The position numbers were made by a program, and so were the translations under genes. From the NCBI GenBank assembly GCA_963793305.1, contig CAWBZV010000005.1:768001-832000 (forward strand): a stretch of DNA of 64,000 nt, given 5' to 3'. The notes under the pieces are model-generated. The model was not told the origin of the DNA. It saw only the letters and a program-made list of their open reading frames with translations, and ran no database searches. Shown here one piece after another: positions 1 through 64,000 of the stretch; position 1 is the first letter of the stretch; every line of letters starts with the position of its first letter. This DNA comes from an uncultured Gemmatimonadales bacterium (GTDB taxonomy: Bacteria > Gemmatimonadota > Gemmatimonadetes > Gemmatimonadales > Gemmatimonadaceae).

Positions 1-2
1 TG

Positions 3-2168
3 TGCGGCGGCGAAGTCGTCGGGACTCCCGACGATCCCGCCGTAGTCCGCCGCTTGGCTCAGGTGTATTCGGCCCTTCTGGGCTCGATGCCTCGTCCGGG
101 CGGCGGCTCGATCTACTTCGCCCGTCAGGGCGACGGCCTGGTGGCGCTGCGCTTGATGACGACGGGCGAGACCGCCGAGCCATACAAGCTCGCGGCCACG
201 CCAGTCGACCCGACACGCGCGCCCATGCTTCCAACGCCGCCGGCCGCGCCGCGGACGCCGGACATGACGGGTGCGACTCGGCGATCCAAACCAACCGTGA
301 GCATCCCGACAGCAACCACGCGTGTCTGTGCGCAGTGCGGCGCCGAGTATCCGCCGGATCAGCGCTTCTGCCCGGCCGACGGCTCGCCGCTCCGTTCCAA
401 GACCGGCGGCACGGGCATCATCGGCGAGATCATCGCCGAGCGCTACCACGTGGTGAAGGCGCTCGGCGAGGGCGGCATGGGACAGGTCTATCTCGCCGAG
501 CAGGTGAAGATGCGGCGCATGTGCGCGCTCAAGGTCATGCGCCCGCAGCTGGCGACCGATCCCGACGCGGTGCGCCGGTTCGGCGCCGAAGCCGAAAACG
601 CGAGCCGCATCGCGCACCCGAACGTTGCCGCGATCTACGATTTCGGCGAGACGCCCGAAGGGCTCGTCTATCTCGCCATGGAGTTCGTTGACGGGCCGTC
701 GCTCGCGTCCATGCTGGCGCGTGAGCGCGTGATGGCGGCAGGACGGGTGGCGATGATCGGCAAGCAGGTCGCCGACGCGTTGTCGGCGGCCCACGAGCTC
801 GGCATCGTCCATTGTGACTTGAAGCCCGACAACGTCATGATCGTTCGGGCCAAAGACGGGACGGAACGCGTCAAAGTGGTCGACTTTGGCATTGCGAAAG
901 CGATGGCCGACGGCCGCACGCAAATGACGCGCACGGGTTTCGTGCTTGGCACGCCAGCGTACATGAGCCCCGAGCAGATCTCCGGGGACAAGCTCGACGG
1001 ACGCAGCGATCTGTACAGCCTCGGATGCATGCTGTTCGAGATGCTGACCGGCCAGTCGCCGTTCTCCGGCCCGACCGGCGAGATCGTGCTCCATCGGCGA
1101 CTGACCGAAGAGGCGGCAAAGGTCCGAGCGCTCTCGCCCGACTGCCCAAAGAATCTCGATAGCATCATCACGCGCCTCTTATCACGCCGCGTTGACGACC
1201 GCTTCCAGCACGCGAACGAGCTGAGCGAAGCGCTCGACGAGTGCATCGACGAGGACGACCGCCGCGGCACGCGGGCGAAGACGCCGATTCACTCGAAGGC
1301 GACCATCGTCATGAACAAGGCTGGCGCGACGAAGGTCGTTCACGCGACCGCTCGCGCCGCCACGACGAAACGAAAGGCCAAGGCGAAAGCGCAGCCGAAC
1401 TATTTGCTTTTCGGCGGTATCGCGGCCGCCGTTGTGATCGCGGTCGCTTGCGCGCTCGCCTTGCGGACGTTCTCCAAACCCGCGCCGGCAGCGGTCTCCG
1501 TCGCACAGGCGCCGGCGCCTCAGTTGCCGGCTGCGGTGACCCCACCGCCCGCCGTGTCGACGCCCGCGCCGACGCCGGACACGCAAGCAGCCGCCACACC
1601 GACGCAGGCGAGTGTGGCGCCGAGTACCCCGTCGAAGTCGTCGCCGAAGAAGCAGCCGGCGAAAGAGAAACCGACGCCGACACGTCCCGCGCCGGTGGTC
1701 GCTACGACACCTCCGCCGATCACACCCCAGCCGGCGCCTCAGCCGCAGCAGCAGGTGGTGCAACAGCCGGCGGTGCAGCAGCCCGCTCCCATCACTCCGC
1801 CGCCGGCCGCGGCGCCTGTGGTCGACCTGGCGGCCGAGGTAGGCCACGCGAACCAGGTGGTGAAGGATTACGTCTACGCATTGAACGACAAGAACATCAG
1901 CCGGATGAAACAGCTCTACCCGACGATGCCCGGCGCGCTGGAGACTGGCCTGCGCGCGCTGACGGCGAACGCAACCGACTTCTCGGCGGCGATCACCACA
2001 CCGCCGAACGCGTCGGTGCTCGGAGATGCCGGAGACACGGAGTTCGCCTACCAGCTCACGTTCTCAACCCCGGCTCAGGGGAAGAGCAGCCCGTCGTTCC
2101 GCTACCACGCCGCGCTCGCCAAGCAAGGCGGCTCGTGGCAGATCAAGTCGCTGACGCTACTCCGGTAG
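3..2168 (+). CDS. Hanks-type Ser/Thr protein kinase with zinc ribbon, one TM helix and Pro/Ala-rich C-terminal region (5' end probably outside the window)
   Basis: GEGGMG, ALK, HCDLKPDN, DFG, GTPAYMSPE motifs; CAQC..CPAD ribbon; frame is open from position 3. Confidence 0.93.
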   Translation, partial: CGGEVVGTPDDPAVVRRLAQVYSALLGSMPRPGGGSIYFARQGDGLVALRLMTTGETAEPYKLAATPVDPTRAPMLPTPPAAPRTPDMTGATRRSKPTVSIPTATTRVCAQCGAEYPPDQRFCPADGSPLRSKTGGTGIIGEIIAERYHVVKALGEGGMGQVYLAEQVKMRRMCALKVMRPQLATDPDAVRRFGAEAENASRIAHPNVAAIYDFGETPEGLVYLAMEFVDGPSLASMLARERVMAAGRVAMIGKQVADALSAAHELGIVHCDLKPDNVMIVRAKDGTERVKVVDFGIAKAMADGRTQMTRTGFVLGTPAYMSPEQISGDKLDGRSDLYSLGCMLFEMLTGQSPFSGPTGEIVLHRRLTEEAAKVRALSPDCPKNLDSIITRLLSRRVDDRFQHANELSEALDECIDEDDRRGTRAKTPIHSKATIVMNKAGATKVVHATARAATTKRKAKAKAQPNYLLFGGIAAAVVIAVACALALRTFSKPAPAAVSVAQAPAPQLPAAVTPPPAVSTPAPTPDTQAAATPTQASVAPSTPSKSSPKKQPAKEKPTPTRPAPVVATTPPPITPQPAPQPQQQVVQQPAVQQPAPITPPPAAAPVVDLAAEVGHANQVVKDYVYALNDKNISRMKQLYPTMPGALETGLRALTANATDFSAAITTPPNASVLGDAGDTEFAYQLTFSTPAQGKSSPSFRYHAALAKQGGSWQIKSLTLLR

Positions 2169-2180
2169 GTAAGCTCGCGG

Positions 2181-3893
2181 TCAGTGCACGGTGAGGCTGA
2201 CGGTCGCCTCGCGCCCCGCCGCGGTCGCGCGCACGTGCGCCGTTCCAGCCGCGACCGCTGTCACCGCTCCAGTCTTGGCGTCAACCGTCGCGATCGCCGG
2301 ATCATCGCTCACCCAGGCGATCTGGGCTTTCGCGACCAGCCGCTGATTCGCGTCATACGCGACCCCCTGCAGTCGCACAGTCTGCCCAACGCGCATCGGC
2401 TCGGCGCCGCTGATCGTGATCCAGCGGACGCCCTTGGCGGGGGTCAGGAAGACAGTCTGCGGTTCCTGCTGCGCTGAGTCGGCGGCTGGTGCGGGTGGTG
2501 TCCATAGCGCCACGCCCACACCGACGCCCACAGCCACAGCCACAACGACGCCGCCGACGATCCACAGGACGCTGCGCTTGCGCCTGACGATGGGGACCGT
2601 GGCGGGAGGAGGCGGTTGCGTAGGTGGCGACACCGCGGTCCCAGCCGGCACAGTGGAGGGAATCGGCCGCGAAACCGAAAGCGAAATCGCCGCCCGCGCA
2701 TCGCCGATGGCCGCCCGCACGATGGCGGCACCCGGGGCCACAGCCGTCACCCGCCCGGTCCTCTCGTCCACCCGCACGATCTCCGGCGCGTCGGAGCTCC
2801 AGCTCACCGCAACGGCCGGCACCTCGGCTCCGCGCGGGCTCCACGCGGTCAACCGGAGCGTCACGGCCTCGCCGACGGTGACTTCGCCTGGTGCCGTGAT
2901 CGCCACCTTGCCCACCACTTGCTGCGTCACGCCACCGCGCGGGATCGGGCTCGGCGCCCCCCGAATGATGGTCGTGTCGAGACCATCCGTCGCCCATTTC
3001 GCGAGCTCGGCTCTCGCGGGATCGTCGTCCTCGAACGGCCGGGCCTCGGCCGCGTGCAGCGCCGCGTTCATGGTCGGCCAGCGCTCGGCCGGCGTCTTTG
3101 CCAGCATGCGACGGATCGCCGCATCGAGCTCCGGCGGACAGTCCGGCCGGCGCTCGGTGATGGGCGCCGGCGCCTGCTCGATGTGACAGCGCATCACGGC
3201 GAACGTCGTCCCCGTGAATGGCACCGAGCCGGTCAGCATCTCATACGCAACCACGCCCAACGCATACTGGTCCGCGGCCCACGTGATCTCGGTCCCGCGG
3301 CACTGCTCGGGACTCATGTACTGCGGCGTGCCGACCGCTGCGCCGGTCTGCGTGTGGGCGTTGGACTCGGCGACTTTGGCGATGCCGAAGTCCGTCACCA
3401 TGGCTTCACCAGCGGCATCCATCATGATGTTCGCCGGCTTGATGTCACGGTGGATGATCTGGAGGCGATGCGCGTAGCTCAGTGCGCTGCCCACTTCGCA
3501 GAGAATGTGGCGGACCACCGGAATGGGAAGGGCACCCCGCGCTCCAATGATCTCGGCCAGCGGGCGTCCGACCACGAATTTCATCACAAAACAGTGCAGG
3601 TCGCCCACCTGCCGGACCGCATGAATCGTGATGATGTTCGGATGATTCAACCGCGCGACGGTGACCGCCTCCTGCTGGAAGCGCTGCACCATGCTGGCGT
3701 CGGGCATGAGCCCGGGCGACATGACCTTGATGGCCACGCGCCGGTCGAGGGCGGGCTCGTAGGCCAGAAATACGGCGGCCATGCCCCCACGACCCAACTC
3801 GCGCTCAATGATGTACTCCCCTTGGAGCGCGTCATTCAGACGGTCGGCGACCGTCGACCAACTGGACTGATTGGCGGGTACCGAGGCCGTCAC
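2181..3893 (-). CDS. Ser/Thr protein kinase with two Ig-like (Big_2-type) domains either side of a TM helix
   Basis: [26 protein letters not shown]; repeated WxSDxPxIxxVD..TGxVTAVAxG. Confidence 0.93.
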
Positions 3894-4042
3894 CAGTCAA
3901 CGATACGTCTCCGTCTCACCTTCGCAAGCTGGCGCTTGCGAAGGCGAGACTCATCGGTCCTCCTCCGGGGGGAACCACAACTGCCCCCCCGGACCCCCCA
4001 ATTGCTGGCGTTTCCAGGGGAGCGAGCGCGTCGTCAGTCGAG

Positions 4043-5725
4043 GTGGTCGCCGAGACGTACGCTCCGGATGCGCGCCCGCCTGAGCTGGACACGCTGGAAG
4101 GGATCGAGTTCCTGCAGATCCACGGTGGTCTGGAGCGGCGCGGCGCCCGCCTGCGCACAAAAATTATTTTATTCGTGGTCGTCGCCTTGGTGCCGATCTT
4201 TCTGGCGCTAGGCTACTGGTACCTGCCCCGGGAGTTCTGGACGGTCCAACTCGCCGAGTCGGCCGAAAGCGCCCGCACGGTCGCGGCGTTCGTCGTCCGC
4301 CGCCCGACCCCCGAGACGGTGAACGACGCCTTCACCACCGCGATCGGACGCCTGCTGTATTTAGGTGTCATCGACGCCGACGGCCACGTGCTCTTCGCCA
4401 GGTCCGAGCGGGACCGCCTGACCCCTCCGGACACCGTGCTCCGCGCCGATCACCTGGAGGGCACGCGCCGGAACGAGCGCGAGCTATGGGTGGTTCGCCC
4501 CACGCGCGAGGGCGAGCGGGTGGTTCTCGCCTGGTCGCTCGACCGGGCGAGCGAAGCGTGGTTCCGCATGCGCCGCATTTTCACGTTCGCCACGGTCGTG
4601 GCGATCGGCGTGGCCTCGTTTATCGCGTTCATCCTGTCGCGTTCCGTCACGAGGCCACTGGAGTCGATCACGGTTTCGCTCGACGCGTTGACGCGCCAGT
4701 CCCATTGGAACCTGCGCACGCGGGTGGCCGTGCGGACCCGCGACGAGATCGGCGATCTCGCGGTCTGCGTCAACCGATTCATCGCCGAGCTCGCGCGGTT
4801 GGTCTCGAACACGCGCGAGGCCGCCGAGCACGTGGTGCGCCGCACCGAAGAATTGAGCGCCTCCACGTCGGCCCTCAACGCCTCGGGTCACGACGTCTCC
4901 GCAGCCGTTGACACGGTAGCCGCCGACGCCGCCGCGCAAGCCAACCTGGCCGCTCGCACGCGGGAAGAAGCCGCCGCGGCCGGCGAAGCCGCCGAGGCAG
5001 TTCTGGAGCGTGTGGGCGAAGCCGACTCGATAACCAGTGACACGCTCGCGGCCGCCCAGGTCGGGCTCAAGGGTGTGGCGGAAGCCGACACGGCCGTCGA
5101 GCGCATCGTCGCCGCCGCGGCAGCGGCCCAACAGAGCTTCGCGGAAGTCGAGCAGCGCCTCAAGGCGATCGCCGGGGCCACGGCGGGAATCGCGGGCATT
5201 GCCCAAACCACGAACTTGATCGCCCTGAACGCGGCGATCGAGGCAGCCCGTGCGGGCGAGCACGGGAAGGGATTCGCGGTCGTCGCCGACGAAGTCCGAA
5301 AGCTCGCCCGCGCCTCGGGCAAGCTCGTCGACCAGATCCACGCCGAGGTCGGCCGGATCCAGAAGGGGACGCGCGCGACGGCGAGCGATCTCGCGCGCGC
5401 GAACGACGAGGTTCTCGCGGGGCGCAAAGTGATCGGCGCGACGGGCACCGCGATTCGGGACTCGGTCGCCCGCGTAGAGGCCGCGGCGGCCATTGTGCGC
5501 GGGGTCGCGACGCTAGCGGCCGCTCAGCGCGAAGCGGTCCGCCGTATCGAAGCGCGCGCGGCTGAAGTCGCGGCGCTCTCGGGCAGCCAAGCCTCGGCCG
5601 CCCAGCAGATGGCGATGTCGACCGCGGCCCAAGCGAGTGTGATCAGCGAGGCGGCCGCCGAGCTCGCCGCGCTACGCAACGTCGCGACGGTCGCGCTCGA
5701 ATCGGTCAACCGGTTCCAGATTTAG
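4043..5725 (+). CDS. Methyl-accepting chemotaxis protein with HAMP domain (start uncertain)
   Basis: Two TM helices, DEIGDL HAMP motif, [33 protein letters not shown] signalling hairpin. Confidence 0.93.
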
Positions 5726-5732
5726 CAGTCCC

Positions 5733-7259
5733 CTAGGGGCCCTCTAAGGGCAGCACCAGGGTAAAAGTCGACCCAGTCCCAGGGACGCTTTCGACCGTGA
5801 GATCGCCGGCCATGGCACGGGCCAGCGCACGACTGATGGGCAGCCCGAGCCCAACGCCTTCGACGGGCCGCGACAACTGCCGGTCGAGCTGAACGAACGG
5901 CTCGAAGATGCGCCCCATGTCGGCCTCGGGGATCCCCCGGCCACTGTCGCGCACGCGGACGCAGACCTTCGCCCCGTTCGCCTCGCACGAGACCCACACC
6001 ATGCCACCGCGGTCCGTGAACTTGATCGCGTTCGACACGAGGTTCGTCAGGATCTGCGCGACTTTGTGTCGATCGGCGTGCGCGACCACATCGGGGTCGG
6101 CGCCGGACGTATTGAACCCGAGGCCTTTGCCGCCGATCTGCGGCTTGATCAGGGCTTCGACGGTCGTGATGACATCGGCGAGCGACACGGGCCCCAGCTT
6201 GATCTGTTCCTGACTGGCCTCGAGCCGCGCGAAGGCGAGAATGGAATTGATCAACCCGAGGAGATGCTCCTCGCTCCTCCGGATCGCCTCCAGATCCTGA
6301 GTCTGCTCGGGGGTGACGGGTCCCCGTAGTCCGAGCACGAGGATCTCGGCATACCCGGCGATGGCATTGAGCGGTGTCCGCAACTCGTGGCTCATCGTCG
6401 CGAGGAAGCTGGACTTCGCCTGGTTCGCGTTCTCCGCGATGCGCTGCGCGTCCCGCGCCTCGTCGGCGTTGCGCTCCGCGACGAGTGTCTGCTCGGCTAG
6501 CTCCTCGGTCGTCGACTGCAGCTCTTCGTTTGCCGCCTCCAGCTCGGCCGCCTGCTCCTGGAGCTGCTCGTTCGTCGTCTCGAGCTCGACCTGCTGCTCC
6601 CGCAGGCGCTGGGCGCCCTCCGCTTCCCGGGCGGCCGCCCGCGACAGGGCCGCGACCGTGAAGGCGGCCAGCAGGAAGGCGACCAGCGTGCCCGCGGCGA
6701 TGATCCATTGCGTCCGCACGGCGCGGCGATGCTCGACCGCGGTGCGGCTCGCCAGCAGCTGGCGCTCCAGGTCTTGAATTGCCGCAATGAGCTGGCGCGC
6801 CTCGCCCATATAGTGCCGGCCGGCGCTGGCCCGAAACGCGCGGTACCCCGCGCTGGCCCCCGTGTCCCGACGAGCACTGATCACGCGATCCAGCGCGTCG
6901 AGCCGGGCGGAGACGAGCGGGTCCAGCGTGTCCAGCCGCTGCTGTTGCACCCGGTTGTCGCTGGTGAGCTGCTTGACCCGCGCCAGGTTGCGCCGGACAT
7001 CGGCGTCGGCGCCAGCGTATGGCGAGAGGTACGTCGTGTCGCCGGTCAGCAAGAACCCGCGCTCCGCCGTCTCGGCGTCGACGAGCCGCTGCAGCACCGC
7101 ATCGGTGGTCTCGATGACGTCGTGCGTATGCGAGACGGCCGCAATGGCTACCGCGTCGCGGCTATCCGCGACGAACGCCGCCGCGCCGACTATGAGGATC
7201 ACGAGGGCGGCGAGAGCGGCTGCGGCGATCTTGTAACGAAGCGGGATCCGATTGAACAT
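5733..7259 (-). CDS. CHASE3-domain sensor histidine kinase
   Basis: DAETAERGFLLTGD CHASE3 motif; SHELRTPL H-box; NAIKFT, DSGRGI, GLGL boxes. Confidence 0.93.
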   Translation of the reverse strand: MFNRIPLRYKIAAAALAALVILIVGAAAFVADSRDAVAIAAVSHTHDVIETTDAVLQRLVDAETAERGFLLTGDTTYLSPYAGADADVRRNLARVKQLTSDNRVQQQRLDTLDPLVSARLDALDRVISARRDTGASAGYRAFRASAGRHYMGEARQLIAAIQDLERQLLASRTAVEHRRAVRTQWIIAAGTLVAFLLAAFTVAALSRAAAREAEGAQRLREQQVELETTNEQLQEQAAELEAANEELQSTTEELAEQTLVAERNADEARDAQRIAENANQAKSSFLATMSHELRTPLNAIAGYAEILVLGLRGPVTPEQTQDLEAIRRSEEHLLGLINSILAFARLEASQEQIKLGPVSLADVITTVEALIKPQIGGKGLGFNTSGADPDVVAHADRHKVAQILTNLVSNAIKFTDRGGMVWVSCEANGAKVCVRVRDSGRGIPEADMGRIFEPFVQLDRQLSRPVEGVGLGLPISRALARAMAGDLTVESVPGTGSTFTLVLPLEGP

Positions 7260-7294
7260 GAGTGAGATAACGGCCGGCTGTTAAGTTATCCCCC

Positions 7295-8233
7295 GTGTCC
7301 TTGAGCATCGAGACCACCGCGCTCCGGAAGGTGTATCCGGGCGACACGATCGCCCTGCACGGGCTCGACCTTGTCGTCGGCGCCGGCGACTTCTTTGGGT
7401 TGCTCGGACCCAACGGAGCGGGGAAGACGACCACGATCGGCATCCTCACGACGCGCGTACGGCCGACCGCCGGCACGGCGGTTGTGGCGGGCGCTGATGT
7501 GCGCACCGACCCGGTCGGCGTGCGGCTTCGCATCGGCGTCGTCCCGCAACGGCCGAACCCGGACCGCAGTCTCAATGTGCTCGAGAACTTGTTGTTCCAT
7601 GCCGCATATTTCGGCATTGCACACTCGGTCGCCTCGGCCCGCGCCAACGCGCTCCTCGATCAGCTCGCCATTGCTGACAAAGCGCACGCGAAGGTCGACG
7701 CGCTCTCGGGCGGGCAGCAGCAGCGCCTGATGATCGCCCGCGCGTTGATCCACGAGCCGCGGGTGCTCTTTCTCGACGAGCCCACGGTCGGCCTCGATCC
7801 GCAAGCGCGTCTCGCGTTGTGGGAGATCTTGCGCGCGCTCCATGCCGACGGCCGCACGATCGTGATGACCACGCACTACATGGAAGAGGCGGAGCAGTTG
7901 TGCGACCGGATCGCGATCGTCGACCAGGGCCGATTGTTAGCCGTCGACACGCCGGCCGCACTCGTCGCCCGCGCGCCGGGCGGCACGTTGATCGAGCTCA
8001 CGCTCGATGGCGAGGCGCAGCCGCTCCTCCCGCGCATCACCGCGATCGCCGGCGTCACCTCCGCTGACGCCCAAGCGAACGTCCTGCGTGCCTTTAGCGC
8101 GGAGGGTGGCCAGGTTATTCCCGCGTTGATCGCGGTCGCCGAAGGCGCCGCGCGCAAGGTGACCAACATTCACTTGGCGTCCCCAAACCTGGAGACGCTC
8201 TTCATCTCTCTCACTGGCCGTAAACTCGATTGA
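7295..8233 (+). CDS. ABC transporter ATP-binding protein (DrrA/NodI-like)
   Basis: GPNGAGKTT Walker A, LSGGQ signature, LDEPTVGLD Walker B. Confidence 0.95.
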   Translation: MSLSIETTALRKVYPGDTIALHGLDLVVGAGDFFGLLGPNGAGKTTTIGILTTRVRPTAGTAVVAGADVRTDPVGVRLRIGVVPQRPNPDRSLNVLENLLFHAAYFGIAHSVASARANALLDQLAIADKAHAKVDALSGGQQQRLMIARALIHEPRVLFLDEPTVGLDPQARLALWEILRALHADGRTIVMTTHYMEEAEQLCDRIAIVDQGRLLAVDTPAALVARAPGGTLIELTLDGEAQPLLPRITAIAGVTSADAQANVLRAFSAEGGQVIPALIAVAEGAARKVTNIHLASPNLETLFISLTGRKLD

Positions 8234-9000
8234 CCGCGACCGTCTTTTTCGCGCTCCTGCGGCGTGATGTGCGGGTGGCCCGCCGCGAGCTGCCGTTCTT
8301 TTTGATGCGCACGATCATGCAGCCGTTGATGTTCATTATCGTCTTCGGCTACTTGTTGCCGAAGATGGGCTTCGTGCGCGGGGCCTACACCACGGCGCTG
8401 CTTCCGGGCATCCTGGCGCTCTCCCTCGCGCTCTCGGCGATTCAGTCCGTCACCCTCCCCATGGTCCAGGACTTCGGCTGGTCCAAGGAGATCGAAGATC
8501 GCCTCCTGGCCCCGATTCCGACTCATCTCGTCGCGGTCGAGAAGGTGATCGTCGGCATCCTCCAGGGGATGGTGGCGGCGCTCGTCGTATTACCGATCGC
8601 CCGCTTGATCATGGGCCCGATCCCGGGCTTCACCCTGACACATTTCGGCGAAGTCCTCGCGGTGACGATCTTCGGCGCCGCGACGTTCTCCGCGCTTGGT
8701 CTCCTGATCGGCTCGACGATCAGTCCAACACAGATCGGGCTCATGTTCAGCATTATCATCGCGCCGATGATCTTCTTCGGCTGCACGTATTACCCGTGGC
8801 GTGGATTGGATGCCGTGCCGTGGATCAAGTACGCGGTGTTGATCAATCCGCTCGTCTATGTCTCCGAAGGAATGCGCGCTGGATTGACACCAGAGGTGCC
8901 GCACTTGTCTCTCCCAATCGTGTTGGGCGCGTTGGTCTTGCTGCTGGCCGTGTGTTGGACGTTTGCCTTGCGGAGCTTCATGAAGCGAGCGATCGGCTGA
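8230..9000 (+). CDS. ABC-2 type transporter permease
   Basis: About six hydrophobic segments, NPLVY motif, 4-bp overlap with the ATPase gene. Confidence 0.9.
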   Translation: MTATVFFALLRRDVRVARRELPFFLMRTIMQPLMFIIVFGYLLPKMGFVRGAYTTALLPGILALSLALSAIQSVTLPMVQDFGWSKEIEDRLLAPIPTHLVAVEKVIVGILQGMVAALVVLPIARLIMGPIPGFTLTHFGEVLAVTIFGAATFSALGLLIGSTISPTQIGLMFSIIIAPMIFFGCTYYPWRGLDAVPWIKYAVLINPLVYVSEGMRAGLTPEVPHLSLPIVLGALVLLLAVCWTFALRSFMKRAIG

Positions 9001-10922
9001 TGGCCAACCCCTGGAGCATCGAAGCCGCGCGCGATGTCTACAACATCGAGGGCTGGGGCGCGGGCTTTTTCGACGTCAACGCCAAGGGACACGTCGTCGT
9101 CCGTCCCGACAAGTCGCATCCCGAGCACGAGCTCGATTTGTACGAGTTGGGCTGCGATCTGCAAGAGCAGGGTGTGGCGTTGCCCGTCCTGTTGCGCTTC
9201 TCCGACGTCCTCAAGTCGCGTATAGAGGCGGTGACGGGCGCATTCGAAAGCGCCATGCGCGAGTTCGACTATCAGGGTGGCTATACCACCGTCTATCCGA
9301 TCAAGGTCAACCAAATCCGCCGGGTCGTCGAGGAGATCGTCCAGTTCGGCACCCCGCACGGCGTTGGCCTGGAATGCGGCTCCAAGCCCGAGCTCCAAGC
9401 CGTTCTGGCGCTCTCCGAAGCCAGCGACCATACGATCGTGTGCAACGGCTATAAAGACTCCGAGTTCATGCGCCTGGCGATGATGGGCCAGAAACTCGGC
9501 CATGAAGTTTTTGTGGTCATAGAACAACTCAGCGAGCTCGATGTGTTGTTGCAAGCAGCCGATGAGATAGGCGTCACCCCTACGGCTGGCGTACGCGTCA
9601 AGCTCGCCTCGGCAGGTTCCGGCCGCTGGGCGCAAAGCGGCGGCGAGAAGTCGAAGTTCGGCTTGACGACCCAGCAGTTGGTCAAAGCCGTCGACATGCT
9701 GCGCGAGCGTGGCCGACTCGATGTGCTGAAGCTGATCCATTTCCACATCGGCAGCCAGATCTCGGACATTCGCTACATCAAGGCGGCCATGCAGGAAGTC
9801 GCCCGCTACTACGCGGAGCTCCGCAACATGGGCGTCGACATCACGCACGTGGATGTCGGCGGCGGCCTGGGGGTCGACTACGATGGCACGAATTCGACCG
9901 CCAACGCGAGCGTCAATTACACGGTCCAGGAATACGCGAACGACGTGATCTACATCTTGGGCGAGGCGTGCCGCGAGCAGGATTTGCCGATGCCACACGT
10001 CATCAGCGAGTCGGGCCGGGCGCTCACGGCCCATCACGCCCTGTTGCTGATCAACGTGATCGATGTCGAGTCTCAGGCCGAGCCGCCGTTGCCGATCCTG
10101 AGTGATGACGATCACGCGTTGTTGCACGACATGCTCGCCGATTACGGCGAGCTCGGTCGCCCGGCCGTGAAGCACCGCCGCATCATCGAGGCGTACCACG
10201 ACGCGGTGTTCGATCGCGGCCGCGCGCAGGACCTATTCCAATCCGGTGTGCTCTCGCTGCGCGGCCGCGCCTGGGCCGAGCAGATCTACCTGCGGATCGT
10301 GAACGCCGTGGCGCGTCGGGCGGTCGAGGAGCCCGACGAGTATTCCGATATCGCGGGTGATCTCGAGGGCACGCTCGTCGATCGGTACTTCTGCAACTTC
10401 TCGTTGTTCCAGTCGGTCCCCGACCATTGGGCGATCGATCAGCTCTTTCCGATCATGCCCATTCATCGGTTGAACGAAGAGCCCACGCGTCGCGGGACGC
10501 TCCAGGACGTCACCTGTGACTCCGACGGAAAGATCGACCATTTCGTCGGCGGGAACGGGCGCGCCGGCAAAACGAGCCTCGAGCTGCACGAGTTCCGCGA
10601 CAGCGATCCCTACATCCTCGGGATCTTCCTCACGGGCGCCTACCAGGAGATTCTCGGCGATCTCCACAACCTGTTCGGCGACACGAACGCCGTGCACATC
10701 CGCCTGTCGACGATCGCCCGCGGCTACGAGATCACCGACCTCGTGCGCGGCAACACGGTGACCGATGTTTTGAACTACGTCGAGTACGGCGCCGGCGAGT
10801 TGCTCACGACGTTCCGTCGCAAGGTCGCCGGCGCGGATAATCTGACGCGGCAGGAAGCCAACACGTTCATCGCCGAGTACGTCGCTGGCCTCGAGGGCTA
10901 CACTTATCTAGAGGGTGAATAA
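9000..10922 (+). CDS. speA: Biosynthetic arginine decarboxylase
   Basis: YPIKVNQ PLP-lysine motif, SKFGL, HFHIGSQ, DVGGGLGVDY, TCDSDG; ATG overlaps the permease TGA. Confidence 0.95.
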   Translation: MANPWSIEAARDVYNIEGWGAGFFDVNAKGHVVVRPDKSHPEHELDLYELGCDLQEQGVALPVLLRFSDVLKSRIEAVTGAFESAMREFDYQGGYTTVYPIKVNQIRRVVEEIVQFGTPHGVGLECGSKPELQAVLALSEASDHTIVCNGYKDSEFMRLAMMGQKLGHEVFVVIEQLSELDVLLQAADEIGVTPTAGVRVKLASAGSGRWAQSGGEKSKFGLTTQQLVKAVDMLRERGRLDVLKLIHFHIGSQISDIRYIKAAMQEVARYYAELRNMGVDITHVDVGGGLGVDYDGTNSTANASVNYTVQEYANDVIYILGEACREQDLPMPHVISESGRALTAHHALLLINVIDVESQAEPPLPILSDDDHALLHDMLADYGELGRPAVKHRRIIEAYHDAVFDRGRAQDLFQSGVLSLRGRAWAEQIYLRIVNAVARRAVEEPDEYSDIAGDLEGTLVDRYFCNFSLFQSVPDHWAIDQLFPIMPIHRLNEEPTRRGTLQDVTCDSDGKIDHFVGGNGRAGKTSLELHEFRDSDPYILGIFLTGAYQEILGDLHNLFGDTNAVHIRLSTIARGYEITDLVRGNTVTDVLNYVEYGAGELLTTFRRKVAGADNLTRQEANTFIAEYVAGLEGYTYLEGE

Positions 10923-10924
10923 GG

Positions 10925-11023
10925 GCGACCTCGCTTCGCTCGTCGCTCGTCCGAAATGCAGCGTGGGCCACGCGCTTTTCGCGGTCGCCGAAGGCGCTGT
11001 GTACGACGAGCGAAGCGAGTCGC
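10925..11023. repeat. Long inverted repeat between convergent speA and sodA (REP/REPIN-like or bidirectional terminator)
   Basis: CTCGCTTCGCTCGTCG (10930-10945) is the exact reverse complement of 11004-11019. Confidence 0.7.
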
Positions 11024-11031
11024 TTTGTTGT

Positions 11032-11670
11032 TTAGACGCCTGCGTGCGCGAGCTTGCCCGACTCGAAGCGCTTCGAGACCTCAGCCCAATTCACAACGTT
11101 CCAGAACGCCCCAATGTAGTCAGCTCTCTTATTCTGGTACTTGAGATAGTACGCGTGCTCCCACACATCGAGGCCAAGGAGGATGTCCTCCGGCTTCGCA
11201 CCAGCCATGATGGGGTTGTCCTGATTCGCCGAGTTCGTGATAGCGAGCTTGCCGTCTTTGCGCGTCAGCCAAGCCCATCCTGACCCGAAGCGCCCCATGC
11301 CCGCCGCGGCAAACTGCTCCTTGAACTTCGCGAAGTCCCCGAAGCTCGCCTTGATGGCGTTGTCCAGCGGCCCGCTGGGCTCTCCGCCTTTCTTGGCCGG
11401 ATCCAACCAGAGCCAAAACTGCGAATGATTCCAGTGCCCGCCGCCGTTGTTCTGCACGGCAGTTCTAACGGCGTCCGGCACTTTGCCCAAATCCGCAAGG
11501 AGCTGCTCGACTGTCTTGCCCGCTAGCTCGGGGGCCTTGTCGACCGCCGCGTTGAGGTTTGTGACATACGCACCATGATGCTTGTCATGGTGAATTTCCA
11601 TCGTCTTCGCGTCGATATACGGCTCGAGCGCGTCGAACGCGTAGGGAAGCGGGGGCAGAGTAAACGTCAT
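11032..11670 (-). CDS. sodA: Fe/Mn superoxide dismutase, probably Mn-type
   Basis: [27 protein letters not shown]. Confidence 0.93.
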
Positions 11671-12293
11671 TGGACTCTCCTTTCAGGTTGCCGCCACCAA
11701 CTGATAATGCCGGGGAGGATCGACAGAAAGATCACCGCAATGATAACCAGCTCGATGTGCTTGGCGACGCCGGGGACTTTGGCGCCCAGGAAGTATCCGA
11801 GCATGAGCATGCTCCAGATCCACGCCGTCCCCCCGAGTACGCTGAACGTCAGAAAAGTTCGGTAATTCATCTTGCCGACCCCGGCCACGAGTGGCGCGAA
11901 TGTCCGGATGATCGGCATGAATCGCGCGAGCACGACGGTTTTCGGCCCGTGTTTGACATAGAACTCATGCGCGCGCTCAACGTGCTTCTTCTTGAAGAGC
12001 AGGGAATCTTCGCGCGTGAAGATGCTCGCGCCGGTCAGCCGACCGACCCAGTAGTTGGTATTGTCCCCAAGAATGGCCGCACAGGTCAGTAGGAGGCCGA
12101 GCTCGAAGATATTGAGCGGCAGTCCCTGTGAAGACAGCAGCCCAGCCGTGACGAGGAGCGAATCGCCGGGCAGGAAGAATCCGACGAAGAGGCCGGTCTC
12201 GGTAAATACGATCGCAGCCATACCCGCGTATCCCGCCCACGCAACGAGGGCTGGCAAGTCGCGCAATCGATGAAAGAGGTCGCTGATTTGCAT
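11667..12293 (-). CDS. dedA: DedA (VTT domain) membrane protein
   Basis: [16 protein letters not shown] and [12 protein letters not shown] motifs. Confidence 0.92.
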
Positions 12294-12320
12294 AGGGGAT
12301 CCCGCAACATACGTTGGGGC

Positions 12321-13070
12321 ATGCTGCTAGACCACGTAGTGGTTGTCCTCTACGAACCCCAGGACCCAGTCAACATCGCGGCGACGGTTCGTGCGATGAA
12401 GAACATGGGCATAAGAACGTTACGTCTTGTCAGTCCTGTTACTTACGATGCCGAACGCATCGAGGGCATCGCGCACGACACCGCCGACGTCGTTGCCGGT
12501 ATTCGCCACTTCGACTCGTTGGACGCGGCACTCGCCGACTGTGTCCACATTGCGGCATATACCCGCCGCCGTCGCGCGGCGAAGCGGGCGTCCGCCGATG
12601 CGCGACAGACCGCGCAGACGCTGCTCGCGTACGCCACGGCTGGCCCCGTCGCGATCTTGTTCGGCCGCGAAGATCACGGGTTGCCGAACGAGGCCCTCGA
12701 CCGTGCGCACATCGTGTCGACCATTCCGACGACGGATCACGCCTCGCTCAACCTGGCTCAGGCCGTCTTGATCGCACTGTACGAGTTGCATTTAGCGGCG
12801 GGCGACGCCACGCGTACGATCGACCCGCCGAAGCACGACGCCCCGCTGGCCAACGCCGAGCAGTTCGAGCTTTTTTTCGCCGATGCCGAGCGCGCGCTCG
12901 TGGCGATCGAGTTCTTCAAGACGCGGTATCCGGAGCACATCATGCGCTCCATACGTTCCTTAGCCCATCGCGCCGGGCCCGACGCTCGGGAGATCAACCT
13001 GCTCCGCGCCGCAGCGATCGAGGTAGTGAGAAGTTTGGAGCGCGTCGCCAAGGGAACCTCTCAAGTATAG
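12321..13070 (+). CDS. trmJ: TrmJ/LasT family SPOUT tRNA methyltransferase
   Basis: EPQDPVNIAATVRAMKNMG, FGREDHGLPNE, SLNLAQAV. Confidence 0.85.
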   Translation: MLLDHVVVVLYEPQDPVNIAATVRAMKNMGIRTLRLVSPVTYDAERIEGIAHDTADVVAGIRHFDSLDAALADCVHIAAYTRRRRAAKRASADARQTAQTLLAYATAGPVAILFGREDHGLPNEALDRAHIVSTIPTTDHASLNLAQAVLIALYELHLAAGDATRTIDPPKHDAPLANAEQFELFFADAERALVAIEFFKTRYPEHIMRSIRSLAHRAGPDAREINLLRAAAIEVVRSLERVAKGTSQV

Positions 13071-13200
13071 GGCGAGGCGCAGCGAAGCGGAGCGAGCCGG
13101 CGCGAAGCGCCATTCAGAACCTTGCATTCGGGCCCCAGTCCGCGCATCATTTCCGGCGTCTATATCCCTTGTGAAAAACTTCACAAAGACGCGGACATAA

Positions 13201-13977
13201 ATGCGGATGGGTTGGAGGAGCATTGGGTTCGTTGGCCTCGCCGCGGTCGCCATAGTCCTGTCGGCCTATCAGGGCGCCGCAGTGCCACCAGACTCTGTGA
13301 TCACGCACGATCCAGGCTCGCAGGGCTGGGGCTATCACGGTGGCTCGTCGTCGCAAGGGTACAGCCCCATCCAGCCGATCCGTTTCCCACACCCGAAGCA
13401 CGTCAAGCTGCTCGGGATGAACTGCGTCTACTGCCACTTCTCCGCCAACAAAGCCGCCGACGTCGGGATGCCCGCGGTGAGCACGTGTATGGGCTGCCAC
13501 CTCGTGGTTGCCACGCAGAAGCCCGAGATCAAGAAGCTCACCGAGTACTGGAACAAGAAGGAACCGGTCCCGTGGGTGCGCATTCACAAAGTGCCGGAGT
13601 ACGTGCACTTCCCGCACATGCGCCACATCAACGTGGGTGTGACCTGCCAAACCTGCCACGGACAAGTGCAGGAGATGTATCAGGTCTACCAGTTCGCATC
13701 GCTCAACATGGGCTGGTGCATCAACTGCCACGTGAACGGCTACAGTCCCGCCGAGGGCGACAAGGCCGCCGGATCGGCGGTCGCGCTCGGCCCCAAGGGC
13801 GCATCGTCTCAGGCGAATCTGCAGCCGGCCACCGCGGCCGGCACTGCGCTCTATCAGGCGGTCGCGTTGGTCGACTCGGCGGCTCTTCCGGCTGGGCCGA
13901 ACAATCGCAATATCGGGCCAAGTTTGAGCGAGCCACGGCATCGCGCGCGCTACGACTGCGGCGTGTGCCACTACTAG
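13201..13977 (+). CDS. actA: Alternative complex III pentaheme cytochrome c subunit
   Basis: Five CxxCH motifs (CVYCH, CMGCH, CQTCH, CINCH, CGVCH); QPIRFPH; first gene of the operon. Confidence 0.9.
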   Translation: MRMGWRSIGFVGLAAVAIVLSAYQGAAVPPDSVITHDPGSQGWGYHGGSSSQGYSPIQPIRFPHPKHVKLLGMNCVYCHFSANKAADVGMPAVSTCMGCHLVVATQKPEIKKLTEYWNKKEPVPWVRIHKVPEYVHFPHMRHINVGVTCQTCHGQVQEMYQVYQFASLNMGWCINCHVNGYSPAEGDKAAGSAVALGPKGASSQANLQPATAAGTALYQAVALVDSAALPAGPNNRNIGPSLSEPRHRARYDCGVCHY

Positions 13978-13990
13978 TCTCTCAGGGAAC

Positions 13991-16984
13991 ATGAGCGTAA
14001 AGCGCCGCGAATTCCTGAAGGTGCTGGGCGCCGGCGCGGCCGCCGGCACCGCTGTCGGTTGCGGCTCCGATCACGTGCAACGACTGATCCCGTATCTCGT
14101 CTCGCCGGACGAGACGGTGCCGGGCGTCTCGACGTTCTACGCCACGGCGTGCCGCGAGTGCGCCGCGGGCTGCGGCGTGATCTGCGCGACGCGCGATGGA
14201 CGCGCGATCAAACTCGAGGGCCATCCGTCGCACCCGTCGAGTCGTGGCGCCCTCTGCGCGCGCGGCCAGTCGGCGCTCCAGGGTCTCTACAATCCGGATC
14301 GGTTCAAGTCGCCGATGATCCGGCAGGGCGACCGGCTGGTTCCGACGACGTGGGATGCCGCGCTCAAGTTGCTCTCGCAGAAGCTGTCCACCGGGCGCGG
14401 GAAGGCCGTTTTCCTGGCCGAGCACGAGACGGGCTCGTTCCCGGCGTTTCTGGATGCGTGGCTTGCCGCGTTCGGCATGCCAGCGCACATCGGCATCGAC
14501 ACCGATGCTCCAGCCGCGACGGTCGCCGCCAATCGCCAGACCTATGGCGTCGCCTGGCCGGGGCTCGACTTCAGTGCCTCGAAGCTGATCGTCTCGTTCG
14601 GCGCCGACTTCCTTGAGACGTGGGGCGCCAGCGTCCCACAGCAACTCGACTGGGCCGATGCGCGCGCCAAGCTCGCCGATGCTCCGCGCTTCATCTACGT
14701 CGGCCCGCGCCGCTCGCTCACGGGCCTCAACGCCGACGAATGGATTCCCGCGCGCGCCGGCAGCGAGCTCGTCATCGCCAACGCGATTCTCGCGCACCTG
14801 GGCCACGGCACGGGTGTCACGATGACGCAGGCCGCGGAGGCCGCGGGCGTTCCGGCTCCGACGATCCAGAAGCTCGCCGATGCGATCGGTGGCACGAAGC
14901 CGAGCCTCGTGCTCGCCGGTACATCGGGCGCGGAGGCGCTCGATGTCGCGCTCGCCGTGAACGCGATCAACCAAGCGACCGGCAGCGTCGGCGTGACGAT
15001 CAAGCCGGCGGCGCCGCTCACCATCTTCGATCACGGCCGCTCGTTCGCGGATCTGCGCCAGGTCGCCGAGCGGATGCGCTCGGGCGATGTCCCGCTGGTG
15101 TTCGTCCGCGGCCTCAACCCGGTCTACTCAACCCCAAAGTCTCTGGACTTTGCGGGAGCCCTCGCTCACGTCGCTTTCAAAGTTGGCTTCTCGTCGTATC
15201 CGGACGAGACGATGGAGATGTGCGACCTGATCCTCCCGGATCATCACGCGCTCGAGAGCTGGGGCGACGTGGAATCGGTCGCGGGAACGATCACGTTGCA
15301 GCAGCCGACGATGGACCCGGTGTTCGACACGAAGCCGACGGCAGACGTATTGATCGCCCTCGCCAAGTCTGACGCCCAAGTCGCGCCGAAATATCCGTTC
15401 GCCGATTACCGCGCGTGGCTCGCGAGTCGTTTCCCAGGCGGCGTCGTCGCGTTCACAAACGCGCTGTCCGCGGGCACGGTCTCAGCACCGCCACTCGAGC
15501 CCACGCGCGGCGCCGCGACCCAAACGACACCACCAAAGTCTGCACGCCCGATCACCGGTACTCAGGGCGACTATGATCTAGTCGTCTACTATTCACCGAC
15601 CGTAGGCGACGGAAGCGGCGCCAACAAACCGTGGCTGCAGGAGCTGCCGGATCCAGTCACCAAGATCGGCTGGCAATCCGTGATCGAGATCCACCCGGAG
15701 ACCGCTCGCAAGCTCGGCGTGAGCAACGGCGACGTCCTCCAGGTGCAGACCGACCACGGCACCGTACTCGCGGCGGCCTACATGTTCATGGGTGTGCGCC
15801 CGGACACGGTCGCGCTCGCGCTCGGCCGCGGCCACACCGCCTACGGCCGCTACGCGAAGACCTGCGGCGTCAACGCGCTCGACCTCCTGCCGGCAGGCGA
15901 AGACAAGGCGGGCGCTCTGGTCCTCACGGCCACACGCTGCCGTGTGTCGAAGCAGGCTGAGACGTTGCTGCTCGTGTCCACCGAGGGCTCGGCGCGCCAG
16001 CACGGCCGCGGGATCGCCCGCACGATCGCCGTCGAAGACCTCGGCAAGCAGCCCGAGGAATCCACTGAGCACTACATCGGCGAGGCGCCGCGCGACTTCT
16101 TGCCGGGCCTCCGTTCGCCGGTCGCGGCCGACGCGCAAGGCGATTACGCCGACACGTCGTCCAAGAGCAACGGCATATACAGCCAGGACCACTGGAGCGG
16201 GATGGCCAAGCGCCGCTGGGCGATGACGGTCGATCTCGCGCGCTGCACCGGTTGCTCGGCGTGCGTCACGGCGTGTTACACCGAGAATAACATCCCGACC
16301 GTTGGCGCCTGGTGGCAGGGACCGCAGATGCTCGCGGATCGCGTCGGCTTCGGCGCGAATATCACGCGCGGGCGCGAGATGGCGTGGCTGCGTCTCGAGC
16401 GCTACTACGAGGGCGCCGAGCACGAGGACGGAGCGTTCGATCCGACGTTCGAGGCGCGGTTCGTTCCGATGATGTGCCAGCACTGCGGCAACGCGCCGTG
16501 CGAGCCGGTGTGTCCGGTGTACGCGACGTACCACGCCCCGGACGGTTTGAACGTGCAGGTCTACAACCGGTGCGTCGGCACCCGCTATTGCTCAAATAAT
16601 TGCCCGTACAAGGTCCGCTACTTCAACTGGTTCGGGTACGGCGAGACGAACCGCGCCCAGTACGCATTCCCCGAGCCGCTCAACTGGCAGCTCAACCCGG
16701 ATGTCACGGTGCGCGGCAAGGGCGTGATGGAGAAGTGCACGTTCTGCATCCAGCGTATTCGGACGGCCGAGCACCGCGCGCGACTGGAGGGCCGCGACTT
16801 GCGGCCGGATGAGTTCACGACCGCGTGCGCGCAGGGATGTCCGTCGCGCGCGCTCACGTTCGGCGACGCGGCGGATCCGGCATGGAGTGTCACGAAGCAC
16901 ATCGATGACAGTCGAGCGTACCACGTGTTCGAGGAGTTGAACACGTTCACGGCCGTCGTCTATCTCAAGAAGGTGACCAGATAA
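13991..16984 (+). CDS. actB: Alternative complex III subunit B (molybdopterin-oxidoreductase-like domain plus Fe-S domain, Tat signal)
   Basis: KRREFLK Tat motif followed by Cys; [49 protein letters not shown]. Confidence 0.93.
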
Positions 16985-18396
16985 TGGCCACGATCGCGCG
17001 ACCGGACACGCCTCCTGAGCCGGCGCCTTACGACAATATCGCGACCGCCGACGTCCGTCTGCCGGCGGTCAAGTCCTACGCGCAGGCCGATCACGACGTC
17101 ATCGCGACGCTCCAACCGACGTGGGGATGGTTCGCCTGCGTCGCGCTGGCCATGACGTGCCTGGCGGTCGGCATCTCGGCCTGGATGTATCAGACCTTCT
17201 GGGGGCTCGGCGTCGCGGGGTACAACCCGCCCGTGATGTGGGGTGTGTACATCGTCTCGTTCGTGTTCTGGGTCGGTATCGGCCACGCGGGCACGCTGAT
17301 CTCGGCGATCCTGTACTTGTTCCGCGCCGGCTTCCGCACCTCGATCTACCGCGCGTCGGAAGCCATGACCGTGTTCGCGGTCATGACGGCGGGCCTGTTT
17401 CCGATCTTGCACCTGGGTCGCTGGTGGAAAGCGTTCTGGCTGATCCCGTATCCGAACTGGCGCTGGATCTGGCCCAATTTCAAGAGCCCGTTGGTCTGGG
17501 ACGTGTTCGCGATCTCCACGTATCTGACCGTGTCGGCGACGTTCTTCTATGTCGGCCTGATCCCGGATATCGCGATTCTGCGCGATCGCGAAACCAACCC
17601 GATTCGCAAAGCGATACTGAGTCAACTCTCGCTCGGCTGGCGCAACTCGGATCGAGAATGGCGCCACTTCGCCCGAGCCTACCTGTTCCTCGCGGCATTC
17701 GCGACGCCGCTGGTGCTCTCGGTCCACTCGGTCGTGTCCTTCGACTTCGCGATGGCCAACTCGCCGGGTTGGCACACGACGGTTTTCCCGCCCTACTTCG
17801 TCGCCGGCGCGATCTTCTCGGGGATCGGGATGGTGTTCACCATCATCATCCCGATTCGAAAGTTTTTTAACCTGAAGAAGTACATCACGCTGAACGACCT
17901 CGATGCGGCGTCCAAGCTGTGCTTGTTCACGTCGATGGTCGTGGGGTGCGCCTACCTGACCGAGTTCTTCATGGGCTGGGTCAGCGGGAACTCGATGGAG
18001 CAGGAGTTCTGGTGGAACCGCGTGTTCGGCCAGTGGTGGTGGGCGGCGTGGATCATGCTGCTCTGCAACTGCGTCTTGCCGCAGTCGCTGTGGTCGCAAA
18101 AGCTGCGGCGCAACACGACCTGGCTGTTCATTCTGTCGCTGTTCATTAACCTCGGGATGTGGTTCGAGCGGTTCGTGATCGTCGAGCCGTCGTTGTCGCA
18201 CGAGTTCGAGCCGTGGCAATGGGGCGGCTACGTGCCGACCTATATCGACATCGCGATTCTGATCGGCAGCTTCGGCTGGTTCTTCATGTGGTTCCTGCTG
18301 TTCATCAAGCAGTTCCCGGTGCTCGCGATCGCCGAGGTGAAGGAGGTGCTGCCGGTGCCACGACGGCGCGCGGTGGGGCAGGAGGGACACGACTGA
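16984..18396 (+). CDS. actC: Alternative complex III NrfD-like quinol-binding subunit
   Basis: FVFWVGIGHAGTLISAIL, SPLVWD, SVHSVVSFDF. Confidence 0.93.
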   Translation: MATIARPDTPPEPAPYDNIATADVRLPAVKSYAQADHDVIATLQPTWGWFACVALAMTCLAVGISAWMYQTFWGLGVAGYNPPVMWGVYIVSFVFWVGIGHAGTLISAILYLFRAGFRTSIYRASEAMTVFAVMTAGLFPILHLGRWWKAFWLIPYPNWRWIWPNFKSPLVWDVFAISTYLTVSATFFYVGLIPDIAILRDRETNPIRKAILSQLSLGWRNSDREWRHFARAYLFLAAFATPLVLSVHSVVSFDFAMANSPGWHTTVFPPYFVAGAIFSGIGMVFTIIIPIRKFFNLKKYITLNDLDAASKLCLFTSMVVGCAYLTEFFMGWVSGNSMEQEFWWNRVFGQWWWAAWIMLLCNCVLPQSLWSQKLRRNTTWLFILSLFINLGMWFERFVIVEPSLSHEFEPWQWGGYVPTYIDIAILIGSFGWFFMWFLLFIKQFPVLAIAEVKEVLPVPRRRAVGQEGHD

Positions 18397-18899
18397 TGTC
18401 GCGCGGCGTACTGGGTCGTTTCCAGCAGCTCGACGCGGCGATCGATGCGATCGACGACGTCAAGCGTCAACGGATCGATGACATTCAAGTCTTCACGCCC
18501 ATCCTGAGCCACGAGATCGAGGAAGCGGTGGGCGGGCCGGAGAGTCCGGTGCGTCGCTACACGCTGATCGGCGGATTCCTCGGCGCGACGTTCGGCTACT
18601 GGATCGCCGTGTGGACCTCGGACTACTGGCCGCTCGTCATCGGCGGGAAGGCGATCGCGACGTGGATCCCATTCACGATCATCGCGTTCGAGCTCATGGT
18701 GCTGATCGGCTCGCTCGCGACGGTCGCGGGCATGTTCATCTCGTCCCGCCTCCCCAACCTGACGGCGACGGTCGGTTATGACCCGCGCTTCAGCGAGGGC
18801 GACTTCGGTGTGTTCGTCGAGTGTCCCGCGGACCAAGCCAAAGCCGTCGAGGACACGCTGCGCCGCAATGGAGCAGTGGAGGTGAGAAGTGAACGCTAA
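18396..18899 (+). CDS. actD: Alternative complex III subunit D (DUF3341-like)
   Basis: WPLVIGGK, FELMVL, YDPRFS; ATG overlaps the actC stop. Confidence 0.88.
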   Translation: MSRGVLGRFQQLDAAIDAIDDVKRQRIDDIQVFTPILSHEIEEAVGGPESPVRRYTLIGGFLGATFGYWIAVWTSDYWPLVIGGKAIATWIPFTIIAFELMVLIGSLATVAGMFISSRLPNLTATVGYDPRFSEGDFGVFVECPADQAKAVEDTLRRNGAVEVRSER

Positions 18900-19587
18900 G
18901 AAGCTGGTCGCGCTCGCCCTGTCGGCGGCCTCCATGACGGGTTGCAGTTGGTTCACCGCGTTCGTGGAGCAGCCGAAAATAGATCCGTGGGAGATCCTGG
19001 GAAGTATCAAGACCCCGCAGCGGGGCAACCCGCAAAACTCGGTGCCGATCACGGGCACATTCGTCGCGGGGTATCAGGTCAGCTACTCGCCGCTCCCGGG
19101 CACGATCGACTCGATGTCGGCGATCAAGAATCCAGTGCAACCCTCGGACGCTTCACTGATCAACGGCCGCAAGTTGTTCCAGATCAACTGCGCGGTCTGC
19201 CATGGCGAAGCGGGGAAGGGTGACTCCCCGAATGCGAAGTTCGGTATCGTGAGCATCAACCTGACGACCGATCTCACGAAGAACCGCACGGACGGCTACA
19301 TCTTCGGGATGATCCGGAACGGCCGCGGTCTCATGCCGACCTACGATCGAATCGAGGAGATGGACCGCTGGGACATCGTGAACTACATTCGCGGTCTCCA
19401 AGGCAAGCTGCCCAAGCCGGTCCCGACGGGCCCCGTCGGTTACCCCGGCCAGACGGGCGATGCGCTTCCTGGCTACACGCTGACCGCTCCAACGCGTCCG
19501 TTCCCGTACTACGGTCCGAACGGACCGGTATTCCCCGATAGCATGCGCCCGATCCAAGCCCAGCCCGCCGGCGGAGCTCCGCAATGA
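18889..19587 (+). CDS. actE: Alternative complex III monoheme lipoprotein cytochrome c
   Basis: Lipobox MTGC, CAVCH, GRGLMP, DRWDIVNYIR. Confidence 0.88.
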   Translation: MNAKKLVALALSAASMTGCSWFTAFVEQPKIDPWEILGSIKTPQRGNPQNSVPITGTFVAGYQVSYSPLPGTIDSMSAIKNPVQPSDASLINGRKLFQINCAVCHGEAGKGDSPNAKFGIVSINLTTDLTKNRTDGYIFGMIRNGRGLMPTYDRIEEMDRWDIVNYIRGLQGKLPKPVPTGPVGYPGQTGDALPGYTLTAPTRPFPYYGPNGPVFPDSMRPIQAQPAGGAPQ

Positions 19588-20907
19588 GCGCCCACGGTCT
19601 CCCGGCGCCGTCGCGCGATGACGTGCTCGCGATGGCGCAGCGCCCGACGCCGCCTAGCGCGCGCCTCATGGCGTTACTCGCCGCTGGCGTCGGCCTCGTG
19701 GTATTTCTGTACGCCTTGATCGCCGACCCGGACCGCGCCTGGCGCGCGTTCCACTACAACTGGTACTTCTTCACCGCGATCAGCTCGGCGGGCGTGACTT
19801 GGGCGGCCGTCCAGCGGATCACGACCGCCCGGTGGTCGCGCCCGGTCGTGCGCCTGATGGAGGGCTTCGTCGCCTTCCTCCCGTTCGCGTTCGTGGACTT
19901 GTTGTTGATCCTGTTCGTGGGCCGTTCGCACATTTTCCCATGGACGCACACGGCACCGCCGAACCCTGAGCGCGCGCTCTATCTCAATCCAACGTTTCTC
20001 GTCGCGCGCGACATTCGGGCTCTTCGCGATCATCATGGGTCTCGGCCTCTGGTTTGTCTACAACTCGTTGCGCCTGGACGTGGGTGTGATCCCCGAGTCG
20101 GGCGCGGCCTGGGCAAAGGGTTTGCGCGAACGGATGCGCCGCGGCTTCGGCGACGAGCGCCGCGAGATCCACAGCACGCACTCGCGCAACGGCGTGATCG
20201 CCGTGTTCATGGTGCTCTTCTACGCCTACGGTTGGTCGGTATTGACGTGGGACTTCTCGTTGACGCTCGACATGCATTTCCAGAGCACGCTGTACGGCTG
20301 GTGGAGCTTCATGACGGCGTGGCTCGGCGCCATTCTGTCGATCTCGCTGCTCACGATGTGGTTCCGCAACGTGATGCGCGCCGACAATCTGATCGTCACC
20401 AAGCACTTCCATGATCTCGGCAAGCTCTCGTTCGCGTTCACGGCATTCTGGGGTTACCTGACGTTCGGCCAGTACCTGGTGATCTGGTACGGCAACATGC
20501 CGGAAGAGACGCACTTCATGCATCTCCGGCTCTCGGCCCCGTGGGTCACGATTACGACGATCGCCGCCGCGCTAGCGTTCTTGCCATTCTTCGGCTTGAT
20601 GTCCAAGGCGGCAAAGGTCTACTTGCCGACCTTCATTGCCTTCGCGCTCTCGGGTCTGGTCGGGACGTACCTGCAGCGCTACACCGAGGTATATCCGTCA
20701 TTGTACGGGATCCCGAAGCACGCGCCGCTCGGCTTCGTGGAGATCGGCGTCGGCTTGTTGTATCTGGGGACGTGGGGCCTGTGCTATCTGGCCTTTATGG
20801 CCGCGTTCCCGAAGATGCGCATCGTGATGCAGACGTCACGGTACCGAGACGAGATCCAGGTCCCGGTGGACCCGCGGACTATGGAGCCGTTGCCGGCCCA
20901 CGAGTAG
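19584..20907 (+). CDS. actF: Alternative complex III subunit F, split by a +1 frameshift near 20014-20015 (probable sequencing error)
   Basis: N-terminal ORF (ARWSRPVVR) joins C-terminal ORF (FQSTLYG, HDLGKL, LVIWYGNMPEE) if one T is removed. Confidence 0.85.
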
Positions 20908-21352
20908 TCAGCATCTGCTCGAGCACGGGTTGCGCTACCGCTCCCGTCTGCCGCGCCACTTCGCGCCCGTGCTCGAACACGATCACCGTCGGAATACCCC
21001 GGATCTCGAACCGCTGCGCCGTCTCGGGCGCCAGATCCGTATTGAGCTTGCCGACTAACGCCTGTCCTTGGTACTTCGCCGCGACCGCATCAACACCAGG
21101 CGCCATCATCTTGCACGGCCCACACCAGTCAGCGTAGAAGTCGACCAGGACCGGAATCTCACTGGCTTCGATCGTCCGCTGAAACGTCTCATCAGACAGC
21201 GCCACGGGCCGATCCAGCAATAGCGGCTTCCCACATTTCCCGCACTTGGGCCGATCCTGCGCCCGCGCGGCGTCCACCCGATTCCAGCTCTGACAGAACT
21301 GGCATTGCAGGGTGACTTTCTTGGCGGTATCGGCCGGTGTCGTCGTGGTCAT
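20879..21352 (-). CDS. trxC: Thioredoxin 2 with N-terminal zinc finger
   Basis: CQFC and CGKC zinc motifs plus WCGPC active site. Confidence 0.9.
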   Translation of the reverse strand: MTTTTPADTAKKVTLQCQFCQSWNRVDAARAQDRPKCGKCGKPLLLDRPVALSDETFQRTIEASEIPVLVDFYADWCGPCKMMAPGVDAVAAKYQGQALVGKLNTDLAPETAQRFEIRGIPTVIVFEHGREVARQTGAVAQPVLEQMLTTRGPATAP

Positions 21353-21391
21353 ACGTTCTCCTCTCCACGTATATTACCCGACGCGCACGAC

Positions 21392-21464
21392 GGGGCGGTA
21401 GCTCAGCTGGGAGAGCGCCTGGTTTGCAACCAGGAGGTCAGGGGTTCGATCCCCCTCCGCTCCA
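21392..21464 (+). tRNA. tRNA-Ala(TGC), CCA not encoded
   Basis: 73-nt cloverleaf, acceptor GGGGCGG/CCGCTCC with G3:U70, anticodon loop TTTGCAA, TTCGATC T-loop. Confidence 0.97.
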
Positions 21465-21482
21465 TATAGTTAGCTTTTCGGG

Positions 21483-21503
21483 GGCCCGTTTGTGGGCCCG
21501 TTT
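21483..21503 (+). repeat. Arm-type direct repeat pair GGCCCGTTT with 12-bp period
   Basis: Copies at 21483 and 21495; equivalent pairs flank both downstream att cores. Confidence 0.75.
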
Positions 21504-21515
21504 CTCTTTAAAGAC

Positions 21516-22751
21516 TTACGCGCGATCGATCACCGCAACGTCGCGCACTTTCCTCGCCTCGCTCATCACGGCGAGCAGCATGTCGTTCGTCGGCTGCTGG
21601 TAGCACGTCGCCAGCGTCACCGTGCTGAGCCACCCACCGGCCTCCGCGACGTCGGCCAGCGCAAGATGCTTCCGTTCCGTCGCCCACTTCCGGCGGTACG
21701 GGTGCCATAACCCACCGTCCAACTTAGGTAATCCCGCTCGACGTTCTGCCTTCACAAGCAGCTTGGTGAACGAGTCGCGGTCCATCGGCACATCGGGATC
21801 GCTATCAGACGCGAACATCAAGCCGCCAACAGCTCCCAGCTCCCGCTGAAAGGTCCGCAACTCAACGAGCAGCGCTTTAGTTACCGGCGTCCTCCAGTCC
21901 TTTCGCTTCTTGTCGAATGAGGCCGCCCACTGAATCGCCTCGTGCCCCCAAATGATGCTCTCCCAGCGCAGGTGCCGAATCGAACGCAGCCTCCGCCCCG
22001 TGCCTTCGGCGATCACCAACGCCAGTTCAACCTTGATCCACCTCGATCGCTGCTCCGGCGTTTCGGCTTCGGCCACGAGCTCTCGAATGGCAGCCCGTGT
22101 TGCGATGAACCGGTCCCATGTCGATATCGGCCGCCGCGGCCGTCGATCGCGCGGCGTGCGTAGGCCAGCAATTGGATTCGCGTCCAACAGCCGGACCCCG
22201 TTGACTCGCGTCGTTCGTGCCCAGTTCAACATTCCGTTTAGTACTGCAAGATCACCCACGACCGATCGCATCCGCACCGGCTTCGTCGTCCAGTTCTCGT
22301 TGATCCGGATGCCGCCGGCGCGTCGAGTATTGCGGAACGCCACGACATCATCCACGGTCAAGTCTCGCACGTCGCATCGTGCGCCAAAGTGTGCGATCAG
22401 GACCGTGGCGCGGCTCGTCGTATCGGCTTGAATCCGCGAACTACACGCGAGGTACGTGGCGCACGTAGTCCGGTACCTTTCCCACAAATCGCCTAACGTG
22501 AGTCGCCGGGTCGCAACCTCTGTGCCGCCCACTGGACGGCGCAGTTCTGCCAACAGCTCTTTTCCCAATCGCTCGGCGCGCATGCGGTCGGCCGTATCCA
22601 AGGAACGGCGGTTCTTCCCCTGGCCGGTGACCCACGTCGAGCGATAGAACACGCCACCCCTTCGTTTTTGAAACAGCCTAACGCGACAGCCGCGCTCACC
22701 GAGCGTTCGCGTCCATTTCCCTTTGACCTTGTACCAGCCGCTACGTGCCAT
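21516..22751 (-). CDS. Tyrosine recombinase/integrase
   Basis: GTGRR, HPYRR (HxxR), GGW and TCY catalytic pattern; adjacent to the tRNA att site; start taken at MARSGWYK. Confidence 0.9.
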   Translation of the reverse strand: MARSGWYKVKGKWTRTLGERGCRVRLFQKRRGGVFYRSTWVTGQGKNRRSLDTADRMRAERLGKELLAELRRPVGGTEVATRRLTLGDLWERYRTTCATYLACSSRIQADTTSRATVLIAHFGARCDVRDLTVDDVVAFRNTRRAGGIRINENWTTKPVRMRSVVGDLAVLNGMLNWARTTRVNGVRLLDANPIAGLRTPRDRRPRRPISTWDRFIATRAAIRELVAEAETPEQRSRWIKVELALVIAEGTGRRLRSIRHLRWESIIWGHEAIQWAASFDKKRKDWRTPVTKALLVELRTFQRELGAVGGLMFASDSDPDVPMDRDSFTKLLVKAERRAGLPKLDGGLWHPYRRKWATERKHLALADVAEAGGWLSTVTLATCYQQPTNDMLLAVMSEARKVRDVAVIDRA

Positions 22752-23133
22752 GCACGCCTCCACGATGGAGACGGCGCTCGCGGAGCGACCGGGCATCGGC
22801 AGTGGGATCATACCCGGTGTCATCCGCGTCAGCAACATCGCTATGCTTCGCCACACGCTTCGGTAGATCACCACGCCGTACGCGCGGCGCGTACTTGCGG
22901 CCGACGTTGGCCAGCTTGCCCTCGCGTACCAGGCGCGCTAGGTGGTCGACACTATACCCAGATTCCTCTGATCCTTGCCGGAGCGTGAGGCGCCTTCCGT
23001 CGTCGGCCTGTAGCACAGCTTCGAGCTCCGCGGCCAACACCTCAATGGTGGCAGCGGCCTGCTCGACCCCGTGTCGGCGGAACAGTTCGGCCCGAGCGCG
23101 CCACTCGGCGACCAGGTTTCGTACGTCGCTCAT
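22741..23133 (-). CDS. Excisionase-like helix-turn-helix protein
   Basis: LTLRQGSEESGYSVDHLARLVREGKL HTH; overlaps the integrase start. Confidence 0.75.
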   Translation of the reverse strand: MSDVRNLVAEWRARAELFRRHGVEQAAATIEVLAAELEAVLQADDGRRLTLRQGSEESGYSVDHLARLVREGKLANVGRKYAPRVRRGDLPKRVAKHSDVADADDTGYDPTADARSLRERRLHRGGVHGT

Positions 23134-24170
23134 TCCGGCCGTCTCGGTGGCACGAGGTACTTGCTGTACAAATAGGCCGGAGAAAACGGGCCAATCTCCG
23201 AGTACGTCTGCCAGTTTTTGGGCACGTACACGGCGGCGCCGTTGGCCCGGCCATGCAACCCGAGATCTCGCTCGACCTCAGAGTTCACGCGATCGACTGC
23301 CACGAGCCAGGAAGTCGCATCAAAGTCGGCTACCAATTCATCATCGCGGTGCACCCGCCACCGCACTCTGTGATCCGGTCCGTCGATGAACGCGTCGATT
23401 CGGAACACCGATCGCCAGTGCTCTTCGCCACGTGGATGGATGTCCACCACCTTAAAGAGTGGACCGGTGACGCCAATGATCTGCTCGCAGTGCGCCCGGT
23501 ATGCTGCTTTGTGGTCGCCGCAGCGCCATGCAAAGTGGGACGGAAGGGTGCGCTCTACGCGTAGCTCTTGGTCGGCAGACCAGGGCGTCGCGCCCGAGTA
23601 GAAAGCCTCGAACGCTTCAATTTCCAACACCGGGATACCGAGGGCTGCGTAGTCGCGCGATTTGAACAGGTCGACTTGGTGCGTCGCGTGACATTCAAAA
23701 AACAGCATGTCGGTCTTGCCGCAGCCGACGCCTGCATCCGGGTTCCGGTATCCCCGCGTCTTATTGCGCCCGAGGCGTTTCGCCCCGAATACCACCGTCC
23801 ATCCCCAAGCAGCCGTGATCAGCTGCCGCCGGTCGCACGCCTCCACACGGCCGTCGGGACCTGGCGCGCCCGCGCATCGCACATCGATGATGAGCTTGTG
23901 GCAGCCCTTCATGGCTTCCGTCAACACCTTGATCAAATGCGCCTTCGCATTGGCATGTCGCGCAGTCTCGCCGTTCGAACTCGCGCATCGCACGTCCGAT
24001 TTGTGCGCGGCGTGAGGGACTAGCACGAGGCCCGCCTTGAGGGAGACTGCCCGGTCGCAGACGACGCACGTCGCCCGCGGTCGCTCGCCCACCGGAACGT
24101 GGATGTAGGCCGCAACGGGTTCCGGACGGCCGTCGATATTCGCGAACTGCATCGGTGCGGACTTCCTCAT
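23130..24170 (-). CDS. CoiA-like protein (N-terminal Zn-binding region, degenerate PD-(D/E)xK domain)
   Basis: CVVC..PHAAH..C..GETARHANAK; RNPDA...FFEC. Confidence 0.65.
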   Translation of the reverse strand: MRKSAPMQFANIDGRPEPVAAYIHVPVGERPRATCVVCDRAVSLKAGLVLVPHAAHKSDVRCASSNGETARHANAKAHLIKVLTEAMKGCHKLIIDVRCAGAPGPDGRVEACDRRQLITAAWGWTVVFGAKRLGRNKTRGYRNPDAGVGCGKTDMLFFECHATHQVDLFKSRDYAALGIPVLEIEAFEAFYSGATPWSADQELRVERTLPSHFAWRCGDHKAAYRAHCEQIIGVTGPLFKVVDIHPRGEEHWRSVFRIDAFIDGPDHRVRWRVHRDDELVADFDATSWLVAVDRVNSEVERDLGLHGRANGAAVYVPKNWQTYSEIGPFSPAYLYSKYLVPPRRPE

Positions 24171-24325
24171 CGGATGTGCTCCGGTATCGCGGCGGCATCA
24201 CGTGCCGCGAACGAGACCGTACTCGCACCTCCGGGCCGGGCCCTACGAGAAAACCGCCTTCTCAAATCTTTTAACGGAATCGTAATGTTGGATTCAGCCC
24301 TGCGGATGGCGTACGGTGTGGGTCT

Positions 24326-26183
24326 ATGTCGACTCAAGACCTGCTACACGACGCAAAGTGTCCGGGGCCCGGACACCCAAATTGTCCGGAACCGGGACGT
24401 CTTCCGCGCCGGCTCAAAACCGCTGACCTGCTAGTCCTCATCGGCCGATGCGGCGCGCTCGCTCCGGAGCAGCTCGCGGCGCTCGTGGCTCAATGCCTCC
24501 CGTCCGAACTGACAGCAGACAATGTGCTCCGGATCGACGCCGCCGTCAAGAAACTGGAGCGCGGTGGGCTTGCGGCCGTTCTGCGCGCGCGCACGACGCT
24601 CCATGTACTCCGCACGGCAATGCGCAGATTGTATCGAGCGACCGCCGCCCCTCCGATCAATCCTCCGAGCCCGGACGATTTGAAGGAAGCACGGCGCATC
24701 TTCGCGGCTTTGGCCGTGCCGCGGCGCTGGACCGAGGAGTCACAAATCCACGCCAGGGCGTTCTCTGGAACCGCGGACCGCTACTACGTTCGCCACAGGC
24801 TGAAGCGTCTCGCTCGGGCTGGCCTGCTAGAAGTTCGCTCGCTGAGGGATCCTCATTTCGTGCCAGTCGTGGCGCTCGCGCCGCCGGGCCGTTGGTGCGC
24901 GGTGCGCGAGGCAGCGCGGCGCGGACACACGCTGTCGACGCTGTCCGATGGTCCGCGCGAGGACGAGCTCGTACACCACCTCCTACTCATAGAGGCCGTC
25001 CTCCGCGTGCTGCGGCAGACTGGTGGCGAACTCGTTTCGGTGAGTGGAGACACAGCGCTTCGACGCCGGTCGCGGCGTGGTCGGCGGACGCGACGTGGCG
25101 ACCTGTTGGATCCCGTGCCAGACGCGGAATTAACGATTTCCGTCGATAGTCCCAACGCAGTCAGCCTCCACCATCAAACGATCGAGGTGCTGGTCAGCAA
25201 GTATTCAGACCGCGAGCTCAAAGCCAAGTATCGCGCGAACTGGGCACCGAGCACACTGTTCGTCGCCCCCACCGCGGCGCTGTGCGATCGGGTTGAGCAG
25301 CTCGTCGGCCGTCGACCGGAGCTGCTCGATCTGACGCCCGTCCCGACCGAACCACCGGCACTGCCTAACCCTCCTCCTGCGCCAATTGCGAAATCCGAAC
25401 CGCGGCCTGTGCAGCGGCAGCGACGGTACCATGCGCGATCCCGCATGGGACGATGCGATGCAGCCATCGTACGGCAGGTTGCGAGCTATCGCGTGCTACT
25501 GGTTCGGCAGATCGTCGATCATCTACGCGCCCCAAACCAACGCATTGCACGAAGCGCACGATACCGAACGGTCAGTCGGTTGATTCGTCGTGGTTTTCTC
25601 GCGAAAGGTCAATTGAGCGGCAGCACGGGTCACGGCGTGCTCCACTTCGTGACTGTCACCGAAATCGGCCGCGATTTGTTGAACCCTTCGGCTGCCGGCA
25701 CGGCCGCGCTGGCAACGCCACGAGTACTCGCTTCCGCCATCCTGCGCGATCGTTGGCTGCAATTCGCCGAGGTCGTGCTGACTCGCATCACGGGGGGATG
25801 GCACTTCGTACCGCGCGAGAAAGTCGGCGAGCTGTTTCATGAAGAGGCATTGAGAAGGGCAAAGCCCTGGGAGCGTCGCGACATACTGTGGATGGCCCGT
25901 ACGCCGGACATTGGACTACCAGGGCTCCACAACTCCGCGACCCAATGAAGTTCGCTTGTTGCTCTCGATCGATCACACCCGACGGTATGTTCGTCACCTG
26001 GCCGAGTTGTCGAAGCTCGCCCTATACAGAATGTTGGACCTCGAGCTGATCTGCACGTCGCCGGCATTGGAACCCACCGCCCGTCGCCGAATCGAGCAAT
26101 GGGCAGAGCGTTCCAGAATCAAGGTTGAGATCCATTGCGCATCCCATTGCACGATCCCTCGGACGCGTAGAATGGCGAAATAG
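24326..26183 (+). CDS. Replication-relaxation-like protein with repeated winged-helix modules; probable +1 frameshift near 25910-25945 (intact ORF is 24326-25948)
   Basis: LKRLARAGLL and VSRLIRRGFL wHTH-like motifs, HHLLL...VPDAEL...IEV pattern; ORF 25911-26183 continues in the +1 frame. Confidence 0.55.
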
Positions 26184-26444
26184 GTGCGGACAGGTTCTCG
26201 ATGCGACCTGTCCGCCATTTCACTCAGAGATTTCGCCTTTACAGGTGACACGTAGTCGACCTTTCCCATTTGCCTGTCGACACTTACGCAAATCGCGTAT
26301 CCGCGCACCCATACCAGAAATTCTGCCAGCGACGTACTTCGCTCCCCGAGCAAATGGGCGGGTGGGAGCCGGATTCTTTCTGGCCGCAGCGGGCGGAGAG
26401 GTAGTGAATCGTGTCCTTCCCTATCGCCTACGCGGAGTCTCCCC

Positions 26445-26816
26445 ATGCGTCCTCCAGCGCCTCGTTCGGTCAGCACCGGGCAGGTAATCAACCCGATCCA
26501 CCAGCAGGGAGAACGTGTCGTCGAACGATTCTACGACCAGGCAGGCCGACTGCGGTGTGAACGCATTCGCGAGTCCCTCGCGCAGGACTGGACAGCTGTT
26601 GAAGAGGAACCCGACTACGCGGAGACGGCTCCGGCGGGCTGCCTCACTGCAACAGCAAACGCCGTGATCTGTGCGGCGCTGTTCATTGGCCTGGCCGCAA
26701 TCGGAGCTGTCGTGGGACGTTGGATGGGTGGCCCCGTAGGCGCCGCCATCGGCTTGGTTAGTGTTGTAATCGCCGGGTTATGGTGGGTACAACGTGACTC
26801 GGCCGAGGCCTCATGA
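26445..26816 (+). CDS. Small membrane protein with two C-terminal TM helices (start uncertain)
   Basis: Two hydrophobic Gly/Ala-rich segments. Confidence 0.45.
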   Translation: MRPPAPRSVSTGQVINPIHQQGERVVERFYDQAGRLRCERIRESLAQDWTAVEEEPDYAETAPAGCLTATANAVICAALFIGLAAIGAVVGRWMGGPVGAAIGLVSVVIAGLWWVQRDSAEAS

Positions 26817-27262
26817 CGGACGCACGAGTCGGAGGTGCCGCCCGGTCGGGCTTCGGCCGCCTCCCTCGCGCCTTCGTCGCCTGTCCATCGAACCGCGGCA
26901 TACAGCCGTGGCATTGCGAACCGCAACACCTCGATGTCAGCGTCTCCGTCTGACGGCAGATCGGCCGGTCCACGCGTCCACTCCGCGCCTGAGGCGATCT
27001 CGCGAGCGCGTTCGCTCTCACCCGTGAAGAAACTCTGCGGCAGGTCCTCGTCGAAGAAGATTCGACGCTCCGGTTGGGGCTCTTGCGCCGTTTCCTGCCG
27101 AGGTGAAGATGTCCGTTCGCTGATCATGCTTCCGGCCCAGGCGACGAAGATGGCGCCCGAAAGCGCGAACGCTGGACTGACTTGCGTGGCCGATCCTAAA
27201 GCGGCAGCCGCCAGCGCGACTGCGGCCACGTACATGAGTTGCACTACTCGATCAGGCTTCAC
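26615..27262 (-). CDS. Hypothetical membrane protein (3' extent uncertain, overlaps the opposite-strand ORF)
   Basis: GTG overlaps the stop of the upstream ORF; two N-terminal TM segments. Confidence 0.4.
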   Translation of the reverse strand: MKPDRVVQLMYVAAVALAAAALGSATQVSPAFALSGAIFVAWAGSMISERTSSPRQETAQEPQPERRIFFDEDLPQSFFTGESERAREIASGAEWTRGPADLPSDGDADIEVLRFAMPRLYAAVRWTGDEGAREAAEARPGGTSDSCVRHEASAESRCTHHNPAITTLTKPMAAPTGPPIQRPTTAPIAARPMNSAAQITAFAVAVRQPAGAVSA

Positions 27263-28095
27263 GTTTGCCCGTCCATACGGGGGATTTCGATGCGTGGGTA
27301 TTCCTGGCCGTTGCGGCTGTCCGCCAAGTGATGAAATTCCGCAAACAGACCGACTCGACGACATGTTGTCGTAGCAGGTGGGAAGTCCAGGGGGTCATCG
27401 CTGGGCACGACCTTGAGCAGCAGGTCGGGGCTTGCGAACCCCGGATGCTCGTCAAGCGACACTGCGACTAGCACCGCGGGCACGTCGCCTCGCAGCATGC
27501 CGATGAGAGCGGCCCGGTCGAGCATGATATCCTTATCCTGCAGTCCTGCCGGCAGCCAGGGAATAACCGTTCGCACGAACGCGCGCTCGAGCCGGCGTGC
27601 CTCGTCCTGATCTCCGGAGGCGCGAGCTTCGCCCGTCAGCCGCCCCGCCAACGCGGCCGCTCTCGACCACTTCTCGCGATTGAGCCGACGTTGGACCTGT
27701 GCCGGTGACATCGTCTCCGGATCAGTAGCACCCTCCGCCGCGATCTCAGCATCAAACGCTTGCCGCCCACCCGTGCCGTACAGCCAGAGCTCGTCCATCC
27801 AATGGCACAACCGCTCTGTCGCCGTCGCCATCTCGGCGAGGTACGAGGGGAACCTCGCGACATTGAGGCGCCGTGTGCGCCACTGGCTGACGAGCCGTTT
27901 CACGTCGCGATAGCGCCTCATAAGCTCACGCCAGTCGTCCTCGGCGAACGGCAACTCTCTCGCACGCGATGTCACGCGGCGCTCCAGCCCAGAAGCGTTC
28001 GGCGCATTTGCCGCTGACAGCACTTGTGCAGTATCGCTATGCCGCCGTCGGTGGGCCGGACCGGGATCGCCGGCGGCCGTAGATTGGCCCGACAC
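27259..28095 (-). CDS. Hypothetical protein
   Basis: 278-aa ORF in a co-oriented minus-strand run. Confidence 0.5.
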   Translation of the reverse strand: MSGQSTAAGDPGPAHRRRHSDTAQVLSAANAPNASGLERRVTSRARELPFAEDDWRELMRRYRDVKRLVSQWRTRRLNVARFPSYLAEMATATERLCHWMDELWLYGTGGRQAFDAEIAAEGATDPETMSPAQVQRRLNREKWSRAAALAGRLTGEARASGDQDEARRLERAFVRTVIPWLPAGLQDKDIMLDRAALIGMLRGDVPAVLVAVSLDEHPGFASPDLLLKVVPSDDPLDFPPATTTCRRVGLFAEFHHLADSRNGQEYPRIEIPRMDGQT

Positions 28096-28478
28096 GTAAT
28101 TGGCGGTCGACCAGTGAAGCGGTTTACGCGTTGCGTCTCACGCTCCCGCCGGATGCGATTCAACTCTTCGCGGCTGATCTCGCGTGGCCGAATCATGTCG
28201 AGGCGTTGGAGTCTTTCGCCGAACTCTTCCCAGCTCACGCCATAGGCAGCGAGATACGTTCGCAGTCTCGATACAGAGATCGGCCACGTGCCTCGCTCGT
28301 GCTTGATCAAGTTGCAAGGGTAGAAGCCGCCAAGAATTCCCGCTTGGATGAGACTCAACTGTCGGTCGGTGCGCAGCTCTTCCAAGACCCTGCCAACGAG
28401 CTTGGCCAATCGGCGATCGAAGCCAGGGTACACGCGCTGGTTGCGCGGGACTGCAACGCGGACGTTTGCTGCCCGCAT
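27972..28478 (-). CDS. XRE-family HTH protein
   Basis: GRVLEELRTDRQLSL...HERGTWPISVSRLRTYLAAYGVS. Confidence 0.7.
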   Translation of the reverse strand: MRAANVRVAVPRNQRVYPGFDRRLAKLVGRVLEELRTDRQLSLIQAGILGGFYPCNLIKHERGTWPISVSRLRTYLAAYGVSWEEFGERLQRLDMIRPREISREELNRIRRERETQRVNRFTGRPPITCRANLRPPAIPVRPTDGGIAILHKCCQRQMRRTLLGWSAA

Positions 28479-28482
28479 CCGA

Positions 28483-29025
28483 TCAGCCCTCGCCCGCCGA
28501 CTCGCAGTCGTTGAACGCGCCCGCATAGCGCCCAACGTCGAACGTCAGGACAGCGAAGCCAGGCGCGATCTCGGCGAGCCGCTCCACGTACGCGATGGTC
28601 GTCCGCATCCACCGCCCCGTGGTCCGACCAGTTGCGACCTCGCGCAGGTGGATGCGATCTCCGGGACGGAACTGTTCCGCGTCGCGCACAATGTGCCAGG
28701 GTCGGTAGCCCTCCACGAGCATCTGGTAGGCATCGGGCTCGACATCCTGGACATGGAATGCGCGAAACTCCGCAGGCTGACAGCGCCGGCCGAGGTCCGA
28801 TTCGTCGAGATCCAGCGCGTCGGCCAGCTGCAAGATCGTTGTGTACGAGACGTCCACCCGGCCATCCTCCAGCGCGGCAAGCTCACTTTCCGCCAGGCCG
28901 GCCCGCGGGGCGATCTCCGATAGCGCCCGCCCCCGCGCCACGCGGTAGTGGCGGACCAGCTTGCCGAAGGCTGCCAAGGCCACGAGACGCTGAGGATCGG
29001 CGACGAGGGTCACTGAGAAGTCCAT
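28483..29025 (-). CDS. XRE-family HTH fused to a DUF3850/ASCH-like domain
   Basis: FGKLVRHYR...LEDGRVDVS...LADALDL, then FRPGDRIHLRE..TGR..IAYV..GFAVL. Confidence 0.7.
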   Translation of the reverse strand: MDFSVTLVADPQRLVALAAFGKLVRHYRVARGRALSEIAPRAGLAESELAALEDGRVDVSYTTILQLADALDLDESDLGRRCQPAEFRAFHVQDVEPDAYQMLVEGYRPWHIVRDAEQFRPGDRIHLREVATGRTTGRWMRTTIAYVERLAEIAPGFAVLTFDVGRYAGAFNDCESAGEG

Positions 29026-29085
29026 TTGCTTAGGAGTACCACACGACAAGTCGAAGCGTTAAGCGAGGGTCGTGGTCGATCATAC

Positions 29086-29946
29086 CTATCGACCGACTCG
29101 AAAAGGGTCGAATGAACTGACCGCCTCCCGATACGGCTGGATGAACCGGGTGCGGAAGTCCATCAGGGCTGACTCGAGCCCGTATTGTCGTCGCCACTGT
29201 ACCGGTGTAAGGCCAGTCAGTCGGCAAAACGTGCGGGCCAGCGCCTGCGCTGACGATGCATTGACCGCGTTGGCGATCGCGGTCACGCTCCAGGTCGTCG
29301 ACTCACACAGATACGCGAACCGGACCACGAATCCCACCTCGACGTACTTCCTCGGCGAGGGGATCCCGATCCGCGCGAACCGGGCCACGAGCGCACCGGG
29401 CCGGACGCCGTTCCGTTGGCAGATGTCACGGACCATAGTCACATCACCGCGAAACACGGTTTCGATAAACCGGAGCCAGCCCTTGGTCGCAGTCTCGCCC
29501 AGCGTGTCTCGCACGACCGCCAAGCCTTGCAAGACCACCGGTGTCGGCAACCGATCCAGAGCGGCACTCAACTGCGCCCAGCCGCTCGTCCCTGCGCGAA
29601 GGTCCACGACAGGCTCGGCTCCCAGGCGTCCGAGAGCGGCCACTCGCGGCACGACCCCGTCCAACGTTTCTTGGGTAACGAGACCGACCATTGGGAGGTG
29701 TGGGAAAGCGGATCGAAGTCGCGTGAGTAGAGGGGCCGATCGCTCGTCGAGGCGCGCCGACGAAGCGAGTATCCCATGCGCTTGGCCAGTGGCGAACGCC
29801 CGGTGGACCGCAGATAGGTCATCCACAGCGATCGTCTTCACCCGTCCCGCAAGCGACGCCTGGAGACTTGCCCGTTCTCTGGGCGTAGCCCAGATCGCCA
29901 GGGTCGCTTGATCCGTCGGCACCACGAGTGTCCTGGGCGCGCGCAC
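29086..29946 (-). CDS. AraC-family transcriptional regulator
   Basis: C-terminal SVTAIANAV...ALARTFCRLTGLTPVQWRR. Confidence 0.75.
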   Translation of the reverse strand: MRAPRTLVVPTDQATLAIWATPRERASLQASLAGRVKTIAVDDLSAVHRAFATGQAHGILASSARLDERSAPLLTRLRSAFPHLPMVGLVTQETLDGVVPRVAALGRLGAEPVVDLRAGTSGWAQLSAALDRLPTPVVLQGLAVVRDTLGETATKGWLRFIETVFRGDVTMVRDICQRNGVRPGALVARFARIGIPSPRKYVEVGFVVRFAYLCESTTWSVTAIANAVNASSAQALARTFCRLTGLTPVQWRRQYGLESALMDFRTRFIQPYREAVSSFDPFRVGR

Positions 29947-29952
29947 GGTTTT

Positions 29953-30037
29953 AAACTAATACCGACAGCGGTAATGTCAATAGCGGTAATACCGGTAGCG
30001 GTATTGTCGGCGGTGAACATGTGCCGTACTCTGGCAT
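29953..30037. promoter_or_regulatory. Divergent sigma70-type promoters overlapping three tandem operator-like sites
   Basis: Palindromes TACCG-N4-CGGTA at 29960 and 29990, degenerate copy at 29975; plus strand TTGTCG-N17-TACTCT; minus strand TTGACA-N16-TAGTTT. Confidence 0.7.
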
Positions 30038-30277
30038 ATGCGCGTCCGGATTTCAGAGCTGATGCGAGCTCGTGGCATCGCTACGGCCTACATGCTGGCG
30101 AAGCAATCCAACGGCGCCATCACGAACAACGTCGCCTACCGACTCGTTCAGACTGACGGCCGGTTCGAGCGCTTCACCGCCGCCCTACTCGACGCGCTAT
30201 GCGACGTTTTCGACGTTGGGCCAGGCGAGTTACTGGAGTACGAGGGTAAGGCGCGGAGGCGCAGGGCAGGGAACTAG
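30038..30277 (+). CDS. Cro/C1-type (HTH_26-like) regulator
   Basis: RISELMRARGI...LDALCDVFDVGPGELLEY. Confidence 0.85.
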   Translation: MRVRISELMRARGIATAYMLAKQSNGAITNNVAYRLVQTDGRFERFTAALLDALCDVFDVGPGELLEYEGKARRRRAGN

Positions 30278-30297
30278 GGGCGCCTGCCGGTGCTGCA

Positions 30298-31700
30298 CTA
30301 AATGCCAGTCCCACCCCAGAGAGCCGCGTTCACTCTTCTCAGGATCGCATTTCCACAGAATTCACAGCCGGGTTGCCGGGGGCGCAACACGCGCCGGCGC
30401 GCCAGAGGTGGATGCCACGGGCTGATCCGCCAATAGTTGTAGTTTCTCGTGTGCTGAACGTCGGAGAGCCAGCGGACCAGTTCGAGGGCGAGCATGGTGC
30501 CCGCCAATACCGAAACAAACGCGAATGGCGCGATGATCTGCCGGCCCGCGACAGTGCCGAGATGCCCCTCTGCGCAGAGTTGCTTGAAGAGCGTGTCGTA
30601 CGCGGTACCGACTAGTTGCGCAGTAACAAGCCCAGGATACCTCTGTGCTATGATCTCGGCTGCCGGAACTGATATGCGTTCAGCTCGGACCATTGCAACG
30701 GATACGCCCAGGTGATCGGCAATATGCTGTTCACGAGTCAGTTCTTCATTGTCGGGCTCGTAGATGCAGCTCAGACAACCTGAATCGGTCGGCTGGATAT
30801 GATGGTGCAGAACGATTTCCCGAATATCCGTCGTTGAAGCGTCGAACACTTCGCCCGGCATTTCGTTTTGCAACGATCGCCGGGCACGCCGACTGTCGAC
30901 TGCGACGACAAGCCGGCGTAACCACGGCCCCTCCGATTTTTCGGGGAGGTCCTGTAGCCGCGAATATCGCGGGACGAGTGTGAGGCGCGGAAAGAAGGGT
31001 TGCGCTTTTTCTGCTAAGCACTCTGCTTTGGGCGAGTTGATGTCATCCGATTCGAACCAGATTTGCCGATTTAGATTCCCAGAGGCCACCTTGTCGTCAT
31101 CCACGATCTCGAAACGTCCCCGTAGGTCTAGAATGACGCGCTGCCCAGAGGAGAGCATTGCCAATAGCTCCTGCTCCGGCGACGTAAGCGTGACCAAGGT
31201 CTATCGGCCGTTCGATTGAATCGAGATCGATCCCGAGTTGGGTAAAGTCCAAGAATGAGCGGATCTGACGCGCCGAACGGGAGCCTACTGCCCAAGGCGC
31301 GGTGTAGAGCAGCAGCAGACGCGTAACAGGCAATCATCAAGCACAAGATCGCCGGAACCTGCGAGCACTCCTTTGAGCTGACGTGGCATCCGATGACTGC
31401 TTGATCGAGATCCACTAGAACGCGGATCGCTTTGGTTCCCGTTTGTGGTGCCGCCGCTCCGATCACGAGTTCGGCCGCTGCTTCCGAATCCGCCAACGTC
31501 GACACGGATTGCGCCGTGCGACTGAGTAACGCAATAACCTCATGGCAGATACGTTGTGCCACACGATCGTTGGGATCTGCCGTGACAACGATCGAGAGTT
31601 CGAGTGCTTTGGATGCCTCGGTGATATGAATTCCGAGCGCCTGAGCGAGGGCAGCAGCGTTCTCGCGGCGAGCCTCCGGCGTCAGGTGATCCGCAGGCAT
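30298..31700 (-). CDS. bilD: Ubiquitin E1-like (ThiF family) enzyme, about 466 aa after correcting two +1 frameshifts (31251-31252 and 31132-31133)
   Basis: GAGAIG, VDDDKVASGNLNRQ, AVDSRRAR, CLSC and CEFC zinc motifs, candidate catalytic Cys in QLCAEG; motifs lie in three consecutive frames. Confidence 0.8.
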
Positions 31701-32146
31701 TCGTGCTCCAGCTGTGCTCTTGGCACTTCAACCCAACGTGCGGCGGCTGTGAAATGATAAGTCTTGGCCTCGTCGAGGAAATTCGAGACGGTTGTGGCGG
31801 ATGCAAAGTGGGGTACTACCAGCGACAACGCGCCCTCATGACGGATAATTGCCCAGCGATCGTCCGCCGTGGAATGGAATGCTTCGCCAGGATGCGAATG
31901 AACCTGAGCAGCTACCATAAGCCGACGCTTTCTTAGCTCTGCATACAGTGCTGTCATTCCCGCCGGGGGAATTTCAAACATGTCTTCGCTCGCATTCTGC
32001 ATCGGTCGATAGGCTTCTTCGACCTGAAGAAGTGCACCGTTGCGCCGACCCAGCCAAAGCACGATGCACTCGCAGTTGTCTTGACCCGCATCGCGCAAAT
32101 GAGTGAGCGTCAAATCAACGAGCGCAGGAGGGCAGAGCGTTAACAT
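31682..32146 (-). CDS. bilC: JAB/MPN metallopeptidase (DUB-like)
   Basis: N-terminal Glu (ECIV) and QVHSHPGEAFHSTADD JAMM motif. Confidence 0.88.
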   Translation of the reverse strand: MLTLCPPALVDLTLTHLRDAGQDNCECIVLWLGRRNGALLQVEEAYRPMQNASEDMFEIPPAGMTALYAELRKRRLMVAAQVHSHPGEAFHSTADDRWAIIRHEGALSLVVPHFASATTVSNFLDEAKTYHFTAAARWVEVPRAQLEHECLRIT

Positions 32147-32584
32147 CTACCCTTGTCCTTTCTGCCAGGCGCGCCATACTTGGGTCAATATGCCGCCGAG
32201 GTCGTAGCTGGAGGCATCCCTAAGATTCTGCCAGAGATCGCTCACGTGGCTCGGGTGCGTGTGGTATTCTCGTGAGCCCCGCATGCAGATGAACAATCGA
32301 TTGGTGATCGGGTGTGGTCCGGGATGAAACACGCCCGTCGGGTTCGACAGCGCGGTCGTCAGCAATGAGCCATCGGCCGCATGGAGCGTTATTGACGGCG
32401 GTAGATCATTCCAGTCGTTACAAGTGAACCGAACCCGTAGCGGAGTTCGACCGATCGCAGTGAACGAACAGTCGATAATCGGAAATTCAAGCGCGTGAAG
32501 AGTCCATCCACGACGCTGTGCTAACGCCGGAGACAAAGAACCCACATCGCGTTCGAACAATTCCTTGGCGGCGGCCGGATGCAT
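32147..32584 (-). CDS. bilB: Bacterial E2-like conjugating enzyme
   Basis: WNDLPPSI and HPITNRLFICMRGSREYHTHPSH with candidate catalytic Cys; lies between the Ubl and JAB genes. Confidence 0.75.
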   Translation of the reverse strand: MHPAAAKELFERDVGSLSPALAQRRGWTLHALEFPIIDCSFTAIGRTPLRVRFTCNDWNDLPPSITLHAADGSLLTTALSNPTGVFHPGPHPITNRLFICMRGSREYHTHPSHVSDLWQNLRDASSYDLGGILTQVWRAWQKGQG

Positions 32585-32898
32585 TACCCCCCTCCGCCCT
32601 CGCTCGGACCCCAGTCGATCTCCACCTCGCCGGCGAGGCCGTGCTGTTGGTAGGTCAGCGCAATGTTGATTTCACGCTTGCCCGAGGGTAGCGTGACGGT
32701 CGCAACCCAGCCCGTCGTGTCTTTGATCTTTAATTCCGCTTTGGCCTTGTGCAGGCCGACCTCCACCTTCTGGTCGATGGGCACTCGGTTGAATCCCTCG
32801 GCGGGATAGAAGCCCGCGGTAGTCGAAACCGAGACCTCCACGAAATGCTCGCGCTTGTGTTCATCGGCCGAGCCATGGCTCGATTGCCCCATACTCAT
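32584..32898 (-). CDS. bilA: Single-domain ubiquitin-like protein
   Basis: 104 aa, beta-grasp-like pattern, C-terminus PSEGGGG; TAATG coupling to the E2 gene. Confidence 0.75.
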   Translation of the reverse strand: MSMGQSSHGSADEHKREHFVEVSVSTTAGFYPAEGFNRVPIDQKVEVGLHKAKAELKIKDTTGWVATVTLPSGKREINIALTYQQHGLAGEVEIDWGPSEGGGG

Positions 32899-32910
32899 CT
32901 CCGTCGCTCC

Positions 32911-33015
32911 TGACTTGAGAAGTCACATATGATGCAATTTATGGCCATTTTATACATTGTCAATGGCCGATGAATATATCAAAAACGTTGCTTTTTTGGC
33001 CTGAAGCAGTATAAT
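32911..33015. promoter_or_regulatory. Back-to-back promoters with inverted repeats
   Basis: Minus strand TTGACA(32963-32958)-N16-TAAATT; plus strand TTGCTT(32988)-N16-TATAAT(33010); palindromes TGACTT-GAG-AAGTCA and GGCCATT-N12-AATGGCC. Confidence 0.7.
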
Positions 33016-33045
33016 TCCAGAGCACCAAATCGGAGAGACGAGGCT

Positions 33046-33255
33046 ATGGATCGCAAACAAATGACGCTAATGCTCAGCGACAAGGAGATGTCGCTGCTCG
33101 ATGAGCTGGCTGAGCGGCGGGGGATGTCAAAGACCGCACTCGTGCGCCAGGCGCTGCGGCTCTACCAATCGGTGACGGAGCGGATCGAGAGCGGAGAGAA
33201 AGTCTTCGTAGAGCGACCGTCGACGAAAGAGAAAACTGAGCTCATGGTCCTATGA
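33046..33255 (+). CDS. CopG/ribbon-helix-helix protein
   Basis: QMTLMLS...LDELAERRGMSKTALVRQAL. Confidence 0.85.
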   Translation: MDRKQMTLMLSDKEMSLLDELAERRGMSKTALVRQALRLYQSVTERIESGEKVFVERPSTKEKTELMVL

Positions 33256-33863
33256 AGGAACTGCTCGGCGACGCCATTCTGCTCGAGCGCAGCACCGAGG
33301 CTGATGCTCCCGCCCGGATATTCAGGACACTGGACCAGAAGAATTTCGACGATTTCGAGACTTTGTGGCGCCCGATGCTCAAAGAAGCGCGTGGCCGGGC
33401 CGCCTCCTGGGAGGGCGCCGCGAAGTTCGACGCTCAGGATTCGCACTGGGAGTGGGTTGAGAAGGCGGTCGAGGCCGAACGCATCATGGGCCGCGACACC
33501 TACGCAGTAGAATGCGCGGGCGTCACCCAAGGACTGATGCTCATCAATGTCGGGTTCGGACGATTACCCGACCAGCGCGGCAAGGAGCTGATCTACATTG
33601 AGCTTCTCGCCACGGCGCCATGGAATCGGCCGAAACTGACTCCAGATGCGCGCTACAAGGGTGTCGGCCGTGTGCTGGTGGGTACGGCGATCAGCCTGAG
33701 TGATGATCTCGGCTTTGGAGGCTGCATCGGTCTACACTCATTGCCCCAGTCGGAAGACTGGTACCGAGCGGGCGGGTTCACGGACGTCAAGTACGACGAG
33801 TCGAAGAAGATGCGGTATTTCGAGATGACTAACGACGATGCGCTGGCATTCGTATCAGATTGA
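33252..33863 (+). CDS. GNAT-family acetyltransferase
   Basis: YIELLATAPWNR, YKGVG acetyl-CoA loop, GLHSLPQSEDWY; ATGA overlap with the RHH gene. Confidence 0.85.
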   Translation: MKELLGDAILLERSTEADAPARIFRTLDQKNFDDFETLWRPMLKEARGRAASWEGAAKFDAQDSHWEWVEKAVEAERIMGRDTYAVECAGVTQGLMLINVGFGRLPDQRGKELIYIELLATAPWNRPKLTPDARYKGVGRVLVGTAISLSDDLGFGGCIGLHSLPQSEDWYRAGGFTDVKYDESKKMRYFEMTNDDALAFVSD

Positions 33864-33872
33864 GGAGGGATT

Positions 33873-34376
33873 ATGAAACTGCTATTCACTATCGACGGCT
33901 TGCGACGAAAGATCGCGGCCGATCCAGAAGACGAACCTATGGCGGGCGGCCCCGAGGGCCGCTCCGTCGATAGCACATTGGCGGCGGAAAACGCTGCCAT
34001 CATTGGTGAGAGCAAGGTAGTCCAGCTGCGTATCGGTCTAGGGGTACTCGTGCGCCAGTTGCGGCTCAGAGATGGCCTGTCGATCGCTCAACTCTCCGAG
34101 CGAGCCCAGGTTGCGGAAGATGATCTGCGTCAAGTCGAACATAACCCTCATTACACAGCACGCGCGCGCTTGATTCACCAGCTTTCGGAGTACTTCGGCG
34201 TGTCCCTCACGATGTTGTCGCAAATGTCGGGCACGACACATTCCGTTGACCGAGCACTCTATAATGATGTGGTCAAGTACGCCGCGCATTCGGATGATGT
34301 CTCAGCTCTCACGAGTGAAGAGCGAGAGACGCTCCATGCTTTCGTCGCTATGCTGAATGAGCGCTCGCGGACCTAG
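33873..34376 (+). CDS. XRE-family HTH protein with N-terminal extension
   Basis: LGVLVRQLRLRDGLSIAQLSERAQV...QVEH; strong RBS GAGGAGG. Confidence 0.82.
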   Translation: MKLLFTIDGLRRKIAADPEDEPMAGGPEGRSVDSTLAAENAAIIGESKVVQLRIGLGVLVRQLRLRDGLSIAQLSERAQVAEDDLRQVEHNPHYTARARLIHQLSEYFGVSLTMLSQMSGTTHSVDRALYNDVVKYAAHSDDVSALTSEERETLHAFVAMLNERSRT

Positions 34377-34378
34377 CT

Positions 34379-35305
34379 ATGCTGGAGGGTGAGCTCGGAG
34401 ATTTCGAGAAGCGCGATATTCGGGCGCAAGTCGAACGGATCCTCAGAGACCTCGGTAACCCCGAGCCTCCCCTGCGACTGGCTGATGTCCGCAAGCTCCT
34501 CGCGATCGATCTCCATTACTATCGAAGCTCAGATCCAGGCCTGGTCGATGAGCTCACACATCGGTTCAAGGTCTTCGCCCGAAAATCGATCCCCGACCTG
34601 GGCAAGCATCTGCTATCGGCGTTGACGAAGTCACGACTCTGTGCATTCTGGGTGCCGGAAAGCTCGAAAATTCTTGTCGACGCTGATGTGCCCGAGCCGA
34701 AGCACCGCTGGCTAGAAGCGCATGAAGTCACTCACAGCGTAACGCCATGGCACCGCAAGTTTCTCTTCGGTGACAACTATCACACGTTGGATCCGGCTTG
34801 CCACGCATCGTTGGAGGCCGAGGCAAATTACGGCGCGGGAAGACTTCTCTTCTTGCAGAATCGGCTTGCCGAGGAAGCTCGCGATCTCCCGCTGTCGTTC
34901 GAGTCAATCAAGTTGCTGTCGAAGCGATACCACAACTCAATCGTCTCGACGTTCTGGCGGGCTGTAGAGGATCGAAACCCAGATCAACCGGCATTTGGGA
35001 TTGTTAGCGTTCATCCGCTTTATCCGGATATTGGCAATCATGATGGACCCAATCCCTGGCGCTATTACATCCGATCCTCGGGATTCCAAAGACAGTTTTC
35101 AGTCGTGACGCCCGATGACGCCTTTGGCCTTGTGGCCCGGTACGCGAGTAACAAAAGGACGGGGCCCATTTTCACTGCGACGCATCTACTTAGAGATGTG
35201 AACGGAGACGAATGGGAATTCAACATTGAATCCTTCTCGACCAAGCATGCGCTCTTGACTCTCGGGTTTCCGGTTCGCCGGCATCAGACCCTGGTATCCA
35301 CTTGA
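34379..35305 (+). CDS. ImmA/IrrE-family Zn metallopeptidase
   Basis: AHEVTH (HExxH) and EAEAN motifs; 2 bp downstream of the XRE gene. Confidence 0.85.
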   Translation: MLEGELGDFEKRDIRAQVERILRDLGNPEPPLRLADVRKLLAIDLHYYRSSDPGLVDELTHRFKVFARKSIPDLGKHLLSALTKSRLCAFWVPESSKILVDADVPEPKHRWLEAHEVTHSVTPWHRKFLFGDNYHTLDPACHASLEAEANYGAGRLLFLQNRLAEEARDLPLSFESIKLLSKRYHNSIVSTFWRAVEDRNPDQPAFGIVSVHPLYPDIGNHDGPNPWRYYIRSSGFQRQFSVVTPDDAFGLVARYASNKRTGPIFTATHLLRDVNGDEWEFNIESFSTKHALLTLGFPVRRHQTLVST

Positions 35306-35339
35306 GTCGCTCCCGCGCGTATGAGGGAGCGCTGCTCCA

Positions 35340-35690
35340 GTGAGGCAATGGCTGCGTCGCGCGGTGGATCTGGTCCGGCAGGCTGTTGGTCACCCGTCCA
35401 GAGTCGTTCGACCGCACCGTCGCCGCGTCGATGTCAAGCGCGTCAGTGTCAGGAGATATGGCAAGTTCAATGACAGACCGCCTCCGTTGCACTGGGCCCC
35501 CTGTCATCCGTCAACCATTCATCGCTTCAAGGCTACCATGGCTTGTCCGGCGGGCCATGTGCTCACGCTTCGAATTCACGCAATCGGGTCAGACGGCGCG
35601 GTCACCCCGAGCGTCGTGTGCCCAGTGAAGTGCTGCACCTTTCATGAATACGTTCGACTGACAGACTGGACATTTGGATCTATTGGATGA
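35340..35690 (+). CDS. Small Cys/His-rich putative Zn-binding protein (DUF6527-like pattern; start uncertain)
   Basis: CPAGH...H.I...G.VTPSVVC...C.FH..V.L..W. Confidence 0.55.
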   Translation: MRQWLRRAVDLVRQAVGHPSRVVRPHRRRVDVKRVSVRRYGKFNDRPPPLHWAPCHPSTIHRFKATMACPAGHVLTLRIHAIGSDGAVTPSVVCPVKCCTFHEYVRLTDWTFGSIG

Positions 35691-35763
35691 TCCGAAATGC
35701 GCTGCTGCGCGATAGCGAACCGGAGAAAGCGGTTTCCCAACTGACGCCCATTGTGCGCGTGGT

Positions 35764-37089
35764 ATGTTCCCGTTTCATATTGGAACTATGTCCCGGTCGC
35801 ACCGGCCCTTAGGCGCCGCGCTCGAGCCTCCGTTGGTCGTGCTTGTGCACGAGGGGAAGGGACCCGTCGCGCGTGGATCGGCCAGTGACGGGTTCGACTA
35901 CACGTGTCACGCGTGCGATCTGGTTCTGGCTGAGAGTGTTGACGAGAACGCGCTGTGGGACGTGGGACTCAAGTGTCCCCAGTGCGGAGCGCTGAATGAC
36001 GCGCCAAGCCTCTCGGCGGATCGGCCCTTGCCCAGGCAGTTCGTCGAGATAATGCCTGGAGTCAGGGTCTATCGGGAGACCATCGATCTCCGGGGGGCGA
36101 GTGTCGTGGGAACTCCGGGGTTGGCACGCCGCGGCGCCACTCGACCCACACGCGAAGCGACCTTCCGAGCGACTGAGACAGCCTACTCCTTGGTGATCGA
36201 GCCGCGCGAGTTTCTGAGCGACCTGGTTGATCGCGTTCGGGCGACGCTCGGCGACGCGTTTGCCGTCATCGAAGCGCGCGACAAGCGGCGCCGGGCCAGT
36301 CGAGCCGCGCCAGAGAACCGTCATGGGCTCATGGTGGCGGTGGAAGCGGTGCAGGCGTCGATCGTAAGCCTCGAGTCATTCGAGCCAACGATCGCTGTCT
36401 CTGCAGTAACGGAGCTGGACGTCGTGCTTCGGTTCCTAGAGCGATGGCGGGGAGTGCGGGAGTGGCCGACATTGATTGAAGCGCTTTCTCAGCAACAACA
36501 GTACGCACACACCGTGGTGTTGCTCGCGACGGCGACGGCGCTGGCAGACAAAGGGAATGTCGTCGATTTCATGCCGACGGCCCGGTCGCGTACCCCGGAC
36601 CTGGTCATGATGCGCGCTGCGGGTGGTTGGTTCGCGGTCGAGGTGAAAGGGCCGCGCGCATTGGCCACGCGGTTTCCCAGGCGATGGAAGGCAGACGAGG
36701 CGTATGATCTGATCCGCACGCAAGTGATGCGCGCCCGCCGAGGGAACAAGGGGCAGATGGCAGCGGGCGAGGCAGGCCTCCTGGTGATCGGCGGGATGTA
36801 CAATCACCTCGAGACAATCGAATGCCTCAAGGCGGCGGCGGTCGAGTATTTGGCTGATGCGGCCGGGAAGCATCGCCATTCGGACATGGAGGGGATCTCG
36901 CTCGTCAATGTGGCGACACTCGTCGAAAATCGTGCGCCGCTCGGCCGACCGCTGTTACCCTTTGCGCAATTTCGCTGGGTTCGACATCCCGGGTACCGCG
37001 GTCGGGCATCGATCGTTCCATCAAATGCCGGGATGAACGTCGTATCAGGGCCGCTAACTCAACCGGGCGACGTGCGGATGGACGTGTAA
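35764..37089 (+). CDS. Zinc-ribbon plus PD-(D/E)xK nuclease-like protein
   Basis: CHAC/CPQC at the N-terminus; TPDL...AVEVKGP. Confidence 0.65.
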   Translation: MFPFHIGTMSRSHRPLGAALEPPLVVLVHEGKGPVARGSASDGFDYTCHACDLVLAESVDENALWDVGLKCPQCGALNDAPSLSADRPLPRQFVEIMPGVRVYRETIDLRGASVVGTPGLARRGATRPTREATFRATETAYSLVIEPREFLSDLVDRVRATLGDAFAVIEARDKRRRASRAAPENRHGLMVAVEAVQASIVSLESFEPTIAVSAVTELDVVLRFLERWRGVREWPTLIEALSQQQQYAHTVVLLATATALADKGNVVDFMPTARSRTPDLVMMRAAGGWFAVEVKGPRALATRFPRRWKADEAYDLIRTQVMRARRGNKGQMAAGEAGLLVIGGMYNHLETIECLKAAAVEYLADAAGKHRHSDMEGISLVNVATLVENRAPLGRPLLPFAQFRWVRHPGYRGRASIVPSNAGMNVVSGPLTQPGDVRMDV

Positions 37090-37559
37090 GTGCAGCGACT
37101 GAAGTTCGGGGGACGGTTCGAATAGTCAAGGTTGGCCCGTCTGGGAGCTCGCTCAATCTCCGCTGTACCTTCATGGCACGCCGTCTCGGTGGCTGGCTGC
37201 GGGGGAGTGCGCTGTCGCGTCGGTCGGCGATGCCGTCATCGCGCTCGCCGCCGATGGCAGCGCGCCCCTTGTCGCGCGGAATCGGTTCTGCCTCCTTCGA
37301 CTCGGTGCGCCGTCTGTCATCGTATACGCGGTCGTTGGGTTCGCGGTGAGTGTGGGCCTTGAAGGGTGGAACGTCGATGTGCTCCACCGCTGGTCATACC
37401 GTCCATCGATGCCGCGGATCGGAGGTATTGGCCTGACTCGAATCCTCCCATGGATCGTGGTGCCATCAGCGGCGCTGGTACTTACCCGTCGTTGGTTGGG
37501 AAGACGGGCGCGGGTCCAAAGGCGAGCCCATCGTCGAGATATGCCATGCCGTATGCGAA

Positions 37560-38105
37560 CTACGACCGCGATTGCGCGCGATGATCGCAGCGTTGAAAGG
37601 CGAGAAACTGGTGGACGGCGACTAGGGCTTCCGGATCGCGAGTTGTGATTCGCACAGCGCCACCGCGCGGCTGGTCGGATACGGTATACGTGATCAGGTT
37701 GCGTTTAGCGACCATGGTGGCCGTGCCGGGCACGTCGCGCATGTGCACGAACATCGGTGTCGAGAAGTCGCCGCTACCGAACGCCTGCGTGATCATGCGC
37801 AGGTGGTGCCGGATCATGGCGACGCCGGCCGAGTCGTCGACGTTGCGCTCGAGCTCTATCCGACCGCCGTCGGGCAAGTCTGTAAAATGATGGATCGAGG
37901 TGTACCGATCGACGCCCATGGCTTGCGCGCCGCGTGCCTGCACGGCGCGATAAGCGCGGTCGCTGCCCGCTGAGGAGTCGTACGCCGGGTGCGTGTCGCA
38001 TTCTTGAGCGCGCAGTGCCATCAACGGGACAACCTGCAGCGTCGCAAACAATCCGAATCCCCATACAACGGCGTAGCCCTGTAACTTCCGTGCGTCGGAC
38101 GTCAT
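37560..38105 (-). CDS. Secreted His/Met-rich hypothetical protein
   Basis: Signal-like N-terminus; HHFTDLPDGG, GDFSTPMFVH, VHQFLAFQRCDH. Confidence 0.6.
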   Translation of the reverse strand: MTSDARKLQGYAVVWGFGLFATLQVVPLMALRAQECDTHPAYDSSAGSDRAYRAVQARGAQAMGVDRYTSIHHFTDLPDGGRIELERNVDDSAGVAMIRHHLRMITQAFGSGDFSTPMFVHMRDVPGTATMVAKRNLITYTVSDQPRGGAVRITTRDPEALVAVHQFLAFQRCDHRAQSRS

Positions 38106-38189
38106 TCGATCCCTCGGGTTTGCTGGATGGCCCCAGCATACGACCATACCCCGGCCCGCCGCTGGAACCAAAGTCTCATTTGCGCTCGC

Positions 38190-38879
38190 GTGATCAGTTT
38201 AGACGTACTCGCTCGTATTCCCCTCGTTGACAAGCTCTCACCGGCGGCGCGGCGCGCCCTCGCCGGCCGGGCTATCACGCGTCAATTCGGCGCGGGGGAA
38301 GTGTTGTAGACAGTCGGCAGCCCGATCGATGACATGCTAGTCGTCATCGAGGGCGAGGTGCGCGTAATCCGTGAAGGGGGCGGACGACAGCACGTGCTGC
38401 ACACCGAGGGGCCGGGTGGCACGTTGGGCGAGGTGCCGTTCTATAGTGGGGGAGCAGCCCCCGCGACCGCCATCGCGGTCGTGCCAACCCAGTGCCTCGT
38501 TCTGTCACGCGGGGCGATCGAGGCCGCGATCGTCGCCGACCCCGCCGTGGCGTGGGTGCTCCTTGGCCGGCTGGCCTCGCGCGTCCGGGGGCTCGTAGAG
38601 CGAGTAGATCGCCTGGCGCTTCAAAGCGCCACCACGCGCCTGGTGGGACTGCTGGTCGCCAAAGTTCCGCGCACGAGCATCGGAGGCGAGGCAGTTGTCA
38701 GCCTTGGGATGTCGCAGGCGGTTTTGGCCGCCGAGTTGGGGACGGTGCGCGAGGTGATCGTGCGGGCACTGCGGTCGCTCAGGGAGCGCGGGTTGATCTC
38801 GACCGCTGGGCGCGGCTGTCTTCGCATCGTAGACGTTGCCGCGCTACGGCGCGCGGCAGAAGAGGTGAGTCCGACTTAG
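38190..38879 (+). pseudogene. Crp/Fnr-family regulator with an in-frame TAG at 38307-38309
   Basis: cNMP-binding fold (GEVRV, GGTLGEV) and HTH LGTVREVIVRAL; both parts are in the same frame. Confidence 0.75.
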
Positions 38880-38971
38880 GACCGCGCTTACCTTTACCTT
38901 GCTGACGCGGATGTCGGCGGCCACTCCGTATTTGTGAGAATTCAACCTGTCGCGCGTGTGGAGTACTAGTC

Positions 38972-39415
38972 GTGAACCCAACTGAGGTCGTGGCGGTCGT
39001 CCTCGGCAACCTCAAGACCGCCGCGGAAATCGTGAAACTTCTGCGATCGGATTCACCGATCCAGAAGGCAGAGGCGAAGCTGAAGCTGGCTGAGGTGCTC
39101 GAATCGCTGGCGGACGCGAGAGTCCAGTTGGTCGACGTGCAGGAAGCCGTGAGGGAGAAAGACGCGCGAATCGCGGACCTGGAAGAAGCGTTCGAAGTCA
39201 GGGATACAGTGCAGCGGCAGAACGACGGGATCTATAGGATCAAAGCCGGCAAAGCGGAGGGATACCCCCATTGTCTTCGCTGCTGGGAGGAGGACCACCG
39301 ATTGAGACAACTTGTGCACTCGGCGGGCGATCACCGAGCGCGTGTGTGCCCCACATGCAAGACGGGTTACGAAGGGCGATCGGTTCCCTTTATCACGCCC
39401 GACGCCGTGCAATAG
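38972..39415 (+). CDS. Coiled-coil protein with C-terminal zinc ribbon
   Basis: Heptad-rich centre; CLRC and CPTC. Confidence 0.7.
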   Translation: MNPTEVVAVVLGNLKTAAEIVKLLRSDSPIQKAEAKLKLAEVLESLADARVQLVDVQEAVREKDARIADLEEAFEVRDTVQRQNDGIYRIKAGKAEGYPHCLRCWEEDHRLRQLVHSAGDHRARVCPTCKTGYEGRSVPFITPDAVQ

Positions 39416-39515
39416 TAGCCGGGCGTCAAGGCGTTCACCTGCGTCGTTGATACGCATCTGGAACAGTGTGCATCCAGCACGCCCACGCACAGGAAAACGG
39501 CCGCGGAGACAGTCT

Positions 39516-40265
39516 GTGTCCCAGTCGATTATTGAACTAGAAGGTGCCGTTCGCGCGAGAATGGAGCCCGAGCTCCGAGACTACGTCGACGTGCTCGGGA
39601 AGGCGTACAATCTGCTGGGCGAGATCGTCGAGGCGTCGAATGTGGACCAGCTATCGCTTTCGGCGAAGGTGCAAGTCATGCTTGCCGCGCGACTGCAGGA
39701 GGATTTGCGTTCGGTTGATCTCACTGCCTCCTTGGGTTATGCCTTGGCTGCCTTGACACATGCTTCCGTCGTGCGCGAAGTCGCCTACGGCATGATGTAT
39801 TTGGACTCTGATGACCGTGCTCTAGCATGGTGGGCGCATCAAAAGGAGAACAAAGCATATCCGGAGTGCGGCCACAAAGATGTTTTGCGAGATGTGTTGG
39901 AGCGCCGATTCGGGCGAGTGGATGCTGTCGACCAAGAGTACAAAGTGTACACTGATATGTGCCTGGCTAAGCACGCCAATCCGGTTTTGCAGCGTGAATA
40001 CGGCGTCTTGAAATCGCCCGCAACGATTGACGTTGTTTCACATCCCTTCTACTCTGCGGATGTCGTGTTGTTCTGCAAGTTCGCCCTAGCGCATTCGATT
40101 CGGGCTGTGACGACGGCCGCGCTACTTTTCGCTGCGGAACTGGAGTCCGAGGAGGCGACCGACTGGCTGGCGGCCGGCGCTATTGCGGCGAACGATACTC
40201 TGCTCGGCTTGACGGAACGCGACGGGATAACGAACGGTTTTCCCCTACTGGCAACCGGAGTCTGA
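39516..40265 (+). CDS. All-helical HEPN-like (DUF5677-like) protein
   Basis: SVVRE..Y and YKVYTDMCLAKHANP pattern; GTG preceded by GGAG. Confidence 0.5.
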   Translation: MSQSIIELEGAVRARMEPELRDYVDVLGKAYNLLGEIVEASNVDQLSLSAKVQVMLAARLQEDLRSVDLTASLGYALAALTHASVVREVAYGMMYLDSDDRALAWWAHQKENKAYPECGHKDVLRDVLERRFGRVDAVDQEYKVYTDMCLAKHANPVLQREYGVLKSPATIDVVSHPFYSADVVLFCKFALAHSIRAVTTAALLFAAELESEEATDWLAAGAIAANDTLLGLTERDGITNGFPLLATGV

Positions 40266-40323
40266 CAGGAGGCGGATGCATCCCGCGAGAACGGGCACCC
40301 GGAGCCGCGGTGATGTGTACGTA

Positions 40324-40942
40324 ATGCAGCGACTATTCCGCACGCCGGGCGTCATCACCCCCGAACTTCTGAGGCTGACAGATCGTGTTGTGCCCGGAGC
40401 CGTGCCGCTCTTTGTCCCTGTTAGGCTAACCTCAGAATGGCCTGATCAACGAGTGCTTCGAGAATGCACGGCGCCAAGTAGCCAGACTCAAAGGATCCGT
40501 TCAGCACGGATGGGCGCTCTGGGAATGGTCGGGCAAGATGATCGAGGCGGAGTTTCATGCGGTCTGGAGACAGCCCGGAGGATCGCTGATTGACGTTTCG
40601 CCCCGATCCGATGGCGAAACCCAGATCCTCTTTATTCCGGATCCATCGCGTGTGTTCGAGGGAAAACAGATCAACAACGTGCGAGTAGCGCTTGGTGATG
40701 ACCCTCGCATTCATGAATACATCGCGCTTGCCGACCGACACTTTGACATCCTGAATCGAGGCGGCCGAGCATCGGCGCTCGGCGCGGTTGCAGTCCCAAG
40801 GCACGAGATCGAGCCCGTAAGACGACGAATGTGGGAGCTCCAGACGGCGCTTGAATACGGCGCCGCGAAGCGAAACGACCCTTGTCCCTGTGGCAGCGGC
40901 CGTAAGTTCAAAGAGTGTCACGGAGGTGGCTTCAATTTCTAG
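40324..40942 (+). CDS. Cys-His-Asp (transglutaminase/papain-like) domain plus SEC-C motif; +1 frameshift at about 40430-40438
   Basis: NECFEN, GWALWE, EAEFHAVW, IDVSP; RNDPCPCGSGRKFKECHG. Confidence 0.7.
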
Positions 40943-41037
40943 AGTTCTACTTGACACATCAGCGACGCTGACCTCAAGGGCGCTCAGGTACCCCTCCGTC
41001 GCTTGCTGCGTTGTCAGTTCATGTCGGAGAGACAATC

Positions 41038-42408
41038 GTGTTCGAGAAGCATGAGGTTGAAGCGCTGCGGGACGGAATTCTGACGCTCGAATGCATGGCG
41101 ATGCGTATAGAGCGCGAATCACACATTGGTGGAGCGGAGCCGTGTGTATTTACCGGCGCAGGGAGGATTTACCAGGACGACGGGTTACTCCGTTTCACCA
41201 TGTACAGCCCAGAAACCTACGATCCGTCGCGTTGCCCTGAATTGATCGGCGAGGTCGGTGATTTCGTCGGACGGGAATCCTACTACCAATTCTCGGCGCA
41301 CGATCTTGAAGGTCGCTCATGGAGCTGCAATGCCGTGCTGCCTTCGCCCAATGTTCCTATCGACCGTCGAGGGGCGGCTTGGCACGGTAGGCTGCCGTGG
41401 ATTAGGGCTGTCCGGCACGCAGGCGATCTTTACTGGCGCGCGCCGCACCGCACCACCCTCACGTGCATTGCATTTCAAGAGATCGATGCGCCGCTCAACT
41501 ACTACAGCCGAAGTCATCAGGAGACCCCCTTGGGCACTGTGCAAGGCCGCTCGCTGGATCACGCGGCATTTGAAACGGCGGGGCTGCACTGTGTTCTCCA
41601 TGCACCTCCTACTCACACGCAACTCGTCGTCAACGCAGATGCGGCGCTCCCCGATAACCTAGCCCTGCGCATGGCGGACGCCTTGCAATTCGTACTTGCA
41701 ACCCCGATTCGATGGGCGATCGAGCACGGCGAAACATTGGCTGAGGAATGGGTGACGCTTATCAGCCCAGGAGTCGCCGCGAATAGACGAACAAGAATTT
41801 GGCCGCCTGTTCCACTGCGAACAACATCCAGCGTAGACGATACCTGGAGGTTGTTCGCGCTCTATTTCAACAGGTTTACTTCCGATCACCGTGGCGCACT
41901 CTCCGACCATGTATCCGCGCAGTGGCACTCGCTGTTGGCGTCAGCGTCGAGCACCGCTGAGGTACAGGTGATGACGGCGGGAGTCGCTGTCGAGGCGCTG
42001 GTAAAACTGATCTGGTCGGGACCAGCCTCCGCGCAGGTATCCCCACTGCAGTCCATCATCAATGATCTGCTCATCTATTTGAAGACCCTAACTACGTCAG
42101 ACGATCTGCACGCTCGATTCGAGAAAAAACTTCAGACGATGGTTGAGCCGTCCGTTATGGATCGTCTTCATGAACTCGGGGACAAAAACTTGGTCGATGG
42201 GAAGCTGCTCAAATCGTGGCGCCGTTTGCGCAATGCTACGGTTCACGACGGCCGTTGGCTCGCGGATCATTTGGAAGAAGGTCTCGATTTGCTGACCGAT
42301 GTGACGAGTCTACTGTATCAAATCATCTTCGCCGCAGTCGAATACTCCGGCACTTGTACGGACTACGGCAGGCCGAATGGCATCGGATCCTATCCTCCTA
42401 TTCGTTGA
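41038..42408 (+). CDS. ApeA-like protein with C-terminal HEPN domain
   Basis: Beta-rich N-terminal part; AVEAL and RNATVH (RxxxxH) motifs. Confidence 0.65.
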   Translation: MFEKHEVEALRDGILTLECMAMRIERESHIGGAEPCVFTGAGRIYQDDGLLRFTMYSPETYDPSRCPELIGEVGDFVGRESYYQFSAHDLEGRSWSCNAVLPSPNVPIDRRGAAWHGRLPWIRAVRHAGDLYWRAPHRTTLTCIAFQEIDAPLNYYSRSHQETPLGTVQGRSLDHAAFETAGLHCVLHAPPTHTQLVVNADAALPDNLALRMADALQFVLATPIRWAIEHGETLAEEWVTLISPGVAANRRTRIWPPVPLRTTSSVDDTWRLFALYFNRFTSDHRGALSDHVSAQWHSLLASASSTAEVQVMTAGVAVEALVKLIWSGPASAQVSPLQSIINDLLIYLKTLTTSDDLHARFEKKLQTMVEPSVMDRLHELGDKNLVDGKLLKSWRRLRNATVHDGRWLADHLEEGLDLLTDVTSLLYQIIFAAVEYSGTCTDYGRPNGIGSYPPIR

Positions 42409-42650
42409 GTTGCGCGGAGCCGCGCTCACCGCGACAAAGGCGTAAAACGAAACACACGAGCGTCTTACAGAAGGGGTGATTCCGGTACTGCGCGATATCG
42501 ACGATCAGTTCTTCACCAGCTTGCCCGTCCGTGCTCGACGATGCGTCATAGGGCGTCCCATCGTGCGCCAATGTCGTGATCGCAGAGGCGAGCGATTGCC
42601 TCGGCCATTCCGGTGTCGTCCTCTTGACCACCCAAGTGGTTTCAGACGTG

Positions 42651-42857
42651 GGCCCGTTTCTGGGCCCGTTTCTCCCGGCAAACTCCGTCATCCGGGGCAG
42701 GGAACCACGGCGCCGATGCCCGGTTCTCCTCTGAACGCCGTCAAGTTGACGGACTTGGATACCCCAGTAGCTTGGTTTGCAACCAGGAGGTCAGGGGTTC
42801 GATCCCCCTCCGCTCCATGGACTTAACTTTTCAGTGGCCCGTTGGTGTGCCCTGTTT
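42651..42857 (+). repeat. att junction 1: left arm, 46-bp tRNA-Ala 3' core (42773-42818) and right arm
   Basis: Core identical to 21420-21465; GGCCCGTTT pair at 42651/42663 and degenerate pair from 42836. Confidence 0.92.
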
Positions 42858-42997
42858 CTCGCGAGAATCCCGCGCGGGTCGAGCACGGCGATGACAGCAT
42901 AGGCGCGCCGCGTCAGAAAGCTAAGTAGGGGGAGTTCCTACTATCTTATACCAGACAGTCGCCGTCGCGCATGGGCCCGTTGTTCGAGGACCAATTA

Positions 42998-43297
42998 ATG
43001 TCGCACCCGTCTCGCCGCTCTGGGTCGCCTCTCCTTGAGCCGGAGGACATCTGCGAGCCCGAGTGGGCGGCGTGGTACCGGATGTCCCCCGAGGAGCGTT
43101 GGACGGCCAGCTCCCGGATGTGGGCGGACTACCTCGCGCTGGGAGGCACGCTTGGGCCCGAGCCCGATACACAAAGTCCTTTCTTCGATCCGGGCATTCT
43201 CCGTCGACAGTCTGCTGATCGGCGGCCAGGCTTGCATTCTGTACGGAGCGGCGGAGTTCAGCCGGGACACCGATCTCGCCGTCCTCGCCGACGCTAA
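42998..43297 (+). CDS. Small hypothetical protein overlapping the nucleotidyltransferase gene
   Basis: EWAAWYRMSPEERW...LGGTLGPEPDTQSPF; protein-like N-terminal half. Confidence 0.5.
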   Translation: MSHPSRRSGSPLLEPEDICEPEWAAWYRMSPEERWTASSRMWADYLALGGTLGPEPDTQSPFFDPGILRRQSADRRPGLHSVRSGGVQPGHRSRRPRRR

Positions 43298-43919
43298 CAA
43301 TCTCTCCCGATTGCGGGCGGCACTTGCCGATCTCCAGGCAAAAGTCGTCGCGGTCCCACCGTTCGAGCTGCCGTATCTCGAACGTGGGCACGCCGTTCAT
43401 TTCGAATGTGCACGCCCCAATGTCGCAGGCATGCGGATCAACGTCATGGCGCGTCTCCGCGGGGTCGAATCATTTTCGGCACTCGTTTCTCGTCGCCAGA
43501 CTCGTACGCTGTCCGATGGTCTAACTGTTGAAGTGGTCGGGCTGTCAGACCTCGTCCTATCAAAGAAGACTCAGCGCGATAAGGATTGGCCGATGATCCG
43601 TCGACTCATGGAGGTGAGCTATCTCACCACCGCGTCGCGGCCCACTGCCAACGAGGTACGGTTCTGGCTTCGCGAACTGCGTACGCCGACGTTGCTTATC
43701 GAGGCCGCGCATCGTTTCCCGACCGCTGCGCGCGAGATCACAGCCGAGCGTCCGCTGTTGGGACACGCTTCCGCGCGCGACGAACCAAGTCTCGAGGCCG
43801 CGCTCGCGGCAGAGGAAACGCGCGAGCGGACTCTTGATCGCGCATATTGGGCGCCCCTTCGAGCTGAGCTCGAGCAACTGAGGGGTCAGGCGCGTCGGGG
43901 TCGACGCGACGCGCGGTAG
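43152..43919 (+). CDS. Nucleotidyltransferase-fold protein (start uncertain)
   Basis: LLIGGQA...SRDTDL and KKTQRDKD motifs. Confidence 0.75.
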   Translation: MGPSPIHKVLSSIRAFSVDSLLIGGQACILYGAAEFSRDTDLAVLADANNLSRLRAALADLQAKVVAVPPFELPYLERGHAVHFECARPNVAGMRINVMARLRGVESFSALVSRRQTRTLSDGLTVEVVGLSDLVLSKKTQRDKDWPMIRRLMEVSYLTTASRPTANEVRFWLRELRTPTLLIEAAHRFPTAAREITAERPLLGHASARDEPSLEAALAAEETRERTLDRAYWAPLRAELEQLRGQARRGRRDAR

Positions 43920-44181
43920 CGCCCCAGTCGTGCCGTCGGCTGCGCGCCAGATGGTCGCCCCATTCGGTTGTGGTGAGGCCGCGCGCCAACGGTGACGGCG
44001 AACGGCAGACAGCCAGAATGCAAGCTGACGTATCTCCAAAAGCCTGTTGAAGCTCGTGGGCGAAGCCGCAAATTCGACTACGAGACCTCACGGATCTACT
44101 GCACGCTGATCATGCCCTGCGTACCTAGGGCCTGATGCATACGTAGAAGTGGTACACGCCGGGCTTTGTAGAGCGAGACGG

Positions 44182-44577
44182 CTATCGGCCGCGTGCGTCC
44201 TCGACCAACATCGAAGCGCGCTCGTGACTCAAGCCCATCTCCGACATGAGCCGCGTCAAGCCGCGGGCGATAGCGCGCCGGTCGCTAGCGGACAGCTGGC
44301 CGAGTGCCGCGACAATTGTCGCCTGCGGCGCGGCGGGTGCATCATCGATCGCCGTCCGTCCGGCGCGCGTGAGCGCGATGACAACTCGGCGGCCATCCTC
44401 GGCCGATCGCTCGCGTCGCAGGAACCCCCGAGACCGTAGTCGCTCGACGACGGGCGAGGCCGTACTCTGATCCGTGTACGTTCGCTCCGCGAGCTCGTTG
44501 AGCGACTGCGCCGGATTGTCGCGTAGTGCGTGCAGGACGAATCGCTCGCCGGCCGTCAGCGCCGGCGTCGCGTCCAA
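44182..44577 (-). CDS. MarR-family regulator (5' end uncertain, possibly truncated)
   Basis: SLNELAERTYTDQSTASPVVERL..RERSAEDGRR..LTRAG. Confidence 0.75.
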   Translation of the reverse strand: MDATPALTAGERFVLHALRDNPAQSLNELAERTYTDQSTASPVVERLRSRGFLRRERSAEDGRRVVIALTRAGRTAIDDAPAAPQATIVAALGQLSASDRRAIARGLTRLMSEMGLSHERASMLVEDARGR

Positions 44578-44621
44578 GCGCCGCGATGGTGAAGATGCAT
44601 CGAACTGGCCACTGGTAATAA

Positions 44622-44639
44622 TACATTGACACCAATATA
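44622..44639. promoter_or_regulatory. Operator-like palindrome TACATTG-N4-CAATATA
   Basis: Between divergent marR and monooxygenase genes; second copy at 46304-46321. Confidence 0.6.
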
Positions 44640-44667
44640 ATTCCCCAAGACCCAAGCGGATCACGGC

Positions 44668-45891
44668 ATGCGGCGAAACAGGACGGTCTTGGTTTCGGGG
44701 GCGGGGATCGCGGGGCCGACCCTCGCCTACTGGCTCCTGCGTGCAGGCATGGAGCCGACCATTGTCGAATCCGCACCCGAGCTGCGGCCGGGCGGGTACA
44801 TGATCGACTTCTGGGGCCTGGGATTCGAGGTGGCCGAGGCCATGGGGCTCGGCAGTCGGCTGCGCGAGATCGGGTACGCCATGCGAGAGGTGACGCTGGT
44901 GGATGAGGCGGGTCGGACCACCGCTCGCCTCACGACCGATGCCATGCGCAAAGCGAGCGGTGAGCGCTATGTGACTCTCCTGCGCGCGGACCTGGCGCGG
45001 GAGCTCTATCGCTCGATTTCGGGCCGAGTGGAAGTCATATTCGGCAACGAGATCACCTTCGTCGGGCAGGACGCCGATGCCGTTCATGTCGGCTTCGCGC
45101 GCGGTACACCGCGACGATTCGACCTCGTCATCGGCGCCGATGGCGTCCATTCGAACGTGCGGCGCTTAATCTTCGGCCGCGAGGACAGTTTCGAGATCGA
45201 CCTTGGCTACTCGGTCGCCGCATTCAGCGCGCGATACTATCCCCACCGCGACGAGTTGACCGCTGTCAGCCGGACGATCCCTGGACGCCAAGTCGTGCGG
45301 TGTACGTTGCGCGATGGGTCGACGGTGTTCTTCATGGTGCTCGTGTCGGAGCTGACCGCCAATTATCCGGTCACGACAGCGGGCGCACAGAAGCAATGTC
45401 TCATCGATGCGTTCCGTGATATCGGTTGGGAAGGGGGCGAGATTCTCGAGGCCGTGAGCGACGCGACGGATTTGTATTTCGATTCGGTGACCCAAGTGCA
45501 TATGCCGGCGTGGTCACGCGGCCGCGTGGCGCTGGTGGGTGATGCGGCGTATTGCCCGTCCCTACTCGCGGGCGCAGGGTCATCCTTTGCGATGGCGGGC
45601 GCGTACCAACTGGCGGGCGAGCTCCTGGCTGCGGGCGGCGATTACACCCGCGCGTTCCTGGCGTACGAATGGCACCTCAAGCCGTTCCTGGACCGGAAGC
45701 AGCGCGCGGCCCGGCGTCTCGGCGCCTGGTTCGCTCCAAGGACTTCCCTGGGACTCTTCGTGCGCAACCAGGTGACGCGGCTGGCTGGTCTTCCCGGCTT
45801 CTCGGATCTCATGGTTGGACCCATCGTGGCCAATGAGCTGCGGTTGCCCCACTACACCTGGGATGGGAAGCCGGCGAGGGTGAGTGCATAG
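44668..45891 (+). CDS. FAD-dependent monooxygenase
   Basis: GAGIAG, DLVIGADGVHS, LVGDAAYCP. Confidence 0.9.
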   Translation: MRRNRTVLVSGAGIAGPTLAYWLLRAGMEPTIVESAPELRPGGYMIDFWGLGFEVAEAMGLGSRLREIGYAMREVTLVDEAGRTTARLTTDAMRKASGERYVTLLRADLARELYRSISGRVEVIFGNEITFVGQDADAVHVGFARGTPRRFDLVIGADGVHSNVRRLIFGREDSFEIDLGYSVAAFSARYYPHRDELTAVSRTIPGRQVVRCTLRDGSTVFFMVLVSELTANYPVTTAGAQKQCLIDAFRDIGWEGGEILEAVSDATDLYFDSVTQVHMPAWSRGRVALVGDAAYCPSLLAGAGSSFAMAGAYQLAGELLAAGGDYTRAFLAYEWHLKPFLDRKQRAARRLGAWFAPRTSLGLFVRNQVTRLAGLPGFSDLMVGPIVANELRLPHYTWDGKPARVSA

Positions 45892-45915
45892 CGGCTAGGC
45901 GCTGGTGCCGGTGTC

Positions 45916-46281
45916 CTACTCGCGCGCTTCGGTGACGAATGGTGTCCAGCCGGGGCGGAGCAGTCGCCGTGCGACCGTCATTGCGTCGCGCTTGGAGTTG
46001 AAGTGTCCGACACGGACGCGATACGGGACGCGTCCGACTACGCGAGCATCGAAGCCCCTGAGCACCAACCACCGCAGGACCGAGTCGGCCACGATCGGGT
46101 TGGGCACGTCGGCCGCCTCGACGGTCCAGAGGCCGAATGACGTGCGAGGAGGCGCGCCGTGCGACTTGCCAGAATCGACCACCACCGGCCCGCGCGTCGC
46201 GCCCGCTGGCGCAGGTCGTGCCGCGATGCGGAGCGTAGCCGCCGCACATAGTCCAAACAGCGCTCCAGCGAACCTATGCAC
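45916..46281 (-). CDS. Secreted SPOR-domain protein
   Basis: Signal peptide; PYRVRVGHF. Confidence 0.6.
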   Translation of the reverse strand: MHRFAGALFGLCAAATLRIAARPAPAGATRGPVVVDSGKSHGAPPRTSFGLWTVEAADVPNPIVADSVLRWLVLRGFDARVVGRVPYRVRVGHFNSKRDAMTVARRLLRPGWTPFVTEARE

Positions 46282-46303
46282 GATCCCTCTTGGTCTGTGC
46301 TAA

Positions 46304-46321
46304 TATATTGTCATCAATATA
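46304..46321. promoter_or_regulatory. Perfect palindrome TATATTG-TCAT-CAATATA
   Basis: Between divergent SPOR and histidine kinase genes; matches 44622-44639. Confidence 0.6.
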
Positions 46322-46341
46322 ACTCTCTCGACGAGGGCGCC

Positions 46342-47673
46342 GTGCCTGTTTCGAGCGACCGTTTCCCCTCGACCGCCGGGCCATTCGACGTGCCGGCCGG
46401 TCGAGGGCATGGCGCAGGGAAGGATCGCTGGGGTGCGTATGCCTCGGCTCTGGCTGGAACGCTGGCCGCGTTGGCGCTGTCAGAGGCGCTGGCGCCGCGG
46501 CTGGTGCACGTGCCCTTCGTCTTCTGTTATGTCGTCGTTGCTTTGTCGGCGCTCTACGGAGGGCTTGGCCCCGCGCTCCTCTCGACCGCGGTCGGCATCG
46601 TCGGGATCAGCTATCTCATTCTGCCCCCCACGCATGCGCTGCACATCGAGCGCCCGGCCGACATCCTGTCGGTTCTCGCGTTCACGGCCGTGTCGGTGGC
46701 GATCAGTTCACTGACCAACTCCCTCCGACGTGCCCTGCGGCGTTCCGCACAGCTGGCGCAACTGCACGAAGCGCAGACCATCGAGTTGACCAACTCGAAC
46801 GTGGAGCTTCAGCGGACCGCTCGAGATCTCGACGAGTCGCGTCGGCAGGCCGAGATCGCGCGGGCGGCCGCGGAATCAGCGAGCGCGGCCAAGTCGCGGT
46901 TCTTGGGGATGGTTAGTCACGAGCTGCGCACGCCCATCAATGCGGCGCTGGGATACGCCGACCTGCTGCTGGCCGATCTGGGCGGGCCACTGACGGATCA
47001 GGGCCGCGGCTACGTGCTCCGGATCCGCGACGCGAACCGTGACCTGGCGAAGCTCGTCGGCGACCTTCTCGATGTCATGACGGCTGAATCGGGTCGACTG
47101 ACCGTCTCGCACATCATGGGGAACGTGACCGAGCCCGTGGAGCAGGCGCTCGCACTGGTGCGACCCCATGCCAATGGGCGTGGCGTGATGCTCCGCTACG
47201 ATGCGTCGCCGAAGGACGCTTCGCCTTCGTACATTGGTGATACCGATCGCGTTCGGCAGATCGTGCTCAACCTGCTGACGAACGCCACCAAGTTCACGGA
47301 CGCGGGCGGCTGCGTGACGGTGACGTGCGGCACGACCGACCGACCGGCGTTGGACGCTACGCTCCGTGGTGACTGTTCGTGGACGTTCGTGCGCGTCGCG
47401 GACACGGGATGCGGCATTCCGGCCAACCAGCTCGAGCTCATATTCGAGCCGTTCGTCCAAGCGCCGATGAGACAGCGTCGCGGTGGCACGGGACTCGGTC
47501 TCGCCATCAGTCGCTACCTGGCGCGGCTCATGGGAGGCAATGTATCGGTGACGAGCGCGCTCGGGGCCGGATCGGCGTTCACCGTCTGGCTACCAGCTCC
47601 AGCCGATGCCGAGACCGTCACGCTGGATCGAGATGGTGGCGCAGTACCGGAGCCGCTGTCGCCGGAGCGATGA
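46342..47673 (+). CDS. DUF4118-type membrane sensor histidine kinase
   Basis: Four TM helices (YGGLGPALL), SHELRTP, NATKFT, DTGCGI, GTGLGL. Confidence 0.88.
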   Translation: MPVSSDRFPSTAGPFDVPAGRGHGAGKDRWGAYASALAGTLAALALSEALAPRLVHVPFVFCYVVVALSALYGGLGPALLSTAVGIVGISYLILPPTHALHIERPADILSVLAFTAVSVAISSLTNSLRRALRRSAQLAQLHEAQTIELTNSNVELQRTARDLDESRRQAEIARAAAESASAAKSRFLGMVSHELRTPINAALGYADLLLADLGGPLTDQGRGYVLRIRDANRDLAKLVGDLLDVMTAESGRLTVSHIMGNVTEPVEQALALVRPHANGRGVMLRYDASPKDASPSYIGDTDRVRQIVLNLLTNATKFTDAGGCVTVTCGTTDRPALDATLRGDCSWTFVRVADTGCGIPANQLELIFEPFVQAPMRQRRGGTGLGLAISRYLARLMGGNVSVTSALGAGSAFTVWLPAPADAETVTLDRDGGAVPEPLSPER

Positions 47674-48050
47674 GGACGAGACGGTGAGGAGATCCAGCGC
47701 GCCGTCGCTCGGGAGAGCCGCCAAGGCCCGCGGCGCGCGATCGCGGAGCAGGCGAAAGCGCCGTCGTGAGTTGCTGCGCGTGTAGCGATTCTCTCATGTA
47801 ATGAACGATAATCGTTCGTTCATAGTACGAACATCAAAACTGCGGCCGGGGGACCGCCCAATTCCGGTACGCTTCTGACACATAACCCCCCCATGATGCA
47901 TCCGTTACGAAGCTGAAATGGTGGGACTTCCCAACTCTGTAAAATCCGACATGGCTAACGAGTTAGCTCACTGGTCGTTTCCAACGCGGCGTGGGACGCA
48001 CGGTTTGGGTTCTTGCGCGCCGCTAAGGACCGCGTCTATCGTCCGCGCCG

Positions 48051-48698
48051 ATGAGCAACGTCGCCGCAGAACTTTCTCTGAACACTTCGTGGCCAGCTGG
48101 CCTGACACGGGATGAGGACGTCGAGGCTTCTCCGCGCGCACTGCCGGAGGCGGACGCATCACTGGCTTCACGCATCCGCGCGGGCGACGTTCACGCGTTT
48201 AAGGTCATGTTCGACCTGTACTATGAGCCGCTTCACGCGTACGTCGTGGGACTCTTACAGGATCAAGACGCAGCGGAGGAGTGCATACAGGACGTCATGT
48301 ATCACGTGTGGGCGCTCGGCCCCGCGTGGGGACTGCACGGCAGTATCGGCGCGTACCTCTTCACGGCTGCACGCAATCGCGCCATGAATCATGTCAGGCG
48401 CCATCGGGTCGTTGATCGATGGAAAGCCGCGGCCACGTCGGGAGCTGAGCTGACGGGTATGGGGAAGGGACCTGAAGCGACGGACGAAGCCTGCCGCCGC
48501 CATGAGATCACCAGCGCGGCACGAGCGGCGTTAGAACGTCTCCCGGAACGGCGCCGCGTCGCCCTGACGCTTCGTGGGGAGTATCGTATGACCAACCCCC
48601 AAATCGCGGAAGCGATGGGAATCTCAGTCAAGAATGTCGAGCGCTATATCATGCTCGCGCTCAAGGCGCTGCGCAGGGAGCTCAGCGGGTTCTTCTAG
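48051..48698 (+). CDS. ECF sigma-70 factor
   Basis: AEECIQDV, YLFTAARN, IAEAMGISVKNV. Confidence 0.9.
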   Translation: MSNVAAELSLNTSWPAGLTRDEDVEASPRALPEADASLASRIRAGDVHAFKVMFDLYYEPLHAYVVGLLQDQDAAEECIQDVMYHVWALGPAWGLHGSIGAYLFTAARNRAMNHVRRHRVVDRWKAAATSGAELTGMGKGPEATDEACRRHEITSAARAALERLPERRRVALTLRGEYRMTNPQIAEAMGISVKNVERYIMLALKALRRELSGFF

Positions 48699-48775
48699 CT
48701 CTTGACGATGGGTGTTGGCGGAGGATCGGTGTCCTTCTACCGAAAGATTCACCGGACCTCCCGCCGATACCAGAG

Positions 48776-49792
48776 ATGCACGATCCGCACGAACATCCGC
48801 TACTCCTTCGCTACATCACCGACCAGTGCTCGCCCGACGAACGCGTCGAGGTCGAGACGTGGCTAGCGGCTGAGCCGGGTCGCGAAGCGTACGTGTCCTC
48901 GCTTCGCGAGATACACCGGAGCTTGGGGGCACAGCCACGGACAGCAGACCGCCACTCGGCCTGGCTTCGGATGCGCCAGCGTCTGGGGCCCGTCATCGAA
49001 CCGCGCCAGATCCGCACCCGAACAAGGGAAGTGGTCCACGCGCGTCGGCTGGTCGGACTCCGATTTGCCGCCGCCGCGTCACTCCTCGTCGCCATCGGCA
49101 TCTACGCGGGGCGAGTCATGAGTCTGCGCCACCCCCCGAAAGCGGCGCGCGAATTCGTGACATCGGCCGGGATGCGCGACACGGTGACACTCGGTGACGG
49201 AACTCGACTCGTGCTTGCACCGGCGTCACGGCTGCACGTGCCCGTTGATTTCGATCGCGCGACACGCACCGTGGACCTCGACGGTGAAGCGCTGTTCACC
49301 GTTGTGCACGATGCGAGGCATCCTTTCGTCGTGCGAACGGCTGTTGGTGCCGTCGAGGATCTCGGGACGACATTTGACGTCCGCGCGTATGCGGAAGACA
49401 GCCTTACCCGCGTGGCGGTTGCTGAAGGATCGGTGCAACTGACGTCACGGGAAGTCCCGACGACGCTCACAGCGAACAATGTCGCGACACTGACGGCCGC
49501 GGGGGCCGTGTCGGTCACGCACGGAGTCGATGCGGCCGCGCTCACTGGGTGGAGCCGCGGAGTGCTCGTCTTCGAGAACACGCCGCTGTCCGAAGTCATG
49601 CGGACGCTCGGCCAATGGTACGATTTCGACACCACACCGCTGGCGCCCTCACTCGGCGCGCAGCGCGTGACCTTCACGGCTCACGCGGGTGCGCCCGGAG
49701 ACGCTTTCGCCATCATCGCCGCCGCCATCGATGTGCGCATCGAGCGAGATGGACGTCGCGTCACCGTCCTGTCCGCAACTGGAGGACGCTAG
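48776..49792 (+). CDS. FecR-family anti-sigma factor
   Basis: LGDGTRLVLAPAS, LDGEALF, LGTTFDV, VAEGSV. Confidence 0.9.
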   Translation: MHDPHEHPLLLRYITDQCSPDERVEVETWLAAEPGREAYVSSLREIHRSLGAQPRTADRHSAWLRMRQRLGPVIEPRQIRTRTREVVHARRLVGLRFAAAASLLVAIGIYAGRVMSLRHPPKAAREFVTSAGMRDTVTLGDGTRLVLAPASRLHVPVDFDRATRTVDLDGEALFTVVHDARHPFVVRTAVGAVEDLGTTFDVRAYAEDSLTRVAVAEGSVQLTSREVPTTLTANNVATLTAAGAVSVTHGVDAAALTGWSRGVLVFENTPLSEVMRTLGQWYDFDTTPLAPSLGAQRVTFTAHAGAPGDAFAIIAAAIDVRIERDGRRVTVLSATGGR

Positions 49793-49794
49793 GC

Positions 49795-52700
49795 ATGTCG
49801 ATCCGGCCGCAGGTGCGTATCGGACTCGTGGTGTTGATCGCGCTCGCCTCGCACGCCGTGGAGGCACAGGACGTGACCCCTCACGTGCTGGCAACCGCCG
49901 ACCGTGACCGATGGGTTCCCGCCACGGCGAGCACGGTGGCTCCCATGCAGCGCCCGATCGCGGTCGATTTCCGCCAAACCCCGTTGGCGGAAGCGTTGCG
50001 AACCATCGCGCAACAGGCAGGGCTCGAGATCGGATTCGGCGGGGAGGTCGAGCGCCTCAAGACGTCCGTGTCGCTCCACGTCGACGCAATGTCCGTGGGC
50101 AGCATACTGGGTCACGTGCTGATGGGGACGGGACTCACGGCCTATGCGTCCATCGACGGGACGCAGATCCTTGTCCGACGTCCCTTTGCCGCGGAGGAGA
50201 ACCAGGCGAAGCAGGACGCTCGCATAGCCGGGCGGGTCGTCGACTTTGCGAGCCACCAACCGCTGGTCGGTGCGGCCGTTACGGTGACCGGCACGACGAT
50301 TGGGGTCAGCACAACGGACAGCGGCACGTTCAGTGTGCCGCTGCCTGCTGATGCGAAATCGCTTTCGGTCCGTCGCATCGGCTATCTGCCCCAGACGGTA
50401 CCACTCGTTGCCGGCCAGACCGATTACACGGTTGCGCTGCATCAGGATGTCCTCCATCTCGAGGCCCAGGTTGTGACCGGCGTGGCGACCACGGTCTCGT
50501 CGCAGAATGCGGCGAACGCGATCAGCGTGGTGGACGGGCAGCAGCTGAACGACGTGCCGACGCCGACGCTCGAGAATGCCCTGCAGGGACAGATTCCAGG
50601 GGCGTTGGTTTCACAAAACAACGGCGGTGCGCCGGGCGGCGGCCTGCAGGTGCAGATTCGTGGCATCACCACGCTGTACGCGAACGGCTCACCACTCTAC
50701 GTCGTCGATGGCGTGATCGTGGACAATGAGACCGTCTTTAGCGGGACCGGCGCGATCACCTATGCGGTGCACAGCGTTGCGGCGAGCAACCAGGACAACG
50801 GGCCGAATCGCATTGCGGATCTCAATCCCGAGGACATTGAGAGCATTGAGGTCCTGAAGGGCGCGTCGGCGTCGGCGATCTATGGGTCCAAAGCGTCGGC
50901 TGGTGTCATCATCATCACGACGAAACGCGGCAAGGCAGGCAAGGCCGCGTGGAGCGTGTCCCAAAAGGTCGGGCACTTTTCCGATGCGCGGATGTTCAAC
51001 CTCCGCACGTTCCCAACGCTGGCGAGCGCCCAGGCGTGGTACGACAACGATGTCATGGGCATCTATGACGCCAAAACGCACACCGACACTGGCGCGGCAC
51101 TCGGCGCTGACAACGCCTACATCGCCAGCATCTACGCCGGTCCGCAGAATTTTCAGAGCCAGCTCTTCGGCAACAAGCAACTGTCGTACGAGACTGACCT
51201 GAGCGTGAGCGGGACCCAGGGTGGGACGGAGTACTTTCTGTCCGGCCTCACCAAGTACGACAACGGTACCCTGATCAACACCGGGTACAACAAGCAGTCG
51301 ATCCGGTCGAACATCACCCAGCAGTTCTCGAGCCGAGTCTCCGCGACGGCGAATCTGTTTTACGCCAATGACGTGGCACGGCGTGGCATTACCGGTGATG
51401 ACGCCGATGGCATTAGCCCCACCGATGTCCTGTCGTACACGCCACAATTCGTGAATCTCGATCATCGGAACGCCAATGGGGTGTGGGCGACCAACCCCTT
51501 CGGTCCTGCCAACGCGTTCGCCGATGCCGCCGAGATCAGCACGCCAGAGGCGACGCAGCGCTTCATCGGCGGCGGGACGATCGATCTGATGCCCTTCAGT
51601 ACGTTGCATCAGACGCTGCGGGTACAGCTGATCGGGGGCGCTGACATCGCGCACGTCCTGGATGCGCTGTACGCGCCATCGGATCTCCAGATCGAGCAGG
51701 ACCAATCGCTCCCTGGCGTGGCAACGACACAGACGTCCGATATCCAGTACCTGAATTACTCCATCAATATCATCCACCACTACACGGGCCTGTCGTGGCT
51801 CGACGCGACAACATCCGCCGGCTTCGCCGGCGAGAAACGCAGCCTCGTCAACACGGAGACCGTGTCGCAGAATGTGTTGTCGGGGCTCGACAACCCTGCG
51901 TCGGGCACCGTCCAGACCAACTTCTACAATCGGACTGGTCAGCGTGACCAGTCGTGGTATGCCCAGGAGCAGTTGCTCCTTCTCGACCAGCGGCTCTCGC
52001 TGACGGGAGGCGTGACGGCCGAGCAGTCGACGAACGATGGGAGCGTTGGCCAGTTCTACGCCTACCCGCGCTACTCAGCGTCGTACCGCATTCCGCGGTT
52101 GGCCGGGTTTGTTGACGAGCTCAAGGTCCGCGCGGCGTACGGGGAATCCGGCACCCAACCGGTGTATGGTGTACGGTACAGCCCACTCGGTACCAACGTC
52201 GCCGGCGGCCAGCCCGGCCTCACGGGCGACAGCATTCTGGGTGCGGCCAATGTGCGCCCGGAGACGGAGCAAGAGATAGAACTCGGACTTGATGCAACCC
52301 TGCTCCACGCCCGCGCACAGTTCAGCGCGACCGTCTACCAAAAGCGCATTACGAACCTGCTGCTCCAGGCGGGAGTGAATCCATCACGCGGCTATGGCGA
52401 GGAGTGGATCAACGGCGGCGAGTTCACGAATCAAGGGATCGAGCTTTCCCTGCAGGCCACGCCAGTCCAAATCAAGAACGGGCTCACGTGGTTCACCTCG
52501 ACCAGCTTCGCTCGCAACTATAGCGTCGTGAATTCGCTCCCGGTGGCGCCGTTCTACGACTACGATGGCTCGTGGATTCAGGTCGGTCGTTCCGTGTCGG
52601 ACATTGTCAACTCATCGGTGATTGACAAGAACGGCGCACCTCAGCAGGTGGGTGATGGTGAACCGGCGTACACCATGAACTTCAATAACTCGCTCACGTA

Positions 52701-53124
52701 CGGACCCTTTCGGATCGCCGGGCTCGTCGAGTGGAGCCGGGGCGCCAGTGTACAGAACTACGACGACTATCAATTCTATTTCAGCACGTTGTACGGGGAT
52801 TCGGTGCATGCGGCCAAGGGGCTTCAGGGACTCTTGGCGGGCCAGCTGCCGCTCGTACAACCGGGTGACTATGTGAAACTTCGCTCGGCCAGCGTGAGCT
52901 ACCAGCTTCCGGCCGTGTGGACGAAGGTGCTGAGCGGAGGACGCATCACTAGCGCTCGGTTGTCACTCGAAGGCCGAAATCTCCTTTACTGGTTCAGTCC
53001 CAAGTTCACCGGGCTGGACCCGGAGACCAACTTCTACGGCGCCGCGAACACGACGCGTGGGATTGAGCTCTTCCCATACCCATCATCCCGCAGCTACTTC
53101 CTCGCTCTGGACCTCGGACTCTAG
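49795..53124 (+). CDS. SusC/RagA-like TonB-dependent transporter with N-terminal signalling (STN) domain
   Basis: PLYVVDGV, DLNPEDIESIEVLKGASASAIYGS plug motif; YP..RSYFLALDLGL terminus. Confidence 0.93.
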   Translation: MSIRPQVRIGLVVLIALASHAVEAQDVTPHVLATADRDRWVPATASTVAPMQRPIAVDFRQTPLAEALRTIAQQAGLEIGFGGEVERLKTSVSLHVDAMSVGSILGHVLMGTGLTAYASIDGTQILVRRPFAAEENQAKQDARIAGRVVDFASHQPLVGAAVTVTGTTIGVSTTDSGTFSVPLPADAKSLSVRRIGYLPQTVPLVAGQTDYTVALHQDVLHLEAQVVTGVATTVSSQNAANAISVVDGQQLNDVPTPTLENALQGQIPGALVSQNNGGAPGGGLQVQIRGITTLYANGSPLYVVDGVIVDNETVFSGTGAITYAVHSVAASNQDNGPNRIADLNPEDIESIEVLKGASASAIYGSKASAGVIIITTKRGKAGKAAWSVSQKVGHFSDARMFNLRTFPTLASAQAWYDNDVMGIYDAKTHTDTGAALGADNAYIASIYAGPQNFQSQLFGNKQLSYETDLSVSGTQGGTEYFLSGLTKYDNGTLINTGYNKQSIRSNITQQFSSRVSATANLFYANDVARRGITGDDADGISPTDVLSYTPQFVNLDHRNANGVWATNPFGPANAFADAAEISTPEATQRFIGGGTIDLMPFSTLHQTLRVQLIGGADIAHVLDALYAPSDLQIEQDQSLPGVATTQTSDIQYLNYSINIIHHYTGLSWLDATTSAGFAGEKRSLVNTETVSQNVLSGLDNPASGTVQTNFYNRTGQRDQSWYAQEQLLLLDQRLSLTGGVTAEQSTNDGSVGQFYAYPRYSASYRIPRLAGFVDELKVRAAYGESGTQPVYGVRYSPLGTNVAGGQPGLTGDSILGAANVRPETEQEIELGLDATLLHARAQFSATVYQKRITNLLLQAGVNPSRGYGEEWINGGEFTNQGIELSLQATPVQIKNGLTWFTSTSFARNYSVVNSLPVAPFYDYDGSWIQVGRSVSDIVNSSVIDKNGAPQQVGDGEPAYTMNFNNSLTYGPFRIAGLVEWSRGASVQNYDDYQFYFSTLYGDSVHAAKGLQGLLAGQLPLVQPGDYVKLRSASVSYQLPAVWTKVLSGGRITSARLSLEGRNLLYWFSPKFTGLDPETNFYGAANTTRGIELFPYPSSRSYFLALDLGL

Positions 53125-53125
53125 C

Positions 53126-54641
53126 GTGCGTGCAACAGTGTTTGGAAAAGCGTTGGTGAGCAGCGTGGCACTCGTCGCGCTGACGGCCTGCAAGGATAGT
53201 GTCGTGCCGTACTTCGACGCACCCACGGCTGTGCCAACAACCGTGACGGGTGTCCAAAACGCGGTGACCGGCCTGCTCGGCGCGACGCGGGGTGATCAGT
53301 GGAACTATCTGCTATTCACCACATCGTTCGCCCGCGATTTCTTTGAGCTCAACGAAGGCGAGCTTCCGGCCGTGCAGCTCGCGAGCGGCATCGAGCCGTC
53401 GCTGCCCGACGCGAGCACCTGGGCGTGGAGCCAAGAGTACGTCGACATCAAAGAGGCCAATCAGATCATGGCGACGGTGCGGACGTCGGCCGTCTATAGC
53501 CCGGCGCAGAGCGCAGCCGTGATCGGCGTGGTGCAAACGATCAAGGCCCTCAACTTCATGTATTTGGCCGAGACGCGGGATTCGCTCGGGATTCCGCTGT
53601 ACGCAGTCGATAGCAACCCAATCGACCCACCCTACTGCAACAAGGACGTTCTGGCAATACATCGTGGCGCTGCTCGACTCGGCAGAGGCCGAGCTCAGCG
53701 TGGCGGGTCCGATCCCGTTACCAGTGATCCTCCAGCCTGGCTTCGCGTCCGTCAGTCAGGCCGCGGCGCCGAGCACCGTACAGGGTGCGTTCGCCGCGTT
53801 CAATCGCGCGCTCGCCGGCAAGGCGGGGCTCGAATACGCGTACGCGATCGCCCGGAACGCTCCCGCGACGCACCCAACGCCATCGAGCCCGGGCGCGCCG
53901 GACCGCACCGCCTTGCAACGCGCGGACAGCGCGCTCACGGCATCGGCGCTCTACAACCCCTCCGTGATCGCACCGCCAGTCGCTGGCAGCTTCGTCCTCG
54001 ACCCATACGGCGTGTACCACGACTTCAGCGGGCAATCCGGGGATGCGCAAAACCCGATTGTGTCCATCGGATTCTACCTGTTTGATGCGCTGGACGACTT
54101 GTCGAATGATGTGGACACGGTCAACGACCTGCGGTGGCAGCGCAAGTTTGTCCTCGATCCACACGCGGCGCAGACATCGTACGGCGGCGTATCGAACGGA
54201 TATAACTTTTTGCCGTACGCCTCGGTGAGCAGCCCGGTCCCGATCGTGCGTGCCGAAGAATTGGCGTTGGTCCGCGCGCAAATCCAGCTCGGGTTAGGCA
54301 ACTTTGCCAATGCGATCACGCTCATCAACCAGGTCCACCAGCAGGCCGGTGGGTTTGCGACGGCGCTCTCGATCGCGCCGACGTACACCGCGGTTCGGGA
54401 TAGCTTGCTCAAGGAGCAGCGGATCTCGACCGTGCTGGAAGGCAGCGCCGACCGGGTCATCGCGCTTCGCATGTACCATCTGGAAGCGGTTGCCGACACC
54501 ACGTGGCAGGCCCATTCGGGTCCGGACGAGGCCGTGGACGCGACGCTCGGGTCGACCATGGACTACCATACCACCGTCATGTGGATCCCACAGCAGGAGA
54601 TCACATCACGCGGTGGGGCCTGGAAGCCCGTCTGCCCATGA
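53126..54641 (+). CDS. SusD/RagB-like lipoprotein; +1 frameshift at 53649-53650
   Basis: Lipobox LTAC; PIVRAEELALVRA and LLKEQRIS...EG..R; directly follows susC. Confidence 0.82.
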
Positions 54642-57232
54642 AGCGAATGCTGTGGGCCGTCGCATGGCTCGTGTCAGGCGCGTCCGCACCGAACAAGCGA
54701 ATGGTCGAATTCACGATCGAATCGCACAAAGCGTATCGCGATCCGTTCAATGATGTGGATGTGGATGTCATCTTCAGCCGGAACGGTGAGTCCTGGCGGA
54801 TTCCGGCATTCTGGCGAGGAGGAAGTCGCTGGACGGTTCGCTTCGCGCCCCCGGTCGCCGGGGAGTACACATACCGGCTGCAAGCCACTGATTCCCAGAA
54901 CCCGGATCTCAATGGCCATCCGGGTCAGGTGCTCGTGGCGGCATATGCGGGCGGCAGTCCTCTCCTCAAACACGGCACGCTGCGAGTCAGCCCTAACCAT
55001 CGGTACTTGGAACATGCCGATGGGACGCCGTTCTACTGGCTGGGCGATACGTGGTGGATGGGTGCCTCGGGCCGGCTCTCCTGGAGTGATTTCCAAACGC
55101 TGACCGCGGACCGCAAGGCCAAGGGCTTCACCGTCGTGCAAATGGCGGCGGGATTGGTGCCGTATGAAGAAGAGTGTCCGCAGGATCCAGGCTGCGGCAA
55201 CGAAGGCGGAGCCGTGTGGGGGCCAGGTTTTGTGCGCATCAATCCTGGATTCTTCGATGCGTTGGACCGGCGCATACAACTGCTGGTGGACGCGGGCATC
55301 GTGCCGGAAATCGAAGGCGCGTGGAACAGCTACCTAGGCGAAATGGGCGTGGCGAAAATGAAACAGCATTTTCGTTATCTCATCGCCCGTTATGGCGCGT
55401 ACCCGGTCGTGTGGAACCTATCCGATGATCTCGACGATGCGCCGGCCAGCATCGCCGCGCGTATTTCGCAAGCGTATCCGGGTGCGGTCACCGCGGGCTG
55501 GACCGAGATCGCGCGCTACATTCAGGCCACTGATCCGTATCACCATCTGCTCACGGTCAACGAGGGTTCCCCGCCGTTCGACAATCCTCTCCAGGAAGAC
55601 ACGATCACCGATTTTGATCAGGTGCAGCCGTCCCATACGGGCGCACCGAGCCTCAGTAATGAAGTGATGGAGCTCGATACGCACTATGCCCGTTCCGACC
55701 TGATCAAGCCCACGGTGGTCGGCGAGATCAACTACGAAGCGATCTATGGCCATAATGACGAAGAAATCGAACGGATGGGGTTTTGGCTGGCGATGTTGAA
55801 CGGGGCCGCCGGCTATACGTACGGTGCCGCGCCGACCTACGAGGTCAACAACCCGCTCGTGCCCTTGCATCGCCGGCAGTACACGTTCTTGACGTGGAAA
55901 GAGGGGATGAATTTTGCTGGCTCCTCCGACGTGAGTCTAGGCGCCAAGTTCCTCCAGCAGTTCCCATGGTGGCAAATGGCGCCGCATCCCGAATGGGTCA
56001 CGCCGGGTGGTACGACGTTGCTCGAGCCGCATCGAGGCAAAGCATTCGATCTCGATAACTTTGACTGGCATCTCCTGGAGAACCCCAATGGCACTCCGAC
56101 GGACGACGCGCTGCGCGCACCGGAAACGATCCTTCCGGGCGGCGCATGGAAAGCACGCGGCGGCACCTTTCGTCGTCCGTACGCCGCCGGCATCCCCGGA
56201 AAGCTCAGAATAATCTACACGTCGGGCTTTCCCGTCCCGCCCACCATCCTCGGTCTGGAGCAGGGCGTGCGCTATCGTGCCTACTACTGGGAGCCCACGC
56301 TGGGGATCAAGTTCGACCTGGGGAGTGTCGCGGTGCCAAAGCCAGGAGCGGTCGAGCTGCAGGAACGATTCGATGGGGCCGATACCGCGAGTTGGTCAGA
56401 GCGAGGTGTCGTCGAGGCTCGCCGCTGGGGTGGCACGTTGATCGCCGCGGGTGAGACGATGAGCATCGCCGACAAAGTCACACTGCGCGATGTCGTTGTC
56501 GGTGTTGACGCGCGGAGCGATGCCTCGGCCGGGTTGGTGTTGCGGTTCGAGGATTCCAGTAACTATGTGTCCGCGATATTCTCTGCCAAAGAGAAGGTCC
56601 TCTACTGGATGGTGCGAGCGAAAGGCATCAATGGCGGGAGATTGGGTGTGACGCCGGTCGCCTCGCTGGGGCCGAATGTGCATCTGAGTGCGGAGTCACG
56701 CGCGGAATGGGGGATGCTCGCGATCACAGATGGTCAACGAACGTACTCGACGCCGATCGTGGATATTGCAGGGCAAAGCCCACCGGCGGCACCATTCGTC
56801 GCGGATGTCAGCCAGATCAAAGCGGGCGCCGTCGGTCTCATGCATCCCGACAACGGTCCGTTCCAGCAGTTCGCTGACTTCGAGGTGCATCAAAGCCCTC
56901 CGATTCCTCCGGACACGAATCTCCAGAGAAAACTCTTCGATGCGCACGGGGTGTATCGCGGCGAGTTGAGCGGACCCGGGTGGGATGATTGGGGCAGGAA
57001 TAAGGCGATCCTCCTCAACGCGTATCGTCCAGAGCGCCTGCCCACGATTCAGGATTGGGTTCTCGTGCTCGAATGCAACATCAACTATGTCGGATGCCAA
57101 CAACCGCTGAGCACCGCAGGTCTACGTGGAACGAAAACTGAGCATCAGTCTGCTGGCACTAAGCCTTGTGCTCGTGTGCCCGAACACACTGCGCGCGCAA
57201 TCGATCGCGGCGGACAGCTTCGGGCCGATTGA
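54638..57232 (+). CDS. DUF5060/DUF4038 (apiosidase-like) glycoside hydrolase
   Basis: WTVRFAP, DGTPFYWLGDTWW, RKAKGFTVVQ, YLIARYGA, GEINYE, GYTYG. Confidence 0.78.
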   Translation: MKRMLWAVAWLVSGASAPNKRMVEFTIESHKAYRDPFNDVDVDVIFSRNGESWRIPAFWRGGSRWTVRFAPPVAGEYTYRLQATDSQNPDLNGHPGQVLVAAYAGGSPLLKHGTLRVSPNHRYLEHADGTPFYWLGDTWWMGASGRLSWSDFQTLTADRKAKGFTVVQMAAGLVPYEEECPQDPGCGNEGGAVWGPGFVRINPGFFDALDRRIQLLVDAGIVPEIEGAWNSYLGEMGVAKMKQHFRYLIARYGAYPVVWNLSDDLDDAPASIAARISQAYPGAVTAGWTEIARYIQATDPYHHLLTVNEGSPPFDNPLQEDTITDFDQVQPSHTGAPSLSNEVMELDTHYARSDLIKPTVVGEINYEAIYGHNDEEIERMGFWLAMLNGAAGYTYGAAPTYEVNNPLVPLHRRQYTFLTWKEGMNFAGSSDVSLGAKFLQQFPWWQMAPHPEWVTPGGTTLLEPHRGKAFDLDNFDWHLLENPNGTPTDDALRAPETILPGGAWKARGGTFRRPYAAGIPGKLRIIYTSGFPVPPTILGLEQGVRYRAYYWEPTLGIKFDLGSVAVPKPGAVELQERFDGADTASWSERGVVEARRWGGTLIAAGETMSIADKVTLRDVVVGVDARSDASAGLVLRFEDSSNYVSAIFSAKEKVLYWMVRAKGINGGRLGVTPVASLGPNVHLSAESRAEWGMLAITDGQRTYSTPIVDIAGQSPPAAPFVADVSQIKAGAVGLMHPDNGPFQQFADFEVHQSPPIPPDTNLQRKLFDAHGVYRGELSGPGWDDWGRNKAILLNAYRPERLPTIQDWVLVLECNINYVGCQQPLSTAGLRGTKTEHQSAGTKPCARVPEHTARAIDRGGQLRAD

Positions 57233-58393
57233 TTTCCCGCCGACCGCGGATGGGCGACTCGTTCTCGCCGTTGATTTCCATTCGCACACGGTCTTCTCTG
57301 ACGGCTTAGTCTGGCCCAGCATCCGGGTCGATGAGGCCGATCAGGAGGGATTGGCCGGCATAGCGATAACCGACCACCTCGAATGGCAACCCCACCGCGA
57401 CGACATTCCAAACCCCGACCGAAATCGCTCCTACGATTTGGCGGCGGCCGAAGCGAAAAGTTTTGGCCGAGAGTAGCCACCATCTGCCAATCATCGTGAT
57501 TAGAGGAACCGAAATCACTCGCGGTGTTCCTCCAGGCCACCTGAACGCTGTGTTTCTAAAAGACGTGAGCGCCCTGCTGGAGCCAAGTTACCCCGTCATG
57601 TCGAGGGACGAAGATGAGATCAAATGTGAGAGGTGAGGATACGCCCGATCATCGGCGCAGTTTCTATAATGCGGTGATGAAGGCCCATAACCAGGGCGGC
57701 TTCATCTTCCTGAACCACCCGTTCAATAACTTCGATGACAAGGGTGATTGGGACAAATTCAATCTGAGCTTGATCAAACAGGGCCTGACTGATGGAATCG
57801 AGGTCGCGAATGCGCAACTGTACGTTGAGGCCGCATTCCAACTTGCCTTGGACCAAAATCTCGCGATCATCGGTTCAGCGGACCTTCACGATGCGGCTGC
57901 CAGGTGGCCGTATGAGCTGGGCGAAGCTTCGCGAGTCAGTGCGAACAAGCGTGCGCACAGGACAGTCACCTTGGTGCTGGCTCAGAGTCGAGACGAGGCT
58001 GGCATTCATGACGCCCTGAACAAGCGGACGACGGTTGCGCTATTCAGTCAGCAAATATTTGGGCGCGAAGCCGACCTTGACGCGATTTTGGCGTCAACGC
58101 TGGGTTACCGTATCAGCCGTCCTGTCGGACCAAACGCCATTCCTCATAACATTGTTATCACGCTTCTCAATCGAAGCACCATCCCCTTCACTGTCCACTA
58201 CACCGGTGCGCGCGCACCGTCGACGGCCAGCCGTGACTGGGTCGTACCGCCAAAAGGCGAGACAGAAGTCGAATTCTGGCCGCCGGAGGTGGGCGCTGGC
58301 GCACTGGTCGAACCCATAACAGTGGAGGTGATGAATGCGTTTGTCGCGCCACAAAAGCACGCCGTGGTCACGCTGAGGCCGGCTTCTCCCTGA
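57126..58393 (+). CDS. Secreted PHP-domain phosphoesterase; two +1 frameshifts (about 57456-57464 and 57622-57624)
   Basis: DFHSHTVFSDG, AITDH, GTEITR..PPGHLNA (middle frame), NHP, GSADLH. Confidence 0.75.
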
Positions 58394-58473
58394 CGAGTGT
58401 GTGGCGGCCGGCCAGCCACGTGGCGGCCATGATGAACAGCCGCTCATCGACTGGGGCGACGGTGGCAGTCCTT

Positions 58474-58640
58474 GCGACGTTGCGCGCTTCCGCCCCTCGC
58501 TCATGACCGCGAGGAGCGCGTCGTTTGTGGGCCGTTGATAGCAGGTGAGCAATGTCGCGGTGTTCTTCCATCCGCCCGCGGCCGCAATATGGTCGAGCGT
58601 CTGCAGGCCAGCTCGCTCTTCCGCCTTCTCGAGATACCAA
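58474..58640 (-). pseudogene. Remnant of an integrase C-terminus with an internal deletion
   Basis: KAEERAGL...AGGWKNTATLLTCYQRPTNDALLAVMSEGRK aligns to the element 1 integrase; the HxxR segment is missing. Confidence 0.8.
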
Positions 58641-58960
58641 CCGATGAAGTCCGCCGCGATCTCGCGCCGGCGGTTCGAGCCTAGCACGTCGCGCGGGCTT
58701 CGACTTCCAGCCAATGTTCAATAGGTGTGGTCTCAGCCGCGATCGTGCTGCCGCAGTTGGGCCGCTCACCCTGTAGTGACCACTCCGCGGCGCCGCCCGT
58801 TCAATGACAACGGCATGATCGGTGGCACATGGTACACCAATTTTACATAGTGCCAGCTATGGCACGTAGGAGTGTGCATGCATTGAGCGCCCAATCACCG
58901 AATGCAATTGCAACCGGCGACGAGCTTGCCCGCGTCGGAGGGTTGCTGCAAACTGCGGGG

Positions 58961-59977
58961 ATGCGTTGGACGATCGATCGTACGAAGCCCGTGGGAGAGC
59001 GCATTCGCGACGTGCGGGCGGGCGGTCGCCGTCGCGTGACGCTGTTGGTTCTGCTATCGATGGGCGCGTGCAGCCGCACATCCAACCAAGTAGTCGCCGT
59101 GCAGAAGCCGGCATCGAGCACCACGGGGCCGATGGACTATACGCCACCCGCGGATTCCCTCATCCCGAACGATGCGCTCGGAGCATCAATCCGTCGTGGT
59201 CTCGCGTTGATCATTCATACCACCGACAGTTTGTCCGCGTACGCGCCGAGCACCTTGCAGTGCGCCAGCTGTCACATCGACGCCGGCCGGCGTCGCGACG
59301 CGGCGGGATTGCTCGGCGCGTACTCGCGCTTCCCCAAATATATGGACCGCTCTGGCGCGGTTGTTCCCGTCGAAGATCGGATCAACTATTGTTTTACACG
59401 CAGTCTCGCGGGGAGCAGAATTCCTAACGACAGTCGCGAGATGCAGGACATTGTCGCGTACGTGGCATATATCTCCCGCGGCGTGCCGGTGGGGCGCCAT
59501 GTGATCGGCGAAGGCATGCCCGCGATGCCCAAGCTCAGCGGGGATAGCGCTCGTGGATCGCTGATCTTCGCGCAAACCTGTGCCGTGTGCCACGGTCAGG
59601 GCGGACGAGGTAACCCACCGGCATTTCCGGCGCTGTGGGGACCGAGCTCCTTCAGCATTGGTGCGTCGATGGCCCGTCAGGAGCGGGCGGCTACCTTCAT
59701 CAAGCACTTCATGCCGCAAAACAATCCGGGCTCGCTCAACGATCAGCAGGCATACGACGTGGCCGCTTTTGTCGATTCCCACGCGCGGCCGGATTCGCCG
59801 GGTAAGGAAGGCGATTGGCCCTCGGGCGGAGCGCCGTACGACGTGCCGTACAACACGAAGGGACACGTCGCCTTCCGCCCGCCGTCCGCGAAGCTGTTTC
59901 CGCGCTCACACCCCGAACTGGGGCTTGTACCGCCGCCCCCCTCGGTCCTGAGGCCGTGGGTCTCGACGACGCGATGA
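58961..59977 (+). CDS. tsdA: Diheme cytochrome c, TsdA (thiosulfate dehydrogenase)-like lipoprotein (start uncertain)
   Basis: CASCH and CAVCH, RINYCFTRS distal Cys, PALWGPSSFSIGASMAR, FMP. Confidence 0.75.
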   Translation: MRWTIDRTKPVGERIRDVRAGGRRRVTLLVLLSMGACSRTSNQVVAVQKPASSTTGPMDYTPPADSLIPNDALGASIRRGLALIIHTTDSLSAYAPSTLQCASCHIDAGRRRDAAGLLGAYSRFPKYMDRSGAVVPVEDRINYCFTRSLAGSRIPNDSREMQDIVAYVAYISRGVPVGRHVIGEGMPAMPKLSGDSARGSLIFAQTCAVCHGQGGRGNPPAFPALWGPSSFSIGASMARQERAATFIKHFMPQNNPGSLNDQQAYDVAAFVDSHARPDSPGKEGDWPSGGAPYDVPYNTKGHVAFRPPSAKLFPRSHPELGLVPPPPSVLRPWVSTTR

Positions 59978-60005
59978 ACGCAGATCTGCCCCCTCACTGG
60001 GGTTC

Positions 60006-60236
60006 ATGATGGCAGGCGAACGCGACGCTCGTGACACGGCATTGGCTCGGCGCGGTTTTCTTGGCAGACTCATTGCCGGGCGGCCAGCCTGGTAGCTGGC
60101 CAACCTCGGCTCGTACGACGAGATTCATGCCGCCATCCTCGCCAATCTCTTGCCAGGCGTCATCACGGTGCCCGCGATCAATGTGGCGCTGACGCAGTTG
60201 CAGGAGCATGGGGTGAAGTACGAAAAGGTCGAGTAA
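60006..60236 (+). pseudogene. Deleted remnant of a Tat-exported DsrE-like protein
   Basis: RRGFLGRL Tat motif, in-frame TAG at 60093, then ANLLPGVITVPAINVALTQLQEHGVKY. Confidence 0.5.
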
Positions 60237-60361
60237 CACAGCGCCTTCGCACGATCGATGGGCCGCGCGCCTGGCGGCACCGTGAGTCTTACGTTGGCCG
60301 CGCACATAGGTGTAGACTACCACGCGTTGCCCAACCCCGGATTCGTAGCGGAGGACTCACA

Positions 60362-61633
60362 GTGCGAAGGACAGGCTTGGATGAAACGCCCGCAGAGCCA
60401 GCTGGCGCGATGGATCGACGCCGGGCAGTCGGTGTCGCGGCGGGACTCCTTGGCGGAGTCGTCCTCGGCGGTGCGACGGCGGGTGTGCTGGCCCAGCAGA
60501 CGGTAGCGACGCCTGTCGCACCTGAAGACGCATCGACGATGCCGGGCCTGCCGTCCGGCGCTCTCGGTATCCGCTCGCCATTCGAGACGCCGGCGCTGAC
60601 GCCGATCGGCGTCACGACTGGCGCGTCGTTCTCGCCGCTGCAAAGTATCTCGGGGACGATCACGCCATCCGATCTGCACTTCCAGCGACATCACAACGGC
60701 ATCGCCGTCATCGACCCACGACGGTACAGCCTCACGATCCACGGGCTCGTCGATCGCCCGATGGTGTTCTCGCTCCAGGATCTCCGGCGGTTCCCCGCGG
60801 TGACACGCACGTGCTTCATCGAATGTTCGGGCAACGGGCGCTCAGCGTATCGCACGCCCAAGCCAACGATGACGGCGCAAGATGTGGACGGGCTGACGAG
60901 CAACTCGGAGTGGACCGGCGTGCCGGTCGCGACGTTGTTCAACGAAGTTGGCGTCCAACGGACGGCGAAGTGGATCTTGGCGGAAGGCGGCGACGCGTCG
61001 CGTTTGTCGCGCAGCATTCCACTTGACAAGATGCTCGATGATGCGCTGATCGCGTATGCGCAGAACGGCGAAGCCGTTCGCATGCCCAACGGCTACCCGG
61101 CGCGGTTGCTGCTCCCGGGATACGAGGGCAACATGAACATCAAGTGGATCCGTCGCCTCAAGGCCATCGATCAACCGAACATGTCGAAAGACGAAACCTC
61201 CAAGTACACGGACCCGCTCCCGGACGGGACCGCGCGGCAGTTCAGCTTCATCATGGATGCGAAGTCGATCATTACCTCGCCGTCCTATCCCATGCAGCTC
61301 ACGAGCCATGGCTGGTGGCCGGTGACCGGTCTCGCCTGGACCGGCCGCGGCAAAATCACGCGCGTCGATGTCAGCACTGATGGGGGGCGCAGTTGGACGC
61401 AGGCGGAGCTGGTCGGGCCGGTGCTGCCGATGGCGCACACGCGCTTTCGGCACATGTGGCAGTGGGACGGCACGCCCGCGCGCCTCATGAGCCGGGCGAT
61501 CGACGAGACGGGATACGTGCAACCGACGTTGGAGACGTTTCGCCGCGTGCGCGGAGCCGGCACCGACTACCACTTCAACTCGGTGCGCACGTGGCGGGTC
61601 GACCAGGATGGCCACGTCCTTTTCGAGGGGTGA
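60362..61633 (+). CDS. soxC: SoxC-like molybdopterin sulfite/sulfane dehydrogenase
   Basis: Twin-Arg leader, ITPSDLHFQRHH, FIECSGN, NGYPARLLLPGYEGN, DETSKYTD. Confidence 0.85.
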   Translation: MRRTGLDETPAEPAGAMDRRRAVGVAAGLLGGVVLGGATAGVLAQQTVATPVAPEDASTMPGLPSGALGIRSPFETPALTPIGVTTGASFSPLQSISGTITPSDLHFQRHHNGIAVIDPRRYSLTIHGLVDRPMVFSLQDLRRFPAVTRTCFIECSGNGRSAYRTPKPTMTAQDVDGLTSNSEWTGVPVATLFNEVGVQRTAKWILAEGGDASRLSRSIPLDKMLDDALIAYAQNGEAVRMPNGYPARLLLPGYEGNMNIKWIRRLKAIDQPNMSKDETSKYTDPLPDGTARQFSFIMDAKSIITSPSYPMQLTSHGWWPVTGLAWTGRGKITRVDVSTDGGRSWTQAELVGPVLPMAHTRFRHMWQWDGTPARLMSRAIDETGYVQPTLETFRRVRGAGTDYHFNSVRTWRVDQDGHVLFEG

Positions 61634-61635
61634 CC

Positions 61636-62253
61636 ATGCGCTCCGCACGTCTCCTCATGTGGTCTGTCGCCACCGCGGCAGTCGCGACTTCGTGCCGCTT
61701 TGCGCCGTCGAGTGAAAAGGCCGCGGGGTTACCGATCGCGGCATTGCCCACGTCACTCCCAGCGCACCTCGACATTGGGCGTCCGGCGACGCCGGCGGAC
61801 ATCGGGCCGATCGATATCGATGCGAATCCAGCCGGTGCGGGGCTGCCGGCCGGGCAGGGCACGTACGCGCTAGGTGCGGTGATCTACACCCGGAAGTGCG
61901 CGGTCTGTCATGGCGCCAACGGCGAAGGGATTGCGCCGGCGCCTCGTCTCATCGGCGCCGAGCCGCGACAGGGTTTCCCGTTCGGGAAAGACTTCGCGAT
62001 TCCGAAGACGATCGGCAACTACTGGCCCTACGCCACGACGCTGTACGATTATGTGCATCGCGCCATGCCGCTCGTCGCACCCGGATCCTTATCGCCGGAT
62101 GAGACCTACGCGCTCGTCGCGTATCTGCTGGCGGAAAACGACGTCATACCGCGCACCGCGGTCATGAACGCGCAGACGCTTCCGAAGGTTCAGATGCCAG
62201 CGCGCACGCATTTCGTACCGGACGATCGCTCAGGCGGCCAGCCGTTTCGGTGA
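61636..62253 (+). CDS. SoxD-like monoheme cytochrome c
   Basis: Lipobox-like ATSC, CAVCH, KTIGNYWPYATTLYDYVHRAMP. Confidence 0.8.
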   Translation: MRSARLLMWSVATAAVATSCRFAPSSEKAAGLPIAALPTSLPAHLDIGRPATPADIGPIDIDANPAGAGLPAGQGTYALGAVIYTRKCAVCHGANGEGIAPAPRLIGAEPRQGFPFGKDFAIPKTIGNYWPYATTLYDYVHRAMPLVAPGSLSPDETYALVAYLLAENDVIPRTAVMNAQTLPKVQMPARTHFVPDDRSGGQPFR

Positions 62254-62282
62254 ACGCGGAAGGGTAGATTCATCCCGTCGTC

Positions 62283-62488
62283 GGCCCGTTTGTTGGTCCG
62301 TTTCTCTCGACAAACTCCGTCATCCGGGGCAGGGAACCACGGCACCGATGCCCGGTTCTCCTCTGAACGCCGTCAAGTTGACGGACTTCGATATGATCGT
62401 AACTTGGTTTGCAACCAGGAGGTCAGGGGTTCGATCCCCCTCCGCTCCATGGACTTAAGTTTTGGTTGGCCTGTTTCTCGGCCCGTTT
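62283..62488 (+). repeat. att junction 2: left arm, 46-bp tRNA-Ala 3' core (62405-62450) and right arm
   Basis: Core identical to the other two copies; arm pairs at 62283/62295 and 62468/62480. Confidence 0.92.
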
Positions 62489-62501
62489 CTACCGAACGGC
62501 C

Positions 62502-62533
62502 ACGCGCGATCGATCACTGCCACGTCGCGCACT
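62502..62533 (-). pseudogene. Integrase 3'-end remnant
   Basis: 30/32 nt identical to 21518-21549, the last codons of the element 1 integrase. Confidence 0.7.
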
Positions 62534-62649
62534 GTCCGGTCCTCGTTCGTGACCAACTCGGTCGCCTGAGCCTCGGCGTTCCGTGCACGGTTTCCGTCTC
62601 ATGCCGATGGCGAGGCGTGACGTTTCAAACCGCAAACCGTCGCTCGGGC

Positions 62650-63774
62650 ATGGCCGCACGGTATGTCGTTATTGTCTTGGCGGTTGGATGCTCGATCGGA
62701 TGCGCCAATGCGCCGAGCGCCATCTTCGGCGGCGTGGCGGACAGTGCCTACATCGGTTTTGCGATCCCGATAGCGGATACCGGGAACGGATCCGCCATCG
62801 CCCCGTATGCGAACGGCGCCCGCCTCGGACTGGACCAGCTGAACGCCACACGCCCTCGAGGTGCACGACCGCTGGCCCTGCGGTTGCCACGGCGTGGGCT
62901 GAGCGACCTCGCACTCGCGGTGGCATTCCGCGACGATCCCACGATCATCGGCGTGATTGGCCATCTGGGCAGCGGGCCCACCATGGCGGCGGCGCCGGTG
63001 TACGCGGACATCGAACACGATGGACGGCACGCCTTGGTTGCCGTCGCGCCCACGTCGACCAATCCGCGCGTCACACAAACGACCCACTGGGTCTTCCGCG
63101 TGTGCCCGACGGACGACGATGGCGCACGGGCGGTCGCGCGGTATGTCGCCGTGTCACTGCATCTGACACGGGTCGCGATCCTCTACCAGGATAATTTGTT
63201 CGGGCGCGGGTACTGGACGTCCGTCACCAGGGAGCTCGCCGCGCACGGCGTGACGGTGTTGGAGCACGACCCCTACGTCAGCAACATCAGCGGATATGAT
63301 GCCTATGCGACGCGGCTGACGCGCCGCGGCGCCGAGGCGATCATCATGGCCGGCGAGTACTCGGACGTGCTCCCGATCATTCGTGAGGCCCGTCGCCAAG
63401 GCAGTCGCGCCGCGCTCATCGGCGGTGACGCGTTCTCCGGCATGGGATCCGTGCCCGTGCTGGCGAAGGAATTCGCGGGCTTGCGATACACGACGTTCTA
63501 CGATCCGACCGATTCGTCCTCGGCCACTCGCGCGTTCGCCGAGGCGTATCGACGGCGATTCGGCGTGCCGGCGGAACCGGGGGCCGCGCTCGCGTACGAT
63601 GCCGCCACGGTGATCGGGAGAGCCGAGCTCGCGGTCGGGCCGAATCGCGCGCGCATCCGCGACTGGATCGCGCACGCGCCGCCGTTGGCGGGAGCAACGG
63701 GCACCATACGGTTCGCGCCGAACCGCGGCGACCCAATCGACAAGCAGGTCGAGATGGCCGAGTTGCATCCGTGA
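62650..63774 (+). CDS. Branched-chain amino acid (LivJ-like) ABC substrate-binding protein
   Basis: GVIGHLGSG, WVFRVCPTD, AALAYDA, GATGTIRF. Confidence 0.85.
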   Translation: MAARYVVIVLAVGCSIGCANAPSAIFGGVADSAYIGFAIPIADTGNGSAIAPYANGARLGLDQLNATRPRGARPLALRLPRRGLSDLALAVAFRDDPTIIGVIGHLGSGPTMAAAPVYADIEHDGRHALVAVAPTSTNPRVTQTTHWVFRVCPTDDDGARAVARYVAVSLHLTRVAILYQDNLFGRGYWTSVTRELAAHGVTVLEHDPYVSNISGYDAYATRLTRRGAEAIIMAGEYSDVLPIIREARRQGSRAALIGGDAFSGMGSVPVLAKEFAGLRYTTFYDPTDSSSATRAFAEAYRRRFGVPAEPGAALAYDAATVIGRAELAVGPNRARIRDWIAHAPPLAGATGTIRFAPNRGDPIDKQVEMAELHP

Positions 63775-63825
63775 GCAAGCGAGTACAGGAAATCACGCCG
63801 CGATGACGGCTCATCAGACGGCATC

Positions 63826-63996
63826 ATGGCGACACTTGGTGGGACGAGGAGCGGCGCGACCGGTATCAATGCTTCCGGTGTGGTAACGGGCTATAGCACG
63901 TTGAGCGGCGACGCCGGAACTGACGTGTTCCGTTGGAATGGCGCGATGACGGCCCTGACCATACCCCCCGCGCTCGACTCCGCGTACCCGAATTAG
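63826..63996 (+). pseudogene. Fragment resembling one HAF-type extracellular repeat
   Basis: TLGGTRSGATGINASGVVTGYS...VFRWNGAMTAL. Confidence 0.45.
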
Positions 63997-64000
63997 TCGG

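Follow-up and report, generated by a model that had tools for sequence, protein, structure and literature searches.

A Type II Bil operon on a tRNA-Ala island, probably ruled by a divergent CapH/CapP-type operon with an RHH-GNAT layer

Overview

A Type II Bil operon, carried on a tRNA-Ala integrative island of an uncultured Gemmatimonadales bacterium (in a window of 64,000 nucleotides of contig CAWBZV010000005.1, the whole stretch that was analysed), is probably ruled by a divergent operon in which a CapH/CapP-type switch is joined by an RHH-GNAT layer, a reading to which we give a probability of about 0.55. Type II Bil with divergent CapH/CapP is already known, and the undescribed addition is the RHH-GNAT pair, which is found almost only beside ubiquitin-like (Ubl) systems. 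The RHH-GNAT-XRE-M78 cassette as a whole is widespread, and the nine genes of the present locus may form one circuit of conjugation, acetylation and regulated proteolysis.

In the mechanism that we propose, the five-gene operon would control BilABCD, an anti-phage system, from the common 147-bp promoter region. Upon sensing of DNA damage or single-stranded DNA, the IrrE-like M78 peptidase would cleave the XRE repressor, a step shown for CapH/CapP elsewhere and expected here by analogy, and the defence genes would be derepressed. The RHH-GNAT pair, which appears to be translationally coupled, would stand before this switch, with RHH binding palindromic ATGGCCAT-type boxes in both promoter spacers to add a second layer of repression or autorepression, and with GNAT, as its enzymatic partner, possibly modifying a protein component by means of an acyl-CoA. 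At the end of the operon lies the gene for a small, predicted zinc-binding protein, conceivably a miniature Ser/His peptidase of BubE type with Ubl conjugates as its substrates.

Organisation of the locus

The features are listed by position, with strand and supporting evidence where these apply.

21392..42852: integrative island of about 21.4 kb carrying the locus (tRNA, integrase, direct repeats)
21392-21464: tRNA-Ala(TGC) of the island
21417-21499 and 42770-42852: direct repeats of the island
21516-22874, minus strand: island integrase
30298..31700, minus strand: bilD (E1), a pseudogene as assembled (E1-N/inactive adenylation domain and ThiF adenylation domain)
31682..32146, minus strand: bilC, JAB/JAMM deubiquitinase-like peptidase (Prok-JAB, PADLOC BilC, solved BilC)
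32147..32584, minus strand: bilB, E2-like protein with CEHH motif (Metal_CEHH, PADLOC BilB, solved BilB)
32584..32898, minus strand: bilA, ubiquitin-like protein of 104 aa ending in GGGG (first gene of the operon, conservation)
32899..33045: control region common to both operons, holding divergent promoters and three TGGCC boxes (sequence, promoter scan, alignment, box counts)
32941..32948: Box 1, ATGGCCAT, within the leftward promoter spacer
32963-32968: Box 2, ATGGCC, abutting the leftward -35
32997-33001: Box 3, TGGCC, within the rightward promoter spacer
33046..33255, plus strand: RHH (CopG-type) DNA-binding protein, 69 aa (RHH_1, 1.6e-8)
33252..33863, plus strand: predicted GNAT-fold acyltransferase, 203 aa, pI 4.95, from a family lacking a Pfam model (structure model, Foldseek, VIA)
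33873..34376, plus strand: CapH-like XRE repressor, 167 aa (HTH domains, PADLOC capH, profile)
34379..35305, plus strand: CapP/IrrE-like M78 metallopeptidase, 308 aa, with HEVTH and EAEAN (PADLOC capP, profile)
35340..35690, plus strand: small basic Cys/His protein, 116 aa, pI 11.2 (conservation, weak BubE alignment)

The two divergent operons recognised in an earlier sequence-only reading of this DNA were recovered in full, with all nine open reading frames at the coordinates first given, four on the minus and five on the plus strand. The genes of the plus-strand operon are closely packed: RHH and GNAT overlap by 4 bp, and the next genes follow after 9, 2 and 34 bp. The 147-bp intergenic region is AT-rich as had been claimed (42% GC, where the locus has 56-60% and the flanking DNA 62-70%), and it holds the back-to-back promoters that had been described: a leftward sigma-70-like promoter, TTGACA / TAAATT, scoring 10/12 in a consensus scan, and a rightward one at 32988-33015 (TTGCTT, 16 nt, TATAAT), which was read from the sequence by eye.

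The nine genes recur with order and orientation kept in genome loci and metagenome loci alike (six of each), including alpha-, beta- and gamma-proteobacterial as well as Marinimicrobia records, at protein identities of only 47-79%. Because of this recurrence in 12 loci the arrangement is far beyond chance, and the treatment of the nine genes as one unit is upheld at the level of conservation.

The Bil arm

Judged by its sequence matches, the leftward operon is a Type II BilABCD (CEHH/6C), in agreement with the earlier assignment to Bil. The bilB product matches Pfam Metal_CEHH (4.6e-7) and PADLOC BilB (6.5e-4), and aligns with solved BilB 8tyz_C (0.0032) at the C, E(+6), H(+8) and H(+13) positions, while bilC matches Prok-JAB (5.2e-7), PADLOC BilC (2.4e-15) and solved BilC 8tyx_B (2e-19). 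For bilA, HMM searches of Pfam, PADLOC and NCBIfam gave no match, and its product is 53-72% identical among orthologous loci. As a lead only, an Atlas feature search with bilA pointed to DUF2604/YukD-type clusters.

Pfam places E1-N (9.9e-15) and ThiF (1e-16) on different open reading frames of bilD, and an intact 477-aa orthologue (L006), itself matching solved BilD 8tyz_A at 4.3e-20, aligned to the locus by tblastn as three HSPs in three frames, with the GxGxxG segment in the third. The gene is broken by two 1-nt (T) insertions, at 31253-31256 and 31132, where relatives read CTCATCTTG and CATCT(C/A). The break that the sequence-only reading had implied is thus real, with two frameshifts rather than one; as a consequence the conjugation arm is dead as assembled, and the control operon is intact.

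The CapH/CapP-like switch and what is already known of it

The rightward XRE protein and HExxH peptidase do resemble CapH and CapP, as had been proposed. The XRE protein matches HTH_31 (1.6e-5) and also HTH_19/HTH_3 in Pfam, PADLOC capH (2.2e-4) and, by profile, SinR, 7t5u, ImmR and DdrO. The peptidase matches PADLOC capP (1.6e-9) and, by profile, IrrE 3dte (6.5e-5) and CapP 7t5t (0.075); a Pfam search with the protein of this locus gave no match, its orthologues match Peptidase_M78, and the HExxH and EAEAN motifs are invariant in the family alignment. As in CapH/CapP of CBASS, ImmR/ImmA and DdrO/IrrE, the locus couples an HTH repressor to a HExxH peptidase of IrrE type, in an orientation divergent from the regulated operon, and damage-induced repressor cleavage would be expected here as well. 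According to the accessible part of 10.1101/2022.04.27.489752, CapP cleaves CapH on single-stranded DNA, and CapH/CapP occur at hundreds of CBASS systems (408 CapP). Unlike the CBASS pair, the XRE protein here carries an additional conserved motif, about 25 aa long, at its N terminus, the pair follows RHH-GNAT within an operon of four or five genes, and the partners of the cassette are mostly Ubl systems, not CBASS.

The available parts of the preprint by Chambers et al. (PMC10557695) place CapH/CapP upstream of, and divergent from, 25 of 162 Type II Bil operons. By gene-id spacing CapH directly adjoins the Ubl gene in 18 of these 25, so that RHH-GNAT would be dispensable for CapH/CapP control of Bil. 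Supplementary Table 1 of the same source includes the orthologous locus of Bradyrhizobium viridifuturi SEMIA 690 (L007), whose gene ids leave room for two genes between Ubl and CapH; such a two-gene skip occurs in 4 of the 25 regulator-linked operons and is left without comment. The two skipped genes in B. viridifuturi are RHH and GNAT. Neither 'GNAT' nor 'acetyltransferase' appears anywhere in the text or supplements of PMC10557695 (0 occurrences). The RHH-GNAT pair and the small Cys/His protein go unmentioned in the available parts of that preprint and of the Bub paper (PMC11601596). The view that the whole combination was undescribed therefore stands for RHH-GNAT and the Cys/His protein, but not for Bil II with CapH/CapP. 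The present locus agrees with the published systems in the Ubl-E2(CEHH)-JAB-E1 order, in the homology of its proteins to the solved BilB, BilC and BilD of E. aridi, and in an upstream, divergent XRE and M78 pair with a common promoter region. It differs in having RHH and GNAT between Ubl and capH and a small Cys/His gene after capP, both as in L007, and in its frameshifted E1.

Distribution of the cassette

RHH is present in 97 of 104 loci. Where at least 1700 bp of downstream sequence was available (64 loci), XRE was found in 54 and M78 in 58, and six loci held RHH-GNAT without XRE/M78. Together with a cyanobacterial GNAT branch that has other partners, these six indicate that RHH-GNAT is able to stand alone in the manner of a toxin-antitoxin pair.

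The partner census covered the 58 loci that hold M78 and offer 1200 bp or more of upstream sequence, and its classes are backed by Pfam matches. Partners were Bub in 28, Bil II in 17 and another E1/JAB type in 7, which places 52/58 beside Ubl/E1 genes; the others were three CBASS systems, type III among them, one AAA15 ATPase and two loci with nothing recognised. The Ubl partners differ in chemistry (Bil II, Bub I, Bub II and ThiF-kinase type), and, with CBASS and an ATPase also among its partners, the cassette is not exclusive to Ubl systems. After reduction to 77 non-redundant clusters, we counted 26 Bub, 19 Bil II, 3 other E1, 2 CBASS, 1 AAA15 and 1 IS-disrupted cluster, with 25 unclassified because their contigs are short, and Ubl/E1 partners made up 48 of the 52 resolved clusters. 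The enrichment of rightward homologues beside Ubl/E1 genes, which the sequence-only reading had offered as its own check, is strong in both counts.

RHH, GNAT and the boxes

No other protein of the cassette is as well conserved as RHH, which shows 81-97% identity across Bil-II-type loci (47-79% for the other proteins) and an invariant beta-strand and C-terminal hairpin in the alignment. Aligned over 19 such loci, the control region shows conserved blocks. In the upstream regions of 65 loci the palindromic TRGCYA box was observed 127 times against 7.5 expected (about 17-fold), with at least two boxes in 45 of the 65, and the rightward-promoter spacer holds one in every clade inspected. We propose RHH as the binder of these boxes; CapH could be an alternative binder.

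The GNAT sequence had no HMM match in Pfam, NCBIfam, PADLOC or PHROGs, and an orthologue from L009 matches Acetyltransf_10 at 1.2e-5. Its structure model (pLDDT 90.5) gave 475 Foldseek matches at E<=1e-3, of which those listed are acetyltransferases, and the modelled fold is that of a GNAT. Conserved features of the family are a YKGVG motif and an LHSLPQSE-WY block.

The sequence-only reading had likened RHH-GNAT to toxin-antitoxin modules; such an identity we consider unlikely here, though it is the best of the alternatives. RHH-GNAT would then be an autonomous type II module captured upstream of CapH/CapP, with RHH as antitoxin and autorepressor and GNAT acetylating charged tRNAs, serving the island as an addiction module or acting in abortive infection, as an effector set free by firing of the M78 peptidase. 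Known GNAT-RHH type II modules (TacAT, AtaRT, KacAT, GmvAT) share the antitoxin-then-toxin order with a gene overlap, here of 4 bp, and the GNAT fold, and RHH here is likely an autoregulator too; solved toxins come close to the best VIA Z of 14.2 (TacT3 13.4, TacT2 12.8, AtaT 12.2), NCBIfam gives weak RelB/VapB-antitoxin-like matches for RHH, and the six loci without XRE/M78 fit as well. Against this, the toxins are tied in Z with N-terminal and other protein acetyltransferases, and the RHH_1/CopG-type RHH had no DUF1778 match in Pfam, unlike the antitoxins of those modules. tRNA-acetylating toxins have basic tRNA-binding surfaces. The GNAT here is acidic, with family pI mostly 4.7-6, lacks a sequence-family match, has an extra N-terminal hairpin and C-terminal helix, and is always followed by XRE-M78 in the clade of the locus. 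A Ubl preference of about 90% over four unrelated operon types is also unexpected for a hitch-hiking module. GNAT-RHH and Xre-COG2856-toxin modules are described in the accessible part of PMC2701414, and the arrangement would be akin to the Xre-COG2856-toxin systems of three components that Makarova et al. 2009 predicted.

The small Cys/His protein and a possible role in conjugation

The Cys/His protein, with a conserved core at about residues 45-113, was found in the census only with Bil-II-type loci. Its hhalign probability against BubE is 11-12%, below any accepted threshold; the alignment covers seven of eight invariant BubE residues, among them both members of the Ser/His dyad published in PMC11601596, at the positions CP-G, L, P-S and C-x-x-H, and hints that it may be a remote BubE-like peptidase. 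Like BubE/DUF6527 as described in the available part of that paper, it is small, predicted to bind zinc, beta-rich and encoded with a Ubl system. It differs in that PF20137 matched none of its family members (0/11 and 0/105), in one Cys and one His replacing the CxCxC knuckle, in a core of about 70 aa with a basic N-terminal tail, and in being encoded among the regulator genes of Bil II loci, where a JAB peptidase is already present.

Less likely still than the toxin-antitoxin alternative is that GNAT acts on conjugation itself, acetylating lysines or N-termini of Ubl, E2/E1 or host proteins so that acetylation blocks or directs conjugation, as in acetylation-ubiquitination cross-talk. If the small predicted zinc protein were a BubE-like deconjugase, the 'regulatory' operon would double as an arm for safety or editing. 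The preference for Ubl/E1 partners of different chemistry, the occurrence of plain CapH/CapP with CBASS instead, the restriction of the Cys/His protein to Bil II loci, its alignment with the seven BubE residues, and the N-terminal and lysine acetyltransferases of proteins among the structural neighbours of GNAT would all suit such a role. It is weakened by the cassettes beside CBASS type III and the AAA ATPase, both without Ubl, by the sub-threshold BubE similarity and by a poor model of the Cys/His protein (pLDDT 62). Chance adjacency or island mosaicism of two functionally unlinked operons, which the many unrelated genes of the mobile island might suggest, is highly improbable, being contradicted by the nine-gene recurrence in proteobacterial and Marinimicrobia records, by the Ubl/E1 enrichment and by the conserved promoter region.

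Nine-gene locus and its genomic setting

All nine ORFs that the sequence-only reading had proposed as one circuit of ubiquitin-like (Ubl) conjugation, acetylation and proteolysis are present where it placed them, and the locus is real and conserved, with a main architecture that is already known. The two divergent operons have a GC content of 56-60%, versus 62-70% in the surrounding DNA, and are carried by an integrative island recognised from a tRNA gene, an integrase and direct repeats.

Features of the locus and of the island (window positions)
32584-32898, minus strand: Ubl (bilA), 104 aa, C-terminus GGGG; ORF
32147-32584, minus strand: E2-like protein (bilB); Pfam Metal_CEHH 4.6e-7, PADLOC BilB 6.5e-4
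31682-32146, minus strand: JAB peptidase (bilC); Prok-JAB 5.2e-7, PADLOC BilC 2.4e-15
minus strand: E1 (bilD); E1-N 9.9e-15 and ThiF 1e-16, on two separate ORFs
32899-33045: control region, 147 bp, 42% GC, between the divergent operons
33046-33255, plus strand: RHH; RHH_1 1.6e-8
33252-33863, plus strand: GNAT, 203 aa; recognised by fold only, no Pfam, NCBIfam, PADLOC or PHROGs match
33873-34376, plus strand: XRE; PADLOC capH 2.2e-4
34379-35305, plus strand: HExxH (M78) peptidase, 308 aa; PADLOC capP 1.6e-9
35340-35690, plus strand: Cys/His protein, 116 aa; ORF
21392-42852: integrative island, ~21.4 kb, at tRNA-Ala(TGC)
21392-21464: tRNA-Ala(TGC)
21516-22874, minus strand: tyrosine integrase
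21417-21499 and 42770-42852: direct repeats of the tRNA 3' part, 83 nt, 89% identical

Another pair of short repeats, at 21479-21506 and 42647-42674, may point to a tandem insertion or to an older one. The genes flanking the locus, a 441-aa Zn-ribbon protein (35764-37089) and an HTH_26 protein (30038-30277), were each conserved in 0 of 80 loci by tblastn and are placed outside the unit.

The leftward genes follow the order Ubl-E2-DUB-E1 in one operon, with adjoining genes abutting or overlapping. The E2 aligns with solved BilB (8tyz_C, 0.0032) over the catalytic stretch, with C, E(+6), H(+8) and H(+13) kept, the JAB peptidase aligns with solved BilC (8tyx_B, 2e-19), and the intact E1 of an orthologous nine-gene locus (L006) aligns with solved BilD (8tyz_A, 4.3e-20). 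By this direct comparison with the sequences of solved structures, the leftward operon is classified as Type II BilABCD (CEHH/6C). The Ubl gave no sequence match in family searches and none to solved BilA; the Atlas points to ubiquitin-like DUF2604/YukD clusters, which serves as a lead only.

Both E1 domains, the inactive N-terminal one and the ThiF adenylation domain, are there, but the frame is broken twice. The 477-aa L006 E1 matched the window as three tblastn HSPs in three frames, the ATP-binding GxGxxG segment lying within the middle 40-residue piece. Each break, at 31132 and at 31253-31256 (minus strand), corresponds to a single added base: the window has CTCATTCTTG and CATTCTA, against CTC ATC TTG and CAT CT(C/A) in relatives, so a T was inserted into the same hexamer, TCATCT, both times. 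The E1 coding strand had only two such hexamers, both were hit and 0 intact copies are left in the gene; the resulting TCATTCT sites are two of only four in the 64-kb window. As a genome-wide frameshift or error hotspot TCATTCT gave no signal, with an ORF gained on T deletion at 28 of 396 sites, compared with 19-28 of 306-400 sites for six control 7-mers. Programmed ribosomal frameshifting was considered and rejected because the two sites lie in different codon phases. In three public read runs, which hold only 6-9% of the sampled words, the contigs miss 31106-31307, and the two breaks, as read from the assembly, may be real mutations or assembly errors. A Crp/Fnr-like regulator (cNMP_binding and HTH_Crp_2; 38127-38879, plus strand) carries an in-frame TAG at 38307-38309 and, as read from its sequence, is the second inactivated gene on the island besides the E1 as assembled, which is consistent with genuine decay of the island. 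The E1 is uninterrupted in two orthologous loci, L006 and L149, the latter being the closest relative retrieved (GNAT 75%, RHH 97% identical).

The cassette across genomes and metagenomes

Using an alignment of the GNAT family, 80 genome loci were fetched; a second alignment detected at least 472 metagenomic relatives, from which 80 further loci were taken. Searched with the window proteins by tblastn, six genome loci (L001, L002, L003, L006, L007 and L057) contain all nine genes in order, and two further genome loci of this type are incomplete owing to contig ends; six metagenome loci (L099, L100, L101, L108, L115 and L149) are also of the nine-gene type. Among the genome records are Bradyrhizobium viridifuturi, a Marinimicrobia MAG and MAGs of beta- and gamma-proteobacteria.

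In more distant loci, Pfam annotation of the neighbours placed the cassette RHH-GNAT-XRE-M78 divergent from differing Ubl systems, including a Bil-like operon in L009. In L008, L010, L012 and L019 the partner is Type I Bub, comprising Multi_ubiq, Prok-E2_E, a JAB-ThiF fusion and DUF6527; in L011 and L066 it is Type II Bub, comprising Multi_ubiq, DUF6791-ThiF and DUF6527. L090 and L092 have a short ThiF next to a protein kinase, in a different putative Ubl operon (L090:2473-4879, L092:2529-5032) of an 83-111-aa ORF, a 168-aa ORF, a 264-aa ThiF E1 and a 283-289-aa Ser/Thr kinase. Type III CBASS (L013) and an AAA_15/21 ATPase (L017) are rare partners. The CBASS-linked cassette has a DUF1883 gene (L013:12097-12372) after M78 in place of the Cys/His gene, and in two loci (L066:9018-11764, L153:6725-9408) the XRE is seemingly fused to M78 (304-310 aa) and followed by a 'Beta_protein' (PF14350) gene.

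The census comprised 104 loci, namely all 80 from metagenomes and 24 of the 80 from genomes, after exclusion of 56 cyanobacterial-type genome loci that had no RHH, XRE or M78 matches. RHH was found in 97 of the 104, and among the 64 with at least 1700 bp downstream, XRE was found in 54 and M78 in 58; RHH-GNAT without XRE/M78 represents a minority. Partners were counted in the 58 loci that have M78 together with 1200 bp or more of upstream sequence, and in a non-redundant set of 77 clusters at 90% GNAT identity, with classes assigned by tblastn against a panel of Pfam-annotated ORFs from the neighbour loci.

Partner systems of the cassette
Partner: loci; clusters
Bub: 28/58; 26/77
Bil II: 17/58; 19/77
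Other E1/JAB (loci) or other E1 (clusters): 7/58; 3/77
CBASS: 3/58; 2/77
AAA15 ATPase: 1/58; 1/77
None (loci): 2/58
IS-disrupted (clusters): 1/77
Unclassified owing to short contigs (clusters): 25/77

One of the two partnerless loci (L126) has an inserted IS element and HicB, with a Multi_ubiq remnant farther upstream. The cassette prefers Ubl/E1 systems at approximately 90%, the enrichment by which the sequence-only reading had proposed to judge its idea.

Relation to described systems

According to the available part of the Type II Bil paper (PMC10557695), CapH/CapP lie upstream of 25 of 162 Type II Bil operons, divergent and with the promoter region in common. Its table lists B. viridifuturi SEMIA 690 with Ubl ...279, CapH ...282 and CapP ...283, and the two skipped ids are the RHH and GNAT of our locus from that strain (L007). 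Judged by gene-id spacing, a two-gene gap, and with it an extra RHH-GNAT pair, occurs in 4 of the 25 regulator-linked operons, a one-gene gap in 3 and none in 18. For Bub, the available part of PMC11601596 reports CapH and CapP with 168 of 544 operons, and in part 1 of 7 of its Supplementary Table 1 approximately 38 rows have CapP, with a clear two-gene gap in one (Oceanicola sp.). The published tables appear to have skipped the additional cassette genes. 'GNAT' and 'acetyltransferase' have 0 occurrences in the available texts and supplements of PMC10557695 and PMC11601596, as do 'acetyl', 'ribbon' and 'toxin' in the available part of the CapH/CapP preprint (10.1101/2022.04.27.489752), and a full-text literature search returned no paper joining these systems with GNAT or RHH. 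The nearest conceptual precedent is Makarova et al. 2009 (PMC2701414), whose available part predicts GNAT-RHH pairs and three-component Xre-COG2856-toxin systems.

As far as these searches reach, the extended control cassette and its strong Ubl preference are undescribed, and the data show that in a sizeable subset of Ubl systems control lies with a conserved cassette of four or five genes and not with plain CapH/CapP. The additions are a highly conserved RHH, a GNAT of an unmodelled family, a candidate operator and, in the Bil II loci, also a small Zn protein. Bil and Bub defence is newly characterised, and the cassette may bear on the question of how such systems are kept off, and off host proteins.

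Control region and proposed regulation

Alignment of 19 control regions of the Bil-II type revealed conserved blocks, namely the leftward -35 (TTGACA), a palindrome, ATGGCCAT, in the spacer of the leftward promoter, a second ATGGCC adjoining the leftward -35, and, between the two elements of the rightward promoter (TTGnnT ... TAnnnT), a TGGCC box. Other clades have ATAGCTAT or ATAGCC as this box, again in the rightward spacer. Across 65 non-redundant 135-bp upstream regions the self-complementary TRGCYA was observed 127 times versus 7.5 expected from shuffles, and 45 of the 65 have at least two boxes. The RHH is by far the most conserved cassette protein (81-97% identity versus 47-79% for the remaining ones), with a beta-strand and C-terminal hairpin that are invariant, across clades too; for the XRE, identity between clades is as low as 21-36%. 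From the enrichment and placement of the boxes and the conservation of the RHH, we infer the RHH to be the protein that recognises the boxes of the two promoters.

The XRE-family HTH adjoins an M78/IrrE-like HExxH peptidase, as in CapH/CapP, and orthologues of the latter match PF06114. The placement is also that of CapH/CapP, upstream and divergent with a common promoter region, capH being the third gene behind RHH and GNAT. For the peptidase, a single-sequence PDB search gave only a beta-lactamase match, which was spurious, and a profile search was used instead. Ahead of its HTH the XRE carries a conserved motif of approximately 25 residues (33873-33950; MKM--T-DWL-R-I ... E--AG), which the CBASS CapH, 107 aa long according to the available part of the CapH/CapP preprint, should lack.

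We favour a composite reading, with a probability of roughly 0.55. The XRE would repress and M78 would cleave it upon DNA damage, as has been demonstrated elsewhere, while the RHH would occupy the boxes of both promoters, the GNAT would be its partner enzyme, acting on a protein substrate, and the Zn (Cys/His) protein may trim conjugates.

The small Cys/His protein

In the 104-locus census this protein occurred with Bil-II-type loci only, and its invariant residues are W52, C55, C69, H73, H80, S91, C94, C99 and H102. A profile search with the core gave 1497 representative relatives at E<=0.001; most of them stand alone and are 70-95 aa long, and 0 of 105 tested representatives had a Pfam family above threshold. 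PF20137 (BubE/DUF6527) matched 0 of 11 orthologues at E<=10 and, at E<=0.01, 0 of those 105 representatives. Comparison with BubE/DUF6527 by hhalign gave E 0.0025 and 0.0028 at a probability of 11-12%, aligning CP-G, L, P-S and C-x-x-H, with P-S and C-x-x-H falling on the published Ser-His dyad, and the Atlas led to a cluster (score 0.91) with PF20137 on 10% of its members. This sequence likeness to BubE is taken as a lead, not as membership. The structure model (pLDDT 62) was too poor for a fold search. Nearest Atlas clusters are labelled mostly viral; the protein and a small family member had no match among 50,697 phage records, which gave this labelling no confirmation.

The GNAT protein and alternative readings

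The GNAT family is well conserved, 401 of the scored candidates reaching E<=0.001. The model (pLDDT 90.5) has a complete GNAT fold plus an N-terminal hairpin and a C-terminal helix, with 475 Foldseek matches at E<=1e-3 and 219 chains at VIA Z>=8 (best 14.2). Residues 134-139 read R-Y-K-G-V-G, in agreement with the acyl-CoA pyrophosphate-binding motif Q/R-x-x-G-x-G/A; G139 is invariant, as are, with few exceptions, K136, G137 and V138. Family members share the YKGVG motif as well as a conserved QDSHW-W block. Pfam, NCBIfam and PADLOC offered 0 families as a curated GNAT model for the window protein, and one orthologue matches Acetyltransf_10 (1.2e-5). A search of viral contigs with the GNAT alignment gave 18 pattern matches, of which 0 were confirmed. 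Complex prediction of GNAT with RHH scored 0.02 and is uninformative on binding either way.

RHH-GNAT could instead be a toxin-antitoxin pair, and the TacT3 toxin (Z 13.4) is indeed among the structural neighbours, together with an uncharacterised Pseudomonas GNAT (14.2), RimI (13.1) and NatB (13.1), a set of modelled likenesses that provides no discrimination between toxin and other acetyltransferase roles. The RHH, however, has only RHH_1 and weak NikA/PSK matches, not those of a DUF1778-type antitoxin, and the acidic pI of the GNAT (4.95) argues weakly against tRNA binding; we regard this alternative as unlikely. The approximately 90% Ubl/E1 preference links acylation to Ubl conjugation in a concrete way that can be tested, and a distinctly speculative reading makes RHH-GNAT a dedicated Ubl-system partner, with an acetyltransferase gating conjugation and working with a miniature BubE-like deconjugase. 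Its targets could be lysines or N-termini of Ubl, E2/E1, host proteins or repressors; if true, it would mean bacterial acetylation-ubiquitination cross-talk as a portable control cassette, one cassette serving Bil II, Bub I, Bub II and the ThiF-kinase type. That the GNAT acts directly on the conjugation pathway seems improbable.

GNAT homologues 32-41% identical also occur in cyanobacterial loci (L023-L080, for example L040:9947-11175) without RHH-XRE-M78. In the 11 distinct annotated ones the GNAT is followed by a 166-241-aa ORF, mostly overlapping and without a Pfam family, and in 7 of the 11 extra replication or repair genes are nearby (PolA, RecQ, TopoI, clamp loader, DnaN, D5 primase, DndB or MrfA-like helicase).
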